Assembly: GCA_963662465.1 (NCBI GenBank)
Contig: OY759599.1
Location: 4,192,001-4,256,000, forward strand
Length of the DNA: 64,000 nucleotides
Source of the DNA: Desulfatiglandales bacterium
GTDB lineage: Bacteria > Desulfobacterota > DSM-4660 > Desulfatiglandales > Desulfatiglandaceae
Direction of reading: 5' to 3'
The translations under genes and the position numbers were made by a program. The stretch's first letter is position 1; every line of letters begins with the position of its first letter. The notes beneath the pieces were generated by a model. That model ran no database searches. It was not told the origin of the DNA and was given only the letters and a program-made list of their open reading frames with translations. Positions 1 to 64,000 of this stretch are shown here, piece after piece.

Positions 1-1714
1 TATTTCGCCGGATAATCCCTATATGAAGTTTTTCCCCGGTTTTCTCCGGTTGCGGGAACATGGCGTTGTACTCAGGAACCATTACACCGCCGCTTCGGCC
101 TGTGTTCCCAGCAGGACCTGTATCATGACCGGGCAATACAATACGGGAGTCTATCAAACGACAGGTCTGTTTAAGGAACCCGACAATGTCACATGGCTGG
201 ATCCCGCCGGCATTCCCACCATTGGCGATTGGTTCCGTGCGCTTGGGTATGAGACCCATTACTTTGGGAAGTGGCATGTATCAGACCCGAAGGCCCCTGA
301 CTATCTTGATCCCTGGGGATTTTCCGACTGGGAGAAATCCTATCCTGAGCCCCATGGGTCAGATGTATACAATCTCGGTGTATATCGCGACGTGGGATTT
401 ATGGAAGATGTCGAGGCGTTCCTATCAGACAAGGGAGCAATGCCCGGCGGCCGACCCTGGTTTGCCGTTGGGTCGCTGGTCAATCCCCATGACTGCAGCG
501 CCTGGCCGGTCAAGTGGCAAATGCCCAGTGATCAAGGCGTTGTTCCCTGGGTCGATTATCCGCCGCCGCCCCCCAACCCGGATCAAGGTGAAAATAGTTT
601 GCCGGACCCGGATCCGGATATGGAACGTAAAGGACTCGTTGTCCCCCTGAACCCGGATGATTTTCCCCAGAGCACCTGCGCTCTGCCGCCGACGTTTGAC
701 GAGAAGCTGACGGAAAAGCCCCGCTGCCAGTATGACTACTCACTCAAGTGGGGCCTCGGCTTGAAAGCAAAGCTCGGCCTCAAGGAGCTTCTTTTCCCTT
801 TACCCCTCCCATTTCAACTCCAGGGGGAATATTCATCGGCCTGGTCCCTGGCGTATAACGAATTTTATACGTATCTTCACTATCAGGCGGACCTCCGCAT
901 TCGCAAGATGCTTCAGGCCCTCGACGACAACGGCCTGACTGAGAACACCATCATTGTCTTCCTCTCCGATCACGGAGACATGACCGGGGCCCATGGGGGG
1001 ATGATTCAAAAGTGGCATTCCGCCTATGAAGAAATAACCAGGGTGCCGATGGTTATTTCGTCCCCCCTGGTCAATACCAGCAAAATCCAACTGCGAGAGA
1101 TTATTCAGCCCACAAGCTCCATCGATCTTGCGCCCACATTGCTGGGTCTGGCAGGCTTTGATGAAGCGGATGTGGCCGCGGCAAAGGCCGCCATGAAAGA
1201 TCACCAGGCGGTGGAAGACCTGGTTGGGGCCGACCTGGCGCCTTTTGTCAAGGGGGAGAAGACGGGGGGCATCCCCGGCCCGGATGGAAATCCACGTCCC
1301 GGGGTCTTTTACATGAGCAATGATATGGTCACGGAACTCGGCTTCAATTCTGATGAAGAGACACTAAAGGAATACCATACCTTTTTGGGCAACGTGGAAT
1401 ACGAGAGGAGCAAGGGCATTCCGCTGGCGTCCGGGCCTGTTTTGCAGCCCAACAACGTCAGGGCGCTGTGCACCGGCGAATAGAAGATCGTCCGGTACGT
1501 AGACCCGAATGGCGTTGAAACGGATGAATGGGAACTTTATTATCTGGCGGCGGATCCTGTGGAACAGATCAATATCGTTGATTTCAGGACCGGGGAGGTT
1601 CGCGATGATGTGACGGTGCCTGGATGGACACTTGAGCAACTGCAGGCAAAAAACACATCGTTGAAGGCGGAACTGGCGAGACAGGAAACACTCTTGAACC
1701 ATCAGACAGGCTGA
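1..1714 (+). CDS. Sulfatase (formylglycine-dependent), 5'-truncated by the window, with an in-frame TAG at 1481-1483
   Basis: CVPSR active-site motif, GKWH and SDHG motifs. Frame is open from position 2. After the TAG the frame continues KIVRY...WELYYLAADPVE (sulfatase C-terminus) to TGA 1712-1714. Confidence 0.85.
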
Positions 1715-2079
1715 AGGTCACCCAACTGCTGAAAGAGGTTCATCTATTTACGACTGGAGCACCCATATTTATCAGCAGCCCTTCTAAGGGTGACCTCGGA
1801 GAGTGATTACTCGTGTTTTGCCAAACAAAGCTCCCCTGCAATTACTAATTCCAGCCCGAGTAGTGGGAGGTGAGATGAAGGTCTCGATCTTTGATAGAAG
1901 ATGGCCAAACCTTATCAGAACACCAATCTTGAGAGTGTTTTGGAAAAGGTTCTCGGATAAGCAAATAGGGGCGCTAAATTGAAATTTAAGGGGGGAATAG
2001 TGTATGATTGTTCCGGTTCCCTTGCATATTTTTGGCCGGTTTGCCGTTTATAATGAGATAAGCAAAGAGTGATTCTGCA

Positions 2080-2307
2080 ATGGTTGAAGAGTTTGAACTG
2101 ATCTTACATTATTTGAATGAAAAACGCGGGTTTGACTTTTCCGGCTATCGCATCTCCATGGTTGAACGCCGAATCCGGCAACGATTTCCATCCATAAAAT
2201 GTGAGAGCTTCGACGATTACCTTCATTACCTAAAGGAAAATTCCGATGAATTAGATCATCTGATCGATGCGTTGACCATCAAGGATGGTAACCCATGGAT
2301 TACCTGA
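2080..2307 (+). pseudogene. N-terminal fragment of a CheR-type methyltransferase
   Basis: RGFDFSGYR...ERRI...YL...LIDALTI is the CheR N-domain; the SAM domain is absent. Confidence 0.75.
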
Positions 2308-4520
2308 ACAGAATTACGGTCAAAAGCAGAATGGTTCTCTCTTTTGTGCTGGTGCTGTTTTTTTTCATTGTTTTTGCGATGCTTTCCATCAGGGGAATGA
2401 ATGAACTGGGAGAATTAACCTCCACCTTGTATGACCACCCGCTGAAGGTATCCACAGCGGCCCTGAAAGCAAAGGCCGGCGTTATCCGCATGCACGGAGC
2501 ATGAAGGATGTATCCATGTCAAAGACGGAAATGGAAATACAACAGGCCATTGAAGCAGTCCATTCGGAAGAAAAGCTTGTTTACCAGGATCTTGATATCA
2601 TAAAAAGCCTGATTCTGGGAGAAGAAGGGGAAACGCTTGTTCAAGAGACCATTGAACTGTTTGCCGGCTGGACACCGATCCGGGTGGAGGTGGAACAAAT
2701 GGAATTTTTGAGCCTGGCGGCCCCCATCCTGGCCACAGGCCTATATACTGCATTGCAGGGCATGCAGATTAAAGATCTCCTGGAAGCAAGCCAGGCAGCC
2801 AACGAAGCGTTATCGGTCCAAGCGAAAGAATTGCAAGCCCAATCTGAAGAACTCTGGCAAACATCAGAGGAGCTGCAGGAACAGAATGTGGAACTGACGG
2901 TCCAGCGTGAGCAGGTTGAAGAGGCCAATCGTTTGAAAAGTGAGTTTCTGTCCAACATGAGCCATGAACTCAGAACCCCTCTTAACTCGGTGATGGCTTT
3001 GTCCCGGGTCCTTATCAGCCAGGCAAAAGACAAGCTTTCTGAAGAGGAGCTGAATTATCTGAATGTCATCGCACGGAACGGAAAAAATCTCCTCACACTG
3101 ATTAACGACATCCTTCACCGGCATCGGTATATCGGAAAAGGATCTGCCGCATATCTTTGAAGAATTCAGGCAGGTTGACGGAACAACCGCAAGACAATAC
3201 GAAGGCACGGGCCTGGGTTTAGCCATCGCCTATAAGGCGGCCAAAATGCTGGGTGGAGACCTGTTGGTGGAAAGCGTCCTCGGGAAAGGGTCTTCATTCA
3301 CCTTAACTCTACCGTTGAAGCAGCAGGAGATCGTTCCCGAATTTGAACCTTTTGTCCCGAGGCCATCTGTTGAAATATCGCCGGCACAAAAGACCATCCT
3401 CGTTGTAGACGATGAACCTGATGTCGTTGCCATGATTGCTGATTATCTTTCTCAGGTGGGATATTTTCCCATGACCGCCACCTCCGGGGCGCAGGCCCTT
3501 GAACTTGCCGAAAAGCATCGGCCTTTTGCCATAACCCTGGATATACTCATGCCTGACATGGACGGCTTTGAGGTCCTTCAGCGCTTGAAAGAAAATCCTG
3601 TAACCCGGGATATCCCCACGATTATTATTTCCATGAAGGATGATAAAGAGGTCGGATTTGCCCTGGGTGCGGTTGGCTACATCACCAAACCTGTCAATAA
3701 AGACAGGTTGATTGCGGAAATCAACAAGATTGGCGGAAGATCCCCTCACGCAATTATGGTTGTGGATGACAATGAGTTTGAACGTAGGGAAATATCACAA
3801 ATCATTAACCAGGAGGGAATGCAGGCGGTTGCTGCAGCTAACGGCCTGCAATGTATGGAGATCATTGCGAAATCGATACCGGATGTCCTTGTGCTAGACT
3901 TGATCATGCCGGATATGGACGGGTTTGAAGTGCTGGAAAGGGTCCGCAACGAACCTGCAACCAGACATCTGCCGGTAATCGTCGTTACGGCAAAAGAGCT
4001 TACAGCCGAAGATAGAAAAAAATTGACCGGGAATGCCACCTCTGTTCTTGCGAAAAGTGATACCACTTCAACCGCCTTGCTTCAAGAGATCAAAAAGATC
4101 CTTGATGACATGGGCAAACCGCATCAATCGCCGAAATCAAGAGAACTGAAAACCCCCAAAAGAGTTCTCGTGGTTGAAGACAACCAGACCGCCATGATGC
4201 AGATCAGGACAGTTTTGGAAAGCGAAGGGTACCTGGTGGATACAGCCGGCGGTGGTCAGGAGGCGATTGATTATGTGAAGGACACGATTCCGGATGGCAT
4301 TATCCTGGACCTGATGATGCCGAAAGTGGATGGTTTTACGGTGGTTGGCAAGGTGAAGGAAGACAAGAAAACAAACCATATCCCCGTGATTGCACTGACG
4401 GCCAGAGCCATGAAGGGTGACAGGGAAAAGATTATTGAGGCCGGATGCGACGACTATATATCTAAACCCATTGAACCTGAAGACGTATTGAAAAAAATCG
4501 GGGAGTGGCTGGAGAAGTAA
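2295..4520 (+). pseudogene. Degraded hybrid histidine kinase (TM/4-helix sensor, HisKA, HATPase, 3 receiver domains)
   Basis: 1-nt frameshift at ~2495 (MH[RS]MKD). H-box FLSNMSHELRTPL. A deletion at ~3117 joins INDIL out of frame to TGIG...GTGLGL. REC domains lie in 3246-4520. Confidence 0.8.
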
Positions 4521-4558
4521 GGCCGGTTCAGGAACGTATAAAGTATGATGGAGGCGCC

Positions 4559-6535
4559 ATGCCAAAGATATTAGCCATTGATGATAAACAGGATAATTTA
4601 ATTACACTGTCCGCCATACTGAAGAATCTTATTCCCGAGTGCCATGTGATAACCGCTCAATCAGGGCCGGAAGGTCTTGAAAAGGCGAGGATTCACGCCC
4701 CTGATACGATTTTATTGGATATTAAAATGCCGGGTATGGATGGGTACGAGGTATGCAAAAGACTAAAGGAAGATAAAAACACCCAAAATATCCCGGTTAT
4801 TATGATTTCAGCGGTCAAGAGAGAATCAGAAGACCTTGCAAGAGGGTTAGACTCTGGTGCTGATGCATATCTGACTAAACCTATCGATGAACTTGTTTTA
4901 ACAGCACAGATTAAGACCACCTTGCGCTTGAAAGCAGCAGAAGATTATTTACGCACGCAAAAAGGATTCGCGGAAGACATGCTTCAGGCGGCCATGGATA
5001 ATTCACAGGCCGGCATTGCCATCGCCGACGCGCCGGACGGTAAACTGCGTTATGTGAACGACGCGGCATTGCTTATTCGTGGCAAAGGCAAGGAGGAGAT
5101 CGTCAATGGTGTGGGCATCACGGAGTATGTAGCCAGTTGGCAGATTTTCCATTTGGATGGCACACCCTATAAAGAAGATGAAGTACCCCTGGCCCGGGCT
5201 GTTATGTATGGAGAGACCTGCAGCGAAGAGTTTATCATTCGCCGGGCGGATGAAGTAGACCGTGTTGTTTGGGCCAACGCCGCGCCTATCCGGGACGCAC
5301 GGGATGAGGTCGTCGCGGGGATTGTTGTGTTCCTGGACGTTACCGAAAGGAAACAGGCTGAAGCGGAACACGAAAAACTTTCCGCTCAGTTTTTACAGGC
5401 CCAGAAGATGGAGTCCATAGGCCGGTTGGCAGGAGGGATCGCCCATGACTTCAACAACAAACTGGGCGTGATCCTGGGACGTGTGCAAATGGTACTCATG
5501 GATATGGAACCGGAGAATCCCATTTATGGAGATCTCGAAGAGGTTCAGGATGCGGCCAAGGGAGCAGCGGACCTGACCCGGCAGCTTCTGGCTTTCGCCC
5601 GAAAACAGACCATCGCGCCACGGGAACTGGACATTAATGAAGCTCTGGAAGGGATGCTCAAAATGCTGAGGCGCCTGATCGGTGAAGACATTGATCTGAC
5701 ATGGCAGCCGGACACGAATCTGTGGCCGGTAAAGATGGATCCTGCCCAGATCGACCAGATTCTGGCCAATCTGACGGTCAATGCCCGAGATTCCATTGAC
5801 GGCGTGGGGAAGATCGGCATCGAGACGAAAAACAGGGTCTTGAACGATGCCTATTGTGCCAAGCGCAATGAGACAATACCCGGTGAATTTGTCATGCTGG
5901 CGGTGAGTGATAATGGTTGCGGCATGGAAAAAGAAATCCTTGATCAGATCTTTGAGCCGTTTTTCACCACCAAGGGGATTGGAAAAGGGACGGGTCTCGG
6001 GCTTTCCACGGTTTATGGTATCGTCAAGCAGAACCACGGTTTCATCAGCGTTTACAGCGAACCTGAAAAAGGGACCACCTTCAAGATTTACATTCCCCGA
6101 TATCAAGGAGGCCCCGCCCTGGAAACTGTTGCCGGTTTAGAAGAAACCCCCAGGGGTGATGGAGAGACGATCCTGCTGGTAGAGGACGATCCGGGTATCC
6201 TGAGGATGGCAAGGATGATGCTGGAAAGGCTCGGGTACGCAGTGCTCACGGCGAGCAGTCCCTATGAGGCCATGGAAACAGCCGGGGAACACTCCGGCGA
6301 AATCCATTTACTCATGACCGACGTGGTAATGCCCCGGATGGACGGGAAGGATCTGGCGGAGCGGGTTATGAAGATTCGGCCGGAAACCGGGACCCTTTTC
6401 ATGTCCGGCTATACGGCCAATGCCATCGCTCACCACGGTATTCTGGATGAAGGGGTTAACTTCATTGAAAAGCCCTTTATGTCTGATCGCCTGGCGCGTA
6501 AGGTAAGGGCGGTTTTGGATGGGGTGAGAAGCTGA
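4559..6535 (+). CDS. Hybrid sensor kinase REC-PAS-HisKA-HATPase-REC
   Basis: GGIAHDFNN H-box, FEPFFTTK, GTGLGL, N- and C-terminal REC domains; GGAGG RBS before ATG 4559. Confidence 0.92.
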   Translation: MPKILAIDDKQDNLITLSAILKNLIPECHVITAQSGPEGLEKARIHAPDTILLDIKMPGMDGYEVCKRLKEDKNTQNIPVIMISAVKRESEDLARGLDSGADAYLTKPIDELVLTAQIKTTLRLKAAEDYLRTQKGFAEDMLQAAMDNSQAGIAIADAPDGKLRYVNDAALLIRGKGKEEIVNGVGITEYVASWQIFHLDGTPYKEDEVPLARAVMYGETCSEEFIIRRADEVDRVVWANAAPIRDARDEVVAGIVVFLDVTERKQAEAEHEKLSAQFLQAQKMESIGRLAGGIAHDFNNKLGVILGRVQMVLMDMEPENPIYGDLEEVQDAAKGAADLTRQLLAFARKQTIAPRELDINEALEGMLKMLRRLIGEDIDLTWQPDTNLWPVKMDPAQIDQILANLTVNARDSIDGVGKIGIETKNRVLNDAYCAKRNETIPGEFVMLAVSDNGCGMEKEILDQIFEPFFTTKGIGKGTGLGLSTVYGIVKQNHGFISVYSEPEKGTTFKIYIPRYQGGPALETVAGLEETPRGDGETILLVEDDPGILRMARMMLERLGYAVLTASSPYEAMETAGEHSGEIHLLMTDVVMPRMDGKDLAERVMKIRPETGTLFMSGYTANAIAHHGILDEGVNFIEKPFMSDRLARKVRAVLDGVRS

Positions 6536-6541
6536 TTGGCG

Positions 6542-7036
6542 TTATTTATGAATAGACCTGAACCAAACAAGAGGGAATCCTATTGGCTCGGCCGTTATAC
6601 CTGGTTTATGCTGATATTGTGGACAGCCATCGTCGGAGCGTTGTTCCTCTTTCTTTTTGGCAGTATCTGACACATCGAACCCATTAATAGTAAATTTATT
6701 TTCACCTGCGATGTTAATACAATAGCCTATTTTATCAATCACCTCATTGCTCAAGGCTGCCCCATGCCGGGAAAGATATTTATCCAATTCTTGTTCTAAA
6801 TCGTTCAATTGGAGGGCAATATGTTCACATACATCTTCCCAGTCCATATCTGGAAAGCTGCGATAGGGACTTAAATTACGGATTAATGCTACTAACCCCC
6901 ATGGCCGCGGGCCACAACGAATGATGAAATTTTTTGGTGTCCATTTGTACCAAGAGATAGCACAAAAGCACGGAATGAACCGGAAACCGTTAATTGGAAA
7001 CCGGAAACTTTCATATAAATTGGGAGGCGGCTTCAA
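6542..7036 (-). CDS. Hypothetical protein or fragment (AT-rich) downstream of brxL; start uncertain
   Basis: ORF only, no recognised motif. Confidence 0.3.
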   Translation of the reverse strand: MKPPPNLYESFRFPINGFRFIPCFCAISWYKWTPKNFIIRCGPRPWGLVALIRNLSPYRSFPDMDWEDVCEHIALQLNDLEQELDKYLSRHGAALSNEVIDKIGYCINIAGENKFTINGFDVSDTAKKKEEQRSDDGCPQYQHKPGITAEPIGFPLVWFRSIHK

Positions 7037-7124
7037 ACTACCTTTCGAATAAGAATTCAGATTTCTTTAGCTTGATCTTATAGCTTTCTGTCTCTCTAAA
7101 AAATACTTGGCTCTTGGTATTATT

Positions 7125-9179
7125 TTATTCCACCCCCAAAGCCTTAAATACTGCATCCTGCGGATCTGCATAGAAGCCGGTCTGAAATTTTGCAAACAAT
7201 TCCCCGGGGATGCTGGGGATATCCCCGACACTGGCCATTGGCAAGAGTATGCGTTTTACCCCTGCGTCAAAGGCCACCTGGAGGGACTCTGCCAGGTTCC
7301 GGACCGGCACGATGCTGCCGCCCAGGCTCATGCTCCCCAGCACCACCAACTGGGACTGAACCGGTTTTCCAAGCACGGCTGAACAGAGGGCCACAAAAGC
7401 GGTGAGGGTCATCATGTTGGTCGGGCCTGTATTGTGAAGTTCCACGATGTGGAGGTGATAGTTGTGGTCCCCGGCCTTGACCGATGCGCTGACGCCGGTC
7501 GCATTGGCCTTGAAATAGTCAAAACCCACCTTCACCGCCTCTTTTGCGGCGCTGACGGACCCGAATCCTGAAAGGGTCAGAGAACCGCTTCCGGGCGTCA
7601 CTTGCGTTTCCAGGCGGTAAAGCCCCAGATGCCTGCTGTTTCCGGTGGCCACGGTATGCAAGACCCCCGGATTGAGGGAGCCTTGGGGGATCAGGGAGCC
7701 TCCGCCCTGTTCCGGTACACTGATGAATTTCTCTTCCATGTTCTCCGGATCGATATAAGAGAAGTGCACATCGTAAAATTCCATGCCCCCGATCTTCTTG
7801 AGTTGCTCCTTGACGCGGCGACGGGTTTCGAGAGCATATTCCAAACAGCGCCGGACGGCCTCTTTCTCGTAATCTTCGTGGGGATAGAGCAATTTCAAAA
7901 GCCCCGAGACCGTGTGTTTCACCGCAATGGTATCCCGCTGGTTCAGATCCCGGCCCAGTTTGAAATACCGGTTGACGGCATCAGAAAAGTTACGCTTTCG
8001 CATTTCCCGAAAGAACTCGGCCAGATAGTCCACGATAAGGCCATACTGGTTTGTGATATACTCGGGCCGCATCTTGGGTATCTCCCAACCGGGGATGTAG
8101 GCGTGGAACCGATCGAAGAAGGCTGAATCGATCATGGCCTCGGGAAAAGGCGCCAGGAGATGGCTTGTCTTGACCAGGGTATCCACCGACTGATTGAGGT
8201 TCCCCACAAAGACCATGGAAGCGTAGGCGCTGATCAGGTCGCGTCCTCGGGCAAATGAACCTGACGCCATATAGTCCTTCATAATCTGGACGCCGTCGTT
8301 GTCCTTGAAGGAAATTCCGGCAACCTCGTCAAAGGCCACCACGTCCCACAGGCCCACAAGCCCCACGGTATGGTTCGCGAGGTTATAGAACAGGTTCGCT
8401 ACGGTGGTCCGTCCTCCGGAGATCAGGATGCTGTTGGGGCTGATCTCCTTGTATATGTGGCTCTTACCGGTCCCTCTGGGTCCCAGTTCGCAGACGTTGT
8501 AATTGTTCTCGACCAAGGGAATCATGCGTGTCAGGAGGTGCCACTTTACACGATCTTCGAATTGGGTCGGTTCCAAACCGGTGGACCGAATAAGAGCATC
8601 TATCCATTGCGCTTCGTTGAAATACCGCCGACCCTCAAAAAGCGCCTCCATGTCCATATTGGGCATCTGGATCGGTTTCAACTCTCGTACAAGAAACGGC
8701 GACCCTTTCTGCCCCTCTTCATAGAAATACTCCATGGAGATAATTGACCAGATACCCCCGGCCAGTAGCTTTTCATAACGGCGCACCGTTTTCGTGCTGA
8801 TCTCGACACCCCTGATGCCCAGGTTGGACAGCAGGGCCTCGTACACATCCCGCCTTTCATTGAGCTTGACCGTAGCCTTATCAATGATTTTGAGGCTGCC
8901 GCGTTCCCTGATCGTCGACTTAACTTTTTCGGCTTCATCGGGCCTGACATAATTTTCGGCCAAGATCTTTTTTACGGTCGTAAGGCCTTCCTGGATAATC
9001 GCTTCATCGTTCGAGGCACAGTGTTGTCCGAGCAGGTACTCCAGTACATAAACCGGAACGTTCGCGCCTTCCTTCACCAGTTTAGTGAGGTCTTTGCGAA
9101 CGACCCGGCCTGCAAAATGCCGGTTGAGAAGATCGTCCAGGCCCCCATCAATAGCGTCTTTCGTGATCTCAGAAGTCAT
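7125..9179 (-). CDS. brxL: BREX Lon-like protein BrxL
   Basis: VVRKDL, NVPVYVLEYLLG, Walker A GPRGTGKS, Lon-like C-domain; overlaps the pglZ stop. Confidence 0.95.
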   Translation of the reverse strand: MTSEITKDAIDGGLDDLLNRHFAGRVVRKDLTKLVKEGANVPVYVLEYLLGQHCASNDEAIIQEGLTTVKKILAENYVRPDEAEKVKSTIRERGSLKIIDKATVKLNERRDVYEALLSNLGIRGVEISTKTVRRYEKLLAGGIWSIISMEYFYEEGQKGSPFLVRELKPIQMPNMDMEALFEGRRYFNEAQWIDALIRSTGLEPTQFEDRVKWHLLTRMIPLVENNYNVCELGPRGTGKSHIYKEISPNSILISGGRTTVANLFYNLANHTVGLVGLWDVVAFDEVAGISFKDNDGVQIMKDYMASGSFARGRDLISAYASMVFVGNLNQSVDTLVKTSHLLAPFPEAMIDSAFFDRFHAYIPGWEIPKMRPEYITNQYGLIVDYLAEFFREMRKRNFSDAVNRYFKLGRDLNQRDTIAVKHTVSGLLKLLYPHEDYEKEAVRRCLEYALETRRRVKEQLKKIGGMEFYDVHFSYIDPENMEEKFISVPEQGGGSLIPQGSLNPGVLHTVATGNSRHLGLYRLETQVTPGSGSLTLSGFGSVSAAKEAVKVGFDYFKANATGVSASVKAGDHNYHLHIVELHNTGPTNMMTLTAFVALCSAVLGKPVQSQLVVLGSMSLGGSIVPVRNLAESLQVAFDAGVKRILLPMASVGDIPSIPGELFAKFQTGFYADPQDAVFKALGVE

Positions 9180-11802
9180 CGGTAAATGCCCTATCTATGA
9201 TTACATCCACACTCTCTTGCTCAACCCCTGTTTCCGCATCTCGCAGGACCAGCCGGTATTTTGTTTTTTTGTCATACGGCCTGTCATGGAGAACAAGGGT
9301 GATCGACTTTTTGCGCACCTCGATGTTATTGGAGGCACTATCAAATGATATTGATTCGATATTGGTGACCGGGTCCTTCCCTTCGTAGACAGCCGCTTTC
9401 AGGGTAATCGGTTTCACTCGATCACTGACCGGCGCCATCTGGATCATCTCAAACCGGTGCCGGGAGGTGGTAATTTTGTGGCGGGTCCCCAGCACATGGA
9501 CGGTGACCTGTTTCGTCTTTGTGGCCCCGGCCCCCTTATCCTTCTTGTGCCGTACGGTGACAACCGGCAGGACGATCTCTTGAAGCATGGCCCCGCCGTG
9601 GACGAACCTGGCGCCACCCATGAAATGAAACCGGTTGGCCCCCTTGGGAATCCAGAACTCCATACCCCCTTCAGCGCCGGCGGTTGTGGCGGTTAAGCCA
9701 TGCCATACGCTGTCATGGTCGCCAAGGTTATGCCCTATAAGAAAACGCTGCTTTGCCTTGACGGTTCCGGGCGGTTTGTCATGGAGGCTGCTTTTATCGG
9801 GCTCCCCGGGAGACGATTCCGTAAACAGAAAGCCGTGATCCGCCGTGATGACCACATGGTGACCATTGAGGTTATTGATGACGTAGGTCACGACCGATGC
9901 CAGATCATCGATCGCCCGTCTCACCGCCTCGAAGGTGTGTCCTTCGGTGGAGGCAGAATCTCCGACTGCATCGATAGCGTTATGATAGATATAGAGGAGA
10001 CGTTTATCTTTGACGAAAGCCCGGCCTTCTTCCTTCTTCATCTCAAGGAGGTCATCGGCCTTAACAGCCAAGCCCTCAACAGAAGAAAGTATCCGGCTTC
10101 GTTGATCCAGCGAGGCCATTGGCTGCCCATCCACCAGGACATCACCATTGGGCTTATATTCCAGCTTTTCGTGCGGCAAAAGGGCGGCCATGCCAAGGGT
10201 CGTGTAAGATGGCAGGACACCGAGCTGTAAACCCAGCTCAGCCGCAAAACGGTATTTCCCATTGAGTTCCCGGGTGAGTTCCTCGGCGGCTTCATAGCGG
10301 AAGGCATCACTGATGATGACAAAGCTCCGACGTCTCTCGGCCTCCTTGAGACGGGGGGCGACATGCCCCTGGTAGAAATTTTGTTGATTGGGCAAATCGT
10401 CGAGCCTCCAGGAAGCCGGAAGCGCAGTGCCGCCCTTAGGGTCAATGAATTTACCCCATCCATCCGAAAGGTCATGAATGTATCCGTTGACATAACAGGC
10501 TTCCACCTTTTGCCGGAGCTTTTTCAGGATATCCCAGATCCTGGACTCGGCGATATCCGCCTGCTCGCAAAAGTGCCGGTAAAGTTGATCGAAACGAAAG
10601 AGTTCTTTTCTATAGGCTTCAAGCATGGCCCGGGGTGTATCATAATCAAAACCATCCCGGTATTCGTATTTGAGCGCAAAGAGTTCCGCTGATGCCACCA
10701 GGGCCTCGTAGACGGCGTAAAACGCCTCCCGTGGAACATCGCCAGTTACAAAGGACGATGCCCAGTGGCCTGCCTGCCTGTGCCTGGAAACCGCCCTGAT
10801 GTCATCCACATCGATGGCATCACCCCCGGACAATACCCTGTCCCGGAGTCCCTGTGCGATGGCCTCTTCCACGGCCTGGAATGTCATCACATCCAGCAAG
10901 GCTTCAATCTCGAACCCGTAAAGTTGATCTTTGATTTTGATGATGTCGGCCACAAGGCCGGTTAGCCGATCATAGCTGCTCGCTTTGCTGCTGCTGTCTC
11001 GCCACTGGGCCAGACAGACCACCGCGTTGGATTTACCGGATTGCGTCAGCAATACGAAATGAGCAAGGGAATCAGGCACGATCCCTTTGAGGTGATGGGA
11101 GAAATCGGTGATCAGCAAGTGAATCAGAAAATTCCTCAGGGTAGGATTCTCCTCTTTGTACCCGAACAGGGACTTGGCCATCCGCCGGAATGGGCCGTCC
11201 AGGTCGAACTTCTCCAGTTGCAGCCATACGCCCGGAGGGTTATCCAGGTCGATATCCTCTCCGTTATCAGTCACCGTAAACTCATGGAAGAGCGTGCGAA
11301 TAATGTTGAACCACTCGGGTTGGTCCGCTTTGACCACGATGCTGATCATCTTCACGTCTAAATCCACATCGGTATCATTGAGCGCCACGATCTCTTTGAG
11401 CTTCTGAAGACGCTGTTTGCTGTCAAAGAACTTACGGCGGGCGGCAATATGGTCACGAAGGTGCTGATTGGCCAGCCCCAGTTCATCGAGTATCATGGAG
11501 GCCCTGTCTGCCCGGAAACCGCGGCTGTAGAGGCGGATATCGAGGAGCCAATCGGCCTCGTACTCGGGTTCTTCGGTGGATGAATAGAGAAGATACCGCC
11601 CCTCAGGGTCAATTTGTTCAATTTGGATTTTGGCCTCCAGGGCGCCAATCTGATCCAGCCGAAGGATGCTGACGCTCTCCGGGAGGTTGAGCAGGGAGAG
11701 GGTTATGGCAAACTCATGGTCCGGGTCGTTCCAGAAGACGATACGTTGACCTTCTTCGATGAACAGGCGGGCAAGGGCTTCTTCGATTTTTGTGTTGTCC
11801 AT
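9169..11802 (-). CDS. pglZ: BREX phosphatase PglZ
   Basis: RIVFWND, VIISDAFRYE, LPSYT, TADHGF, FVHGG motifs. Confidence 0.95.
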   Translation of the reverse strand: MDNTKIEEALARLFIEEGQRIVFWNDPDHEFAITLSLLNLPESVSILRLDQIGALEAKIQIEQIDPEGRYLLYSSTEEPEYEADWLLDIRLYSRGFRADRASMILDELGLANQHLRDHIAARRKFFDSKQRLQKLKEIVALNDTDVDLDVKMISIVVKADQPEWFNIIRTLFHEFTVTDNGEDIDLDNPPGVWLQLEKFDLDGPFRRMAKSLFGYKEENPTLRNFLIHLLITDFSHHLKGIVPDSLAHFVLLTQSGKSNAVVCLAQWRDSSSKASSYDRLTGLVADIIKIKDQLYGFEIEALLDVMTFQAVEEAIAQGLRDRVLSGGDAIDVDDIRAVSRHRQAGHWASSFVTGDVPREAFYAVYEALVASAELFALKYEYRDGFDYDTPRAMLEAYRKELFRFDQLYRHFCEQADIAESRIWDILKKLRQKVEACYVNGYIHDLSDGWGKFIDPKGGTALPASWRLDDLPNQQNFYQGHVAPRLKEAERRRSFVIISDAFRYEAAEELTRELNGKYRFAAELGLQLGVLPSYTTLGMAALLPHEKLEYKPNGDVLVDGQPMASLDQRSRILSSVEGLAVKADDLLEMKKEEGRAFVKDKRLLYIYHNAIDAVGDSASTEGHTFEAVRRAIDDLASVVTYVINNLNGHHVVITADHGFLFTESSPGEPDKSSLHDKPPGTVKAKQRFLIGHNLGDHDSVWHGLTATTAGAEGGMEFWIPKGANRFHFMGGARFVHGGAMLQEIVLPVVTVRHKKDKGAGATKTKQVTVHVLGTRHKITTSRHRFEMIQMAPVSDRVKPITLKAAVYEGKDPVTNIESISFDSASNNIEVRKKSITLVLHDRPYDKKTKYRLVLRDAETGVEQESVDVIIDRAFTDDF

Positions 11803-11810
11803 ATCGTGAC

Positions 11811-12215
11811 TTATTCCGGGATAGAGGGTATCAAACTACGGATCTGCTCTAAAAATTGAGTGCACTGGTCCAGTTGGGTCTCCACATAAACCGGTTCGAA
11901 AGAGATGAAGACAACATAATCTCCCTCTTGACGATCCTCAAAGAGCTGATCATAAAGCCGTCCCCATTTCCGCTCAAGAAGGCCGGTTTTGATGAATTGC
12001 TGATGAAAAGCGGCACGAACCCCGGAATGCTTTCTGAAAGTCAGTTTATGCGCCATCAACAAAGCCGATACCGCATAAAAGGCCGCATAGTAGAGCCGGT
12101 TCATGGCAAAAGAAAAAGAGCTTGCCCCAAATTCACGCCGGGCAGAGGTGATACTCTCTTCCGCCTTTTCAAACCAGTAACCAACAACAGCAGAGCGTTT
12201 CTCACAGGTAATCAT
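11811..12215 (-). CDS. HEPN domain protein (MNT-HEPN TA toxin)
   Basis: NRLYYAAFYA, KHSGV, RQEGDY; ATGA overlap with the MNT gene. Confidence 0.88.
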   Translation of the reverse strand: MITCEKRSAVVGYWFEKAEESITSARREFGASSFSFAMNRLYYAAFYAVSALLMAHKLTFRKHSGVRAAFHQQFIKTGLLERKWGRLYDQLFEDRQEGDYVVFISFEPVYVETQLDQCTQFLEQIRSLIPSIPE

Positions 12216-12547
12216 AAGTGTATACCATCTCGAATGATTTCATCTCTCAGAGGAAGCACGGACATCATTCCTGTGTCCCAAGATTCCTGATCCACAACCA
12301 ACGTGCTGAAATTGGTTCCAAACTGGAGGTTGGCGTCAAAAACTATGTCCGTGATTTCGTGACGCTTGAATCGGGAAATCGGTTCAGACAGCACGATCAT
12401 AATGTCTACGTCTGACTCTTCATCCGCTTCCCCTCTCGCAGTGGAACCATACAGCACAAAGTCCACCACAGCGAAATCAGCCATGACTCTCGACTTTATC
12501 TGGCCAAACGCTTTAGACTGCCTCTTAGAGATCTGTATGTCATTCAT
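12212..12547 (-). CDS. Minimal nucleotidyltransferase (MNT antitoxin)
   Basis: YGSTARGE...SDVD (GSx10DxD); AGGAGG RBS before ATG 12547. Confidence 0.88.
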   Translation of the reverse strand: MNDIQISKRQSKAFGQIKSRVMADFAVVDFVLYGSTARGEADEESDVDIMIVLSEPISRFKRHEITDIVFDANLQFGTNFSTLVVDQESWDTGMMSVLPLRDEIIRDGIHL

Positions 12548-12601
12548 TTGTGGCCTCCTTTCCAACCACGAATCAAAGGATTAGAACCAATAGGATACGG
12601 G

Positions 12602-12811
12602 TCAGGCCCTTTCTTCCGGCGGCAATTGGTCAGTGATCCGCAATTCCAGCTCCTCCGGGGGGACTTCCTTTATTTGATCGTTTTCCCAGATAACCACAAG
12701 AGAGCCCGCCTGTTTAGCTCGCTGGATGACTTTATACGAAGCCTGCCGAAAGGCCGCATCTGCTTTCCATGCTAATGTGCCTTCAGTTTTCTTTTTGACG
12801 TCCATGTTCAT
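12602..12811 (-). CDS. Small protein of the type found after zeta-toxin-like ATPases
   Basis: Overlaps the zeta-like ORF stop; VVIWENDQIKEVPPEE-type C-terminus. Confidence 0.55.
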   Translation of the reverse strand: MNMDVKKKTEGTLAWKADAAFRQASYKVIQRAKQAGSLVVIWENDQIKEVPPEELELRITDQLPPEERA

Positions 12812-13218
12812 ATTTCCTCGTTTGCTTTTACGCGGGCGACGGCCATGTCCGCACTCGGGAGCCGGAGAAAAAAAAGCACAATCCGATAGCCATTCATTTT
12901 CAGCCTTTCGAAATGCCGCACATAGCTCCGTCCGGACAGGGTGGTTTCAAACCCGAAGTTTTCCTTTGCAGCGGTAAGTTCCTTGATCCTGGTCAGAAGC
13001 AACCGTCCGGCTCTCACATTCTGTGTTTCCGGAGCAAACGGCGAGAGCCCGGCGGCAATCAGGTCGGCGTTTAAAAACTGGCGGCAGTTTACGAAATCCG
13101 GCAGAAATTCGTTGGCAAATGTGGTTTTCCCTGCCCCGTTCGGTCCGGCAATCACATAAACCGTCGGATCTTCAGTATGAGGCTTGATCTCTTTTGGTTT
13201 GGTTTCTGTATTTTCCAT
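12808..13218 (-). pseudogene. Zeta-toxin-like P-loop ATPase, C-terminally truncated
   Basis: IAGPNGAGKTT, FLNADLIA, FETTLSG; ends abruptly at ARVK. Confidence 0.75.
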
Positions 13219-13250
13219 TGGTGATCACTGCTTTTTTCCTCGGGAGCTGT

Positions 13251-13302
13251 CTTCATCCCGTCATCCAGAGCAAGATTCATCCGCGGGTCGGTATGGTGAC
13301 AC
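13251..13302 (-). pseudogene. Diverged relic of a pglX 3' end
   Basis: 38/52 nt identical (hand count) to 16203-16254; HHTDPRMNLALDDGMK vs HYADQRISLDLDDGVK. Confidence 0.75.
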
Positions 13303-13305
13303 CCC

Positions 13306-14754
13306 TTATCCCGTGTCAACTGAGCGTTTTGCATTAATGGCCGCTGTGCCCTTCGGGGTCAAGCGGTATTTCTGCATACGGCTATTGGGTTTATGGGGAA
13401 TGGTGTATTCCAGCAACCCAGCTTTTTTGAGGCGGGGTAAGGCTTTCCGCAAATTACCACTCAATTTTTTGTGCCCCAGTGAGGTTGCTATTTCTGAAGA
13501 GGAGAGCGGATGCTCAGCGCAGACTGAAAGAATGTCCAGGTCGACTTGTGCCTCGACTTGTGCCTCGACTTGTGCCTCGACTGGCCCGGTTCTGGCTTGA
13601 ACAGTGATCTTGTCTGTTAATGGCACAATAAAACGCATCCTCATCCCAATTTCCACGATTTGCAGCTCCGGTAAACCCAGTTCTTCTGCTTCTTTGAAAA
13701 CACGCCGAACACCGCTGCCCCATTGTTCTATGAGACCCAACTCCCGAAAGATACGCGCAATCACCGAGTTTCGGATTTTGGAGACCCCCTGTTTCATATC
13801 CTCGATGGTCATGCCGGGAAGGAGAATGCCGGGATTTTCAACCTCGATGTGGTCATCGAAGAAAGCGATGCGGGTGGGAGCGCCCCGCTGGGAATAGTCG
13901 GCGTGAACCAGGGCATTGATCACCACCTCCCGTAGAATGCCAAGGGGAATACTCCAGACGTCTTTGCGACGGATTTCTGAAAAATCGGCGCCGCGCATGG
14001 CGTGTTTCTTGAGAAACAGCATGATACTTTCCACGGCCTGGGGCAGATGGTCGTGCAGCTCAATATGGTCAAAAATCTCGGCCTTATCCTGCCCCACAAA
14101 CCTTCCGCACTGAATCCAGGCATCGGGAAAATAACGAATTCGATCTTTTCCGAACAACAATACGGCGCCTTTGGTGGGTACAAGCCGGCCCTGTTCATGG
14201 GTCAGCAGTCTCAAAGTGATCAGTTCCTCTTCACCCAGTTTGCGTTCCCCCTTGAACAGTGATTTCATGGACGTCAGATCCAGATCGTCAATGGACAACT
14301 CAGGCATTGGGAGTTCGTCAAAAGCAATCCCTTCAGCCGAGCGGCGCAATTCAGCAATCAATTCCCGGTCTGCCTGTCGATTGGTTGATCCTAATCTGAC
14401 ATAAACTCCGTTTTCAGGTCCTTCCGTCTTCAGGTAATGAGGGCGCAAACCGCTTAGAAAGACCTCCACCACCAACACGGTCTTATCTTCCACCGTCATC
14501 AATTCCACATTCGGCACCAGACGTGGGGCAATGGAATCGGCAATGAGGTTGCATATCCGCTCTTCTTCATCCAGTGGATCCGCAACACCAACAACCCGCA
14601 GGTCATCATCCACCCCGACAACCAAACGGCCGCCCGCCGTATTCGCAAAGGCCAGCAATGTTTTGAGCATGGGCCGGGGGGATGACAGATCCCGCTTGAA
14701 CTCCAGTGTCTTGCCTTCCGGGCTGGTGAGAATTTGCTTGATTTTGACTGTCAT
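13306..14754 (-). CDS. AlbA_2/Schlafen-like domain + HATPase_c_4 + HTH protein (RecG-like regulator)
   Basis: EGKTLEFK, AFANTAGG, REVVINALVHADY, ENPG, EQWGSG, C-terminal QKYRLT. Confidence 0.88.
   Translation of the reverse strand: MTVKIKQILTSPEGKTLEFKRDLSSPRPMLKTLLAFANTAGGRLVVGVDDDLRVVGVADPLDEEERICNLIADSIAPRLVPNVELMTVEDKTVLVVEVFLSGLRPHYLKTEGPENGVYVRLGSTNRQADRELIAELRRSAEGIAFDELPMPELSIDDLDLTSMKSLFKGERKLGEEELITLRLLTHEQGRLVPTKGAVLLFGKDRIRYFPDAWIQCGRFVGQDKAEIFDHIELHDHLPQAVESIMLFLKKHAMRGADFSEIRRKDVWSIPLGILREVVINALVHADYSQRGAPTRIAFFDDHIEVENPGILLPGMTIEDMKQGVSKIRNSVIARIFRELGLIEQWGSGVRRVFKEAEELGLPELQIVEIGMRMRFIVPLTDKITVQARTGPVEAQVEAQVEAQVDLDILSVCAEHPLSSSEIATSLGHKKLSGNLRKALPRLKKAGLLEYTIPHKPNSRMQKYRLTPKGTAAINAKRSVDTG
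13541..13582. repeat. 12-bp tandem repeat TCGACTTGTGCC x3.5 (VEAQ repeats)
   Basis: Seen directly in the sequence. Confidence 0.95.
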
Positions 14755-14766
14755 TTGTCTGCCCTC

Positions 14767-14793
14767 ATCCGCGGAATCTGCGTAATCCGTGGT
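14767..14793. repeat. 9-nt-period intergenic repeat (ATCCGCGGA/ATCTGCGTA/ATCCGTGGT)
   Basis: Close match to 16107-16133. Confidence 0.8.
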
Positions 14794-14796
14794 CCA

Positions 14797-15018
14797 TTAC
14801 GACTGAGCCTGCAACCGTTTCACCGGGCACTGTTTCAGCTTTTCGTTCCAGGTTTGTTCGCTGAACACCATAACCTCTTCAAGATACGGGTTCTTCCATT
14901 TGCCTTTATCCGGTCCCAGAAAGCAGCTGGATCTTTTCAGGCATTCCATCGCCCTGAGCATCAAAGCAGGGTCAGGGGTTCCAATGGCTATCAGGACAAG
15001 ATACTTTATGGGCTTCAC
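14797..15018 (-). pseudogene. Short ORF, probably the C-terminal remnant of the AAA ATPase partner gene
   Basis: Coupled to the AAA gene stop; only 73 aa. Confidence 0.4.
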
Positions 15019-16025
15019 TGGGAGCCTACCGCGCCTCCCAGTGCCCTTTCGATTTCCATATTGTACATCCTGGTAAACTGGTCGGCGATCCTGTTGGGCG
15101 ACAGGCCCGTGTAATTATCTGACGAATTGAGCGTTATTTCCATGTCGTTGTCCATGCTGAGGGAATAAAACCGGAGGGAATGGTCTGTACGTTGGAGATC
15201 AAACTCCTTGAGCAGTACATAACTGTGGGTCGCGATGAAAATCTGTACGCCCATTTTTTCCAACTGGAGAAGGACCTTTACAATCAACGGCAGCATGGAA
15301 GGGTTCAGATTAGCCTCTGGTTCGTCCCAGTAAAGGGTTGTTCCCTTTTCCAGGGACCCATTTCGAATGAGGAGCCAGAGTAGCGCCAGCTTGCGCATGC
15401 CTTCGGCAACCAGGGTAAACTCAATCTCCCCCAGCCTGTTTCGTAAGTAAAAGACCTCGTTTTTCGTAGTGATCTGTCCGCCCATGGTCTTCTGAAGAAG
15501 ACGGGCCAATTCTTCGAATTGAGGGTCCAGGCTCTTCAGAGGCGGCAGAAAGGCCTTATCAATAATGTCTACATAGATTTCCTCAAAATGGGTTACCCTT
15601 TCCACATACATGGACCGAAAACCGGGCGCATTGGCCAGCATCTCCTTGACCGGGATATATACGGGTCTTTCCGCCTTGAAATAATTCTTGCCCCCGTTGG
15701 TATGCGCTCCTTCCGCGTTTAACGTCACGGTCAGACCTTCACCGTCCCTGGCAATGGTGAAAGAGGCTTCTTTCCTGATCCCCTTGCCCCGGCGCAGGAG
15801 TCTCTTCAAAGACAGATCCCGCGGCAAGAATACACGCAGCAGTTTCCCGCTTATCTCCTTGGAAAATGAACCCTTCATTTCAGCGGCCTGAAGTGCATAG
15901 AGCAATTTCAATAGGTGCGTTTTGCCCGTGCCGTTCACCCCGATAAATAGATTGATCCCCGGCACACAGTCAACCACCAGGTGATCAAATGCAGTAAAGT
16001 CCCTGATTTCAAATCTTTCAATCAT
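15015..16025 (-). CDS. AAA_15/AAA_21 (ABC-type) ATPase, defence-associated
   Basis: GVNGTGKT, AEGMRK, WDEPEANLNP, IATHS. Confidence 0.88.
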   Translation of the reverse strand: MIERFEIRDFTAFDHLVVDCVPGINLFIGVNGTGKTHLLKLLYALQAAEMKGSFSKEISGKLLRVFLPRDLSLKRLLRRGKGIRKEASFTIARDGEGLTVTLNAEGAHTNGGKNYFKAERPVYIPVKEMLANAPGFRSMYVERVTHFEEIYVDIIDKAFLPPLKSLDPQFEELARLLQKTMGGQITTKNEVFYLRNRLGEIEFTLVAEGMRKLALLWLLIRNGSLEKGTTLYWDEPEANLNPSMLPLIVKVLLQLEKMGVQIFIATHSYVLLKEFDLQRTDHSLRFYSLSMDNDMEITLNSSDNYTGLSPNRIADQFTRMYNMEIERALGGAVGSQ

Positions 16026-16057
16026 TGCGTCTTCCTTTTTCCATTTAAGGCTTTACC

Positions 16058-16133
16058 ATTCGTGCTATTCGTAAAATTCGTGGTTGTTGTTTTTGTTTTC
16101 TTCATAATCCGTGTAATCTGCGTAATCTGTGGA
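16058..16133. repeat. Two 9-nt-period repeat triplets immediately downstream of pglX
   Basis: ATTCGTGCT/ATTCGTAAA/ATTCGTGGT and ATCCGTGTA/ATCTGCGTA/ATCTGTGGA. Confidence 0.8.
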
Positions 16134-19100
16134 TCACTCTTTTGCTTTTCCGGTTATCGCCTTCACCTCAGCCAATAGGTCTCCGAATCTCCCGTAGTTT
16201 ACCTTTACCCCGTCATCCAGATCGAGGCTGATCCGCTGATCGGCGTAGTGGCGCAGTTTTTCGTCAAAAGCATGAAGCTCCACCTGCTGTTTGACGAGTT
16301 TGTCTCTTTCCCTTTCCAGTTTCTTGCTGTGGGCCGTGGAAGTGGCGGCGGTGATGTCCCCCGATAATTGTTCGATTCGAGCGGCGATTTTCCCCTGCAA
16401 TGGGATCGCGTATTCGGTCCGCATGCGGGCTAACGTCCCTTCATTGTACCGGTGGAGATAGACCAGGCATTGAAAGGCCCGCAGCTTGCCGCTGGAAAAG
16501 AGCCAGTAGATGGGGCGCTTCTTGTAGGTCTTCAGGTGGTCCTTGAAGAAGCTGTCGCAGAGGTAGCGGCGAATGGTCTCGCGGCTACCTTCTCCCTTCT
16601 TGGGCGAGAGGTTGTCGGCCAGGAAGGTGAGGTTGGCTTCGAGGTGGCTCGCGTCCCAGGCCACCGAGATGAACTTGATGAGGCGGTGGCAGGCGTCATC
16701 GTCGAACCACTCGGTGTCGGTGAGCGGAACAATGCCGTCGGCATCGGCCGGGAAGGTGGGGTAGCGCCTGGGATCGAAGCCATCATTTCCGCTGTGGGCG
16801 TAGATGAGGCCCGGCGCATCCAGGCTGTAGCGGCCCATCATGCAGCCGATGGCGTAGGAGACCAGCTCCTGCATGGTGTCCTGGCGGAAGCGGGTCCACT
16901 GCGCATCAATGGTGAGCTTGCCGCCGTAGCGGTAGGCGGGGTTCACCGTGAGGGTGATCTGCGACAAGGGAACGTCGGGGGTGAGCTCGTCCTGCAGGCC
17001 GTAGGCGTCGATGAAGAGGCGGTTGTTCTTCTCTTCGAGGCGCTTCATCTCGGCGATGGTTTCGCGGTTCTGGGTGATCCAGGCGGTGTAGCTGGATTCG
17101 AGAGTTGGGGTGGGATCGGAGGATGCCGTTAGGATCGGAACGGACTGGAAATCCCAAGAACGTTCATAGGCGTTCCAGTCAGAAACCGAAATCCGTACGA
17201 GTGATCGTTCATTATCGTCAACTGAGGAACTTTGGTCTGAACTCAGCTTGAGATGTGGTAAACTCAAGACATCTGCCACTTGTGTATTCAGAGTTGGATT
17301 CATGGCCCTAACCAGCATCTGAGCTATCGGGGAGTTCAGTTGAGCCAATAAGACATAATCGCAGTTGAATTCATCGTTGAATATCGTAGGAGAGGCGGAG
17401 TCATACTCTGTGCAATCACGCTTGATCCGGAAGCTCGGAGGGCCTGATGTAATCTTGGTCCAACAGATACCTTCCTTCTCGACCATCTTCGTTGGGTACA
17501 TGCCTCCATTTGATTCATAAAAGGCAATTGCGCTTGGCGACCAATCGACCAAGAACTCCTCATTACCAGCATGCTTCCTGTATTCTCCACCTTTGATAAT
17601 TTGGCGCCATCGACTTGTAGGTCGCGAGGTTTCCCAGCAATAACGAAGATATTTGGGTCCGTCATGCGTTTTGATGCGTCCGCCAGAGAACCACTTTCGC
17701 CCAACCTTTTCGGACTCGAAAAGCCTGAGGAAATAGATCCAATACACCACTGGGCTTCCAGGAATCGTCGTAAATTCGTCTTGGGTCGTCGCATCAAATC
17801 GCAGCGTACCGTTAGCAAGTGCCGTTTGCTTTTCTTCTTCTCCGCCATTGAGTAGTCGGAAAAATGCCGGTTTGTATTTCTGTATTGACAGATTCTTGAG
17901 CACGAATGCCGTCGACTGTACGACCTCTCCCGAAATGCTCCCAAAGGCACGAGAGCCCAAGTGAGCCATCGTACGGATAGTTTTCTCCTTCAGAATCCAC
18001 TCCCGCATTTTCTGAAAGCTAGAGATGAACATCCAACTCTGCATCGTGATCATGGCGTTGTAGCCAGCGTCCCTCGCCAGCATGCAGCCGCGCTGAATGA
18101 AGCAGGCGAAGAGGTCGCTCTTTGCGTCCGGGAAGTTGTCTTTAGCGAACATTTTCACAGCGGCGTTCATGCTACTGCTACTCATGTAGGGGGGGTTCAT
18201 CACTACCGCGTCGTACTGCGCTGCCAGCAGTTCGGCCTGCCGCACCAGTGGCCGTAACCGATTGAGCGCTCCCGACACAAACAGATCCTGACTGGTCGCC
18301 TCGCTCAGTTGTTTCAGTGCAGGCAGTTTCCCCGTCAGTCTTTCGGGTACTTGAATCAGCGACCCAAACGTCGTCGCGTGCTCAAACAGCCGCTTCAGCT
18401 CCGTGAGGTCCCTCGACTCCAGCCCGTAGTTCGCCAGATCCACCCCCTTCGCCAACCTATCCGCATCAAACCCTGCACTATCCCCCAGTGCCATCACGTT
18501 GAGCTTCACCCCCCGCTCAAACAGCCGCCGATCATCCGCCCGCCCCTTCATCATCAGCGCAAAGCCCGTCAACTGCGCCGCCCGCTCGTCGATGTCGAGG
18601 CCGAAGAGGTTCTGGGTGAGGATCAGCTGCGGAACGTCTCTTTGTCGATAACCGCGCTCCAGGTAGATGGCCTTGAACAGCTCATATGCCTCTACCAGGA
18701 TGTGCCCGGAGCCGCATGCCGGGTCAATGAGGGTCAACTTCTCAGGATTCAGCGAGTCGGGCGTGATGGCCGCAAGCTGGGCGTTGACCTCGTCGGTCTG
18801 TTCGGCGGGCTCGATGTAGTACTCCATCTGCCCTTTGAGAGGCGACTGGGGATAGGTCGCCAGCCACTGCGCCCCCAGCGAATTCTGGACCATGTACTTC
18901 ACGATCCAGTTGGGCGTGAAGAGCTGGGTCGCCGCCGGAATGTCCTCCGCCTTCACCACCTTACCGATGACTTGGTCCTTCTTCTCCGAGATGTAGAACT
19001 GGTAGAGCCAGCCGATGATCTCGATGTCCTGCCAGTCCTCTTCCGGGATCTCGCTCACCAGGTTGCGGATCGGAGAATTGGAATGCAGCAGGTTGTCCGG

Positions 19101-19634
19101 CAAAAGAAGCTCGGTATAACCACCAATCTCTTCAAAAAGAAACGGCATGGCTTTGTGGAGGGCATTGCACTCGGCTATCAGAAGTATCCGGTAAAGTTCA
19201 GCTTCCTTGGTGCCGTCAAGCTTTAGTTCGATTACTTTCTCTTTATCCAGACCGGGAAAATCCACATGTTCGCCATGTTCCGAAATTTCGGGAACGGTGT
19301 TTCCCTCGGGGTGGCTCAGCACTCGATAGCCATGACCGAGATACCCATGAAGTTCCATGAACCGTATAGCCACGAATCGATTGAACCAGGTGTATGCCAT
19401 GGCCTCCATAACATACTCAAAGCCTTCCCGTCTGATCCGTTCAGCCAACCGTTTCCGCTTCTCTGCCACATCCTTAGGGAAAGGTTTCCCTTCAATAATA
19501 GCCACGTCTCCCTGTATGGTAACGGACTCGATCTTGTCTTTCGTTAGGCCATAAATGGCCGCCCGATCCGTCACAGCTGTTATGAAATCACGTCGAGCCT
19601 TGGGGGCGTATGTTTTGAGCTTATTTTGATTCAT
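16134..19634 (-). CDS. pglX: BREX adenine methyltransferase PglX
   Basis: AYTWFNR, ATQLFTP, DPACGSG, NPPY, KRPIYW, DLDDGVKVNY; likely start MNQNKLK at 19634. Confidence 0.95.
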   Translation of the reverse strand: MNQNKLKTYAPKARRDFITAVTDRAAIYGLTKDKIESVTIQGDVAIIEGKPFPKDVAEKRKRLAERIRREGFEYVMEAMAYTWFNRFVAIRFMELHGYLGHGYRVLSHPEGNTVPEISEHGEHVDFPGLDKEKVIELKLDGTKEAELYRILLIAECNALHKAMPFLFEEIGGYTELLLPDNLLHSNSPIRNLVSEIPEEDWQDIEIIGWLYQFYISEKKDQVIGKVVKAEDIPAATQLFTPNWIVKYMVQNSLGAQWLATYPQSPLKGQMEYYIEPAEQTDEVNAQLAAITPDSLNPEKLTLIDPACGSGHILVEAYELFKAIYLERGYRQRDVPQLILTQNLFGLDIDERAAQLTGFALMMKGRADDRRLFERGVKLNVMALGDSAGFDADRLAKGVDLANYGLESRDLTELKRLFEHATTFGSLIQVPERLTGKLPALKQLSEATSQDLFVSGALNRLRPLVRQAELLAAQYDAVVMNPPYMSSSSMNAAVKMFAKDNFPDAKSDLFACFIQRGCMLARDAGYNAMITMQSWMFISSFQKMREWILKEKTIRTMAHLGSRAFGSISGEVVQSTAFVLKNLSIQKYKPAFFRLLNGGEEEKQTALANGTLRFDATTQDEFTTIPGSPVVYWIYFLRLFESEKVGRKWFSGGRIKTHDGPKYLRYCWETSRPTSRWRQIIKGGEYRKHAGNEEFLVDWSPSAIAFYESNGGMYPTKMVEKEGICWTKITSGPPSFRIKRDCTEYDSASPTIFNDEFNCDYVLLAQLNSPIAQMLVRAMNPTLNTQVADVLSLPHLKLSSDQSSSVDDNERSLVRISVSDWNAYERSWDFQSVPILTASSDPTPTLESSYTAWITQNRETIAEMKRLEEKNNRLFIDAYGLQDELTPDVPLSQITLTVNPAYRYGGKLTIDAQWTRFRQDTMQELVSYAIGCMMGRYSLDAPGLIYAHSGNDGFDPRRYPTFPADADGIVPLTDTEWFDDDACHRLIKFISVAWDASHLEANLTFLADNLSPKKGEGSRETIRRYLCDSFFKDHLKTYKKRPIYWLFSSGKLRAFQCLVYLHRYNEGTLARMRTEYAIPLQGKIAARIEQLSGDITAATSTAHSKKLERERDKLVKQQVELHAFDEKLRHYADQRISLDLDDGVKVNYGRFGDLLAEVKAITGKAKE

Positions 19635-19635
19635 T

Positions 19636-20259
19636 TTATTTGAATCCTGTGTCATCATAGGAACCTACTCTCAATCTCTTCACAAGCCGATAAACCGTCG
19701 ACCCATTTCCCCTCGGCCAATTCTTGCACGGTGGTCTATCCTTTTCCTCTGCACGACGAATGGCATCGGATATACCTGTTTGGACCTTTTCAATTTCAAA
19801 ATGGCCTTTTTCAAAGTTCGGTAGATGCCGAATGAGCCGCTCTGTACAATCTCTGGAACCGGATACGCCCTTTCCATCCTCGAAATGAAGCAGGAGCCAA
19901 TACTCAAACTTTGGATTGCTGACCGCCAGATTGTATGCGACGGTTTTACATGCCAAATACACCTTCTCCAAGTGTTTTTCAGTCCACTGGTCGCGGTCTA
20001 TCACCAGCCATACCTCGTCCTTTTTGCCAAGTCCCTTTTCTTTAACAAATGCTTGCGCTCGTTTCAGGACCTGTGGAGGAGAGGTGTCATGTTTTTTTGC
20101 GGGAAGAAGCTTCACATGAATGGTTGCTTGAGGGCTGTTGAAAATGCCAAAATAAATCGGCTCGGTCTTGGCCCCTTCCGTTGCGATGAGAAAAAGTTTA
20201 CGATAGGAAAGATAAGGCGTTGGTCTCCTGAACTTTCGCCTTTTCTTGGCCATCAGCAT
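19636..20259 (-). CDS. RloB family protein (AbiLii-like)
   Basis: [33 protein letters not shown]. Confidence 0.88.
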
Positions 20260-21596
20260 GCGCTCCCGGTCGCGGAGACATTTTCTGTCTTAAGTGGACC
20301 TGAGAGGAGGATGCGGGGTATCCCGCCCAACCGACCCTGAAGATAGCTTTTTCGGATATCTTTGTCGTACCGCATGTCTTTATATGAACTGAATGGCAAC
20401 AGAGATGTGCAACCCAGACCATCCCGCTCAGTTACCCACATTTCATCCCGGCGAAAGAGCTTCTGGTCCATGAGCAGAACATCATGGGTTGTCAACAGCA
20501 ATTGAGAACGGGTATCAGGCGTGCAGGATTCCAAATATCCGGCCAGCAATTCCCGGGTTAAAAGTGTATGAAGGCTGCGGTCGATTTCATCGATCACAAA
20601 GACCCTTTCGGCGCCATCAGCCGCAAGTTCCAGAAATGCCGGAATCAGATCAATGATGCGTTGGGTCCCATCTGATTCCTGCTTCATGTCAAACCGGATT
20701 TCATTCCCTGCCGAATCATCGTGAAAACTGACCAACTTTCGGGCCGCCAATTCTCCATTCTGACGCATTATGGCAAAACGTTCATGGTCCGGTTCAAGCA
20801 ATAAACGAACCGTCACGCCTTCCGGTATCTCCTCCTGAAGTTTCATCTTGAGATCCTCAGGCAGGGTCATATTCTCAAATGAGACTTTTTCGCCGCCTAA
20901 ATGGGAAATACCGGTATCAAGATGCCCCAGGGCAAGGTTCATGTGCCGGTACAAGGGATTCGCTTCCTGGAAAAAACGCTCAAAGGGTTCAAAGCGGCTG
21001 TCAGGTGCAATCATGACCAGGCTGTCCCGAAACCAATCATAGATAGGCTTAAAGCGTTCCACTTTCTGGTTAACGGCATTGGTGAGAAACAGCTGATTGT
21101 CGCGGGTTCCCTGAAAGGCAAAGCGAAGGAACTGGTCCTTTTTCAATTCAGTTGAAAAAACAATCTCATCTTCTTTGCGATGGTATAGACTTTTTTCGGT
21201 TGTTTTGAGGATCTCCGTAAGCCATTCTTCGATAACATGTTCACGGGTTACACAAAACCCGTATTCATACGACCGATCATCAATTAACAGCTCAAAAACC
21301 AGACGAGTCGGTTTCTGTTTGAAATCGGGGTTCAATCGGAAGGGCGCCACTGCAATCATGGCTTCGGGTTGCGTACCTTTGAGAACCAAGTGGCGCGCAA
21401 AGCTGAGAGCTTTGAACAAATTGGTTTTGCCCGACGCGTTTCCGCCATATATGGCGGCAATGGGTAACAGTCGCATATTGTATTTATCAATGCGCGGAAC
21501 ACGTTTCAGGTGTTGTTTTTCACGGCTCGCGACCATGGAAAAGGTCGACCGATCGCGAAACGACAACCAGTTTTCAATGGAAAAAGATATCAACAT
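20253..21596 (-). CDS. RloA/AbiLi-like AAA_21 ATPase
   Basis: [39 protein letters not shown]. Confidence 0.88.
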
Positions 21597-21703
21597 TTCC
21601 TGTCTCCGATAATATTTCTCTTAAAATTACGTTGAAATCAAAGATAATATTTTAATGTCTTTATTTCAAGAGGAATTTTCTCGCAAAACGTTCCCGCCCT
21701 TAT

Positions 21704-22084
21704 CTATTCACTATCATCAGAAGTCTCCAAATCTGGGGTCACAACCATTTCAGCCGGTTTCAAAATACACCGGGATTTCCTCTCTTTGACTTGTTTAGTT
21801 CTTGCTTTCCAATATCTCGGCCGTCTCTTTTGGTGGGCAACAGCTACGATTAGAATCAAATCCGGCTCGATAGAATATAAGATGTTGTATGAAAAGTTGT
21901 TCAGTATCTTGCTACGAATCCCGCCTCCGACGGCTACAGCGGCATAAGGATTTTCGATAATCCATCTGACAGCTCTTCGCACTTCCGCAACAAAGGCGAC
22001 CCCGACTCCAGGCGCCTTTGTTTCATAGTACATTGTCGCCTCTCGGAAATCCTCCTCGGCTTCCGGTAAAAATTCCGAGTTCAT
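21704..22084 (-). CDS. ParE/RelE family toxin with a brxC-derived C-terminal tail
   Basis: PEAEEDF, FSYNILY, VAVAHQKRRPRYW; tail KSRCILKPAE...LET. Confidence 0.82.
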   Translation of the reverse strand: MNSEFLPEAEEDFREATMYYETKAPGVGVAFVAEVRRAVRWIIENPYAAVAVGGGIRSKILNNFSYNILYSIEPDLILIVAVAHQKRRPRYWKARTKQVKERKSRCILKPAEMVVTPDLETSDDSE

Positions 22085-22311
22085 GAAATGTCATCCATTG
22101 CCCGGCGAAATACCTCGTCTGCGGGTATGCCACTTGATTTGCCCTCGCGGAACTCTTTCAAACGGCGTTCAGCCTCTTCGAGCCAGAGCCTCTCCACCTC
22201 AGAGTCCGATGGTTCATCCAAGCTGAGCAAAAGCCTTCCGGCCAGCTGTGCTCGTTCCTCGATACCCAATTGAAGAACCGTGGTACTTATCTCATCGAAT
22301 TTATTTTCCAT
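22081..22311 (-). CDS. Addiction module antitoxin (TIGR02574-like)
   Basis: ERAQLA..LLLSLD...WLEEAERR...IPADEVF. Confidence 0.85.
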   Translation of the reverse strand: MENKFDEISTTVLQLGIEERAQLAGRLLLSLDEPSDSEVERLWLEEAERRLKEFREGKSSGIPADEVFRRAMDDIS

Positions 22312-22416
22312 AACTTGCCTCTCCACCTTTTAATTAGTGATTTCCGACCTGTCCGGCAATAAGCGTTGGTCATTATGCGTTTTTTTTCAAATCATTGCAA
22401 TATGCCCTGACCTCGT

Positions 22417-22497
22417 TCACGCAGAGTTCATCCCGTACATCGCTGAAGCGACATACATGAAGGCATTTTCGATCTCTGAAAACAAGCATTTGACCAT
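22417..22497 (-). pseudogene. Possible UPF0158-family N-terminal relic
   Basis: FSEIENAFMYVAS...MNSA followed by a stop. Confidence 0.35.
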
Positions 22498-22499
22498 AA

Positions 22500-22784
22500 T
22501 CAAGCTGCTATCCGCTCGAGATTATCGATATCTACATTTTGTCTTGCTTTCCACAAATCAAATTGAAGTTGAAGCCTTAGCCATCCTTCGGGAGTACGAC
22601 CGAAAACCTTTGAAAGTCTCAAAGCCATCTCAGGACTAATTCCTGATTTCCCGTTCAGGAGCATTGAAAACGTCTTCCTGGTAACGCCAAGAGATTCCGC
22701 TGCCTTGGTAACGGTTAAATTGAGCGGCTCTACACAAAATTCCTTTATCATTTCACCTGGATGAGGTGGGTTATGCATACCCAT
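22500..22784 (-). CDS. higA: HigA family antitoxin (orphan)
   Basis: [23 protein letters not shown]. Confidence 0.9.
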
Positions 22785-22796
22785 AACAAACTCCTT

Positions 22797-22937
22797 TAAT
22801 GATAATCTTCATGATTTATCCGCTATATCGCCTACACGCAATCGGTTCGGGAACCACCTCTTTGTTGAACTCCATATCCTGAACGATATCTGCGACCATT
22901 TTTCGGACCCCCTTTAAGGCCGCCTCCGGGGTTCCCC
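22797..22937 (-). pseudogene. HicB-like fragment fused to the last codons (EDYH*) of a deleted HigB
   Basis: TPEAALKGVRKMVADIVQDM...VPEPIACRRYSG, then GAAGATTATCATTAA just before the higA RBS. Confidence 0.6.
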
Positions 22938-22973
22938 AAAGAAATGATCACAAATCCTGCACAAATGTCCCGG

Positions 22974-25900
22974 TTATCTAATCTGGACACGTTGACCGGA
23001 AGAGATGGCCGTTTCGAGTTTTTTTCTCAGTTCGTCCAAGAAGCGGTCAACGTCTTCGGGGGTCTCTAAATATGTGGTATCTGCCAGGTCTGCGGGTTTG
23101 ACAATGCAACGTGGTTTCAGTTTGGGTTTTTTGGCTGGAGGGTCCTCAATGCCGGGCCCTTTTACCGGCTTCTTGACGAATTCCTCCACTTTGGCCATGG
23201 CTTCATCAAATGCCTGCATAGCCTTTTGTTCAGCCTGGGTCAGATGGGCAATGCTATCGATCCCCTCAACCTGTTTATGAAGGCTTTCCAGAGGGCTAAG
23301 GCATGAATACCTTAAACCTCCGTCTCCCTGCGCCGAATCCAACTCCTTCGTCATTTCAGAGATGAGCCCATCTATCTTGGCGACAGCTTCGCTGCGACGC
23401 TGCGTCACCATTATCGTATTGACTTTGCTGACAGTGCCAATAAGCCCTTCGGCTTCATGAACCATCTTATAGGGCGCCGGGGCATCCAGAATCTCTTTCA
23501 TCCGCCTCAGAGCCGGTGCTGCCAGGTCATCTCTTTCAAGCTCAAAACTATTCAACTGAAACCTCTGATAAGCCGATCGGAGCTTTTCCCATGTGGGCCT
23601 TTGATTATCATAAAACTGTTCCAGATTATGGAATTCGTCGGATAGATCCAGGAGATCTTCCCTGTGTTGGTTGAATCGCTCAATGAATTTGTAGCTCTCA
23701 TCACAGGCCAGGAGAGGCTTGACCACGGCCAATGCCTCCTCGATCTCCGCCTTACCCGGATAGTTCCCGGTATCAGCCAGGGGCTTGAAGGTACTTAATG
23801 CGGTTTCCCAGGCCTTGAGTTGGCCCTGCAAAAAGTCAAAAAGGGCGTCCTCGTTGTCCGGACCCATCTTGGAGAAAAGATCCTGACCCAGTTGACGAGC
23901 CTTCTGGATTTCCTCTATTGGGGGTCGCCTGCGTCTTTGGATTGTAATCTTGCGCCACTTGGCAGGGGTCTTGATATTTTCGTAAACCTTGTCCAGGGGC
24001 AGTGTGTCCCCTTCCATTCTGAGGCTGATCTCACCGACGGCGAGCAGGCGAGCCAACAAGAGGAGTACCTCCAGGTCGGGCCAGCCATAAGGCCGAACGG
24101 CATATCGTTTCAGGATGACATCATAAAGCACCATTGTATGATGCTTGAGCCTACAGAGGTCAACATAGCTACGAAGATCCTCCATCGCTTGCGGGTTGTT
24201 CTCTTCCAGGTTGAGCGCAAGGGTTAGCTGGGATACATCGTTGCTCCGGAGAAGCGCCTGGATTTCCTTTTGAGGATCAGGATGGAGATACTTGAGATAG
24301 CCCATCTTGAAAAATGAGTTGGTGATCAGATATTCCAGGGCCTCGGACAGGCAGGCTCCGGGAGCTGAAGCCTTGATTTTGAGTCCCTGCCCAACAGCGA
24401 AGTAGGATGCCTCGGTGAGCATGTCGCCCAGAAGGTTGGTCAAAAGCTCCCTGCGACCACGGTTGTCGTCGGCATTGTCCCGAAGGATTCGCCTGGAGGA
24501 ATCGGGGAGGCCGCTATCACTCTTGGTCTTGAGGTATTTATCGGTCTGGGCATATATGCGGAGTTCCCGGCCCAACCTTTCGTTATCCTGTAAGCGGATA
24601 ATGATCTGACCCCCCTCGTTGCTGCTTTCAAGCACAGATTTACCATCATTGTATAGTGGGTATTCATCGGCCAGGGGGGAGACTACGGAAACGATCAACC
24701 CACCCTCCACACGACCGCCCACAGGGTGCATGTCGCAGATCCGGTTGAAGGTGAAATCCATCTTGTTCTTGGAATAGCGATGTTTACGCAGGCCCTTGAG
24801 GACATCCTCGAAAATGAATTCTCCCAATAGCTGGGCCTCTTCCGCGCCGCCTATATCGACAATCTCGATCTCCCGTTTGATGTCCCTCTCCTCATTTGTA
24901 AGGAAGAAGTAGTTCTCACCGCTTCGGTTGATCAAGGTTTCATTTTCAAGCCTCTGGAGGCTCTCTTCAATTTGGCGGCGAAGGGTCAGCCGGTCCGCAT
25001 CGATCTCGTTGAGGCACAGGGTGACCAGGTTGTCCACACTGCCCTTGATCTCTTCAACATACCTTATCAGGAACAGCACCCGCAGTAGCTTGATATCGAA
25101 GGGTTCAAGGCTCGGGTTTTCGGAAGCCTGCTCGATGGTGCGCTTCACGGTTGTATCGAGGAAACTTTCTATGGAAGGATAGAAATCATAGAGGGGGACC
25201 AGCACCCCTACATCTTTGAGGGCAACGTTCTGAGCGGCAGACTGGAAGGCATCCAGCATGGATCTTTCGCCCTTGGCCAGATGGAGTCCGGTGGCGCCTA
25301 CGCGACGGATAACCTCGAAGATTTTCTGGAGAAGGCGAAACTGGTATGGGGCAAAGGGATAGTTGTCGGCAAAATCATCCCCGTCGGCATAGGGTTTGAG
25401 GGTCATACCGCAATCCCTGAAGGTCAGTTGGTGACGGAGGATGTCGCCTTTTTCGGCAAAAATGGCCTTGAGGTCCCCTACCACGCTCTCCTCTTTTTCC
25501 AGCAGCCGTTTTTGGATGACCTCATCGGCATTGGCGCTGGAGAGCGATAACCGGGTCTGGAACCTGCCCTGAATCTTAGAGAAATCATTCTTGGTGGCGG
25601 TTCTGAGTTCACCTAAGATTTTATCGATTTCCTCCTGGGACGTAACAATCACCCAGGCTCTCCCCTCGCAAAGGGTGCCCAGGTCTTCCGTGACGGTCTG
25701 AAGATTGAGCATCAAATGGCCGTCCGTGCCGATGAATTGCCCGATCTCATCCACGAGGAAGACGAGGCGATGATCGGGACCTCGGGAATCGAGATACGCC
25801 TTGACCCAGTTAGCAAAGTTTTCGACGGTGAGCGAGAAGTTGTTTTCGGCGTTATCGATCCATTTCTCCGCTGATTCCCGGCTTTGGTCCAAAGTTCGCA

Positions 25901-26555
25901 CAAAGGCCTCCACCACCTGATCGCGGTTGAATTCATAGGCGTCACGCTCTTCCGTCCATTCGGTCCGGGTGACATCCCTGTAGGCATTATGGAATGCTTT
26001 AAGCTTCCCCTGGTTGTCCAGGTAACGCTCAAGGTGTGCAATGTGGGGATGGTCCCCGTCATACCCCTGCATTTCGTTTAAAACCTTCAGGAAGACGGCG
26101 AGGATGGCGTCTCGACCTGCCTTGCTGTCGGCCTTGCTGTCGATGTTGAAGAGGATCACGTCGGTATTGGAAGCCACGGCCCGCTTGATATCTCCGAAAA
26201 GCATGGCGTCTTTCACTTTTCCGTCGAAGAATTCAACCGGCCTTTTAGTGTCGCCTTCATAGGAGTGCAGCCTGTTGCCCAGGAGATAGGACAGCACTTT
26301 CAGGAAATGGGACTTCCCGGAACCGAAGAAACCGGATATCCAAACCCCCATCTTTCCGGTAACGGCCGGGTCTCCGGGGTTGTCCACGACATTCAGGTAG
26401 GCGGACAGAAACTTCCCGAAATGTTTATCCAGTTCTTTGGTGATGACAAATTCGTCCAGTTCCTGCCACACGGAGCGGTCGTCTAATTGGTGGGCCTTGA
26501 CCACACCGTTGATGGAGCGGAAAATGTCTTTCTTGAACAAACTCTTGATTTGCAT
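22974..26555 (-). CDS. brxC: BREX P-loop ATPase BrxC
   Basis: GVWISGFFGSGKSH, LVDEIGQF, FSKIQGRF, YPFAPYQ, GERSML. Confidence 0.95.
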   Translation of the reverse strand: MQIKSLFKKDIFRSINGVVKAHQLDDRSVWQELDEFVITKELDKHFGKFLSAYLNVVDNPGDPAVTGKMGVWISGFFGSGKSHFLKVLSYLLGNRLHSYEGDTKRPVEFFDGKVKDAMLFGDIKRAVASNTDVILFNIDSKADSKAGRDAILAVFLKVLNEMQGYDGDHPHIAHLERYLDNQGKLKAFHNAYRDVTRTEWTEERDAYEFNRDQVVEAFVRTLDQSRESAEKWIDNAENNFSLTVENFANWVKAYLDSRGPDHRLVFLVDEIGQFIGTDGHLMLNLQTVTEDLGTLCEGRAWVIVTSQEEIDKILGELRTATKNDFSKIQGRFQTRLSLSSANADEVIQKRLLEKEESVVGDLKAIFAEKGDILRHQLTFRDCGMTLKPYADGDDFADNYPFAPYQFRLLQKIFEVIRRVGATGLHLAKGERSMLDAFQSAAQNVALKDVGVLVPLYDFYPSIESFLDTTVKRTIEQASENPSLEPFDIKLLRVLFLIRYVEEIKGSVDNLVTLCLNEIDADRLTLRRQIEESLQRLENETLINRSGENYFFLTNEERDIKREIEIVDIGGAEEAQLLGEFIFEDVLKGLRKHRYSKNKMDFTFNRICDMHPVGGRVEGGLIVSVVSPLADEYPLYNDGKSVLESSNEGGQIIIRLQDNERLGRELRIYAQTDKYLKTKSDSGLPDSSRRILRDNADDNRGRRELLTNLLGDMLTEASYFAVGQGLKIKASAPGACLSEALEYLITNSFFKMGYLKYLHPDPQKEIQALLRSNDVSQLTLALNLEENNPQAMEDLRSYVDLCRLKHHTMVLYDVILKRYAVRPYGWPDLEVLLLLARLLAVGEISLRMEGDTLPLDKVYENIKTPAKWRKITIQRRRRPPIEEIQKARQLGQDLFSKMGPDNEDALFDFLQGQLKAWETALSTFKPLADTGNYPGKAEIEEALAVVKPLLACDESYKFIERFNQHREDLLDLSDEFHNLEQFYDNQRPTWEKLRSAYQRFQLNSFELERDDLAAPALRRMKEILDAPAPYKMVHEAEGLIGTVSKVNTIMVTQRRSEAVAKIDGLISEMTKELDSAQGDGGLRYSCLSPLESLHKQVEGIDSIAHLTQAEQKAMQAFDEAMAKVEEFVKKPVKGPGIEDPPAKKPKLKPRCIVKPADLADTTYLETPEDVDRFLDELRKKLETAISSGQRVQIR

Positions 26556-26566
26556 AAGTGCCTCGC

Positions 26567-27142
26567 TTATGGGACCAGTTTGAAGGCTCTGTAATAGTTG
26601 TTGCTCTTGATCTTCCCGAATAACCGAAGGGCCTGTCCATCATATCGGCCCGGATAAAACATCACAAGCGGCGTCTGCCCCATGACCGTTTGCAGGTTAT
26701 TGAGCAGGTTGTGGGATCGGACCAGGGGCCAGACACTCCCAACACCTGAAACGAGCACGAGGTCCTGCTCCTCCGGCTGCGCGACTGCCACAAATATCCG
26801 CACCAGTTTTTCGGACTTCAGTGGCCCACGGAGGGCCTTGTGGAGGGCCTTGTCGCCCTTGTCCCTTTGCATCCGGAAGGATTTCTCAAGCAGATTTCGC
26901 TCCTTGAGATGATTAACGATGAGATCGAAGAGGTTGACATGCATTACCCTGAGTCCGGGCCGGTTTTTGGGGATGTGGGCCATGAGAAATTGAATATGTT
27001 CCCGGACGCGGAGTTCCGCCTCGGGCGGGTAGTCAAAAATATAAAAGGCAATTTCGTTCCCAAGGCCTTTGCCGCTGAGAAATTCGGGGGAAATGACCTT
27101 TGGGAGGATTTCATTTAGGCGCTCGGTCAGTACATCTGTCAT
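26567..27142 (-). CDS. brxB: BREX protein BrxB (DUF1788)
   Basis: GLGNEIAFYIFDYPP, MFYPGRYDG, YYRAF. Confidence 0.95.
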   Translation of the reverse strand: MTDVLTERLNEILPKVISPEFLSGKGLGNEIAFYIFDYPPEAELRVREHIQFLMAHIPKNRPGLRVMHVNLFDLIVNHLKERNLLEKSFRMQRDKGDKALHKALRGPLKSEKLVRIFVAVAQPEEQDLVLVSGVGSVWPLVRSHNLLNNLQTVMGQTPLVMFYPGRYDGQALRLFGKIKSNNYYRAFKLVP

Positions 27143-27750
27143 GGTGAAACCTTAATACAACGGAGGACGTAGTGTTCGTCATGACTCTCCAGGTATTGAA
27201 GCACCTGCGAGGCAATATGGACCGTTTGCAGTTTTCTGGATCGGGTGCTTTCGATATAGCCTGCCTGGGCCAGGATCTGGAAGACGGATGACCGGAGACG
27301 TTTCCTGGTAGATTCGTTCCAGATGGGCATATGGGGATCACGGCCCCGGCAATCATCCAGGTAATCTTCCCAACATCTATTGGATAGGGTTGTGGTGAAT
27401 ACCCGGTAATGCTCCCGGACAACCAGATCGAGAAAGTCTCCCAGAAGAGGACTATGCTTGATGGCCGAGGCCAGGACGGCATGGGTAGAGACTTCACCCG
27501 TACCGTCCCGAACGAGCTCCCAAAGATCGGTTTCCATGGTCTCCAAACGGCCACGGATAAGCCGGGCAAAGCGCCTGGCGGTTTCAGGACTCCGGGCCTG
27601 GAGCACGTTCATATTTATGACTGCCTCGTCCCAGGCCCGTTTGTCAACACCACGGAGAAGCAGATCAGCGATGATCCTGCTCTCTGAAACCTTAAGCGAT
27701 CCTGCCGTAATGTCAGCCTTGTATCTCAATGAAAAGGCCTTCCCGATCAC
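27139..27750 (-). CDS. brxA: BREX protein BrxA (DUF1819)
   Basis: YKADITAGSLKVSESRIIADLL, LAQAGYI. Confidence 0.93.
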   Translation of the reverse strand: MIGKAFSLRYKADITAGSLKVSESRIIADLLLRGVDKRAWDEAVINMNVLQARSPETARRFARLIRGRLETMETDLWELVRDGTGEVSTHAVLASAIKHSPLLGDFLDLVVREHYRVFTTTLSNRCWEDYLDDCRGRDPHMPIWNESTRKRLRSSVFQILAQAGYIESTRSRKLQTVHIASQVLQYLESHDEHYVLRCIKVSP

Positions 27751-28142
27751 AAAACTTTCGGGTTGTTATACCACACCTGATTGACAGATAGGGTCACAGC
27801 GAAAATATTTTTTCAATTTTCGAAGACTTTCGATCATTTATTTAACGCCCTTCGGAGCATATTCCGTGTTTCCATCCTTGTCAACACTGGTTTATTATGG
27901 GGGATACTGTAACTGCACGGTTTCTAAGGATTTGCCGCTTTGAGCGCAGCGAATGTGCTGACCAACCCAATTTTCATGCTACACGTTCCGATTCGTTATT
28001 CACCAAGGCGCAGGGTCTACAGAATCAAATGTAGGTGAAAGCTGAAACGTGCTCCTAATCGCCCAATGCTTTAAAACACGATATCATGAACTTTTGTCAG
28101 ATCCGGTCACAAACGAAGACTTTTTTTAAAAAAACATAAATT

Positions 28143-28355
28143 CAGAGTTCGGGAAAAATTCAGGGTTTTAGACATAAGCATTTGAAAAAAGGGCATTAGT
28201 AATTCTCAAGATCTGCTGTGCATTTCGTTTGAGATCTTAAAAAATAAGATGGATTTTGCGTGATGAAGCTCATTGTAGCTAAAGTTATGCCAACCTTCTT
28301 GCTATTGCCGCGCACAGTTTTACTTGAGAAATAAGGGGTAATTTCCCGAACTCTG
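28143..28355. mobile_element. MITE, 213 bp, with 14-bp TIR CAGAGTTCGGGAAA and 5-bp TSD AAATT
   Basis: Perfect IRs at 28143-28156 and 28342-28355; AAATT at 28138-28142 and 28356-28360. Confidence 0.85.
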
Positions 28356-28898
28356 AAATTGTAATTCTGGAGAGAAAATTGCGACTTCAGCAGGAAAATT
28401 CTGCAAGCTAACGACCAACTTCTGAGAATACGGGAATCTGTACTAACTGCTATCTATTTCAGGCGTGTAACCGCTACAAATAACTGCAATATCAATAATA
28501 TATGTCAGAAATATTTCGTCTCAATATGTTTAGGGGCGGTCAAGAAATCAAAGCATGGAGGAGAGTTTGAAAAGAACCGATATCTCAGGTTTGTCAGGAC
28601 CCCGAATTTAGGATGAAGACAAATCAAAGGACTTACTGAGGCCCCCCGTTATTGGGGGAAGCCTCATTGATGAAGTCCTGAACAGGATTTTAGCTTTTGC
28701 AGGAGCCGTCCTTTTTCCGGTCTCTGCTTTGCTGTTTGGCCATAGTCATCGGGTTATGGTAATTACGTAATCAGGGTAATCTGCGGAAGGGCAGGATCTG
28801 ATATGCAGAACAAAGAATTTTGTTGGTGAATCATATTCGATTATAGTAAAGTAACAACTGTCAAGAAAAATACTGACCTCCAGAATGTTACGATCGTT

Positions 28899-29291
28899 AT
28901 GGGTTATCAAAAGAGAATCCATTTTTTTGTTGCTTTTTTCCTGCTCTGCGCTGTTTTCTCTAACGGTGCATTGGCAGAAGCCTGTTTCTGCGGACAAGCC
29001 TGCCTGCATGGCCCGCAACATAAAGTGAAATTTGCGGTTAACCTCCCCTTTCATATGCGTTGCACAGGGACTCTGTGCAAAAGTTGTGTTTTGGAAAAAG
29101 GCCAAACATCAATAGCCGTCAATTCTGCAGCACGAACATATCATGTGAAAATTCGCTATATTGCCAACCTGAATCCACTTATCGATTCCCCTTCCGCTTG
29201 TCATATTTTTGTAGATAGGGGATCTTTTACTGCCCACAGAGTAGTTTCCTCAGCGCCAATTTACCTCCAAAACCTTTCCATTCTTTGTTGA
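28899..29291 (+). CDS. Small Cys/His-rich exported or membrane hypothetical protein
   Basis: Hydrophobic N-terminus, CFCGQAC and CKSC. Confidence 0.5.
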   Translation: MGYQKRIHFFVAFFLLCAVFSNGALAEACFCGQACLHGPQHKVKFAVNLPFHMRCTGTLCKSCVLEKGQTSIAVNSAARTYHVKIRYIANLNPLIDSPSACHIFVDRGSFTAHRVVSSAPIYLQNLSILC

Positions 29292-29470
29292 TCCAGCAAG
29301 GATTTCTTCACTGCCATAAAAAAACATCGTTCTATTTAAAAGCACCTTCATTCATGCCGGAACACGGGCCGGGTGCGATTGGTGGCGGATCGTTAACCAT
29401 GCTGATGAAATACTTATTTTTGGCCCTTTTTAGATGAACACAAGAAAGAAAGCCGGATGGGAGCTGAGAC

Positions 29471-30213
29471 GTGAAAACAAACATTTTCAAATTGGGTGAG
29501 TACAAAATCATTGAATCTGATGATCGATATTTGAGATGGGAAGCCCATTCCGGCATAGGTGAGATAAAAGAAGGCAGGTGCTTTCAAAAAGGGTCGATCC
29601 TGTTCATTGGACCGCCGGAAAGCCGACGTGACGGTTTTTTGAAGTTCGAGTTTATGGCGCATCTTAAAGGATTCCCTGACTGGGGCTTGGCCTTTCAGTT
29701 GTTCACGGTATTGTCAATAGCCACAACGGAAGAATTTCGGTGGAGAGCAAAGCAGGAAAAGGAACGTCATTCAAAGTACTATTCCCGGCCGTTGAAAAGC
29801 AGATCCCGGAAAAACCAAAAAAGTTGGAGGAACTCCCCACTGGACAGGAAAGAATTCTGTTTGTTGACGATGAAAACGCAATGATGAGCCTGAATCAGCA
29901 GCGGTTGGAGAGACTCGGATATAGGGTCACAGGGAAGACCGATCCTTCTGAAGCCCTTGAGTTTTTCCGCTTCGATCCAAATCAATTTGACCTGGTGATT
30001 ACCGACATGACCATGCCCCACATAACCGGCGACAGGCTGGCGGCAGAAGTTCTGAAAATTCGGCCGCGCATGCCGGTGATCATCTGTACCGGCTACAGCG
30101 AGAGGATGTCTGAAAAGAAAGCGGAGGCCCTCGGTGTACGCAAATACATTGAGAAGCCCATAGACTTGCGGAATCTAGCTTCATTGATTCGAGAGGTTTT
30201 GGATGAGAAATAA
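29471..30213 (+). pseudogene. Chimera of a hypothetical gene 5' part and a hybrid-kinase 3' part (G2 box + REC)
   Basis: At ~29680 the frame switches to GLGLSVVHGIV...GKGTSFKV, then REC ILFVDDE...ITDMTMP...KP. Confidence 0.7.
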
Positions 30214-30510
30214 TCAATAGAATCAGTCTGATTTCGTTGGCAGACGTTCAGCAGCTGTCCGATCACGTGAACACCGGAGGCATCAGATGAAAGCGGGGAA
30301 AGCAGTCAGTGAAACGGGCGAATGACGGCCAATCAGACTGGTGCGCCCCGCATACCTTTTGGCTATTCTGACAGGCGGTTCATAACGTGAAGCAAATGCA
30401 AATCTGCGGGAATCCCAACATTGGAACGGTAACATCCCCTGGCTACCCGGCAAAAACCACACCACTTTTAAGCCCCTCTAAAAATGTGCTATTTTTTTAA
30501 GTAAAATTTC

Positions 30511-30539
30511 TTGACAAAGCCGATTAGTTGCACTAAAGT
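30511..30539 (+). promoter_or_regulatory. Sigma70 promoter
   Basis: TTGACA-17 nt-TAAAGT. Confidence 0.75.
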
Positions 30540-30569
30540 TTTCTTTCAGTTTAAAGACACAATGAATGC

Positions 30570-30655
30570 TTCCTACAATGGCGTGGGGAGATCTTTTATT
30601 TGATGAGCGACAAAGGCGTCCGCATTTTCCCTCTCAGGGAAGGACGCCTTTTTTT
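30570..30655 (+). promoter_or_regulatory. ANTAR-type dual hairpin and terminator, copy 1
   Basis: CTAC-AATGGC-GTGG and GAC-AAAGGC-GTC; the second overlaps terminator AAAGGCGTCC...GGACGCCTTT(T)n. Confidence 0.8.
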
Positions 30656-30702
30656 ATTTTGCCTGAATTTTTAACAATATAATAAATTCATAACGACCCT
30701 TT

Positions 30703-30790
30703 CCCTACAATGACGTGGCAAAGGTCTCGTTAGACAAGCGACAAAGGCGTCCTTTATTTTCTCTTAATGGGGAAAAGGCGCCTTTTTTTA
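30703..30790 (+). promoter_or_regulatory. ANTAR-type dual hairpin and terminator, copy 2
   Basis: CTAC-AATGAC-GTGG and GAC-AAAGGC-GTC; terminator AAAGGCGTCCTT...AAGGCGCCTTTTTTT. Confidence 0.8.
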
Positions 30791-30833
30791 TTTAAACCAT
30801 ATTTTTTAACAATATAACATAAGGAGAAAAACC

Positions 30834-32486
30834 ATGCGCTTTTCAAAAAGCAACGACGTCCTGGGAACAACGAACCGAGGCAATCCAGCCGAGTCCAGTC
30901 TGTGTACCCTTTGCCGAGCCGACTGCCAGGGACGGTGTGAAACCTGGCTCTCCAGCCTGGTGGGAAGAAAACTGCTCTACCCCCGAAGCTTCGGCATCGT
31001 TACAGCCGGCGCCAACAACACCACCCATGTGGGCGTCTCCTATAACTCACTCCGAATTCAGGGATATGCTTACGGGGTCCAGGGGCTTGGGGAAAACATG
31101 ACCAACAACGCCGATGACTGTATTTTTCCCAATGTGAATCTGGAAACCGAGTTCGGCAATGAGGTCAAAACCAAGATTCGAATGCCCCTCATGACAGGGG
31201 CCTTAGGGTCAACCTTTGTGGCTGAAAAGTATTGGGATTCCTTTGCCATCGGCGGCGCACTCGTCGGCATTCCGGTGGTTATCGGCGAAAACGTGGTGGG
31301 TGTTGACCAGAAATCCAAGATCAACCCGGGTGAGACCCGAAAAGGCAAGATTGAAATTTCCCCCGAGCTGGACCGCCGCATCAATACCTATCTCAGGTAC
31401 TTTGACGGATACGGCGCCATCATTGTACAGCTTAACGTGGAAGACACCCGCAACGGCGTAGCGGAATACGTTGTCGATAAGTACGGTGAAAAATGCATTA
31501 TTGAATTGAAATGGGGCCAGGGCGCCAAGGATATCGGTGGCGAAATTCAGGTCACCAGCCTTGATTATGCCCTTTTCCTCAAGGAACGGGGTTATGTGGT
31601 GGATCCCGATCCCACCCTGCCCGAAGTGCAGGAAGCCTTTGAAAACGGTTCCATCAAATCATTTGCCCGACACAGCCGGCTTGGCGGCACAAACCTCGAT
31701 ACCGTGGCTCAGGTAAGAGAAGATTTCATGAGCAGCGTGGCGTATCTGCGAGGCCTGGGATTTAAACGGATTTCACTGAAGACGGGTTCCTACGGCATGG
31801 AAGAGCTGGCCATGGCCATCAAATTTGCCTCCGACGCCCATCTTGACCTGCTGACCATTGACGGTTCCGGCGGCGGAACGGGCATGAGCCCCTGGAACAT
31901 GATGCAGAGCTGGGGCGTGCCGTCCATTAACCTCCATGCCAAAGCAAACGAATATGCGAGCATGCTGGCCGCCAAGAGACAGAACGTCGTGGACATGTCC
32001 TTTGCCGGCGGATTCGCCCTTGAAGATCATATTTTCAAGGCACTGGCGCTGGGCGCTCCCTATACCAAACTGGTCTGCATGGGAAGGGGCATCATGATTC
32101 CCGGATTCGTGGGCGCCAACATTCAGGGCGCTCTCGAACCTGAAAAGCGGGCTGCCGTAAACGGACATTGGTCTGAATTGCCCAAATCCGTCCTGCAAGT
32201 GGGCAGCACCGCCAAGGAAATCTTTGCCGGATACTTTGACGTACAGAAGAAGGTGGGCAAAGATGAAATGAAAAATATTCCCTACGGTTCCATTGCCTTC
32301 TGTACCCTGGCGGACAAACTCGCCTGTGGGCTTCAGCAATTAATGGCCGGGGCCAGAAAATTTTCCCTTGATAAAATTGCCCGCGGCGACCTCATGAGCG
32401 GAAACCGGGAAACCGCAAAAGAAACCGGGATACCCCATGTGACGGATGTGAACGACGAAAGCGCCCGCAAAATCCTCAACAGTTAA
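30834..32486 (+). CDS. Stand-alone FMN-binding glutamate synthase family protein
   Basis: ELKWGQGAK, IDGSGGGTG, KALALGA, N-terminal Cys cluster; AAGGAG RBS. Confidence 0.9.
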   Translation: MRFSKSNDVLGTTNRGNPAESSLCTLCRADCQGRCETWLSSLVGRKLLYPRSFGIVTAGANNTTHVGVSYNSLRIQGYAYGVQGLGENMTNNADDCIFPNVNLETEFGNEVKTKIRMPLMTGALGSTFVAEKYWDSFAIGGALVGIPVVIGENVVGVDQKSKINPGETRKGKIEISPELDRRINTYLRYFDGYGAIIVQLNVEDTRNGVAEYVVDKYGEKCIIELKWGQGAKDIGGEIQVTSLDYALFLKERGYVVDPDPTLPEVQEAFENGSIKSFARHSRLGGTNLDTVAQVREDFMSSVAYLRGLGFKRISLKTGSYGMEELAMAIKFASDAHLDLLTIDGSGGGTGMSPWNMMQSWGVPSINLHAKANEYASMLAAKRQNVVDMSFAGGFALEDHIFKALALGAPYTKLVCMGRGIMIPGFVGANIQGALEPEKRAAVNGHWSELPKSVLQVGSTAKEIFAGYFDVQKKVGKDEMKNIPYGSIAFCTLADKLACGLQQLMAGARKFSLDKIARGDLMSGNRETAKETGIPHVTDVNDESARKILNS

Positions 32487-32527
32487 TTCCCCAGCATCTG
32501 TTGCGCGTCAGCGCAACGGCATCATCA

Positions 32528-32571
32528 AAAGGGCTTCAAACACTTTAACGGTCGTTTGAAGCCCTTTCTTT
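32528..32571. terminator. Bidirectional intrinsic terminator
   Basis: AAAGGGCTTCAAAC...GTTTGAAGCCCTTT between convergent genes. Confidence 0.8.
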
Positions 32572-32573
32572 AA

Positions 32574-33548
32574 TCAGGCTTTCCCTTGCATGACGGTTTG
32601 AAGGTAAGTGGTAAGGTTGACATTGCTGTTGGCAAGTTTAAGCTTTTGACGAATGTGTTCCCGATGCCGTTTAATGGTGGCGGCGGATACACCCCGCATC
32701 CGGGCAATTTCCTTGGTCTGTAGTCCATTTCGAATCAGGTTGCAGATGTTTACTTCCGTCGGCGTCAGAGACAAACAGTTTTCCGACAGATGGTTGACAA
32801 ACGGGGATACGATTTCCTCCAGGTTGGTCTTGAGCACCTCCACATACTTCCACTTGCTTTGGGGCAAATCCATGGCAAGGGCATGCAACAGGGGCATGAT
32901 AATCTTGTCGATATTGGTCTTCACATCCCGGTAAATCCCCTGCTTTTCCTCCTCGATTCTTGCCAGAACAGTGCGAAGGGCGGAATTAGCCTCTTTCAAT
33001 GCCTTTCGTTCCAGAATCAACTGCTGGTTGGTTTCCTGCAATTCAATTTCAGCTGAAATCCGCATGGCCGTGCTGCCGATACGTTCAGCCAAAGCATTCA
33101 GCAACGCTCTCTCTTCATGAAGAAAAGGACCTTCATCCGCTGGCGGACACGCTTCCTGATAGAAAATGGCCACCTCGCCCACCGGTTCATTGTACACGAA
33201 AATCTGAGCCGACTGGCGCCATCGGGTCACCTTGAATCCGCTGCCCTTGTAGGTTTTTCCTTTAAAAACAATCCTGGCGCAGGCAATTTCCGGATACTGC
33301 CATGAATAAGGGAGAAAATGCACCAGTTCCCCCAACAGATCTTCTATGGAATCCGGATGAAGTTCCGCCAGTTGTGCAATGCCGTACAGGCAGTTCAACT
33401 CCTTGATCCGTTCACGAAGGGCTCTCATGAGTTTTGACGGATCGGTTTCGTTGTTGAAGGGGATGCGCCATAAACGGAAGAGATCTCGGTTATCGTTCCG
33501 GATATCCTTGACGGCAGGCGGTGGTAAAAAAGAGGTTGATCGGGTCAT
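32574..33548 (-). CDS. LuxR-family transcriptional regulator (GAF-like N-terminus)
   Basis: ERIKELNCLY; C-terminal LTPTE...TKEIA...HREHIRQKL. Confidence 0.88.
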   Translation of the reverse strand: MTRSTSFLPPPAVKDIRNDNRDLFRLWRIPFNNETDPSKLMRALRERIKELNCLYGIAQLAELHPDSIEDLLGELVHFLPYSWQYPEIACARIVFKGKTYKGSGFKVTRWRQSAQIFVYNEPVGEVAIFYQEACPPADEGPFLHEERALLNALAERIGSTAMRISAEIELQETNQQLILERKALKEANSALRTVLARIEEEKQGIYRDVKTNIDKIIMPLLHALAMDLPQSKWKYVEVLKTNLEEIVSPFVNHLSENCLSLTPTEVNICNLIRNGLQTKEIARMRGVSAATIKRHREHIRQKLKLANSNVNLTTYLQTVMQGKA

Positions 33549-33720
33549 CGGTTTTCCCCTGATGTAGTCATAAATAGGTATTCAATAGGCATTCATTAGG
33601 TCCTGCTAGGACCCTGTTATTATGGGTATTAAGAGGGTATTTTTATTGTCTTTACGCAAAGCATCCTGACCGATACCCTGCGCCCTGTCAACTCAAAAAT
33701 ATCGATCAAGGGAGGTTTAT

Positions 33721-34221
33721 ATGTCGGAATCGAAGCTGACCGCTATCCTGGAGGGGCACAAAAGCCAACCCCATCAGCTCATCGAAGTGCTTCAGGATGT
33801 TCAATCCCAAGAGGGATACATTTCCGAATCGTCCATGCGGGACATATCCAAAGCCCTGGGTGTGCCCCTGACGGAAGTCTATGCCGCGGCGTCATTTTAC
33901 AAGGCCTTTTCATTGAAGCCCCGGGGCAAGAACATACTCACGGTATGCACGGGCACGGCGTGCCATGTGCGAGGCTCAAGAATGGTACTCAACCAGGCCA
34001 CGGGCCAACTGGGCGTCGCCCCCAATGAAATGACGCCGGACGGTCTCTTTACCATCGAACAGGTAAACTGCCTGGGCGCCTGCGCCTTGGGGCCGGTGGT
34101 AACGGAAAACGGTTCATCCTATCATCACATGAATGCCCGAAAAGTGCGAAAGCTCATCCATAAATTAAGCCATTCATCAGCGGAGGCGAATCTGCATGAA
34201 CAAGATCAACACCATCCATGA
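33721..34221 (+). CDS. NuoE/HydC-like 2Fe-2S subunit
   Basis: CTGTACHVRG, CLGACALGP. Confidence 0.92.
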   Translation: MSESKLTAILEGHKSQPHQLIEVLQDVQSQEGYISESSMRDISKALGVPLTEVYAAASFYKAFSLKPRGKNILTVCTGTACHVRGSRMVLNQATGQLGVAPNEMTPDGLFTIEQVNCLGACALGPVVTENGSSYHHMNARKVRKLIHKLSHSSAEANLHEQDQHHP

Positions 34222-36046
34222 TCTGGAAGTCCTTCGGCAAAAACTGCAAGCCTATCGGGAAAGTTTTCGAAAAACCCTGATTTTATGCGGCGGAACCGGC
34301 TGCCAGGCATCGCGATCCCGGGATCTCATTGACAATATTCAGGCGGAACTGGTGAAACAGGGCTTTGCAGCGGACATCCTGGTGCGCGCCACGGGATGTC
34401 ACGGTTTCTGCGAACAGGGCCCCATACTGGTGGTGGAACCCGAAAACACCTTTTATTGTCACGTATCTCCTGACGATGCCGAGGAAATCGTCCAAAGAAC
34501 GGTTGGCAAGGGCGAGCTGATCGATCGCCTGCTCTATACGGACCCGGTTTCCGGAAAAATAATTGAAAGAGAATCGGATATCCCCTTTTACCGGACCCAG
34601 GATCGACAGTTGCTGTCCCAGAACCGCCAGGTAGATCCCCGCAACATCGAAGACTACATTGCCATCGGCGGCTATTCAGCCATAAGCAACGCATTATCGA
34701 ATATTTCCCCGGAAAATGTGATCGAAGAAATCAAACGATCCGGGTTGCGGGGTCGCGGCGGCGCCGGCTTTCCCACCGGTCGCAAATGGGCGCAATGCAA
34801 TGAGGCCCCCGGCGATGAAAAATACGTTATCTGCAACGCCGATGAAGGAGACCCCGGCGCCTATATGGACCGCAGCGTACTGGAAGGGAATCCGCATCTG
34901 ATCCTCGAAGGCATGATGATCGGGGCCTGGGCCGTGGGCGCCTGGCAGGGCTATGTGTATGTGCGCAATGAATATCCCCTGGCCGTGAAACACATTCGGG
35001 TGGCCATTGAACAGGCCAGAGAAAGGGGAATCTTAGGCGAAAACATTTTCGGAACGTCGTTTACTTTTGACGTTGAAGTGGCCCGGGGGGGCGGCGCTTT
35101 TGTCTGCGGCGAATCAACGGCGCTGATGGCCTCCCTGGAAGGCAAGGTGGGCGAACCACATCCCAAGGACGTCCATTCCGTGGTAGACGGTCTGTGGCAC
35201 AAGCCCACGGTGTTGAACAATGTGGAAACCTGGGCCAATGTACCGTTTATCATGAAAAATGGGGCAAAGAGCTTCTCCTCAAAAGGATCTCAATCCAGCA
35301 AAGGCACCAAAATTCTGGCGCTGACCGGTCACATCAAAAACACGGGGTTGGTGGAAGTCCCCATGGGAACCACCCTGGAAAAGGTGGTGTTCGACATCGG
35401 CGGCGGACCCTCGGGCAAAGAGGTAAAAGCGGTTCAGACCGGAGGACCTTCAGGCGGATGCCTGCCCCTGGACAAGCTTTATCTGCCGCTGGATTTTGAC
35501 GCCCTGGCCGAGGCCGGTTCCATGGTGGGTTCCGGCGGCATCGTGGTCATGGACGAAGACACCTGCATGGTGGATGTGGCCAAATATTTCCTGACCTTTC
35601 TTCAGGATGAGTCCTGCGGCAAATGCGTACCCTGCCGCCTGGGGATCGATCGAATGCTGGAAATCATAACGGATATCACGGAAGGCCGCGGCAAACCGGA
35701 ACAAATAGACCTCCTGGAAGACCTGGCCTGGACCGTCAGCGAAACGTCTCTGTGCGCATTGGGCAAAACAGCGGCCAACCCCGTGCTAACCACATTGCGT
35801 TATTTCCGGGACGAATATGACACCCACATCCACGATAAAAAATGCCCCGCCGGGGTCTGCCAGGCCCTGATCACTTACTGGATCGACCCGGAAGTATGTA
35901 CGGGATGCGGCGTCTGCATTCGGGAATGCCCTCACGGCGCTGTGACAGGCGAAAAAAAACAGCCCCACCAAATTGACCTGGCCCTGTGCGAAAAATGCGG
36001 CATCTGTAAAAGCAGCTGCAAATTTGACGCGATTCAAGTTCGCTAA
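34196..36046 (+). CDS. NuoF/HydB-like NADH/FMN-binding subunit with 2x[4Fe-4S] C-domain
   Basis: GLRGRGGAGFPTG, CNADEGDPG, ESCGKCVPCR, CxxCxxCxxxCP. Confidence 0.93.
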   Translation: MNKINTIHDLEVLRQKLQAYRESFRKTLILCGGTGCQASRSRDLIDNIQAELVKQGFAADILVRATGCHGFCEQGPILVVEPENTFYCHVSPDDAEEIVQRTVGKGELIDRLLYTDPVSGKIIERESDIPFYRTQDRQLLSQNRQVDPRNIEDYIAIGGYSAISNALSNISPENVIEEIKRSGLRGRGGAGFPTGRKWAQCNEAPGDEKYVICNADEGDPGAYMDRSVLEGNPHLILEGMMIGAWAVGAWQGYVYVRNEYPLAVKHIRVAIEQARERGILGENIFGTSFTFDVEVARGGGAFVCGESTALMASLEGKVGEPHPKDVHSVVDGLWHKPTVLNNVETWANVPFIMKNGAKSFSSKGSQSSKGTKILALTGHIKNTGLVEVPMGTTLEKVVFDIGGGPSGKEVKAVQTGGPSGGCLPLDKLYLPLDFDALAEAGSMVGSGGIVVMDEDTCMVDVAKYFLTFLQDESCGKCVPCRLGIDRMLEIITDITEGRGKPEQIDLLEDLAWTVSETSLCALGKTAANPVLTTLRYFRDEYDTHIHDKKCPAGVCQALITYWIDPEVCTGCGVCIRECPHGAVTGEKKQPHQIDLALCEKCGICKSSCKFDAIQVR

Positions 36047-36058
36047 GAGAGGTGATCC

Positions 36059-36772
36059 ATGACGCAATACGTAAATATCGATATCAATGGGATGTCCATT
36101 GAGGCCCCCAAAGGAATAACCGTTCTGGATGCCGCCCTTGATGCGGGCATCTGCATTCCCCATCTGTGCCGCGTGCCGTATGTGGAGGATATCGGCGCCT
36201 GCCGCCTGTGCATCGTGGAACATGTGCTGAACGGTCGCTCGAAAATCACCACCTCCTGTACCCTTCGCGTAAAAGAAGGCATGGTGATCCGAAGCAACAC
36301 GGAAAAGATCATCAGACTGCGCCGAAACATTGCCGAACTACTGGTTGCGGAGGCCCCCAATTCCCGTGCGGTTCAGGACATTGCCAAGCGGTGCGGCGTC
36401 CGAGAGGTGCGGTATCCATTCCACAACAGCAACTGCATTTTATGCGGGCGCTGCGTTCGGGCCTGCCCGGGAACCTTGGGAATCAAACCCCTTACCTTTG
36501 TGGGACGAGGAAAGGAGCGCCGCGTTGAAGCCCCCTTTAACCTGAAAACCGAACTCTGCAATGAATGCGGCCGATGCATTGATCTTTGTCCCATGACCGT
36601 GGTTCCCTGTGATGGTCCCATGAAGACGGGAGAAGAATACCTTTGCCCCAATTGCGAATCCAAAATGGCATTCATTGAAGAAACGCCGGGACTTTGCGTA
36701 TGGTGTTATTTCGGAGAAGGATTTCAATGCCAGAATTATAATTTGGGAACCCGCGGCAGGGCAAGGGCTTAA
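36059..36772 (+). CDS. Short NuoG/HoxU-like Fe-S subunit without a catalytic domain
   Basis: IPHLC...GACRLC...SC; CILCGRCVRAC; CNECGRCIDLCP; extra C-terminal Cys residues. Confidence 0.88.
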   Translation: MTQYVNIDINGMSIEAPKGITVLDAALDAGICIPHLCRVPYVEDIGACRLCIVEHVLNGRSKITTSCTLRVKEGMVIRSNTEKIIRLRRNIAELLVAEAPNSRAVQDIAKRCGVREVRYPFHNSNCILCGRCVRACPGTLGIKPLTFVGRGKERRVEAPFNLKTELCNECGRCIDLCPMTVVPCDGPMKTGEEYLCPNCESKMAFIEETPGLCVWCYFGEGFQCQNYNLGTRGRARA

Positions 36773-36822
36773 GGCAACAGCCACAAAAAAGGCGACAAAC
36801 CGCGGTTTCAGACGGTGCAATC

Positions 36823-36864
36823 AAAAGGTCCCCGGATACCATAAAGGTCGTCCGAGGACCTTTT
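36823..36864. terminator. Bidirectional terminator
   Basis: AAAAGGTCC...GGACCTTTT. Confidence 0.7.
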
Positions 36865-36868
36865 GTTC

Positions 36869-38167
36869 TTATTTTATTTTAATCCAGAGGATTTTGGCTA
36901 CGCCCGGCCCAGGATTTTTCCATTGAGACGGCATCTCCGAAGTAAGGTAAATAACATCGCCGGAACGAACCGAATAGGCGCCCTTGCCCACTTTCAGTTG
37001 CAGTTTCCCCGACAGAACATATCCCATCTCTTCGCCCTTATGGACAAAAAAATGTGCCGGCAAAGTCTTTTTGGGTGGAATTTCGATCAGGTAGGGCTCA
37101 GCTTTTCCCTCGAAATCCACAGGCGCCAGCAGCTTGGCGGCAACACTGTCCACCGGGAATTCCGGGAAATGGACATCAACCGCCCCTTCACCGGGGAAGA
37201 CAACCGGACGTCCCGTATCCGCCGCATCCTGAAAAAATGAACTGATTTTCACCGACAGAACTTCCGCCATTTTGAGAAGCGCCGGCAAAGACGGGTAGAT
37301 AAGGTTGCTTTCCACCTGGCTGATGGTACTCGGGGTGACCCCCACCAGTTTGGCCAGTTCCGTCTGGGAAAGACCCCGTTTCGTACGGAGATCCTTGAGG
37401 CGCATGCCCAGATCAATTCGACCGGTAGTATATCTTTGGGTTTCAAAGCTTACGGTCAAATCCTTCACCCAATACCGGTGTGGTTTGTTCTGATGGTCCA
37501 AACGCCGCTTCTCAGCTTTCAGAATGGTCAGAGAAGTTGTCCCCCGCTTAACGGAAAGGTCGATGGCCACCTGGGCAATCTGATTTATTTGCGCCCTGAG
37601 ACGGGGAGAATGGGCTCTTTTTTCCATAATCCAGTAAGCAATGGTATTGAGTTCGTACAATCGCGGGCAGGAGTGGGAATAAAACCGAATGATATGTTCT
37701 TCACCGCCCCACAATTCCTGCATGCCGGTGAGGCTTTCAAAAACAAACCGAACATCCCCCTTAAGAGAACCATGGACGCCATAGAATGAATCGGTCACCT
37801 TGTTGACTTTCCAGGGTTCATTCACACAAATAATCCGGCATGGCCGCTCGGACGCACTTTCGTCATAAAAATTTAAAAACACCTCCGAACCGGCGCCTTT
37901 GCCATAGGTAAAACAATCCAGGATGGTCATGTACGGACTTTCAGCCAAAGGACCCAGTTTTTCCAGAAGGTTTCGGGGAGACCGGTCGAAACTCACGTAA
38001 ATCAAGGGTTTTTCCTGGGAGGTGGACATCTGAATGAAATTTAAACAAAACACGGAAGCCAGGCTTCCGGCGTCATCATGCCAAACCACATTGTCGCCGA
38101 TGAAAAGCCCTCCCAAAAGCCGATCCAGCTGGCTAACCCCCGATGCAACCCTCAATTTACCCGTCAT
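36869..38167 (-). CDS. KaiC/RecA-like domain fused to XRE HTH and cupin, regulator
   Basis: SGVSQLDRLLGG; LSQTELA...ISQVE; HKGEEMGYVLSG. Confidence 0.85.
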   Translation of the reverse strand: MTGKLRVASGVSQLDRLLGGLFIGDNVVWHDDAGSLASVFCLNFIQMSTSQEKPLIYVSFDRSPRNLLEKLGPLAESPYMTILDCFTYGKGAGSEVFLNFYDESASERPCRIICVNEPWKVNKVTDSFYGVHGSLKGDVRFVFESLTGMQELWGGEEHIIRFYSHSCPRLYELNTIAYWIMEKRAHSPRLRAQINQIAQVAIDLSVKRGTTSLTILKAEKRRLDHQNKPHRYWVKDLTVSFETQRYTTGRIDLGMRLKDLRTKRGLSQTELAKLVGVTPSTISQVESNLIYPSLPALLKMAEVLSVKISSFFQDAADTGRPVVFPGEGAVDVHFPEFPVDSVAAKLLAPVDFEGKAEPYLIEIPPKKTLPAHFFVHKGEEMGYVLSGKLQLKVGKGAYSVRSGDVIYLTSEMPSQWKNPGPGVAKILWIKIK

Positions 38168-38349
38168 TGTTCCCTGAGCCTCGTTAGTTCCGCCGCGAAA
38201 AAATCCCATCAAAGAGTTGACACTACGCAAGTTCTTGGCATATGTCAATAATCAGGATTGGAACACGGAAAGCGAGCATTGCCTTTTCCAGCAATGACTG
38301 CTATATCAGGAAGCAAAAAAGAGAAGGAAAAATACGGAGACTTTTTCTC

Positions 38350-39189
38350 ATGCTGAATTTTCAAAAGTTGGCCATTGAGCATTTCGTAAAAGAACTCAGG
38401 AAAGCCTATCATCGAAACTACAGCGATTTAGAACCCCGGTTTGGAAACTTGATTGCCTGGTCGGGCCGACTCGCCCTCGAAAACATCGCCAATTCCGATG
38501 CCCTCTACCATGATCTCTACCACACGGTAATGGTAACGCTGGCCGGCCAGGCCATCCTGGAAGGCAAACACCTCTGTGAAGGGGGCATCACGCCCAGGGA
38601 CTGGCTTCATTCCATGATCGCCCTTCTCTGTCACGATATCGGATATGTAAAGGGCGTATGCAGAAACGACACTGCCGTTCGATTCGCAACCGGCGTAGGA
38701 GATGAAACCGTCGAAATTCCGGAGGGCGGAACGGATGTCGCCCTCACGCCCTATCATGTTGACCGCGGTCAACTCTTTGTTCGCGAACGCTTTGGCGGCA
38801 AACTGATTGACGGTTTGGAGCGGGTGATCGATGCTGAAATCATTGCTTCACATATCGAAATGACGCGATTTCCCGTGCCGGATGATGACCGGCATCGAGA
38901 TACCAAAGACTATGGCGGGCTTGTTCGAGCAGCGGATTTCATCGGCCAACTGGGAGACCCCGATTACCTGAGAAAGACACCCTCTCTATACTATGAGTTT
39001 GCCGAGATCGGGGTCAATGAGCAGCTGGGTTACAAAAAGCCCGGGGATTTGCGAAAAAATTATGCGGGATTCTATTGGCATGTGGTCAGTCCCCTCATCC
39101 AGGACGCTTTGCGATACCTGCGTTTGACGCAAGACGGCAAGCAGTGGATCTCCACCCTTTATGCCCATGTGTTCACATCCGAACACTGA
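38350..39189 (+). CDS. HD-domain metal-dependent phosphohydrolase
   Basis: YHDLYHT, LCHDIGY, HVDR, RAADFIGQ. Confidence 0.85.
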   Translation: MLNFQKLAIEHFVKELRKAYHRNYSDLEPRFGNLIAWSGRLALENIANSDALYHDLYHTVMVTLAGQAILEGKHLCEGGITPRDWLHSMIALLCHDIGYVKGVCRNDTAVRFATGVGDETVEIPEGGTDVALTPYHVDRGQLFVRERFGGKLIDGLERVIDAEIIASHIEMTRFPVPDDDRHRDTKDYGGLVRAADFIGQLGDPDYLRKTPSLYYEFAEIGVNEQLGYKKPGDLRKNYAGFYWHVVSPLIQDALRYLRLTQDGKQWISTLYAHVFTSEH

Positions 39190-39201
39190 AGGGTAAAGCC
39201 C

Positions 39202-40131
39202 TTAACCCGCCGCCTTTAAGGGTTTCATATTGACAACGTAAATCCCCAGGCTCACAAGGATTAGTGAAACCACCAACTTCCATGTCAATGGCTCATGAAG
39301 AAAAGCCACACAGGAAATTGTAGCGAATACCGGTGTCAAAAAGGTGAAGGCACTCAGCCTGCTGACGGGATACTCATGCACCAGATAAAACCAGAGAAGA
39401 TAGCTCACAAAAGCCACAACAATCCCTTGAAACACAATCGATAAAACAATCACGCCATCCAGATGGGCAATGGGCGTTTCATTTAAAAAGGCGCTGATCA
39501 TAAAGAGGATCGGAATGGAAAAGAGCGTCTGATAAAAAAGCGTATGATAAAAAGAAACCACCCCCACCAGCCGCCTTTTAATGTAAATGGTGGTCAACGC
39601 CCACAAGGCCGCGGCCGCAAATGCAAGAAGATCGCCCACAAAGCCCATCCAGGACGGCATACCAAGGTGTTTGCTCAACAGAACAATGATGCCGATAAAA
39701 GCCAGAAAGAGGCCGGTCGTCTTATAAACCGTAAGCCGGTCGCCCTCGAGGAAAAAATGCGCCCCCAGGGCGTGGAAAAAAGGCGTTGCGTACAGCAGTA
39801 TCCATGCGGAAGAGGCCGTGGTGTACAGCAATGAAGCATATAGACACGCGAATTCCGTTCCGAAAAGGAGTCCCACCACAAGGCCATCCAGGAGATTCGA
39901 TGGAAAAAGGGGGATTTTTTTCACCTTCATCCAGACCGCCAGTGCCACAACGGCAATCACGGAACGAAGGCCCGCGGAAAACACGGGGGCAATGCCCGCA
40001 TTGCTCACCTTGATGGCCACGGCATTGAAACCCCACAGCATGCACAGGCCCGTCAGGATAGAAATAGCCTTTAGATCAAGGGTTTCCCTTACGGAAGGCA
40101 AATTCACGAGAGTCCTACTCCCACCGCCCAT
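39202..40131 (-). CDS. DMT/EamA family transporter (start uncertain)
   Basis: About 10 TM segments, duplicated EamA halves, FTFLTPVF...HEPL. Confidence 0.9.
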   Translation of the reverse strand: MGGGSRTLVNLPSVRETLDLKAISILTGLCMLWGFNAVAIKVSNAGIAPVFSAGLRSVIAVVALAVWMKVKKIPLFPSNLLDGLVVGLLFGTEFACLYASLLYTTASSAWILLYATPFFHALGAHFFLEGDRLTVYKTTGLFLAFIGIIVLLSKHLGMPSWMGFVGDLLAFAAAALWALTTIYIKRRLVGVVSFYHTLFYQTLFSIPILFMISAFLNETPIAHLDGVIVLSIVFQGIVVAFVSYLLWFYLVHEYPVSRLSAFTFLTPVFATISCVAFLHEPLTWKLVVSLILVSLGIYVVNMKPLKAAG

Positions 40132-40507
40132 TGCCTCTTCGCCTCAAATCCGTGTAGCCCACCCTCCCCTGTTCATTGATAAACGAATTCAGCAGCCAGC
40201 TCACCAGGCTGATAATGAGACCGCCGAAAACCGCCGACCAGAATCCATGCACCACAAACCCGGAGATGACGCCTGACGCCATCTTAAGCAAAACCGCATT
40301 GATGATGAATGTAAAAAAACCCAGCGTCAGGATATTGATGGGAAGGGTTAAAATCAACAAAATCGGGCGAAAAAAAACATTTAGCACCCCCAAAATGGCG
40401 GCCGCGAAAAAAGCGCTGAAAAAACCGTTAACCTCGATACCGCCAATAAGATAGGAGGCAATAATTATCGCCGCGGTGAGAACCAGCCACCTGACCAGAA
40501 GTCCCAT
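40115..40507 (-). CDS. 4-TM YvlD/phage-holin-4 family membrane protein
   Basis: RPILLILTLPINILTLGFF...GFWSAVFGG. Confidence 0.88.
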   Translation of the reverse strand: MGLLVRWLVLTAAIIIASYLIGGIEVNGFFSAFFAAAILGVLNVFFRPILLILTLPINILTLGFFTFIINAVLLKMASGVISGFVVHGFWSAVFGGLIISLVSWLLNSFINEQGRVGYTDLRRRGNGRWE

Positions 40508-40702
40508 GTGTCGTTCACTCCTCAAATCTGAGTTTTTTATTTATAAATGCCTTTCCCACCCGAAGCCGATGATGGGCACGATTTTTTTCAAATGGCCTTT
40601 GACATTCGAACCTGATATAATCTTCTAACAGAATACGTTAAGGACCATCAATGAAATAATGATGTCGGACCTGCTTCAAAACAACCTTTCGGAGAACAAA
40701 AC

Positions 40703-41470
40703 ATGGATTCCAGGCTCGAAAAAGGCATGGAGATGATTCAGCGCGCAAAGAAAATTCTGGTATTTACCGGCGCCGGGCTCAGCACCGAATCGGGCATCCC
40801 GGATTTCAGAAGCCCAGGCGGCATCTGGGAAAAATATGACCCCTCGGATTTTTATTTTCAGAAAATCGTCTCCGACATAAGGGCCCGTGAAAAATACTGG
40901 GCCATGAGCACTGAATTTTACGATACCATGAGAGATGCCGAACCCAACCCCGCCCATCTGGCCGTCAAAGCCCTGGAAAACGCCGGCAAGCTGCTGGCCG
41001 TGGTGACCCAGAACATTGATCACCTGCACCACAAAGCCGGAAATCACCCGGACAACATTATCGAACTCCACGGCACGGCCTTCTCGGTTTCCTGCCTGGA
41101 CTGCAAAAGGTCATACGACCGGGACGAAATTGAACGCCGTCTTCAATCCGGCATCAAAGCGCCTTCCTGCGACGGTTGCGGAGGCATCTTGAAGCCGGAC
41201 ACCATCTCCTTTGGCCAGGCCATGCCGGAGGAAAAAATGGCGCAATCCATCGCCCGGGCGGAAGAATGTGATCTCTGCATGGTGCTGGGCTCCTCCCTGG
41301 TCGTGCAGCCCGCTGCTTTCGTGCCGGCCCATGCCGTAAGAAACGGGGCGTCATTGATGATTATCAATCGTGACCCGACGCCCCTTGACGGCGAAGCCGA
41401 TATGGTGATCAACATGTCCGTAGCCAAAGCACTGAAACAAATGATCGGAAATTTTTCGCTTGAAAAATAA
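40703..41470 (+). CDS. cobB: Sir2-family NAD-dependent deacylase
   Basis: TGAGLSTESGIPDFRS, TQNID, ELHG, Zn CxxC pairs, GSSL. Confidence 0.92.
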   Translation: MDSRLEKGMEMIQRAKKILVFTGAGLSTESGIPDFRSPGGIWEKYDPSDFYFQKIVSDIRAREKYWAMSTEFYDTMRDAEPNPAHLAVKALENAGKLLAVVTQNIDHLHHKAGNHPDNIIELHGTAFSVSCLDCKRSYDRDEIERRLQSGIKAPSCDGCGGILKPDTISFGQAMPEEKMAQSIARAEECDLCMVLGSSLVVQPAAFVPAHAVRNGASLMIINRDPTPLDGEADMVINMSVAKALKQMIGNFSLEK

Positions 41471-41526
41471 CCCCCTTTAAACAATGATGCTCATAGATAT
41501 TTTAGAAAAAATTTAAGGAGGATTTT

Positions 41527-42642
41527 ATGTTACGAATCGGGTTTGTGGGTTGGCGCGGCATGGTAGGATCCGTCCTCATGGGCCGCATGCGGGAGGCCGG
41601 CGATTTCAGGGATTTTGAGCCGATATTTTTCAGCACATCCAATGTGGGCGGCAAGGGACCGGAAACAGGCATCTCGGCCCCACCATTAAAGGACGCCTAT
41701 GACGTGGATCTTCTGAATTCCCTGGATGTCATCGTCACCTGCCAAGGCGGGGGCTACACCCAGAAAGTCCATCCTGAACTCATCAAACGTGGATGGAAAG
41801 GCTACTGGATTGATTCGGCCTCAACCCTTCGGCTTGATGACAACAGTATTATCGTTTTGGATCCGGTCAATCGATCGGTCATCGACGACGGGCTTCGCGC
41901 CGGCATCAAAACCTTTGTGGGCGGCAACTGTACGGTCAGCCTCATGCTCATGGCGCTCTCCGGGCTCTTTGCCGAAAATCATATTGAATGGATTTCCGCC
42001 ATGACCTATCAGGCCGCTTCCGGTGGGGGGGCCGAGAACATGAAGGAACTCATCGCCCAAATGGGAATACTGGGAAATGTGGCCAAAGACCTGGTGAACG
42101 ACCCTGGATCCTCGGCCATTGTGGTGGATGAAATGGTCACCGCAGCCATGCGAAATCCTGATTTTCCAACGAAAAAATTTCTGGCCCCGCTCGCCGGCAG
42201 CCTGTTGCCGTGGATTGACATCCCCATGGCATCGGGACAGACCCGGGAAGAATGGAAGGGTTCGGTGGAGACCAACAAAATCCTCCGGACAAAACGGCCC
42301 ATTCCCATTGACGGCCTGTGCGTACGCGTGGGGGCCATGCGCTGTCACAGCCAGGGGTTCACCATCAAACTGAATAAAGACCTACCAATGGATGAAATTG
42401 AGGACATCATTCAAAAAGGAAACGACTGGGTCACCCTGGTTCCCAATGACAAGGACGCTACGCTGAAGAATCTGACGCCGGCGGCGGTAAACGGCACCCT
42501 CGACGTACCGGTGGGAAGACTTCGAAAAATGCTGATGGGCCCTGAATATCTGGCCGCTTTCACCGTAGGCGACCAACTCCTTTGGGGCGCCGCTGAACCG
42601 GTTCGAAGGATTCTGAACATCATCATTGAACATATGGCTTGA
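41527..42642 (+). CDS. asd: Aspartate-semialdehyde dehydrogenase
   Basis: [38 protein letters not shown]. Confidence 0.96.
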
Positions 42643-42691
42643 GTTTGATGGATTAAAGCGCTTTATTTGCCAAGAAACACGCGGCTAAACA

Positions 42692-42720
42692 TTGACAAAA
42701 AAAGCGCTTATCGTTAAGAT
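42692..42720 (+). promoter_or_regulatory. Sigma70 promoter of selC
   Basis: TTGACA-17 nt-TAAGAT. Confidence 0.75.
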
Positions 42721-42737
42721 GGTCAACGTACGCTCAT

Positions 42738-42835
42738 GGAAGTGGTAAGCTCACTGGTGGGGCTCCCGGACTTCAAATCCGGTGTATCGGGCTAAAACCT
42801 CGATAGGTGGGTTCGATTCCCATGCACTTCCGCCA
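42738..42835 (+). tRNA. selC: tRNA-Sec (anticodon TCA)
   Basis: GGAAG 5' end, CCGGA-CTTCAAA-TCCGG anticodon arm, long variable arm, TTCGATT loop, GCCA 3' end. Confidence 0.95.
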
Positions 42836-42940
42836 TAATAAAAACGGGTACTTAGGGGTTAAAAAAGGCTTTATCTGCGGATCAGGCCTTTTCTGTTTTA
42901 CACATAAAGGTGTCAAAAACCGTCATATACAATGCAAAAA

Positions 42941-42982
42941 TCATTACGGTCACATTACGATCATTACGGTTTTCATTACGAT
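42941..42982. repeat. Four CATTACG direct repeats (integrase arm-site-like)
   Basis: Copies at 42942, 42953, 42962 and 42974. Confidence 0.7.
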
Positions 42983-43261
42983 TTGATTTAAAAAAACGCC
43001 CAAATATTCAGTAAAATTCCTATCCATGCCATTTTAAATCTCCTTTCGTACCAATTTATTATAGTGTTTTTTGCAATACGGCATCGACCCGGCACCGCGT
43101 TCCGGCGCTCAGTCGCACCCATCGTATTCCCATGCCATTTTTCCCTTCCGGGAAGAATGGTTCTTTAGCCACCCCGTTATTCTGGAAACGGGAACCAAAA
43201 ATTCCAAGCGAAAATGGCCGGCACATTTATCAGCGTTTCGCCACGCCTCACGGATACCCAT

Positions 43262-43669
43262 TTATCCGGCCCTCATCCCGTCAGCCAACCGCCCGGCTCG
43301 GCCCCCGACTTGCCGCGCCCATGCCGAATCAAGCATTTCATCCGCCGTCCGGGAAAAATCCGCCGCCATGATTGCCGCCCACATCCTTTTGAACCTCAGA
43401 ACCCCAGAAAGCCCCAGGTTGAAAATCATTTCAACAACAACCCGGCGCCGGTTCTGATTTAGGGTTTTCACTTTTTCTACGGGCAATTTTAGGTATTGAT
43501 CAGAAGCATGGTAAATGTCCGCTTCAAACATCATTTCCGCTTCGGCTTTTGAGATTCCACGTGTGTCCAGACACCGGCCATGGCCGATGGTCAGATATCC
43601 CCGCGAATCCCTGTACGGTTTCAACCGCAAACCCTCAGCACCCTTAATCTGTTTTTTCAGCGTTTCCAT
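43262..43669 (-). CDS. Phage lysozyme (GH24/T4-like)
   Basis: EGLRLKPYRDSRGYLTIGHGR, MIFNLG, EMLDSAWARQVG.RA.RL. Confidence 0.9.
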   Translation of the reverse strand: METLKKQIKGAEGLRLKPYRDSRGYLTIGHGRCLDTRGISKAEAEMMFEADIYHASDQYLKLPVEKVKTLNQNRRRVVVEMIFNLGLSGVLRFKRMWAAIMAADFSRTADEMLDSAWARQVGGRAGRLADGMRAG

Positions 43670-43782
43670 GGCACCCTCAGTTTCCTAATTTTGTTTCGAT
43701 TGCAGTCAACCTTTTTTCGATTTCGATCTGCATTTGACCGGTTGAATCTTTGGCCTTTTCTCGTTTCACGTCCATCGAAATC

Positions 43783-43944
43783 ATTCTCATGGCCGGTAAA
43801 TCTGGCCGCTTTGGCCCTATATCCCGCCCTTATGGCTGCCTGTGTGGCATTCAGATCAACGAGGTACTCCACCACAAAACGCTTTTGCTTGTCCGTAAGG
43901 CGCCGTTTTTTAAGTTTTGGCGTTTCCAAGTCCCTATTGCCCAT
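43783..43944 (-). pseudogene. Terminase small subunit N-terminal fragment
   Basis: LTDKQKRFVVEYLVDLNATQAAIRAGY. Confidence 0.85.
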
Positions 43945-44720
43945 TTTCGAGGCCCTCAAATCAACGAGGCTTGCCGTTCTAAAATCAGTCCATGCTGTGA
44001 AATCCATTATACACCATGTTTTCAGCGAAAATCGTATATGCGCGGATTTGACACCCCAGGGATACGCGAGGAATCGCAAAAAAACCATTGACAAGGATTT
44101 TGTTCATGTTTTTTGAGGCTTTTTCCAATTTCCTAAAGATAGCCACAAAACCAACCTCACTACAATTCACTATGAGGAGGGCATTTACAGTGCCTAAAAT
44201 CTATGGAGTTCGATCTCTCTTTTCCAAGTCGTGGGGGCACTAAGAGAGCATGAAAGAATTGGCATACTTTATGAGTTTTTTAAATTAGATAGGTTATCAG
44301 ACATAAGCCAATGGGGCTAGTTGGGGCTCTATTCGAGTTACCTTAGACGCGTAGATCTGGTGTTCTGTTTTTTTGGGCCTAAATTTTTATCACTAAACAA
44401 AAAAATTTATATTTTCTTGACAAAGATCACTTCTTCTTGTAATTGTGCCTCACTTTATCTGGAAAAGATCAAACCTTTTATAAAATGGAGATGGAAAATC
44501 GCGATTCTCGGAAAAGAAGGCTGGCTTGCCAATGGGCAACCTGGCTTCTTTTGCATTTAAGCCCACGTTCTGGATTTCCAAATTGGATTCCAAGAAGTGG
44601 AAAAAAAGCGTAGTCACAAGTACATCCCTGAATGTATCAGGAAAGAAATATTCTATAGTAGACTACCTCAATATGGCGAGGTCAATTGATCAGAAGAAAT
44701 TGAACGGAAAAGGAGGAAAC

Positions 44721-45098
44721 ATGGAAAGAGATAAAAAGACATTTTTGGTTGTGTTATTGGGGATTTTCTTGCTCGGCTGTACCAGCACGGTGCAAAGCTC
44801 GGGCGCTGCGCCTCTGGACCAGAATGCGTCAAAGAAAATTGAAAAGAACATTGATATTGCCAAAATAAATGCAATCGCAGGAAGCTGCTCTGAGCAGAAT
44901 GATCCAGTTTGTTTAGAAAAAATGGTAAAGGAAATTGAACGGATTTTTGATTCGTCAGGATACAGCCTCAATAAAACATTGGCGAACTGTTACTCAAGCA
45001 GAGAAAATGCGATTCATGCTATGCAGCTCGGGTGGGGAGATTTGTTTTTGAGCGTATTTGCATTATTGGAAACTAATGACTTATCGTTCGCGTTTTAA
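44721..45098 (+). CDS. Lipoprotein, possibly truncated by the adjacent IS
   Basis: AGGAGG RBS, lipobox LLGC. Confidence 0.65.
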   Translation: MERDKKTFLVVLLGIFLLGCTSTVQSSGAAPLDQNASKKIEKNIDIAKINAIAGSCSEQNDPVCLEKMVKEIERIFDSSGYSLNKTLANCYSSRENAIHAMQLGWGDLFLSVFALLETNDLSFAF

Positions 45099-45406
45099 AA
45101 ATAAGTTCTGCAAATTTTGCCGAGGAGGCAGGCAGCACTTACTTGGCGGAACAACATCTCCACGATAAAATACGATATCAGAGGCATTGGTAGTACATCC
45201 CCGGTAAGGATACAGGCCCATAAGGGGAACAGGAACGAGCGCCTTGATAGATTGATTCGAAATTGTCGTAATTCATAGCTATTATTATTTTTTAATGGAT
45301 TCAAAAACAATACGATAACATGCTGGAATAACGATGGACATTCACAGCTGTTTGTATTATATTAGTTTCCCAACATTACAACCACTTGAAATAACAGGGG
45401 AACTAT

Positions 45407-47506
45407 ATGAACCGACATGTGACGCATGTGTTCATTTTCGCATCAGTGTGTTTTTTGGTTTGGTTTTGCAGTTTTTCAAAGGTGCAGGCATCACCTGTTT
45501 CAGCAGGTACTGGAAATAATATAAATGCCGGTGCATCATCAAATCAACAAACTGGTCAATCTGAAAATCAACCCAGACCTTTCGGTCAGAAGAATGATCG
45601 GCAGAAAATCCCAAAGCTTGAACGAAACAGGCTGGAAGAAGGTAAAAAATCAGCACCTGTAAGGAAACGAAAAAAAAAGAAAAAATCAAATAAAACGAAA
45701 ACTGCCAAGAAAAAGCGTGAGGGAACTCTATCATCGGATGATGATGCCTCTCACATTGCAAACAAAAGGAAAAAGGTCAAAAAGATTAACGTTACAGCAG
45801 AAAGAGTTGACGATATACCCCTATTGATAAAGGCCATGGTGAAAATGGGTATACAAGAAGCTATAGACCAACACATCCCAGTTCAAAAGAACCAAAGAGA
45901 TTTGAGCTGGGGATGGACGGCTGTTATATGGTTGGCATATATGTTATCGGAGGGAGACCATCGCAAAGTAGTCGTCCGGGAATATGTATCTGGAATGCGG
46001 CATACCTTAATCGAATTAACAGGATTGATAATCTCCGAAAATGATTTCACAGACGATCGTTTAGCGAATCTTGCCAGGTATTTAAGCGATAACGATATTT
46101 GGAGCAAAGTTGAAGAGAGAATAAGTGGCAATACGATTGAAGCATATGAGTTGCCGGAAGAAACTGTCAGGGTTGATGCTACGACTGTATCCGGCTACCA
46201 CAAAACAGTTGAAGGTGGGATATTCCAATTTGGTGTTAGTAAAGACGACCCCAATAGACCGCAAATAAAAATCATGACGGGTTCGCTGGATCCTCTTGGG
46301 ATGCCGTTAGCCACGGATGTTGTTCCAGGGCAAATGGCCGATGACAAATTGTATGCACCTATCATAAGTCGCATTCACTCTATGCTCCAGAAACAAGGTG
46401 TCCTTTATGTGGGCGATTGCAAACTGAGTTCTCTTGAAAATCGTTTACACATTAAGGAAAAAGCGGAAGGACATTACTTATGTCCATTGCCTAATACTGG
46501 GAAAACCCCAGAATATATGGAGAAATGGATAGATGAAGGAAATTTGAAAGACAAAAAGAACGAGTTGATAAAGTACATCGTCCAAGACGATAAAGGTCAA
46601 GAGGAACTGAAAGCAAAAGGGTATGAGATAGAGCGTAACCAATCTGGTGAAATAAATGGAAAAGTGCTGAAATGGAAGGAACGCGTATTGATTGTAAAAT
46701 CACCAGCGTATGAAAAGCAAAAAGAACTGGGATTGGAACGACGGCTTAAAAGCGCCGAGGAAAAATTATATGCTCTGACACCACCAAGAGGCCCGGGGAA
46801 AAGGCAGATCAAAGAAAGAGAAAAATTAATAGAATCAGCAAAATCGATTTTGAAAAAACATAGGGTGAAAGATTTCCTTAAATATGAATATGTGCGGGAA
46901 GTAGAAAGTAAAACGAAATATATTGGTAAAGGTAGAGGGAGTGTCAAAAGAGAGAAAAAGGTTGAAGAAAGAATACGTTATCAAATAACAAAAGTGACAC
47001 GGATTAAGGAAGCAATAGATGCGGAGAAGAAGAAGTATGGGTGGAAGGCCTATGTTACAGATGTATCAAAGGAGCGACTTGATTTTATTGATGTAGTTAG
47101 GTCTTATCGAAAACAATACCGGGTTGAACGAATATTTAACCGACTGAAAAGTAGGCTAAACATCGCTCCATTTTACGTAAAAAGGGAAGATCAAGTTAAA
47201 GGAATAACGCATCTTCTGATGATAGGAGTCAGGGTAATTACTCTGGTTGAATTTGTTGTTCGCCGCTCATTAGCAAGAAGCGACGAAAAGCTTGTTGGAT
47301 TGCACCTGGGAAATCCCAAGAAAGCTACGAACAATCCAACGTGTGAGAAGCTATTAAATGCTTTCAGCAAAATTACATTAACGATAATTGAAACAGGAGA
47401 TAGTGTGATAAGACATCTAACCCCACTTTCTCAATTGCAACGTGAAATTCTAAAACACTTTGGACTTAGCACTTCTATATACGATAATTTAGAAGTTATG
47501 CAATAG
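45407..47506 (+). mobile_element. IS1634-family transposase with a ~125-aa N-terminal extension
   Basis: ERVDDIPLL, RVDATT, FGVSKD, YVGDCK, YRKQYRVERIF. Confidence 0.85.
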
Positions 47507-47951
47507 TAAAATATTATCGTCATAGTCCTTACAGGTTGTCACAATTGAAATACAGATTTTACGACAATTTATATGATTGTTGGAGATATGGAACGATGGT
47601 GTTTTACGCACGATCCATTCCATTTTCTGCCCTATTGTGTTGTTCCAATATTCGACGTGTGTTGTTTTTCAGGCTTTACTAACCCATGGCCTTGGGCGCT
47701 AACCAAAATGGAACCAGTTTTGCTACTCCAAACGGAACCAGATATTGCGCACTGGTCTTTTCCTTTTAGAAGGGTTTTCTTGTAAATTTGTTAGAGGTTG
47801 CATGAAAGAGTATATCAGATGGTATTTTAAAAATGCTGGTGAGACACGTAGCGTTCTGGTTGAAGAATCAGTGATGAGGATACCATCAATATGGTGATGG
47901 CAGAGAAGAGGGGATTAGATTTTTCGGTTAAGGGCAATGCTTATTGAGGAA

Positions 47952-48149
47952 CTATTTGTCTATGTCATAGTCGTCCGGTAAATTCAGGAGGCCTCCCTTC
48001 GCCAATTGATCCTCAATCAAATATCCAATTTCCCCGTTTTTTTTCAGCTGTAGAATCATCCATTTGGGGAGACGAATGGTGAGCAGTTCACGTCTCAAAT
48101 GTTCCGGTTTCTTTCTTCGGCCGGCGCCTACCCGTTTTCCACCTCTCAT
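47952..48149 (-). CDS. Small DNA-binding protein (RGGKRxGAGR type)
   Basis: MRGGKRVGAGRRKK...TIRLPKW. Confidence 0.7.
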   Translation of the reverse strand: MRGGKRVGAGRRKKPEHLRRELLTIRLPKWMILQLKKNGEIGYLIEDQLAKGGLLNLPDDYDIDK

Positions 48150-48247
48150 TTCAAGCTCCAAGACAAGGTAATTTCTGATATTCGTGTAACGAGATTCAAA
48201 CAGACCGGTGATATTCAGACCTCAAAACCGGCCCTTTGGCGAACATC

Positions 48248-48967
48248 TCATTTTCTGAGGGAAGGACCATCAATATGAATGTTGATGCAGCGATGGTTGA
48301 GACGATCCAGCAAGGCATCGACCATGTCCTTTGGTTCAAGCAGCGAATACCATTGTTCAGGTTGAAGATTGGTCGTAATAATTGTGGACCGACCGGCTTC
48401 ATAGCGATCTTTCATGAGTTTAAAAAAGGCGTTCATCTGCTCTTTTTTGAGGGTCAGGTATCCCAGTTCATCGAGCAGAAGCAGGTCATATCTGCAAAGG
48501 GCATTGAGGAGTTTCGGGGTGGACCGATCTGCCAAAGACGCATAGAGCTGATCCAGCAAATCCTGAACATTATAAAAACGCCCCCGGTACCCGGCAATAA
48601 TGGCTTGACGAAGGATCCCCACGGCCAATCCCGTTTTGCCGACGCCGGTTTTTCCATGGAACACGATGTTTTCTCTTCGGCTGATAAAGTCAAGGCCGGA
48701 CAACGTCATGATCCGGCTCTTCTGTATTCCCGGCTGAAGATCAAACGGAAAGGAGTTGAGGGTCCATTCCCATGGAAGCTTTGCAATCTGGACCCGATAG
48801 ATCATGCTGCGCTCCTGCCGGAAACGTAATTCCTCAGCCAGGAGATTGTAGATGACCTCGTGAATGGAAAAACCGTTCTTTTCAGCCGAAGCCAACTGTT
48901 CTTCGAGAGCCTTCAGCATGCCTTTAAACTTCAAATCAATGAGTAACTGTTCAATTTTCTTTTTCAT
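48248..48967 (-). CDS. istB: IS21 helper ATPase IstB
   Basis: GKTGVGKT, LLLDELGY, ITTN, ALLDRL. Confidence 0.93.
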   Translation of the reverse strand: MKKKIEQLLIDLKFKGMLKALEEQLASAEKNGFSIHEVIYNLLAEELRFRQERSMIYRVQIAKLPWEWTLNSFPFDLQPGIQKSRIMTLSGLDFISRRENIVFHGKTGVGKTGLAVGILRQAIIAGYRGRFYNVQDLLDQLYASLADRSTPKLLNALCRYDLLLLDELGYLTLKKEQMNAFFKLMKDRYEAGRSTIITTNLQPEQWYSLLEPKDMVDALLDRLNHRCINIHIDGPSLRK

Positions 48968-50346
48968 AGATCAAAAAAGTCTCCCGCGATATAATCGAGA
49001 ATAATGTTTTCCAGACGCGACAAATCAAAAAGTCCATATTTAAGCGCCTGTGTTATGGCTTTCAAAAAAGGTTCCCCGGGATAAGTGCGTTTCAGATGAA
49101 GCAACCGACGTAACTTGACCACACCGCGACCGTGACTTCTTTTCTTCAGTTCAGCCACATACTCATCCAGGATGGCATCCTCTCCCGTCAACAGCTGTTC
49201 TTCTTTTGAAGGGATTCGGGGATCTTTTTTTCTTCGAATGGGAACATGGTGACCGGGCAGGGTTGTTCGGGTGTTGCGTTTATCCAGTATGCGGTCATGT
49301 TCCGCCACTTTTGTGTTTTTGTCGTAAACGATGACCTTGAGCCAATGTTTCTGTACTTCCAGGGAGTTCCCAATCAGCGCTTCAGGGACTGAATAGCGGT
49401 TGGTGTCCAAGTGCACATATCCCTGAACATCGGCTACCCTGTGTTCTGCCACATAGACTGGCGGCTGGTATGCCGGTAAATCAATGAGATATGGCTTTTC
49501 AATGACATAGGCCTCATCCGGCGTCATCCCTAAAGCCCGTTTAAACTTTTTATCGCTTGTATTCCGGCACCAGTCGATTGCCTGCCGGTTCAAATCCTGC
49601 CAGCTAACAAATGTTCTACCGGGAAGAAAATTGTTTTCCACAAAATGAAAAGGCCTTTCCACACGGGCACTTCGATTGGCGTCTCCTACAGCATGGGCCT
49701 CAAACCGGGTTCCATACATATCGCCGAAGTATTTCATTTCAGGCGCAATCAATGCATCAGGCCCGGTGCCGCCGGCCACAATAACATTGGTGTTGTCAAC
49801 CATGCACCGGGAACACACCCCGTCCATAAACTCGAATGCTTTTTTTAGGAAAACCTTGCACTCAAACCGGGTAAAACAGGGGTAATACTGAATAAAAATC
49901 CTTCGGCAAAAGGCCAGGGTCAGGGACGCGCACTGGGTCGACATTTTTTTCCCATTAATGACAACCAGATGGGGTGACGTATCATGCTGCATCTCCTGAC
50001 CGGGTTTAAAATGGTATTGGCCCGCCCGTCTTTTTTTACGTTCCCGGATCTCGTACTTTCTCATAATCCAGGTCAGACTCTGATAAGGGATTTTGATCTG
50101 TTGGCGGCTTTCCAGTTCCTCGGCTACTCGCACGGCATTTCCTTTACATTCCTTGAAAAGCTCGCGGATCAACGGGACATGTTCTTCATACCGGGAGTTC
50201 CTTTGGGGTACCGCCTCTTCGTCATGATCATCTAAAACCTTCGTGACGGTATTGCGACCGGCCTTCAGGGTTTTGGCGATGTCGCGCAAACTCATGCCGG
50301 TTTTTTTCAATTCCACAATGGCATCTTTTTTGGATTGTCGGATCAT
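48964..50346 (-). CDS. istA: IS21 transposase IstA
   Basis: N-terminal HTH, PGQEMQHD, VDN, RVER (DDE triad), NRYSVP. Confidence 0.92.
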   Translation of the reverse strand: MIRQSKKDAIVELKKTGMSLRDIAKTLKAGRNTVTKVLDDHDEEAVPQRNSRYEEHVPLIRELFKECKGNAVRVAEELESRQQIKIPYQSLTWIMRKYEIRERKKRRAGQYHFKPGQEMQHDTSPHLVVINGKKMSTQCASLTLAFCRRIFIQYYPCFTRFECKVFLKKAFEFMDGVCSRCMVDNTNVIVAGGTGPDALIAPEMKYFGDMYGTRFEAHAVGDANRSARVERPFHFVENNFLPGRTFVSWQDLNRQAIDWCRNTSDKKFKRALGMTPDEAYVIEKPYLIDLPAYQPPVYVAEHRVADVQGYVHLDTNRYSVPEALIGNSLEVQKHWLKVIVYDKNTKVAEHDRILDKRNTRTTLPGHHVPIRRKKDPRIPSKEEQLLTGEDAILDEYVAELKKRSHGRGVVKLRRLLHLKRTYPGEPFLKAITQALKYGLFDLSRLENIILDYIAGDFFDL

Positions 50347-51227
50347 AATTGGGTCGCTTTCTTGAGTTCCAGTGCTTGTTTTTCTATCTTTTTCACCCAG
50401 GTTTTGAGCGTTTGTTTCTTCAACTGATCGCTTTTTGGGTAATGGACATGCGAAACGGTTTTCACCAGACGTTTGAGAACCGCATATGCCATTTCAATAT
50501 CCTTGAACCATTTGCCTTCCGGTCCATCATGAACTTCTTTGGCTTGTTTAGACTGGGTTCTTTGTTCGAGAACTTTTATGAAAAGGGATGGATTTTCCAG
50601 CATGTGGTCTCGAACAGACCGGTTGCTTTTCTGGTAATGTGCGTAGAAACGGGCCAGTTCCCTTGTGGATAGAGGTTCTTTTTCCAGGTGGGCCAACAGT
50701 TTTTGTGCGTCTTCACCGTTGGCGCGCGCCAACGGCGCCATGACACGGCTGGCAGCCCAGGTTGAAAGTGAGCCTGCAATCACGGTTCTCAAAATATTTT
50801 CCGGCAGGGCTTCAACCAGGTCCAGCCGCCGTTTTACAAAACTCTTGTCGCGCCCTATTCGGGTTGCAATATGGGAGAGGCTGCACCCAAAACGCCGATG
50901 TAATTCCTGAAGTAAAACAGACTGCTCAATGACTTCCCATTGCCGTTCATTGGCCTTGGTTAAAAGCGAAAACATGGCATTTTGTTCGTTTTCTTTTGAG
51001 AATTGGACACATATCCGGTCCTTTCCACAAGCACAAAGCGCTCGAACACGCAGGTAGCCATCAATCAGAATCAGTTTGTCTTTTTCTTCAATAGCCAGGG
51101 CCGGAACGATCTGCCCGTAAGTTTCGATGGAATCCCTCAATCGCTTTAAAGCCTGGTGATTCATTATCCGGCAATGAGCGTAACGCAACTCCAGCAAATG
51201 AATATCAACGGTTCGGATGGATTCCAT
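50343..51227 (-). CDS. ParB/Spo0J-like N-domain protein
   Basis: LRDSIETYGQIVP...LIDGYLRVRAL, HTH; ATGA-coupled to istA. Confidence 0.85.
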   Translation of the reverse strand: MESIRTVDIHLLELRYAHCRIMNHQALKRLRDSIETYGQIVPALAIEEKDKLILIDGYLRVRALCACGKDRICVQFSKENEQNAMFSLLTKANERQWEVIEQSVLLQELHRRFGCSLSHIATRIGRDKSFVKRRLDLVEALPENILRTVIAGSLSTWAASRVMAPLARANGEDAQKLLAHLEKEPLSTRELARFYAHYQKSNRSVRDHMLENPSLFIKVLEQRTQSKQAKEVHDGPEGKWFKDIEMAYAVLKRLVKTVSHVHYPKSDQLKKQTLKTWVKKIEKQALELKKATQL

Positions 51228-51624
51228 ACCCAGTCTCCCGAAAGATTTCCTCTATGGTTTCTCCAAGACTGACCCAATTTCCTTGCCGGATCTCCTTTAC
51301 CTGTTTCACAATCACAGGACGTCTGGGAAGCGAAAGAACCTGAAACAGACGGCCATCAAACCCAATCAGATCCTTGTCCAACAAGCCATCGCGGGCATCG
51401 ATATATTGATCCAAATGCACCTTTAAAATCCGGCAGATTCTGTCGTAACCATAATAAGAGAGCCCGTTTTTGTCAGATACCAACACCAGAAAAATGTAGA
51501 GCAGCAGCTCATGATGATTCAGGCTCTCCCAAAAGCCGTTTCTCAAAAAACGATGCTCCAGAAAGCCGAAGCTTCCATTGATGACACGCACTCTTTCGGG
51601 AAAAAGGACTCTTTTTTTGATCAT
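51205..51624 (-). CDS. IS21-associated wHTH-like hypothetical protein
   Basis: LLYIFLVLVSDKNGLSYYG...FQVLSLP; AGGAG RBS. Confidence 0.7.
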   Translation of the reverse strand: MIKKRVLFPERVRVINGSFGFLEHRFLRNGFWESLNHHELLLYIFLVLVSDKNGLSYYGYDRICRILKVHLDQYIDARDGLLDKDLIGFDGRLFQVLSLPRRPVIVKQVKEIRQGNWVSLGETIEEIFRETGYGIHPNR

Positions 51625-51636
51625 TTTTTTCTCCTG

Positions 51637-52080
51637 TCATGGATATGGGGTTTTCTCAAAGCCTGTTACATCTGAAAAAACCCTCCCTGCATAAGCACGG
51701 CGAGGAAAATGGTCCACAACAACCCCGATCGACCCGCAAAAAAGACAGCTGGGTCGGTTCCCCGACCGCTTTTTGGGTTCAATATCACAGTCTTTTTGAG
51801 GTGTTGAACTATCATCACCAGGGTTCAGTCCATTTTTTTTGGATTTTTTTGTTTTTTCGTACAAACGACGGCGCTCTTTCCCTTTTTTCGAATTGCGGTA
51901 TTTCCCCTGAGCTTTCCGGTGCAGCTGTCTTTGGCGTATCCTGCGACATCGTTCCCCACAATAGGCCTGGCCACGCCAACACGACCGACAGACGTGAAAA
52001 AAGCAACCACAACATCGGCATTGAACCACTCTTAAAAGGACATCTCCCATCATTCCGGCCTTGCAATTGGCCGGAAACAC
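51637..52080 (-). CDS. Cys-rich Zn-finger hypothetical protein (start uncertain)
   Basis: CRCCGC, CRSCWRGQAYCGERC, CLFCG. Confidence 0.65.
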   Translation of the reverse strand: MFPANCKAGMMGDVLLRVVQCRCCGCFFHVCRSCWRGQAYCGERCRRIRQRQLHRKAQGKYRNSKKGKERRRLYEKTKKSKKNGLNPGDDSSTPQKDCDIEPKKRSGNRPSCLFCGSIGVVVDHFPRRAYAGRVFSDVTGFEKTPYP

Positions 52081-52129
52081 ACTTATATAAAATTGGCGTG
52101 TGTGTGGCTTCCGGCTCTATCCGGTGGTC

Positions 52130-52165
52130 AAAAAAGAAGGCCCGAAGCGGCTACTTCGGGCCTTC
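52130..52165 (-). terminator. Intrinsic terminator in the leader of the IS21 operon
   Basis: Perfect 12-bp stem GAAGGCCCGAAG/CTTCGGGCCTTC with T6 on the - strand. Confidence 0.75.
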
Positions 52166-52409
52166 ACCATCCATTCTACAAAGTAAATCGCATTTCCACT
52201 TAACCAAGCCTCTGTCTTGGAAGAAGAAAACCAAATCCAAAGAAAATAGATTTTATAAAAATTTATTGAAAAGTAAATCTACATCAACGACTCCTTTGCC
52301 GCCACTTATGGATCCCTCATCGTCCGCTATACCTGAGGGCCGTACTCACCGGCGGTGACAGCCAATGGTTCAATTTCCATTAGCAAACTTGGTTCAGTTT
52401 TGATTAGCG

Positions 52410-53918
52410 TTGAAGGAATTGGCCAAATCCCGAGGTGGCAGGTGTCTTTCAAGGCAATACATAAATCCCAGGACTCCACTGCTATGGGAATGCCGGTATG
52501 GTCACCAATGGGAAGCCGTATATCATAGCATTAAAAGAGGTTCATGGTGTCCGACCTGCTCTACTGGACTCGGAGAGAGGATATGCAAAGAATTTTTTGA
52601 GCAAATCTTTAATAAACCTTTCCCAAAAAGTTATCCAGAATGGCTGCTTAGTAAGAACGGGTATCAGATGGAACTTGATGGCTATAATGAGGATTTGAAA
52701 CTAGCTTTTGAACATAACGGGGAGCAACACTACTCAACGGATAATCCTTTTATAACTTCAGAAAGAGAACTCAAAAAAAGGCGGGATGATGACATATGGA
52801 AACGTCAATTGTGCTCACAAAATAATGTTGTGCTAATTGAAATCCCACAACTTGTCACGAGGACACCTATTCATGATATTAAAAAAATAATCATGCAGGC
52901 CTGTTGTCTGAATAATATTAGCCTAACAGATAGGTTCAATTCCATAGTTGTTGATCTGAAAAGGGCGTACACCACCTCATATTCTGAAAAAGAAATGGAA
53001 AATCTAAAAAAAGTTGCTCAAGATAAAGGTGGGCGTTGTTTGTCAAAAACTTACGTTAATAACAGCACAAAACTTTTGTGGGAATGCTCCGCTAATCATA
53101 GATGGTATGCTGTTCCGAGTAGCATTAAAGCTGGCACTTGGTGTCCATTTTGTGCGGACAACGCTAAAGGATCAATTGAAGAGATGCGGCAAACAGCAGA
53201 AGAAAGATGTGGTAAATGTCTTTCAAAAAAATATTTGGGCAGCAATATAAAATTGCTTTGGGAGTGTTCTAACAGCCACCAATGGACGGCAACTCCCAAG
53301 AATATCAAGAAAGGGACGTGGTGTCCTCATTGTGCAGGGGTCGCTAAATATACCATTGAAGATATGAATCGTATTGCATTAGAAAGAGATGGTAAATGCC
53401 TTTCAACAAATTATGACAGTGTTCATAAAAAACTCCTTTGGGAATGTTCCCAAGGTCATCAATGGAAAGCAACCCCTGATAGTATAAAAAGGGGAACTTG
53501 GTGTCCAATTTGCGGTGCCGAAAAAAGGGCAAGATCAAAGAGATTTTCTATCGAGGATATGCATACTTTGGCTGAAAAGCACAACGGCAAATGCCTTTCA
53601 ACAAATTATTTTAATGCGCGAACAAAACTACTGTGGGAATGTCACAGAGGTCATCAGTGGGAAGCTATTCCTGACAGTATCAAGAGAGGTCATTGGTGCT
53701 CTGTATGCGCTCATTCCAAGATGGTGGAGTTGAAAAGACTTGGGATCGAAAAAATGGCTAAACTTGCAGAGGTTCGTGGAGGTAAATGCCTTTCAATGAA
53801 TTACGTAAACGCACATCAGAAATTACTATGGGAATGTTCGAAAGGTCATCAATGGAAGGCAACTCCGAATAGCATCAAAAGAGGAACCTGGTGCCCAATT
53901 TGTGCTTTGAAAAAGTAG
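52410..53918 (+). CDS. Zn-ribbon repeat protein (6 repeats) with a PD-(D/E)xK-like nuclease domain, N-terminally truncated
   Basis: GxCLS..Y...KLLWEC..GH.W.A...IK.G.WCP.C repeats; ELDGY...LAFEHNGEQHY. Confidence 0.8.
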   Translation: MKELAKSRGGRCLSRQYINPRTPLLWECRYGHQWEAVYHSIKRGSWCPTCSTGLGERICKEFFEQIFNKPFPKSYPEWLLSKNGYQMELDGYNEDLKLAFEHNGEQHYSTDNPFITSERELKKRRDDDIWKRQLCSQNNVVLIEIPQLVTRTPIHDIKKIIMQACCLNNISLTDRFNSIVVDLKRAYTTSYSEKEMENLKKVAQDKGGRCLSKTYVNNSTKLLWECSANHRWYAVPSSIKAGTWCPFCADNAKGSIEEMRQTAEERCGKCLSKKYLGSNIKLLWECSNSHQWTATPKNIKKGTWCPHCAGVAKYTIEDMNRIALERDGKCLSTNYDSVHKKLLWECSQGHQWKATPDSIKRGTWCPICGAEKRARSKRFSIEDMHTLAEKHNGKCLSTNYFNARTKLLWECHRGHQWEAIPDSIKRGHWCSVCAHSKMVELKRLGIEKMAKLAEVRGGKCLSMNYVNAHQKLLWECSKGHQWKATPNSIKRGTWCPICALKK

Positions 53919-54044
53919 ACTTGGCATGGTATTGCTAACGTGGGTTATCTCTTTTGTCTGAGACCGAAAAACCTGACCAAAGACATTTCAAGCTTTGGAT
54001 TTTCCGAAAAAATCCCACAAACCAAATCGTAGGGTTAGTCCAAA

Positions 54045-54530
54045 ATGTATTATCATGTGCTCATTAAAATTTTGGGAAATGATAGATTTAGACTGCTTTT
54101 TAAGGATTTAAACAAACAAGAACTGAAAAAAAAAGCCATAAGGCCCTTTTCTTATGGAAAACCTCTTTTATCAAATGGTCAGATAGTAAAACCTTCTGAC
54201 ATATCGGTAATAGAGATACGCAAAACGCCCCAAATTATTTCTGAGATTTTATCTGAAATTGCGGAACAAGATATAGAGAAACAAAAAAAAGAATTTGAAG
54301 GTATTGCAGGAGGTGATCTGCCTTTTGGTTTTCTCCCTAATGTTGGGGTCCGTGATATAGAAATTAGGTATTACAGTCAGGATATGACAAGGCAATTTAT
54401 CGTTAATCATCCAGGCAGCAAAAGAAGCCCTTTCGGATTATTTGCTTCGATATCTAATAATCCATGGCTTGTAGCTATAGGCGGGGCAATATTGGCTGCA
54501 TTGTTGATCAATCTAATAATAACCTCATAA
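54045..54530 (+). CDS. Hypothetical protein with a C-terminal TM helix
   Basis: Low-GC ORF ending NPWLVAIGGAILAALLINL. Confidence 0.65.
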   Translation: MYYHVLIKILGNDRFRLLFKDLNKQELKKKAIRPFSYGKPLLSNGQIVKPSDISVIEIRKTPQIISEILSEIAEQDIEKQKKEFEGIAGGDLPFGFLPNVGVRDIEIRYYSQDMTRQFIVNHPGSKRSPFGLFASISNNPWLVAIGGAILAALLINLIITS

Positions 54531-54573
54531 TCTTTTCCTTTCATCGAAGTTCAAAGCACATAATAATCCGGGC

Positions 54574-54643
54574 GACACCATACTCAATTGCGCTTCGAAT
54601 TCAGGTAATTCCATGCCTGTTCTAAAAAATTGATCATGGTGTC
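54574..54643. repeat. REP-like inverted repeat GACACCATACTCAATT / AATTGATCATGGTGTC
   Basis: 14/16 complementary arms. Confidence 0.6.
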
Positions 54644-54708
54644 CAAAATTCGTTGGGATGACATAATCACGCTTGACGTTAATCACGTCATGCGTTAATA
54701 ATTACCAT

Positions 54709-54987
54709 ATGATTAGATCGTTCAAGTGTGCATACACCGAAGACCTGTCGAAAGGCCATCGTGTCAGGCAATTTGTGAATATTGCCAAAGTCGCACGGCG
54801 CAAACTGAGACAGCTGGAAATCGCTAATCGGCTTGATGACTTGAGGGTTCCTCCCGGTAATCATCTTGAGGCGCTCAAGGGCGATCGTTTGGGTCAACAC
54901 AGCATTCGCATCAACGATCAGTGGCGAGTCTGCTTTCATTGGACGGATGCGGGCGCAGAGAACGTGGAAATCGTTGATTACCACTGA
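54709..54987 (+). CDS. higB: HigB toxin
   Basis: MIRSF, PPGNHLEAL, SIRINDQWR, VDYH. Confidence 0.92.
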   Translation: MIRSFKCAYTEDLSKGHRVRQFVNIAKVARRKLRQLEIANRLDDLRVPPGNHLEALKGDRLGQHSIRINDQWRVCFHWTDAGAENVEIVDYH

Positions 54988-55007
54988 GGAGCTGAGGAGA
55001 GGGGAGC

Positions 55008-55319
55008 ATGAAAAAACTCGAACCTATTACGCCGGGGGAACTCCTGTTAGAGGAGTTTCTGAAACCTATGGGGATCAGCCAATATCGCCTGGCTAAAGAA
55101 ATCGGCGTTCCGGCGCAACGTATCAGCGAGATTGTTTCGGGGAAACGCTCAATAACAGCTAATACAGATTTGCGATTATGCCGATTCTTTGGTTTATCAA
55201 ACGGGTATTGGTTGCGTGCTCAGGCAGCCTACGATACTGAAATCGGCGAGCGAACGCTTGGTCCAATGCTTAGTAAGATCAAACCTTGGGCTGAATATAC
55301 GGCCCAACAACAGCAGTAA
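55008..55319 (+). CDS. higA: HigA antitoxin
   Basis: PITPGELLLEEFL, SQYRLA, WLRAQ. Confidence 0.92.
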   Translation: MKKLEPITPGELLLEEFLKPMGISQYRLAKEIGVPAQRISEIVSGKRSITANTDLRLCRFFGLSNGYWLRAQAAYDTEIGERTLGPMLSKIKPWAEYTAQQQQ

Positions 55320-55593
55320 TTCAGACTGGTAATATCTTCCTTTGGTCGGGTTGGGTTGGACCCGAAATATACAATTGAATTCAGGGAGTTGATTCTAAAT
55401 CATGGTTTTCTTGGCCCTTAGAGGCGCCTTTTGGCCTTAGAAAGATGCATATAGGAGGAAATTTCAGGGAAATCATAATTAAAAGGTTTGAGGCTGCTGA
55501 ATTTTATGCATAATATGTCAAATACAATGATCTCCGGATCAGCAGAATCACCTGTCTGGAGACTAATGACTTGTCGGAAACTGGAAAGAAAAT

Positions 55594-55717
55594 ATGAAAT
55601 TATATTCTGATAATTGTTGTTTTAATCGCCCCTTCGATGACCAGGTGCAATTCAGAATAAGGCTGGAGTCCCATCAAAACTGATCCAATTGCCTTCATAA
55701 AAGAGGTATTATCATGA
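55594..55717 (+). pseudogene. PIN-domain toxin, internally deleted
   Basis: MKLYSDNCCFNRPFDDQ joined out of frame to DPIAFIKEVLS*. Confidence 0.7.
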
Positions 55718-55932
55718 TTACCGATACGGAAATCAGAATAAAGGGTCTTCAAATTTTGACGGAAAATCTTGGTGATGTTGAAGCTGAACGATTTATTGCG
55801 ATTATCCAAAGAGAACCTTTTGATTATACCAAATGGCAGCAAGGAATGCGTGAAGATTTGACGATTCAAGAAATCAGCAAGAAAGCGATGGCACTAAAGA
55901 TGAAGGATGCCGATGCAATGGGTTCCAGCTGA
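55714..55932 (+). CDS. Cognate antitoxin-like small protein
   Basis: G..IL..NLG.VEAERFI....EPFDYTKW. Confidence 0.7.
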   Translation: MITDTEIRIKGLQILTENLGDVEAERFIAIIQREPFDYTKWQQGMREDLTIQEISKKAMALKMKDADAMGSS

Positions 55933-55989
55933 CCGCCAACAAAAGCCCGATGCTTGACAGCCAAGGCTCTCCACAAATTCGTCTTGAGA

Positions 55990-56127
55990 CACTCAATGGC
56001 GATCAATAGAGAAAAAATCGAGGTGTTTCAAGGAACCCTATTCATAAATTTCAAACCCGGTATTCAGATTGCCGTCAAAATCATTGATGCCCGAGGTGTT
56101 GAGAGTCTGAAAATCAAGAAGGTATAA
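55990..56127 (+). pseudogene. C-terminal relic of a Mod-like DNA methyltransferase
   Basis: KIEVFQGT...FKPG..IAVKIIDARGVESLK*. Confidence 0.6.
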
Positions 56128-56128
56128 C

Positions 56129-56869
56129 GTGCAGAATTTCAGCGACTACATCATCTATGCAGATGAAAGCGGCGACCATGGGTTAGGCTCAATCGACCCA
56201 CAGTACCCGATTTTTGTTCTGACATTTTGTATTTTCCGAAAACAGGATTACGGAATTCATGTAGCGTCAGCCGTGCAGCAGTTCAAATTCAGGCACTTTG
56301 GCCATGATATGGTGATCCTGCATGAACGCGATATTCGAAAGGACAAAGGTGCTTTCAGCTTACTCAAAGACAAGAAAAGAAAGGACGCGTTTTTAAACGA
56401 ACTGACGGACCTGGTAAAGGCCGCACCCTTTACCCTCATTGCCATGGTCATCAAAAAGGATTTGCTGAAAAGCCATTATGCGAGACCGCAAAATCCCTAC
56501 CACATCGCCCTGGCATTTGGTCTGGAAAGGGCCTATCTGTATCTCAAAAGCATGGGAGAGGCCCAAAAACTCACCCATGTGGTGTTTGAAACCCGTGGCA
56601 ATAAGGAAGATAACGAACTGGAATTAGAGTTCAGGCGCGTTTGTGATGGAGCCAACTATTTTTCACGCCATCTGCCCTTTGATATTGTTTTGGCTGACAA
56701 AAAGACCAATTCCGGGGGGTTGCAGTTTGCGGACCTTATTGCCCGGCCGGTGGGGTTGTCGGTCTTGCGGCCGCGTCAGAAAAACAGAGCATTTGATGTG
56801 TTGAAGGAAAAATTCTACTGCAATGACCTTGGAAAAATAGACGGCTGGGGGCTGAAATGTTTCCCCTAA
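56129..56869 (+). CDS. DUF3800 (RNase H-like fold) protein
   Basis: YIIYADESG, LHERDIR, FETRG, GLQFADLIARP. Confidence 0.88.
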   Translation: MQNFSDYIIYADESGDHGLGSIDPQYPIFVLTFCIFRKQDYGIHVASAVQQFKFRHFGHDMVILHERDIRKDKGAFSLLKDKKRKDAFLNELTDLVKAAPFTLIAMVIKKDLLKSHYARPQNPYHIALAFGLERAYLYLKSMGEAQKLTHVVFETRGNKEDNELELEFRRVCDGANYFSRHLPFDIVLADKKTNSGGLQFADLIARPVGLSVLRPRQKNRAFDVLKEKFYCNDLGKIDGWGLKCFP

Positions 56870-56927
56870 AAAACAAAAAGCCGCAGTAATCACCGCGACT
56901 GATTGCCGACCGAGTATCCCCAATCCG
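56870..56927 (+). ncRNA. Candidate DUF3800-associated RNA motif
   Basis: A-tract, imperfect hairpin, then GATTG-CCGACCGAGTATCCC-CAATC directly after the stop. Confidence 0.55.
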
Positions 56928-57763
56928 TCTTTAAAGCTGGTGCATTTTGATGCGAATGTCAAGGAATATTTTTTAATCAAGGTAATTTAGGCTGGTAACA
57001 CCTTCCCACTCTTTGCTACTTTTATCCGCCGGTTATGCAGCCTGAAAATCCAAGACCGGAAACATACCACAAAGATCAGCGTCTTCTAATCTGCAGTTTG
57101 GCCCATGTTTCCCTTTCATAACCTGGTTTTTCGCCATGCTTCTCATTGGCGCATTTTTCGGCCAGAGGGATGAGCGCATTTCTTCCTGTTTCGTAATCCT
57201 CAAGGAATCCTTGTGACATAGCAAACTCGGTTGCGACTTTTGGATCACACCACCACTGATAATTATTCAAGTTGCCGTTTGGATGATACTTGCAACCCTG
57301 AACCCTGCCCGTTTTGATCCAGTCATAAAGCTGTTTGAACCAATTCCGCTTCAATACCTCACGGATAAAGTCCACGGCGCGAATTTTTTCAGGTAGGTTT
57401 TGATCGCACGATTATGAGCTTCTTCCCTGACTTGGTCTCATGATGGCTGCATCCATCGCCATTGTGGCCACCCTGGTTAAACTTCTGTAGGCTCCCCACA
57501 AAAAAAACGGCCACCCGGCGCCGACTTCAAGAATGTGTCTCGAATTCCATCGATATTTATGAGACATTTTTTCCCTATGCTGAAACATCCGGGCCTTTTC
57601 CGGTCGATTTTCCGTTAGAGTATGCTTGGATGGATATCCTGAATGCGCCGTTCCAGCTCTTCAAAATAATCAAAGGGCTGATGATGAAAAAACCTTCTTG
57701 TTTTTTTCGAAGCAAACCAATTGACTTTCCAAAATATTTACGCTACAGCTGAAGTTCGTATGC

Positions 57764-57924
57764 TTCAGACGCTCTAAACGAGCTTAATAGGGAACGCTGT
57801 GAAATTCGGCGACAGACCCTCTGCTGTAATCGGGGACGAAACCTGCATCATGTCACTGTTTGGCTAAAAAGCCGAATGGGAAGGCGCAGTGATTAGGATG
57901 ATCCGTAAGTCAGAAAACCTGTCT
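57764..57924 (+). promoter_or_regulatory. Cobalamin riboswitch
   Basis: TAATAGGGAA...GCTGTAA...CACTG...GGGAAGGC...AAGTCAGAAAACCTGTC. Confidence 0.85.
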
Positions 57925-57985
57925 GGGCAAAGGAACGACACCTTATAGGGAATAAGGCCGTTCACAGATTTTGGGATAAAAAAGG

Positions 57986-58027
57986 GAAATCCCTGGGTCG
58001 ATTTTTTTCGGTCCGGGGATTTTTTTT
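57986..58027 (+). terminator. Riboswitch terminator
   Basis: AAATCCCTGGGTCGA...TCGGTCCGGGGATTT followed by a T tract. Confidence 0.8.
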
Positions 58028-58109
58028 GGGACCGAAGGTTACCATGCAAAATTATGATTTGAGTTTTCTGCATGGGCCACAAGAACTCATTAAAAGGGGA
58101 GGAAATCAG

Positions 58110-59585
58110 ATGAAAAAGAAAACAGACTTTACCAGACATCCATCAATTATGGTCAGGCTGTTGTTGCTGACGGGGGCTTTATGGCTTCTGATATTCAGCG
58201 TGGGATCCGCACACGCTGATTCAACCCAGACCGGCGTCGTAGCCACGGCAGCATCGGATTACAGCAGCTACGGTATTTCCACCATTACTGTAGATCCAAA
58301 GGCCGGACCGCGAATTGCCATCAACAATCTGCTTGCGGGAAGCAACGGCAGCACCGTCAAAGCTTTCGGGCAGTACTACTATCGAATTGAGCAATTTCAA
58401 GCGGATAGTGTCACCAAAGTGAACATTGCGGCGCCCAATACGCCTATCTGGCAGTTTTCAACCCAAGGCACAGATGAAGCAAACAGCAGCAACCCCTACG
58501 ATCTGGTCTTTGTCAATTCAACCAAAGCCTATCTGATTCGCTATGGTTCCACCAAGGCCTGGATTGTCAATCCTTCCGCCACCACTGAGGCCACTTTTAA
58601 AGTCGGCGAACTGGATCTGAGTGCATATACCGACGCGGACGGCGCGCCGGAGATGTGCTGCGGGGTAATTGCCAATGGAAAACTCTTTATTGTACTTCAG
58701 CGTCTCGTGGACTGGTGCCCATCCAACACAGCCTATGTCGCCGTATTTGATACAACAACAGACACTGAAATTAATACCGGTCTTGGATCGGGTAACATGA
58801 TAGGCATTCCCCTGACCATCAAAAACCCTAGCGCCATTCAATATGTTCCTCAAAACAATCTAATTTATGTTCAGGGAATCGGATCTTATCCGGGGAGCGG
58901 CGCTTGCGATCCGGTGTACGAATATACCGGCGGCATTGAAAGCATCAATCCCGTCACCTATGCATCCGCGATTGTCCTGGATGACGGCGATGCCGCAACC
59001 CACCCCTATGGGGCCATATCCGGCATGCTGATCGCCTCTCCCACACAAGGCTACTTCGTAGGCTATGCCGGCTGGGGCAACAATACGCTCTATGCATTTA
59101 ACCCCACAACGGGTGATGTTTCCGGTGCGTTGAGCGGTTTTCAAAATATCAATATTTCGGAGATGAATTCCGGAACCTACCTGGACAAAAACGGTATGAT
59201 GTGGATTTGTGATTCAACCAATGCCGTTATTAAAATCATGGATACAGCAGATAACACCCTTAGTGAAAACGTTTCCACAAGCTTGAATCCCCAGAAAGTG
59301 GCGTTTTGCACCCAGGGAACACCTTTAGCCCCCATGCTCGGTTCCACCGTTTCCGGAAACAGCGTGATGGCCCACTGGAACACGGTTTCCGGTGCGGAAG
59401 GATACTACCTATGGATTACAGCACCCACAACCGGCTGGACCGTTTTATACGACTGGGGCGCCCGAACCAGCGTCTCCGCAACTGTCGCGGCAGAATCATC
59501 TTATTACGTTTCGGTGATCCCCTACAACGCAGAGGGATCAGGCGCCGCATCCAATGTAGTTAATCTTAAAACGGCCGTGGAATAG
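58110..59585 (+). CDS. Secreted beta-propeller-like (BtuG/YncE-like) B12-regulated protein with a C-terminal FN3-like domain
   Basis: Signal peptide AHA, SNPYDLVF..KAY blade motifs, W..V.GA.GY...YYVSV..YN. Confidence 0.72.
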   Translation: MKKKTDFTRHPSIMVRLLLLTGALWLLIFSVGSAHADSTQTGVVATAASDYSSYGISTITVDPKAGPRIAINNLLAGSNGSTVKAFGQYYYRIEQFQADSVTKVNIAAPNTPIWQFSTQGTDEANSSNPYDLVFVNSTKAYLIRYGSTKAWIVNPSATTEATFKVGELDLSAYTDADGAPEMCCGVIANGKLFIVLQRLVDWCPSNTAYVAVFDTTTDTEINTGLGSGNMIGIPLTIKNPSAIQYVPQNNLIYVQGIGSYPGSGACDPVYEYTGGIESINPVTYASAIVLDDGDAATHPYGAISGMLIASPTQGYFVGYAGWGNNTLYAFNPTTGDVSGALSGFQNINISEMNSGTYLDKNGMMWICDSTNAVIKIMDTADNTLSENVSTSLNPQKVAFCTQGTPLAPMLGSTVSGNSVMAHWNTVSGAEGYYLWITAPTTGWTVLYDWGARTSVSATVAAESSYYVSVIPYNAEGSGAASNVVNLKTAVE

Positions 59586-59594
59586 AGAATTGAA

Positions 59595-59640
59595 AAACGG
59601 GAGTTCATGAATTTCCTTTAAATACATGGGGCTCCCGTTC
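59595..59640. terminator. Hairpin between the convergent B12 genes
   Basis: AACGGGAGTTCATG...CATGGGGCTCCCGTT. Confidence 0.65.
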
Positions 59641-61675
59641 AATAACGATACCCCACCGTAAAATAAAAGGCCCGGCCCGGCATGGGACAACTATTAAAGT
59701 CTTCATATTGCTCGTTGGTCAGATTTCTTCCTTCCAGGCTGAAGAGAAAGGAATGAAAGAGCCATGAAATGCCGGAATTGATTTCATTCTTATCCTTGGC
59801 CGGCAGCAGATTGGCGCTGTCATAGTACATGCCGGTTTCCCGAACATACTCGCCGTAAACCTTAACGCCCGCATACCGCGCCTCAATCCTGCCCAGATAG
59901 GAAGTTTCGAATCGCCCGGGCAGTTTTTTTCCATTAAACGCCTTGACCTGACTCTTATTCACGGGATCCTGCCAGGTGGCATTGCCCACCAGTCGAAAAT
60001 ATTTCAGAAAATCAATACGGAACTCACTTTCAACACCCCGAATTTCCGCCCTGGATATATTTTGAGCCTTGCCAATCTCCCGTGAGTCATAAACAAACGT
60101 AATAAGATCATCGACGTTGCTGCCAAAATAGGCGGAATTGAAGGAGACATATTCCAACCACCAGATCTTTGTGGGGTATCTCAATTCAAATCCCGCATCA
60201 AAATTGACCCCCTCCTCCGCCTTCAGATCGGAATTGCCCACAATAGATCCGCGATCGCCGAATAACTCAAAAAAGGACGGTTCTCGAACATATTTGGCCA
60301 GGTTGCTTCTGAGATTCAACCAATTTAAAGGACTGTACTTGATGCCGATCTGGGGGCTGATGTAGTTCTTGTTTCGCTCTTCTCCTTCCAGGGGCGTCCC
60401 AAACATGTTGGTGGCGCTTTGTAAATCATCCTGAAGATGCGTATACCGGAGGGCCGGCGTGATGATAAGGCTGTCTTGAAATAGCAAGACACTGTCTTGA
60501 AGGCCCAAACTCAAGGTGTCTCTTGTACTTTTGCTGGGATTTTTTCGGGTCAGAAGATCTTCCGAATCATAGGTTTCCTGATGGTAATCGACCATAAAAC
60601 TCACTGCGTTCATCTCCGTCAGCCATTCAAGGAAAAAATCTCCGCCATACCGTTTCGTAATATATCGGCTCTTCTGGCACCCAAGTCCGATGGTGTCATG
60701 GCTGTCGTTATACAATTCATCCTTATAAGAATAGTCAATGCTGGTTCGCGTATTGAAATTAAAGGGGCCCACATCATTGGCAGTAAAGCTTAATGCAGTG
60801 ATATTTCTTTCCGTCTGCAGGGAAGCATCCGCTTTATCACTGTTATTCCAGGTAGGCAACCCCTGGTCCTTTGAAAACCATTGATTCAACAGATTGATGC
60901 GCAAATCATCGGTAAAATCGTAGCCCACCTTGGCGAGGACATTTTCCTGATCGAACTGTGCATTGTTGCGCTTTACCCATTTATCATCATTGGGGTTGTA
61001 TTCGGTATGGTTGTCATACAGGTATTCAAAATTGTTATCACTGGCCAAATAACTGGCTGAAACCAGATAGTCCCATTTCCCGGGCTTGTGATTGACAAAA
61101 CCCGAGGCCTGGCGGGTATTGAAAGAACCGTATCCCAAGGTGGCGCTGGCGTTCAACCCTTCTTTGGCGCGCAAGGTCCTGATGTTAACCACCCCGCCAA
61201 TGGACGCCTTGTTGAAGTTTATGGGGGTCACGCCACGATAGACCTCAATGGCCGCCACATCTGAGAGGGCGATGCTGCTCAAGTCAACGCCGCCCCCGGA
61301 AGCATCATTCAGCAGCACGCCGTCCACAAAAACCATCACCTGGTCGCTGGAGGAACCGCGAAGTGAAACCGTTGAAAAGCTGCCCAGCCCCCCGGACTGA
61401 CGAACCTGAACACCGGCCTCATTCTGAAGCACCTCCGCCAGATCTTCCATCTTGCCTTCAAATGCTTCACGTTCAATCACCGTCACAAAACCCGTGGTTT
61501 CCTCCAGATCGACATCTCCGGTCTGGAAATCCGGCTGTTCCGGCGCCGCTGTGACCACAACCGTTCCCAGGGTAGTGGTGGTTTTCTGCGGCGCATCAGC
61601 AAAGACAAATCCCTGACTTGAAACGAAAAATGCCAGGCAAAAAACGCTCACGATATTTCGAATGAATTTCTTCAT
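59639..61675 (-). CDS. btuB: TonB-dependent receptor, cobalamin (BtuB-like)
   Basis: TonB box TVVVTA, plug SLRG...VFVDG...IEVYRG...GGVVNI, C-terminal GRAFYFTVGYRY; riboswitch upstream. Confidence 0.88.
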   Translation of the reverse strand: MKKFIRNIVSVFCLAFFVSSQGFVFADAPQKTTTTLGTVVVTAAPEQPDFQTGDVDLEETTGFVTVIEREAFEGKMEDLAEVLQNEAGVQVRQSGGLGSFSTVSLRGSSSDQVMVFVDGVLLNDASGGGVDLSSIALSDVAAIEVYRGVTPINFNKASIGGVVNIRTLRAKEGLNASATLGYGSFNTRQASGFVNHKPGKWDYLVSASYLASDNNFEYLYDNHTEYNPNDDKWVKRNNAQFDQENVLAKVGYDFTDDLRINLLNQWFSKDQGLPTWNNSDKADASLQTERNITALSFTANDVGPFNFNTRTSIDYSYKDELYNDSHDTIGLGCQKSRYITKRYGGDFFLEWLTEMNAVSFMVDYHQETYDSEDLLTRKNPSKSTRDTLSLGLQDSVLLFQDSLIITPALRYTHLQDDLQSATNMFGTPLEGEERNKNYISPQIGIKYSPLNWLNLRSNLAKYVREPSFFELFGDRGSIVGNSDLKAEEGVNFDAGFELRYPTKIWWLEYVSFNSAYFGSNVDDLITFVYDSREIGKAQNISRAEIRGVESEFRIDFLKYFRLVGNATWQDPVNKSQVKAFNGKKLPGRFETSYLGRIEARYAGVKVYGEYVRETGMYYDSANLLPAKDKNEINSGISWLFHSFLFSLEGRNLTNEQYEDFNSCPMPGRAFYFTVGYRY

Positions 61676-61782
61676 AACCAAAAAAAACCCCCGGACCGAA
61701 AAGAATCGACCCGGGGATTTCCCTTTTTTATCCTCAAGCACCAACAATCCCCCATCCGTCCACGTAACTGGCGGGATTTTTA

Positions 61783-61963
61783 TTCAGGCAGGTCTTCTGA
61801 CTCCCCCCCTCTTTTGACAACCTTCCCATTCCGAAGATTTAATTAGAACAGTGGTCAAAAAAACGCCAAAAGAGTTCCCTTGATAATCAAAGGCGAAGGT
61901 CACAGCGGCGGGCCCGTCCCATTTTAATGGAGTTCCCTGTTAGGCTCAACATAAGCACCTGAA
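61783..61963 (-). promoter_or_regulatory. Cobalamin riboswitch
   Basis: AGGTGC...AACAGGGAA...CCCGCCGCTGTG...CCACTG...GGGAAGG...GAGTCAGAAGACCTGCCT on the - strand. Confidence 0.92.
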
Positions 61964-62149
61964 TTTTCTTTTTAAAATATGGTCATAGAAAGGTCAAGTG
62001 AAAACAACCGCTTTGATTTTAAAAGGGCGTCATTTAAATAGTTTCAAATCTGCACTTTTTTCCAGAACCCATAAAAAAAGGGCTTGGCTTCATGCTTGCG
62101 TTGTGAGAAATTCCAGTCTTAAACCGAATTTAAAAGATAACGAGGCGCC

Positions 62150-63397
62150 ATGAGCCGTCGCTGGGCCATTTTCCTGATCACGTCGTCTAATTTTTTCCTC
62201 TCCCAGTTCTACCGGGCAACCAATGCCGTGATTGCAGACCAACTTCTTCTGAATCTCTCCCTCGATACACAGGGTCTGGGCGCCCTTAGCGCCGCATTCT
62301 TTTATGCCTTTGCCGTAACCCAAATCCCCATCAGCATGCTCCTGGACCGAATCGGTCCCCGCAATATGATGACGGGGTTATCGCTGTTGGGCATTGCGGG
62401 GGCGCTTATTTTTGCGTGGGCAGACTCCCTGGGAATGGGTCTTCTGGGCCGCGTTCTCCTGGGGATCGGAATGGCCTGCAACCTTATGGGAACCCTGAAA
62501 CTGATGACCGTCTGGTTCAAGCCCGCCACTTTCGCCACGCTTACGGGCATTATTTTTTCCATCGGGACGGTGGGAAACATGGCCGCAACGGTTCCCCTGG
62601 CCTTCCTGGTAAATCTGATGGGCTGGCGACAGGCTTTCATGGCCATTGCCGGCGTCAACCTGTTACTGGTTATGGCACTCTATCTGGTGGTGCGGGATAC
62701 GCCGATGAAGGGAGGGGACCAAAGCTTTACACAAATGTCTAAAGCCCATCGAAATACGCACTCCGGACTCACAGCACTTTTCAAAGAGCCTGCCTACTGG
62801 ATCATTTCCCTGACGAGCTTCGTGAGCTACGGCATCTATGCGGCTTTTCAAACCCTCTGGGCCGGACCCTATCTAACGGAAGTCATGGGGCTTGACATCA
62901 TGAATGCCGGACATGTAATTCTGTTGATGAATGTGGGGGCCATTGCCGGCGGTCCCATATGGGGATGGCTGTCCGACAGGATCTTTCATACCCGCAAGTG
63001 GATGGTATCGGGCGGCATGGCAATCTTCACCCTCATCCTGTGGATGCTGGCCATGCTTTCTTCAGAGACAACCCTGATCATCCTGATGATGTTGTTTTTC
63101 AGCTTTGGGTTTTTCAGATCCAGCGGCGCACTGCTGTACGTCCAAATCAAGGAAACCATGCCCATTGAAATGGCCGGAACCGCCATGACCGGAATCAATT
63201 TTTTTACCATGATCGGACCGGCCGTCTTTCTTCAGGGACTGGGTGTTCTCATGCAAACCTTTTATCCCCATTCCTCCAGAGGGCCTGAAGCGTTCACAGC
63301 GGCCTTCACCCTGTGCGCAACTTTACTTGCCCTGGTTTCCCTTCTTTACCTCTTTACGAAAGATACCGTCATAAGACATAAGGAACCGTCTTTATGA
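62150..63397 (+). CDS. MFS transporter
   Basis: About 12 TM segments, DRIGPR motif A, GWLSDR. Confidence 0.92.
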   Translation: MSRRWAIFLITSSNFFLSQFYRATNAVIADQLLLNLSLDTQGLGALSAAFFYAFAVTQIPISMLLDRIGPRNMMTGLSLLGIAGALIFAWADSLGMGLLGRVLLGIGMACNLMGTLKLMTVWFKPATFATLTGIIFSIGTVGNMAATVPLAFLVNLMGWRQAFMAIAGVNLLLVMALYLVVRDTPMKGGDQSFTQMSKAHRNTHSGLTALFKEPAYWIISLTSFVSYGIYAAFQTLWAGPYLTEVMGLDIMNAGHVILLMNVGAIAGGPIWGWLSDRIFHTRKWMVSGGMAIFTLILWMLAMLSSETTLIILMMLFFSFGFFRSSGALLYVQIKETMPIEMAGTAMTGINFFTMIGPAVFLQGLGVLMQTFYPHSSRGPEAFTAAFTLCATLLALVSLLYLFTKDTVIRHKEPSL

Positions 63398-63424
63398 ACA
63401 ACCACTTTCCGGAGACGGCCGGCA

Positions 63425-64000
63425 TCAACAAACTTTAATGGCATCGGGAAACCGATTAATCTTTTTCATTCCGGTCTCGGCGACCACAAAGGTATTTTCA
63501 ATCCCCACTACCCCTTCGCCGGGGAACACCACTTTAGGTTCCAAAGCAATGGTCATCCCTTCTTCAAGACATGTTTGCCCGCCCTTGCCGATAACGGGCC
63601 ATTCATCCAGTTCAAGGCCTATGCCATGACCCACAAAGGGAACGCCCTGAGGCCACCCCATAAATCCATCGGCCAAGCCTGCCTTGTCTACGATGCCTAA
63701 CGCCAAAGCGTACAGATCTTCCGCTTTTGCGCCGGGAAGGCCTTTTTGCGCCACGGTCTCCTGGACCTCCAGCATCACCTCATGAGCATAAACAAATGAC
63801 TCCTTCAGTTTCCCAAGAGAAAAAATCCGCGTCGAATCGTCAACATAGCCTTTCAGGTTTGCGCAATAATCAATCAGTACCGGGCTATGGGTTTTTATTT
63901 TTCCCATTCCCGCACCCTGGGAATAAAAAGGCCCCAAACCCTTTCCGCCCGTAGGTCCCGGCGAATTGCTGGGCAACGCCGCGTTTTCACCGGCCATAAT
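63425..64000 (-). CDS. M24 (Xaa-Pro) peptidase, C-terminal part
   Basis: GYVDDSTR, GHGIGLELDE, EPK, GIEN. Confidence 0.9.
   Translation of the reverse strand: MMAGENAALPSNSPGPTGGKGLGPFYSQGAGMGKIKTHSPVLIDYCANLKGYVDDSTRIFSLGKLKESFVYAHEVMLEVQETVAQKGLPGAKAEDLYALALGIVDKAGLADGFMGWPQGVPFVGHGIGLELDEWPVIGKGGQTCLEEGMTIALEPKVVFPGEGVVGIENTFVVAETGMKKINRFPDAIKVC

Follow-up and report, generated by a model that had tools for sequence, protein, structure and literature searches.

Organization of the BREX locus

The window, i.e. the whole stretch of 64,000 nucleotides analyzed here, carries brxA-brxB-brxC-pglX-pglZ-brxL in one direction and with open frames, and by this predicted gene content the locus is a type 1 BREX system. 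The slots on both sides of pglX are filled with cargo (Table 1). Toxin–antitoxin (TA) genes and gene fragments follow brxC, and the piece ahead of the HicB fragment, for which Pfam gave no match, is presumably HicA-like. A second BREX remnant in the genome has a brxC with an in-frame deletion of ∼1000 codons, and adjoins a tRNA-Asn gene and a short ORF that we take to be excisionase-like.

Table 1. Features of the BREX locus, in window coordinates
Feature	Position	Strand	Remarks
pglZ and brxL	7125..11802	-	
Zeta-like gene, small partner ORF, nucleotidyltransferase and HEPN genes	11811..13218	-	cargo behind the pglX relic
pglX-allele relic	13251..13298	-	codons 1137-1152, then a deletion, then the zeta gene start
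AlbA_2/HATPase gene	13306..14754	-	cargo
HEC-02A-like ATPase and 73-aa piece	14797..16025	-	piece matches only the HEC-02B end
pglX	16134..19658	-	intact; 16203-16250 matched by the pglX relic
RloB-like protein	19636..20259	-	cargo block B; PADLOC match AbiLii
AAA_21 ATPase	20253..21596	-	cargo block B; best PADLOC match AbiLi
Spacer with probable promoter of the ATPase gene	21597..21706	-	homologous to spacers in G016, G532, and G553
ParE/RelE toxin	21704..22084	-	126 aa (homologues most often 108 aa); has lost its native final codons and stop
brxC-allele relic	21707..21772	-	codons ~1149-1170; read in frame as the ParE C-terminal tail
Putative illegitimate junction parE::brxC	21772..21778	-	~7-nt microhomology, ParE K-S-P versus BrxC K-P-R codons
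Antitoxin (PF09720)	22081..22326	-	
Start fragment of UPF0158 gene	22421..22498	-	whole in G005 and the second BREX locus
HigA-like antitoxin	22500..22784	-	HigB partner deleted here, present in G005
Fragments of HicB gene and of the gene ahead of it	22820..22966	-	
brxC	22974..26555	-	intact, 1193 aa, mosaic; ancestry step at codon 860-871 (~23945-23980)
Working-brxC tail segment matched by the relic	23047..23118	-	
brxA and brxB	26567..27750	-	

Relics of brxC and pglX ends within the cargo

The tail of ParE resembles the C-terminal region of BrxC, as an earlier note on this DNA had claimed. Between positions 21708-21779(-) and the brxC tail, 48/72 nt and 12/24 amino acids are identical, and the match is confined to one diagonal, with neighboring offsets giving 14-28/84. 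The 24 mismatches over 23 codons fall 7, 3, and 14 times on codon positions 1, 2, and 3, which reproduces the excess at third positions described before. The relic is not collinear to the stop codon and lacks the last 23 codons. When the brxC-pglX interval is scanned in six frames with the last 60 residues of BrxC, the score is 62, which none of 2000 residue shuffles reaches (mean 33.6, maximum 53). Among 150 random 3.3-kb stretches of the genome, 149 gave a best 72-nt ungapped identity of 33-40; the remaining draw (72/72) must have been brxC itself, because a second copy was not found in the genome.

The signal is modest if the position is not presupposed. In tblastn of the whole BrxC against the window the relic obtains an E value of 0.068. 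The all-allele blastp, which is too noisy under ∼36 bits, gives 34 bits, a value also attained by 20 reversed and 15 opposite-strand decoys. Segment HMMs of six core genes (36-aa windows) missed the brxC relic of the window at 10 bits and picked up strong relics at other loci.

The pattern recurs at pglX, again as the earlier note had it: the relic at 13251-13298(-) matches the pglX tail at 36/48 nt, is equaled by 4 of 2000 shuffles, contains an internal deletion of ∼40 nt, and is likewise not collinear to the stop. In another locus, L033, a homologous zeta gene lies directly behind an intact pglX.

Close ParE homologues of 108 residues end in ...KERETP or ...KKRKSP, so the first two residues of the tail (KS) are those of ParE, and the brxC-derived part begins at ∼21772. 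The candidate junction would join parE codon 104 to brxC codon 1149, its ParE side being deduced from the ends of homologous proteins, not from donor DNA.

Allele origin of the brxC relic

The relic belongs to a different brxC allele. Over 73 nt it shares 56 positions with the relative G535, 53 with G512, 51 with the second locus of this genome, 50 with G016, and 48 with its own brxC, in line with the diverged coding allele proposed earlier. At sites where G535 and the own brxC differ, the relic follows G535 12 times and the own gene 3 times. Its preference for G016 over the own gene is only 11:8, and it prefers the own allele over those of G553 and L033. The same AbiL-like ATPase/RloB pair stands directly behind an intact brxC in three relatives (G016, G532, and G553), whose brxC-to-ATPase spacers are homologous to that of the window. 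The relic thus precedes native brxC neighbors, as expected of a C-terminal or sequential displacement scar at a cargo junction: a dead copy of the end of the anchor gene lies downstream of the inserts on the same strand, comes from a different allele, and stands ahead of that allele's native downstream genes.

That the tail merely reflects chance similarity or a functional extension of ParE is hardly credible. The match is short and weak in unbiased searches, but no shuffle reaches its score, it is 77% identical to another brxC allele and collinear with the downstream genes of that allele, and the tail motifs tested are absent from all 120 ParE homologues listed. We reject this explanation on the allele match and the synteny. 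A template repeat of a diversity-generating kind (DGR) is rejected as well, as several kinds of mismatch occur, most of them at third positions, and the slots contain no RT.

The working brxC is itself a mosaic. Its identity to G535 is 84-95% over codons 1-800 and 60-78% from codon 851; G535 and G016 are 76-92% identical throughout. The maximum chi-square, located at codon 871, is 284, against at most 16.6 in permutations; control taxa give 13-68 at other positions. A non-recombinant clade is not rejected by the AU test (p 0.06). Across the family, the C-terminal thirds of BrxC are variable among near-identical N-terminal bodies, and P0001 has the window's BrxC type in both halves (90% alike in the N-terminal part and 82% in the C-terminal part), so that the step near codon 870 may predate the relic event. 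No donor combining the window's C-terminal third with a distant BrxC body emerged from a search, in which P0001 was the sole close match. G005 shares the backbone (94-98%) without the relic and without ATPase/RloB, which would fit a later loss in G005 or a later gain in the window.

Relics in other BREX-1 slots and at ordinary genes

Relics of this kind are present in other cargo-bearing BREX loci, where the earlier note had suggested looking for them. In a survey of 105 complete cargo-bearing BREX-1 slots of at least 300 nt, 14 contain copies of slot-facing gene ends and 91 contain none. Terminal sequence windows of the core genes match their own slot in 17 of 210 cases (15/206 without the present locus), internal ones in 5 of 2730, and opposite-strand tests in 1 of 2940; the score threshold of 48 was chosen after the data had been seen and equals the two scores of the present locus. 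The median length is 3.3 kb for relic-bearing slots and 1.8 kb for the others. Four further relics (L028, L132, L018, and L162) look real and were left out of the count, as they lie outside complete slots of at least 300 nt. Several apparent relics were discarded as frameshifted or contig-edge ends of the locus's own genes (L008, L009, L014, L080, L090, L106, L115, L130, L137, L144, L153, L157, L158, brxC of L164, L165, and L166), that of L167 is the split end of the second locus, L015 is a chance match in mid-cargo, and L161 (score 42) is under the threshold. None of four single-cassette plasmid slots has a relic. The 239 plasmid records carrying a pglX tail yielded only 241 places, and a phylum-wide search yielded only 5 of 401 genomes.

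The surveyed relics include mirror images, i.e. 5′ relics of the downstream gene. Four slots (L045, L126, L069, and L088) contain fused 5′::3′ scars between two cargo blocks, in which the start of the downstream gene runs into the end of the upstream gene; the fused mini-ORF is in frame in three of the four, and the scar in L045 has an 11-nt overlap. Cargo genes run in frame into a relic twice, ParE in the window and a PIN-like gene in L036. Relic starts are scattered (pglX codons ∼1075, 1088, 1134, 1137, 1140, 1143, and 1153), and boundaries overall span pglX codons ∼1075-1153 and brxC codons 1107-1180. The detected terminal relics are mostly 38-240 nt long, with few of intermediate length. 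A slot with relics holds one or two of them, which are only 67-93% like the working gene; the presumably young scar of L126 is 83-91% alike. Elsewhere, relics mostly resemble the gene of their own locus best, and with close relatives lacking, polarity could not be read from them.

The same type of scar lies beside inserts at ordinary, non-BREX genes of this genome, which argues against a BREX-specific device. Among these, the acyl-CoA dehydrogenase/PemK scar, with 186/198 nt, is presumably young. Polarity was assessed for 10 such scars against up to five same-genus genomes. At the scar of a transglycosylase gene with a TumE pair, a site that is empty in 5/5 relatives, the relic is favored as ancestral (4:1, 5:0, 3:2, 2:2, and 2:1). 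At C1:194875 and C1:2716448, which we take to be lpxB-like and mutY-like, the native neighbor is kept and the relatives match the working end (11:1 and 11:0), indicating relics that came from the donor or have decayed. At one scar an overlap with a convergent gene has been duplicated, that at C1:5840030 is part of a repeat, and five of the 10 are uninformative.

Origin of the scars

The locus probably arose by tandem accretion without an integrase, in which one homologous crossover and one illegitimate join stacked two alternative slot fillings. BREX-1 operons of related bacteria hold differing accessory genes in the brxC-pglX and pglX-pglZ slots. DNA of another allele would enter at one end through a single crossover of RecA type within a core gene, its other end being attached by one illegitimate, microhomology-guided join, either in a single step (homology-facilitated illegitimate recombination, HFIR) or by circularization followed by a single crossover. 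The two fillings would then follow each other between intact core genes, and a fragment of a core-gene end would mark their seam. In the present locus, the 3′ third of brxC and the TA cargo would have been joined to a block of brxC tip and ATPase/RloB from a different allele, and the relic would have been trimmed by subsequent deletions. About 1.2 kb is gained and ∼0.85 kb of the other allele is missing, sizes that fit HFIR as characterized in PMC3240628. The seam shows a putative ∼7-nt overlap, deduced from ParE proteins, and that of L045 an 11-nt overlap; one- and two-step routes would leave the same product. Because ComEC and DprA, present in this genome, also occur in 10 of 14 control genomes, we do not take them as showing competence.

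Which end is the older one can be argued both ways. The earlier note held that an incoming end displaces the old one downstream; this is only moderately favored, by the step at codon 871 and the 12:3 sites, and we lean slightly toward a displaced resident end. The AU test, P0001, and G005 are neutral or speak against it, and a donor tip carried in with its cargo would be nearly as plausible.

A rather unlikely alternative is that a whole or large second BREX allele was integrated or duplicated in tandem, and that microhomology deletions then spared only the tips near useful cargo. Whole tandem pglX copies occur in L009, L095, and L096, a 134-codon 5′ relic of pglX in L005, and a remnant with a large brxC deletion in this genome; both relics of the window carry secondary deletions amid a mosaic of gene fragments. 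However, few relics are of intermediate length, two rare events are required, and the end product would be identical to that of accretion, so that only the route differs. Truncated and duplicated pglX were reportedly described by Goldfarb et al. in 2015.

Integrative elements at tRNA and some coding genes give the order new end, cargo, old end. This order, together with the tRNA-Asn gene and presumed excisionase-like ORF at the second remnant, could suggest that an integrase acting in trans inserts circular cargo into a 3′-terminal att core of brxC or pglX, leaving the gene with a restored end. Scattered boundaries already largely refute such site-specific integration, which we regard as most improbable: relic starts lie tens of codons apart among loci, no fixed att core was found at the pglX and brxC boundaries, att recombination does not produce 5′ relics or fused scars, and relics and genes are only 67-93% alike. 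No integrase is found among the 24 proteins scanned from the operon and nearby genes, and the sole tRNA of the window lies 15 kb from brxA. The integration anchor of the earlier note, understood as a fixed attachment site, is thus not supported. Recombination anchored in core genes remains the best explanation, although it is not specific to their 3′ ends, as the 5′ relics and fused scars demonstrate.

It is decidedly unlikely that relics and fused mini-ORFs are kept in use. Relic and working end would then serve as direct repeats from which RecA loops out a cargo circle, able to re-enter every BREX allele whose tip is similar, as an integrase-free defense cassette system, and in-frame translation through the seam would avoid polarity on pglX, pglZ, and brxL.

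Comparison with known systems

Accessory genes between brxC, pglX, and pglZ are known from StySA (10.1101/2021.11.15.468586) and a BREX survey (PMC12839542); core-gene-end relics or an entry route are not described in the available text of either, and we found no literature report of such scars for BREX. New anti-phage genes are known to come from BREX slots; the searchable literature does not spell out the way in which genes are added while the operon stays unbroken. The scars offer a concrete, testable entry route, with entry possible from either flank given the mirror-image and fused scars. As they mark cassette boundaries and former core-gene neighbors, they also help to split composite slots into separate candidate systems. 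What operates here is general recombination and no new machinery.

As a recombination scar, the relic is of a type already known. The earlier note knew of no description of the mechanism, which has been described in rhs and T6SS arrays (PMC2935791 and PMC5361080). HFIR yields a 1-kb insertion and a 1-kb deletion with 3-10 bp of microhomology (Amarir-Bouhram et al. 2011, PMC3240628), much as ∼1 kb would have entered and ∼1 kb left here at a short putative microhomology, and when a circle is the intermediate, part of the target gene end is left duplicated. In contrast, those were laboratory events at identical homology, whereas the BREX alleles are 10-35% diverged and the events here are deduced from sequence. 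In rhs C-terminal displacement (Jackson et al. 2009, PMC2935791), the displaced downstream sequence is likewise preceded by core fragments, which vary in length, a circle-plus-single-crossover model has been proposed, and exchange is limited to related cores; rhs tips, however, are the payload and form long arrays, whereas BREX slots hold one or two relics. In Vibrio T6SS modules (Kirchberger et al. 2017, PMC5361080), a conserved part of the upstream gene serves as anchor, modules enter in an HFIR-like manner, the old downstream genes and sometimes the old effector 3′ end are shifted back, and an integrase is not known. There, a variable toxin domain makes up the displaced end and the genes that are kept confer cognate immunity, whereas the BREX relic is a conserved, non-functional core-gene tip, its cargo comprises unrelated defense and TA genes, and entry also occurs from the downstream side.

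A brxC Tail at the End of ParE

The tail of the ParE protein in the brxC–pglX slot matches the end of brxC at 48/72 nucleotides and 12/24 amino acids, with 14 of the 24 mismatches at third codon positions. None of 2000 shuffles equaled this score, and random genome stretches reached at most 40/72 against the brxC tail in 149 of 150 cases. The brxC-like tail and its many third-position mismatches, which the earlier note had spotted by eye, are thus real, and the pattern does recur for pglX (36/48 nucleotides, 4 of 2000 shuffles as good). Both relics, as we call these dead copies of core-gene ends, are weak in searches without a positional prior.

Among the ParE matches listed, 108 residues is the commonest length (60/120), and the closest homologues terminate just past the Lys-Ser of the window ParE tail. 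This argues that the brxC-derived stretch probably starts near position 21772 and that ParE would have lost its native last codons and stop. Overlapping ParE and BrxC codons suggest a junction with ∼7 nucleotides of microhomology, as judged from the proteins.

Features of the window and related loci (window positions unless a locus or G000, the window's own genome, is named)
Feature	Position	Description
Type 1 BREX operon	7125–27750, minus	Complete; brxA-brxB-brxC-pglX-pglZ-brxL
brxC–pglX slot		3.3 kb; HigA, antitoxin-ParE pair, AbiL-like ATPase/RloB pair
pglX–pglZ slot		4.3 kb; HEC-02-like ATPase and partial partner, AlbA_2 protein, zeta-like gene and small partner ORF, nucleotidyltransferase/HEPN pair
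brxC relic	21708–21779, minus	Read in frame as ParE C terminus
Matching brxC end	23047–23118	
pglX relic	13251–13298	
First cargo block	22421–22966	Mosaic of 40–115-nt gene scraps (HicB, gene upstream of HicB, UPF0158), all whole in relatives; HigB deleted
Short tandem repeat	16105–16135	Directly past pglX stop; many genomic copies; also behind brxC or pglX in relatives
Element upstream of brxA	28759–29683	925 bp; 95% copy elsewhere in genome
tRNA-SeC gene	42738–42835	
Second BREX-1 locus (L167)	G000:C1:7275000–7286600	Decayed; adjoins tRNA-Asn gene; in-frame deletion leaves brxC at 146 aa; inverted-repeat element (roughly 150 bp, 8-bp direct repeat) separates the last brxC codons from the rest; frameshift in pglX; neither pglZ nor brxL found within 20 kb read; shares AlbA, zeta, and nucleotidyltransferase/HEPN cargo with the window, but in other order
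Orphan pglX tail relic (L197)	G000:C1:5115356–5115515	Internal deletion of ∼40 nt, like that of the window pglX relic, then AlbA gene scrap; no close BREX locus nearby
Further BREX-like loci	G000:C1, ∼0.52, 0.78, 2.12, 4.61, 7.83 Mb	Several, distantly related
brxB and brxC tail relics	L162:2861–2926 and 19154–19667	Behind brxL; only a brxB tail ahead of brxC
Cargo between pglX halves	L120:11945–14974, L135:5182–8795, L139:11905–14844	Split near codon 600; 1009-aa reverse-transcriptase protein (L120), SIR2-HerA pair (L135)
Fused scar	L045 (Ca. Accumulibacter)	pglZ 1–29 + pglX 1153–end; 11-nt overlap; in frame
Fused scar	L126	pglZ 1–58 + pglX 1088–end; in frame
Fused scar	L069	pglX 8–34 + last 14 brxC codons; in frame
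Fused scar	L088	pglX 9–25 + last 17 brxC codons
Likely diversity-generating retroelement (L212)	G000:C1:402400–406000	CHAP/Lcl_C target, Avd-like gene, template repeat, reverse transcriptase
Likely diversity-generating retroelement (L213)	G000:C1:2624900–2627200	FGE-sulfatase target, HRDC gene, repeat; no reverse transcriptase within stretch read

Origin of the Relic and Direction of the Proposed Exchange

In ungapped comparisons with the brxC tails of every locus collected by that stage, the relic was closest to genome G535 (56/73), followed by G512 (53), the second BREX remnant (51), G016 (50), and the window's own brxC (48). The relic is thus a diverged brxC allele, as proposed. Close homologues of the window ATPase occur in 8 of 209 genomes. 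Three of these (G016, G532, and G553) keep brxC directly ahead of ATPase/RloB, with a spacer homologous to that behind the window relic, and two others have only a brxC tip upstream of the ATPase. In G512, a TA block separates brxC from ATPase/RloB, and no relic was found there. The best matches to other alleles and the conserved adjacency indicate that the relic and the ATPase/RloB pair form a single inherited block; a deletion has trimmed the relic, taking its last 23 codons. At locus L033, an intact pglX lies directly 5′ of a homologue of the zeta gene that follows the window pglX relic.

The earlier note proposed that an incoming 3′ end with cargo displaced the resident end downstream, which predicts relic and brxC body from one lineage and the working end from another. 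In 50-codon bins, window brxC is 84–95% identical to G535 at codons 1–800 and 60–78% from codon 851 on; G535 and G016 show a steady 76–92%. The step maps to codon 871, where the mismatch rate rises from 6.6% to 29.7% (chi-square 284 versus a permutation maximum of 16.6; 13–68 in four control taxa, at other positions). At 21 sites where G535 and window brxC differ, the relic agrees with G535 at 12 and with the window at 3. Step and ratio fit the prediction, but the AU test on brxC recombination (p = 0.06) counts against it, as do the modest preference for G016 over the window (11:8), its reversal for G553 and L033, and a BrxC (P0001) that clusters with the window in both halves. Genome G005, which is neutral or speaks against the prediction, shares brxA–C, the start of the TA cargo, and pglZ–brxL with the window at 94–98%; its middle part differs, and its parE breaks off after codon 12. 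On balance, we hold displacement of the resident end to be slightly better than an even chance, and arrival of a donor brxC tip with the ATPase/RloB block to fall a little short of one.

Among 36 BrxC proteins, several types of C-terminal third sit on N-terminal bodies 88–96% alike. The types themselves are 60–68% alike (P0001–P0030, G005, G016, and G535), which suggests that this third may be a module swapped repeatedly.

Scars in Other BREX Loci and Elsewhere in the Genome

The survey drew on 165 BREX loci after removal of three duplicates: 79 came from genomes, 78 from metagenomes, and 7 from genome handles, and the window was the last. In 81 of them, 105 slots had 300 or more nucleotides of cargo and retained the gene ends on both sides; these slots were tested. 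Flanking genes were cut into 210-nucleotide windows, each aligned to its own slot, with matches counted at a score of at least 48, a cutoff picked post hoc that equals the window's own scores. Slot-facing terminal windows matched in 17/210 cases (brxC 3′, 3/38; pglX 5′, 3/38; pglX 3′, 9/67; pglZ 5′, 2/67), in 14 slots of 12 loci, compared with 5/2730 internal and 1/2940 opposite-strand windows; at a score of 44, the terminal count was 18 and the opposite-strand count 4. One internal match (L012) falls in the 210-nucleotide segment adjoining the gene end, and the other four are taken for repeats. With the window left out, 15/206 terminal matches remain, so relics do occur in other cargo-bearing loci. 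Their frequency is about 1 in 8 sampled cargo slots, among loci that are not all independent, since two Thiohalocapsa loci (L036 and L069) have a scar in common.

Of these 15 matches, 10 are at core-gene 3′ ends, the anchors proposed in the earlier note, and five are at 5′ ends. In four two-sided, fused scars, a cargo block lies on either side of a seam where the first codons of the downstream core gene meet the last codons of the upstream core gene. Relic boundaries vary between loci. None of four single-cassette plasmid slots held a relic, and in 239 plasmid records that carry a pglX tail, only 241 such places were found. In most cargo, therefore, no scar can be detected, which is what ordinary double-crossover exchange or decay would produce. 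The site in split pglX genes is a possible third cargo slot.

Among 2947 ORFs of at least 330 amino acids in this genome, 32 have their last 210 nucleotides copied within 4 kb downstream, with no long paralogue there (controls: 6 for mid-gene windows, 10 for 3′ ends sought upstream); the first 210 nucleotides are copied upstream for 22 ORFs. A stricter test (last 120 nucleotides, 0.3–4 kb away) gave 22 versus 4, 3, and 1 in three controls. Two of these 22 resemble template repeats of diversity-generating retroelements, one is the window pglX, and some are repeats. Still others lie beside small inserted TA modules, namely a PemK-family pair behind an acyl-CoA dehydrogenase gene (186/198 nucleotides), a TumE pair behind a transglycosylase gene, and a PIN pair. 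The transglycosylase site is empty in 5/5 same-genus genomes, and its relic is nearer the ancestral end; the other non-BREX scars are neutral or of opposite polarity.

Possible Mechanism and Known Precedents

Every scar would comprise one homologous and one illegitimate junction. Homology-facilitated illegitimate recombination yields both in one step, typically with 1 kb in, 1 kb out, and 3–10 bp of microhomology (PMC3240628). The window event gained ∼1.2 kb, and the other allele lacks ∼280 of its codons here. Circularization followed by a single crossover would be an alternative route; the same source describes it as leaving a partial gene-end duplication and as ten times commoner in E. coli. 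A two-step route via whole duplicates is also possible, and tandem whole pglX genes, two or three per BREX-1 operon, are known from L009, L095, and L096. A join within the core-gene tip would spare every core gene and show up as a relic; one past the stop would leave none.

The earlier note knew of no description of such an exchange. For BREX, none was found in the accessible portions of the full-text literature, of a StySA preprint, and of two papers from 2026, one surveying BREX and one on TA evolution; subscription papers (among them Goldfarb 2015; de Vries and Wackernagel 2002) and supplements might have one. The window feature is a further example of a recombination scar whose kind is already known, to which BREX adds a frequency and the two-sided and fused forms. 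The same displacement logic has been published for the C-terminal displacement of rhs genes (PMC2935791) and for T6SS effector-immunity arrays (PMC5361080), which the BREX scars resemble.
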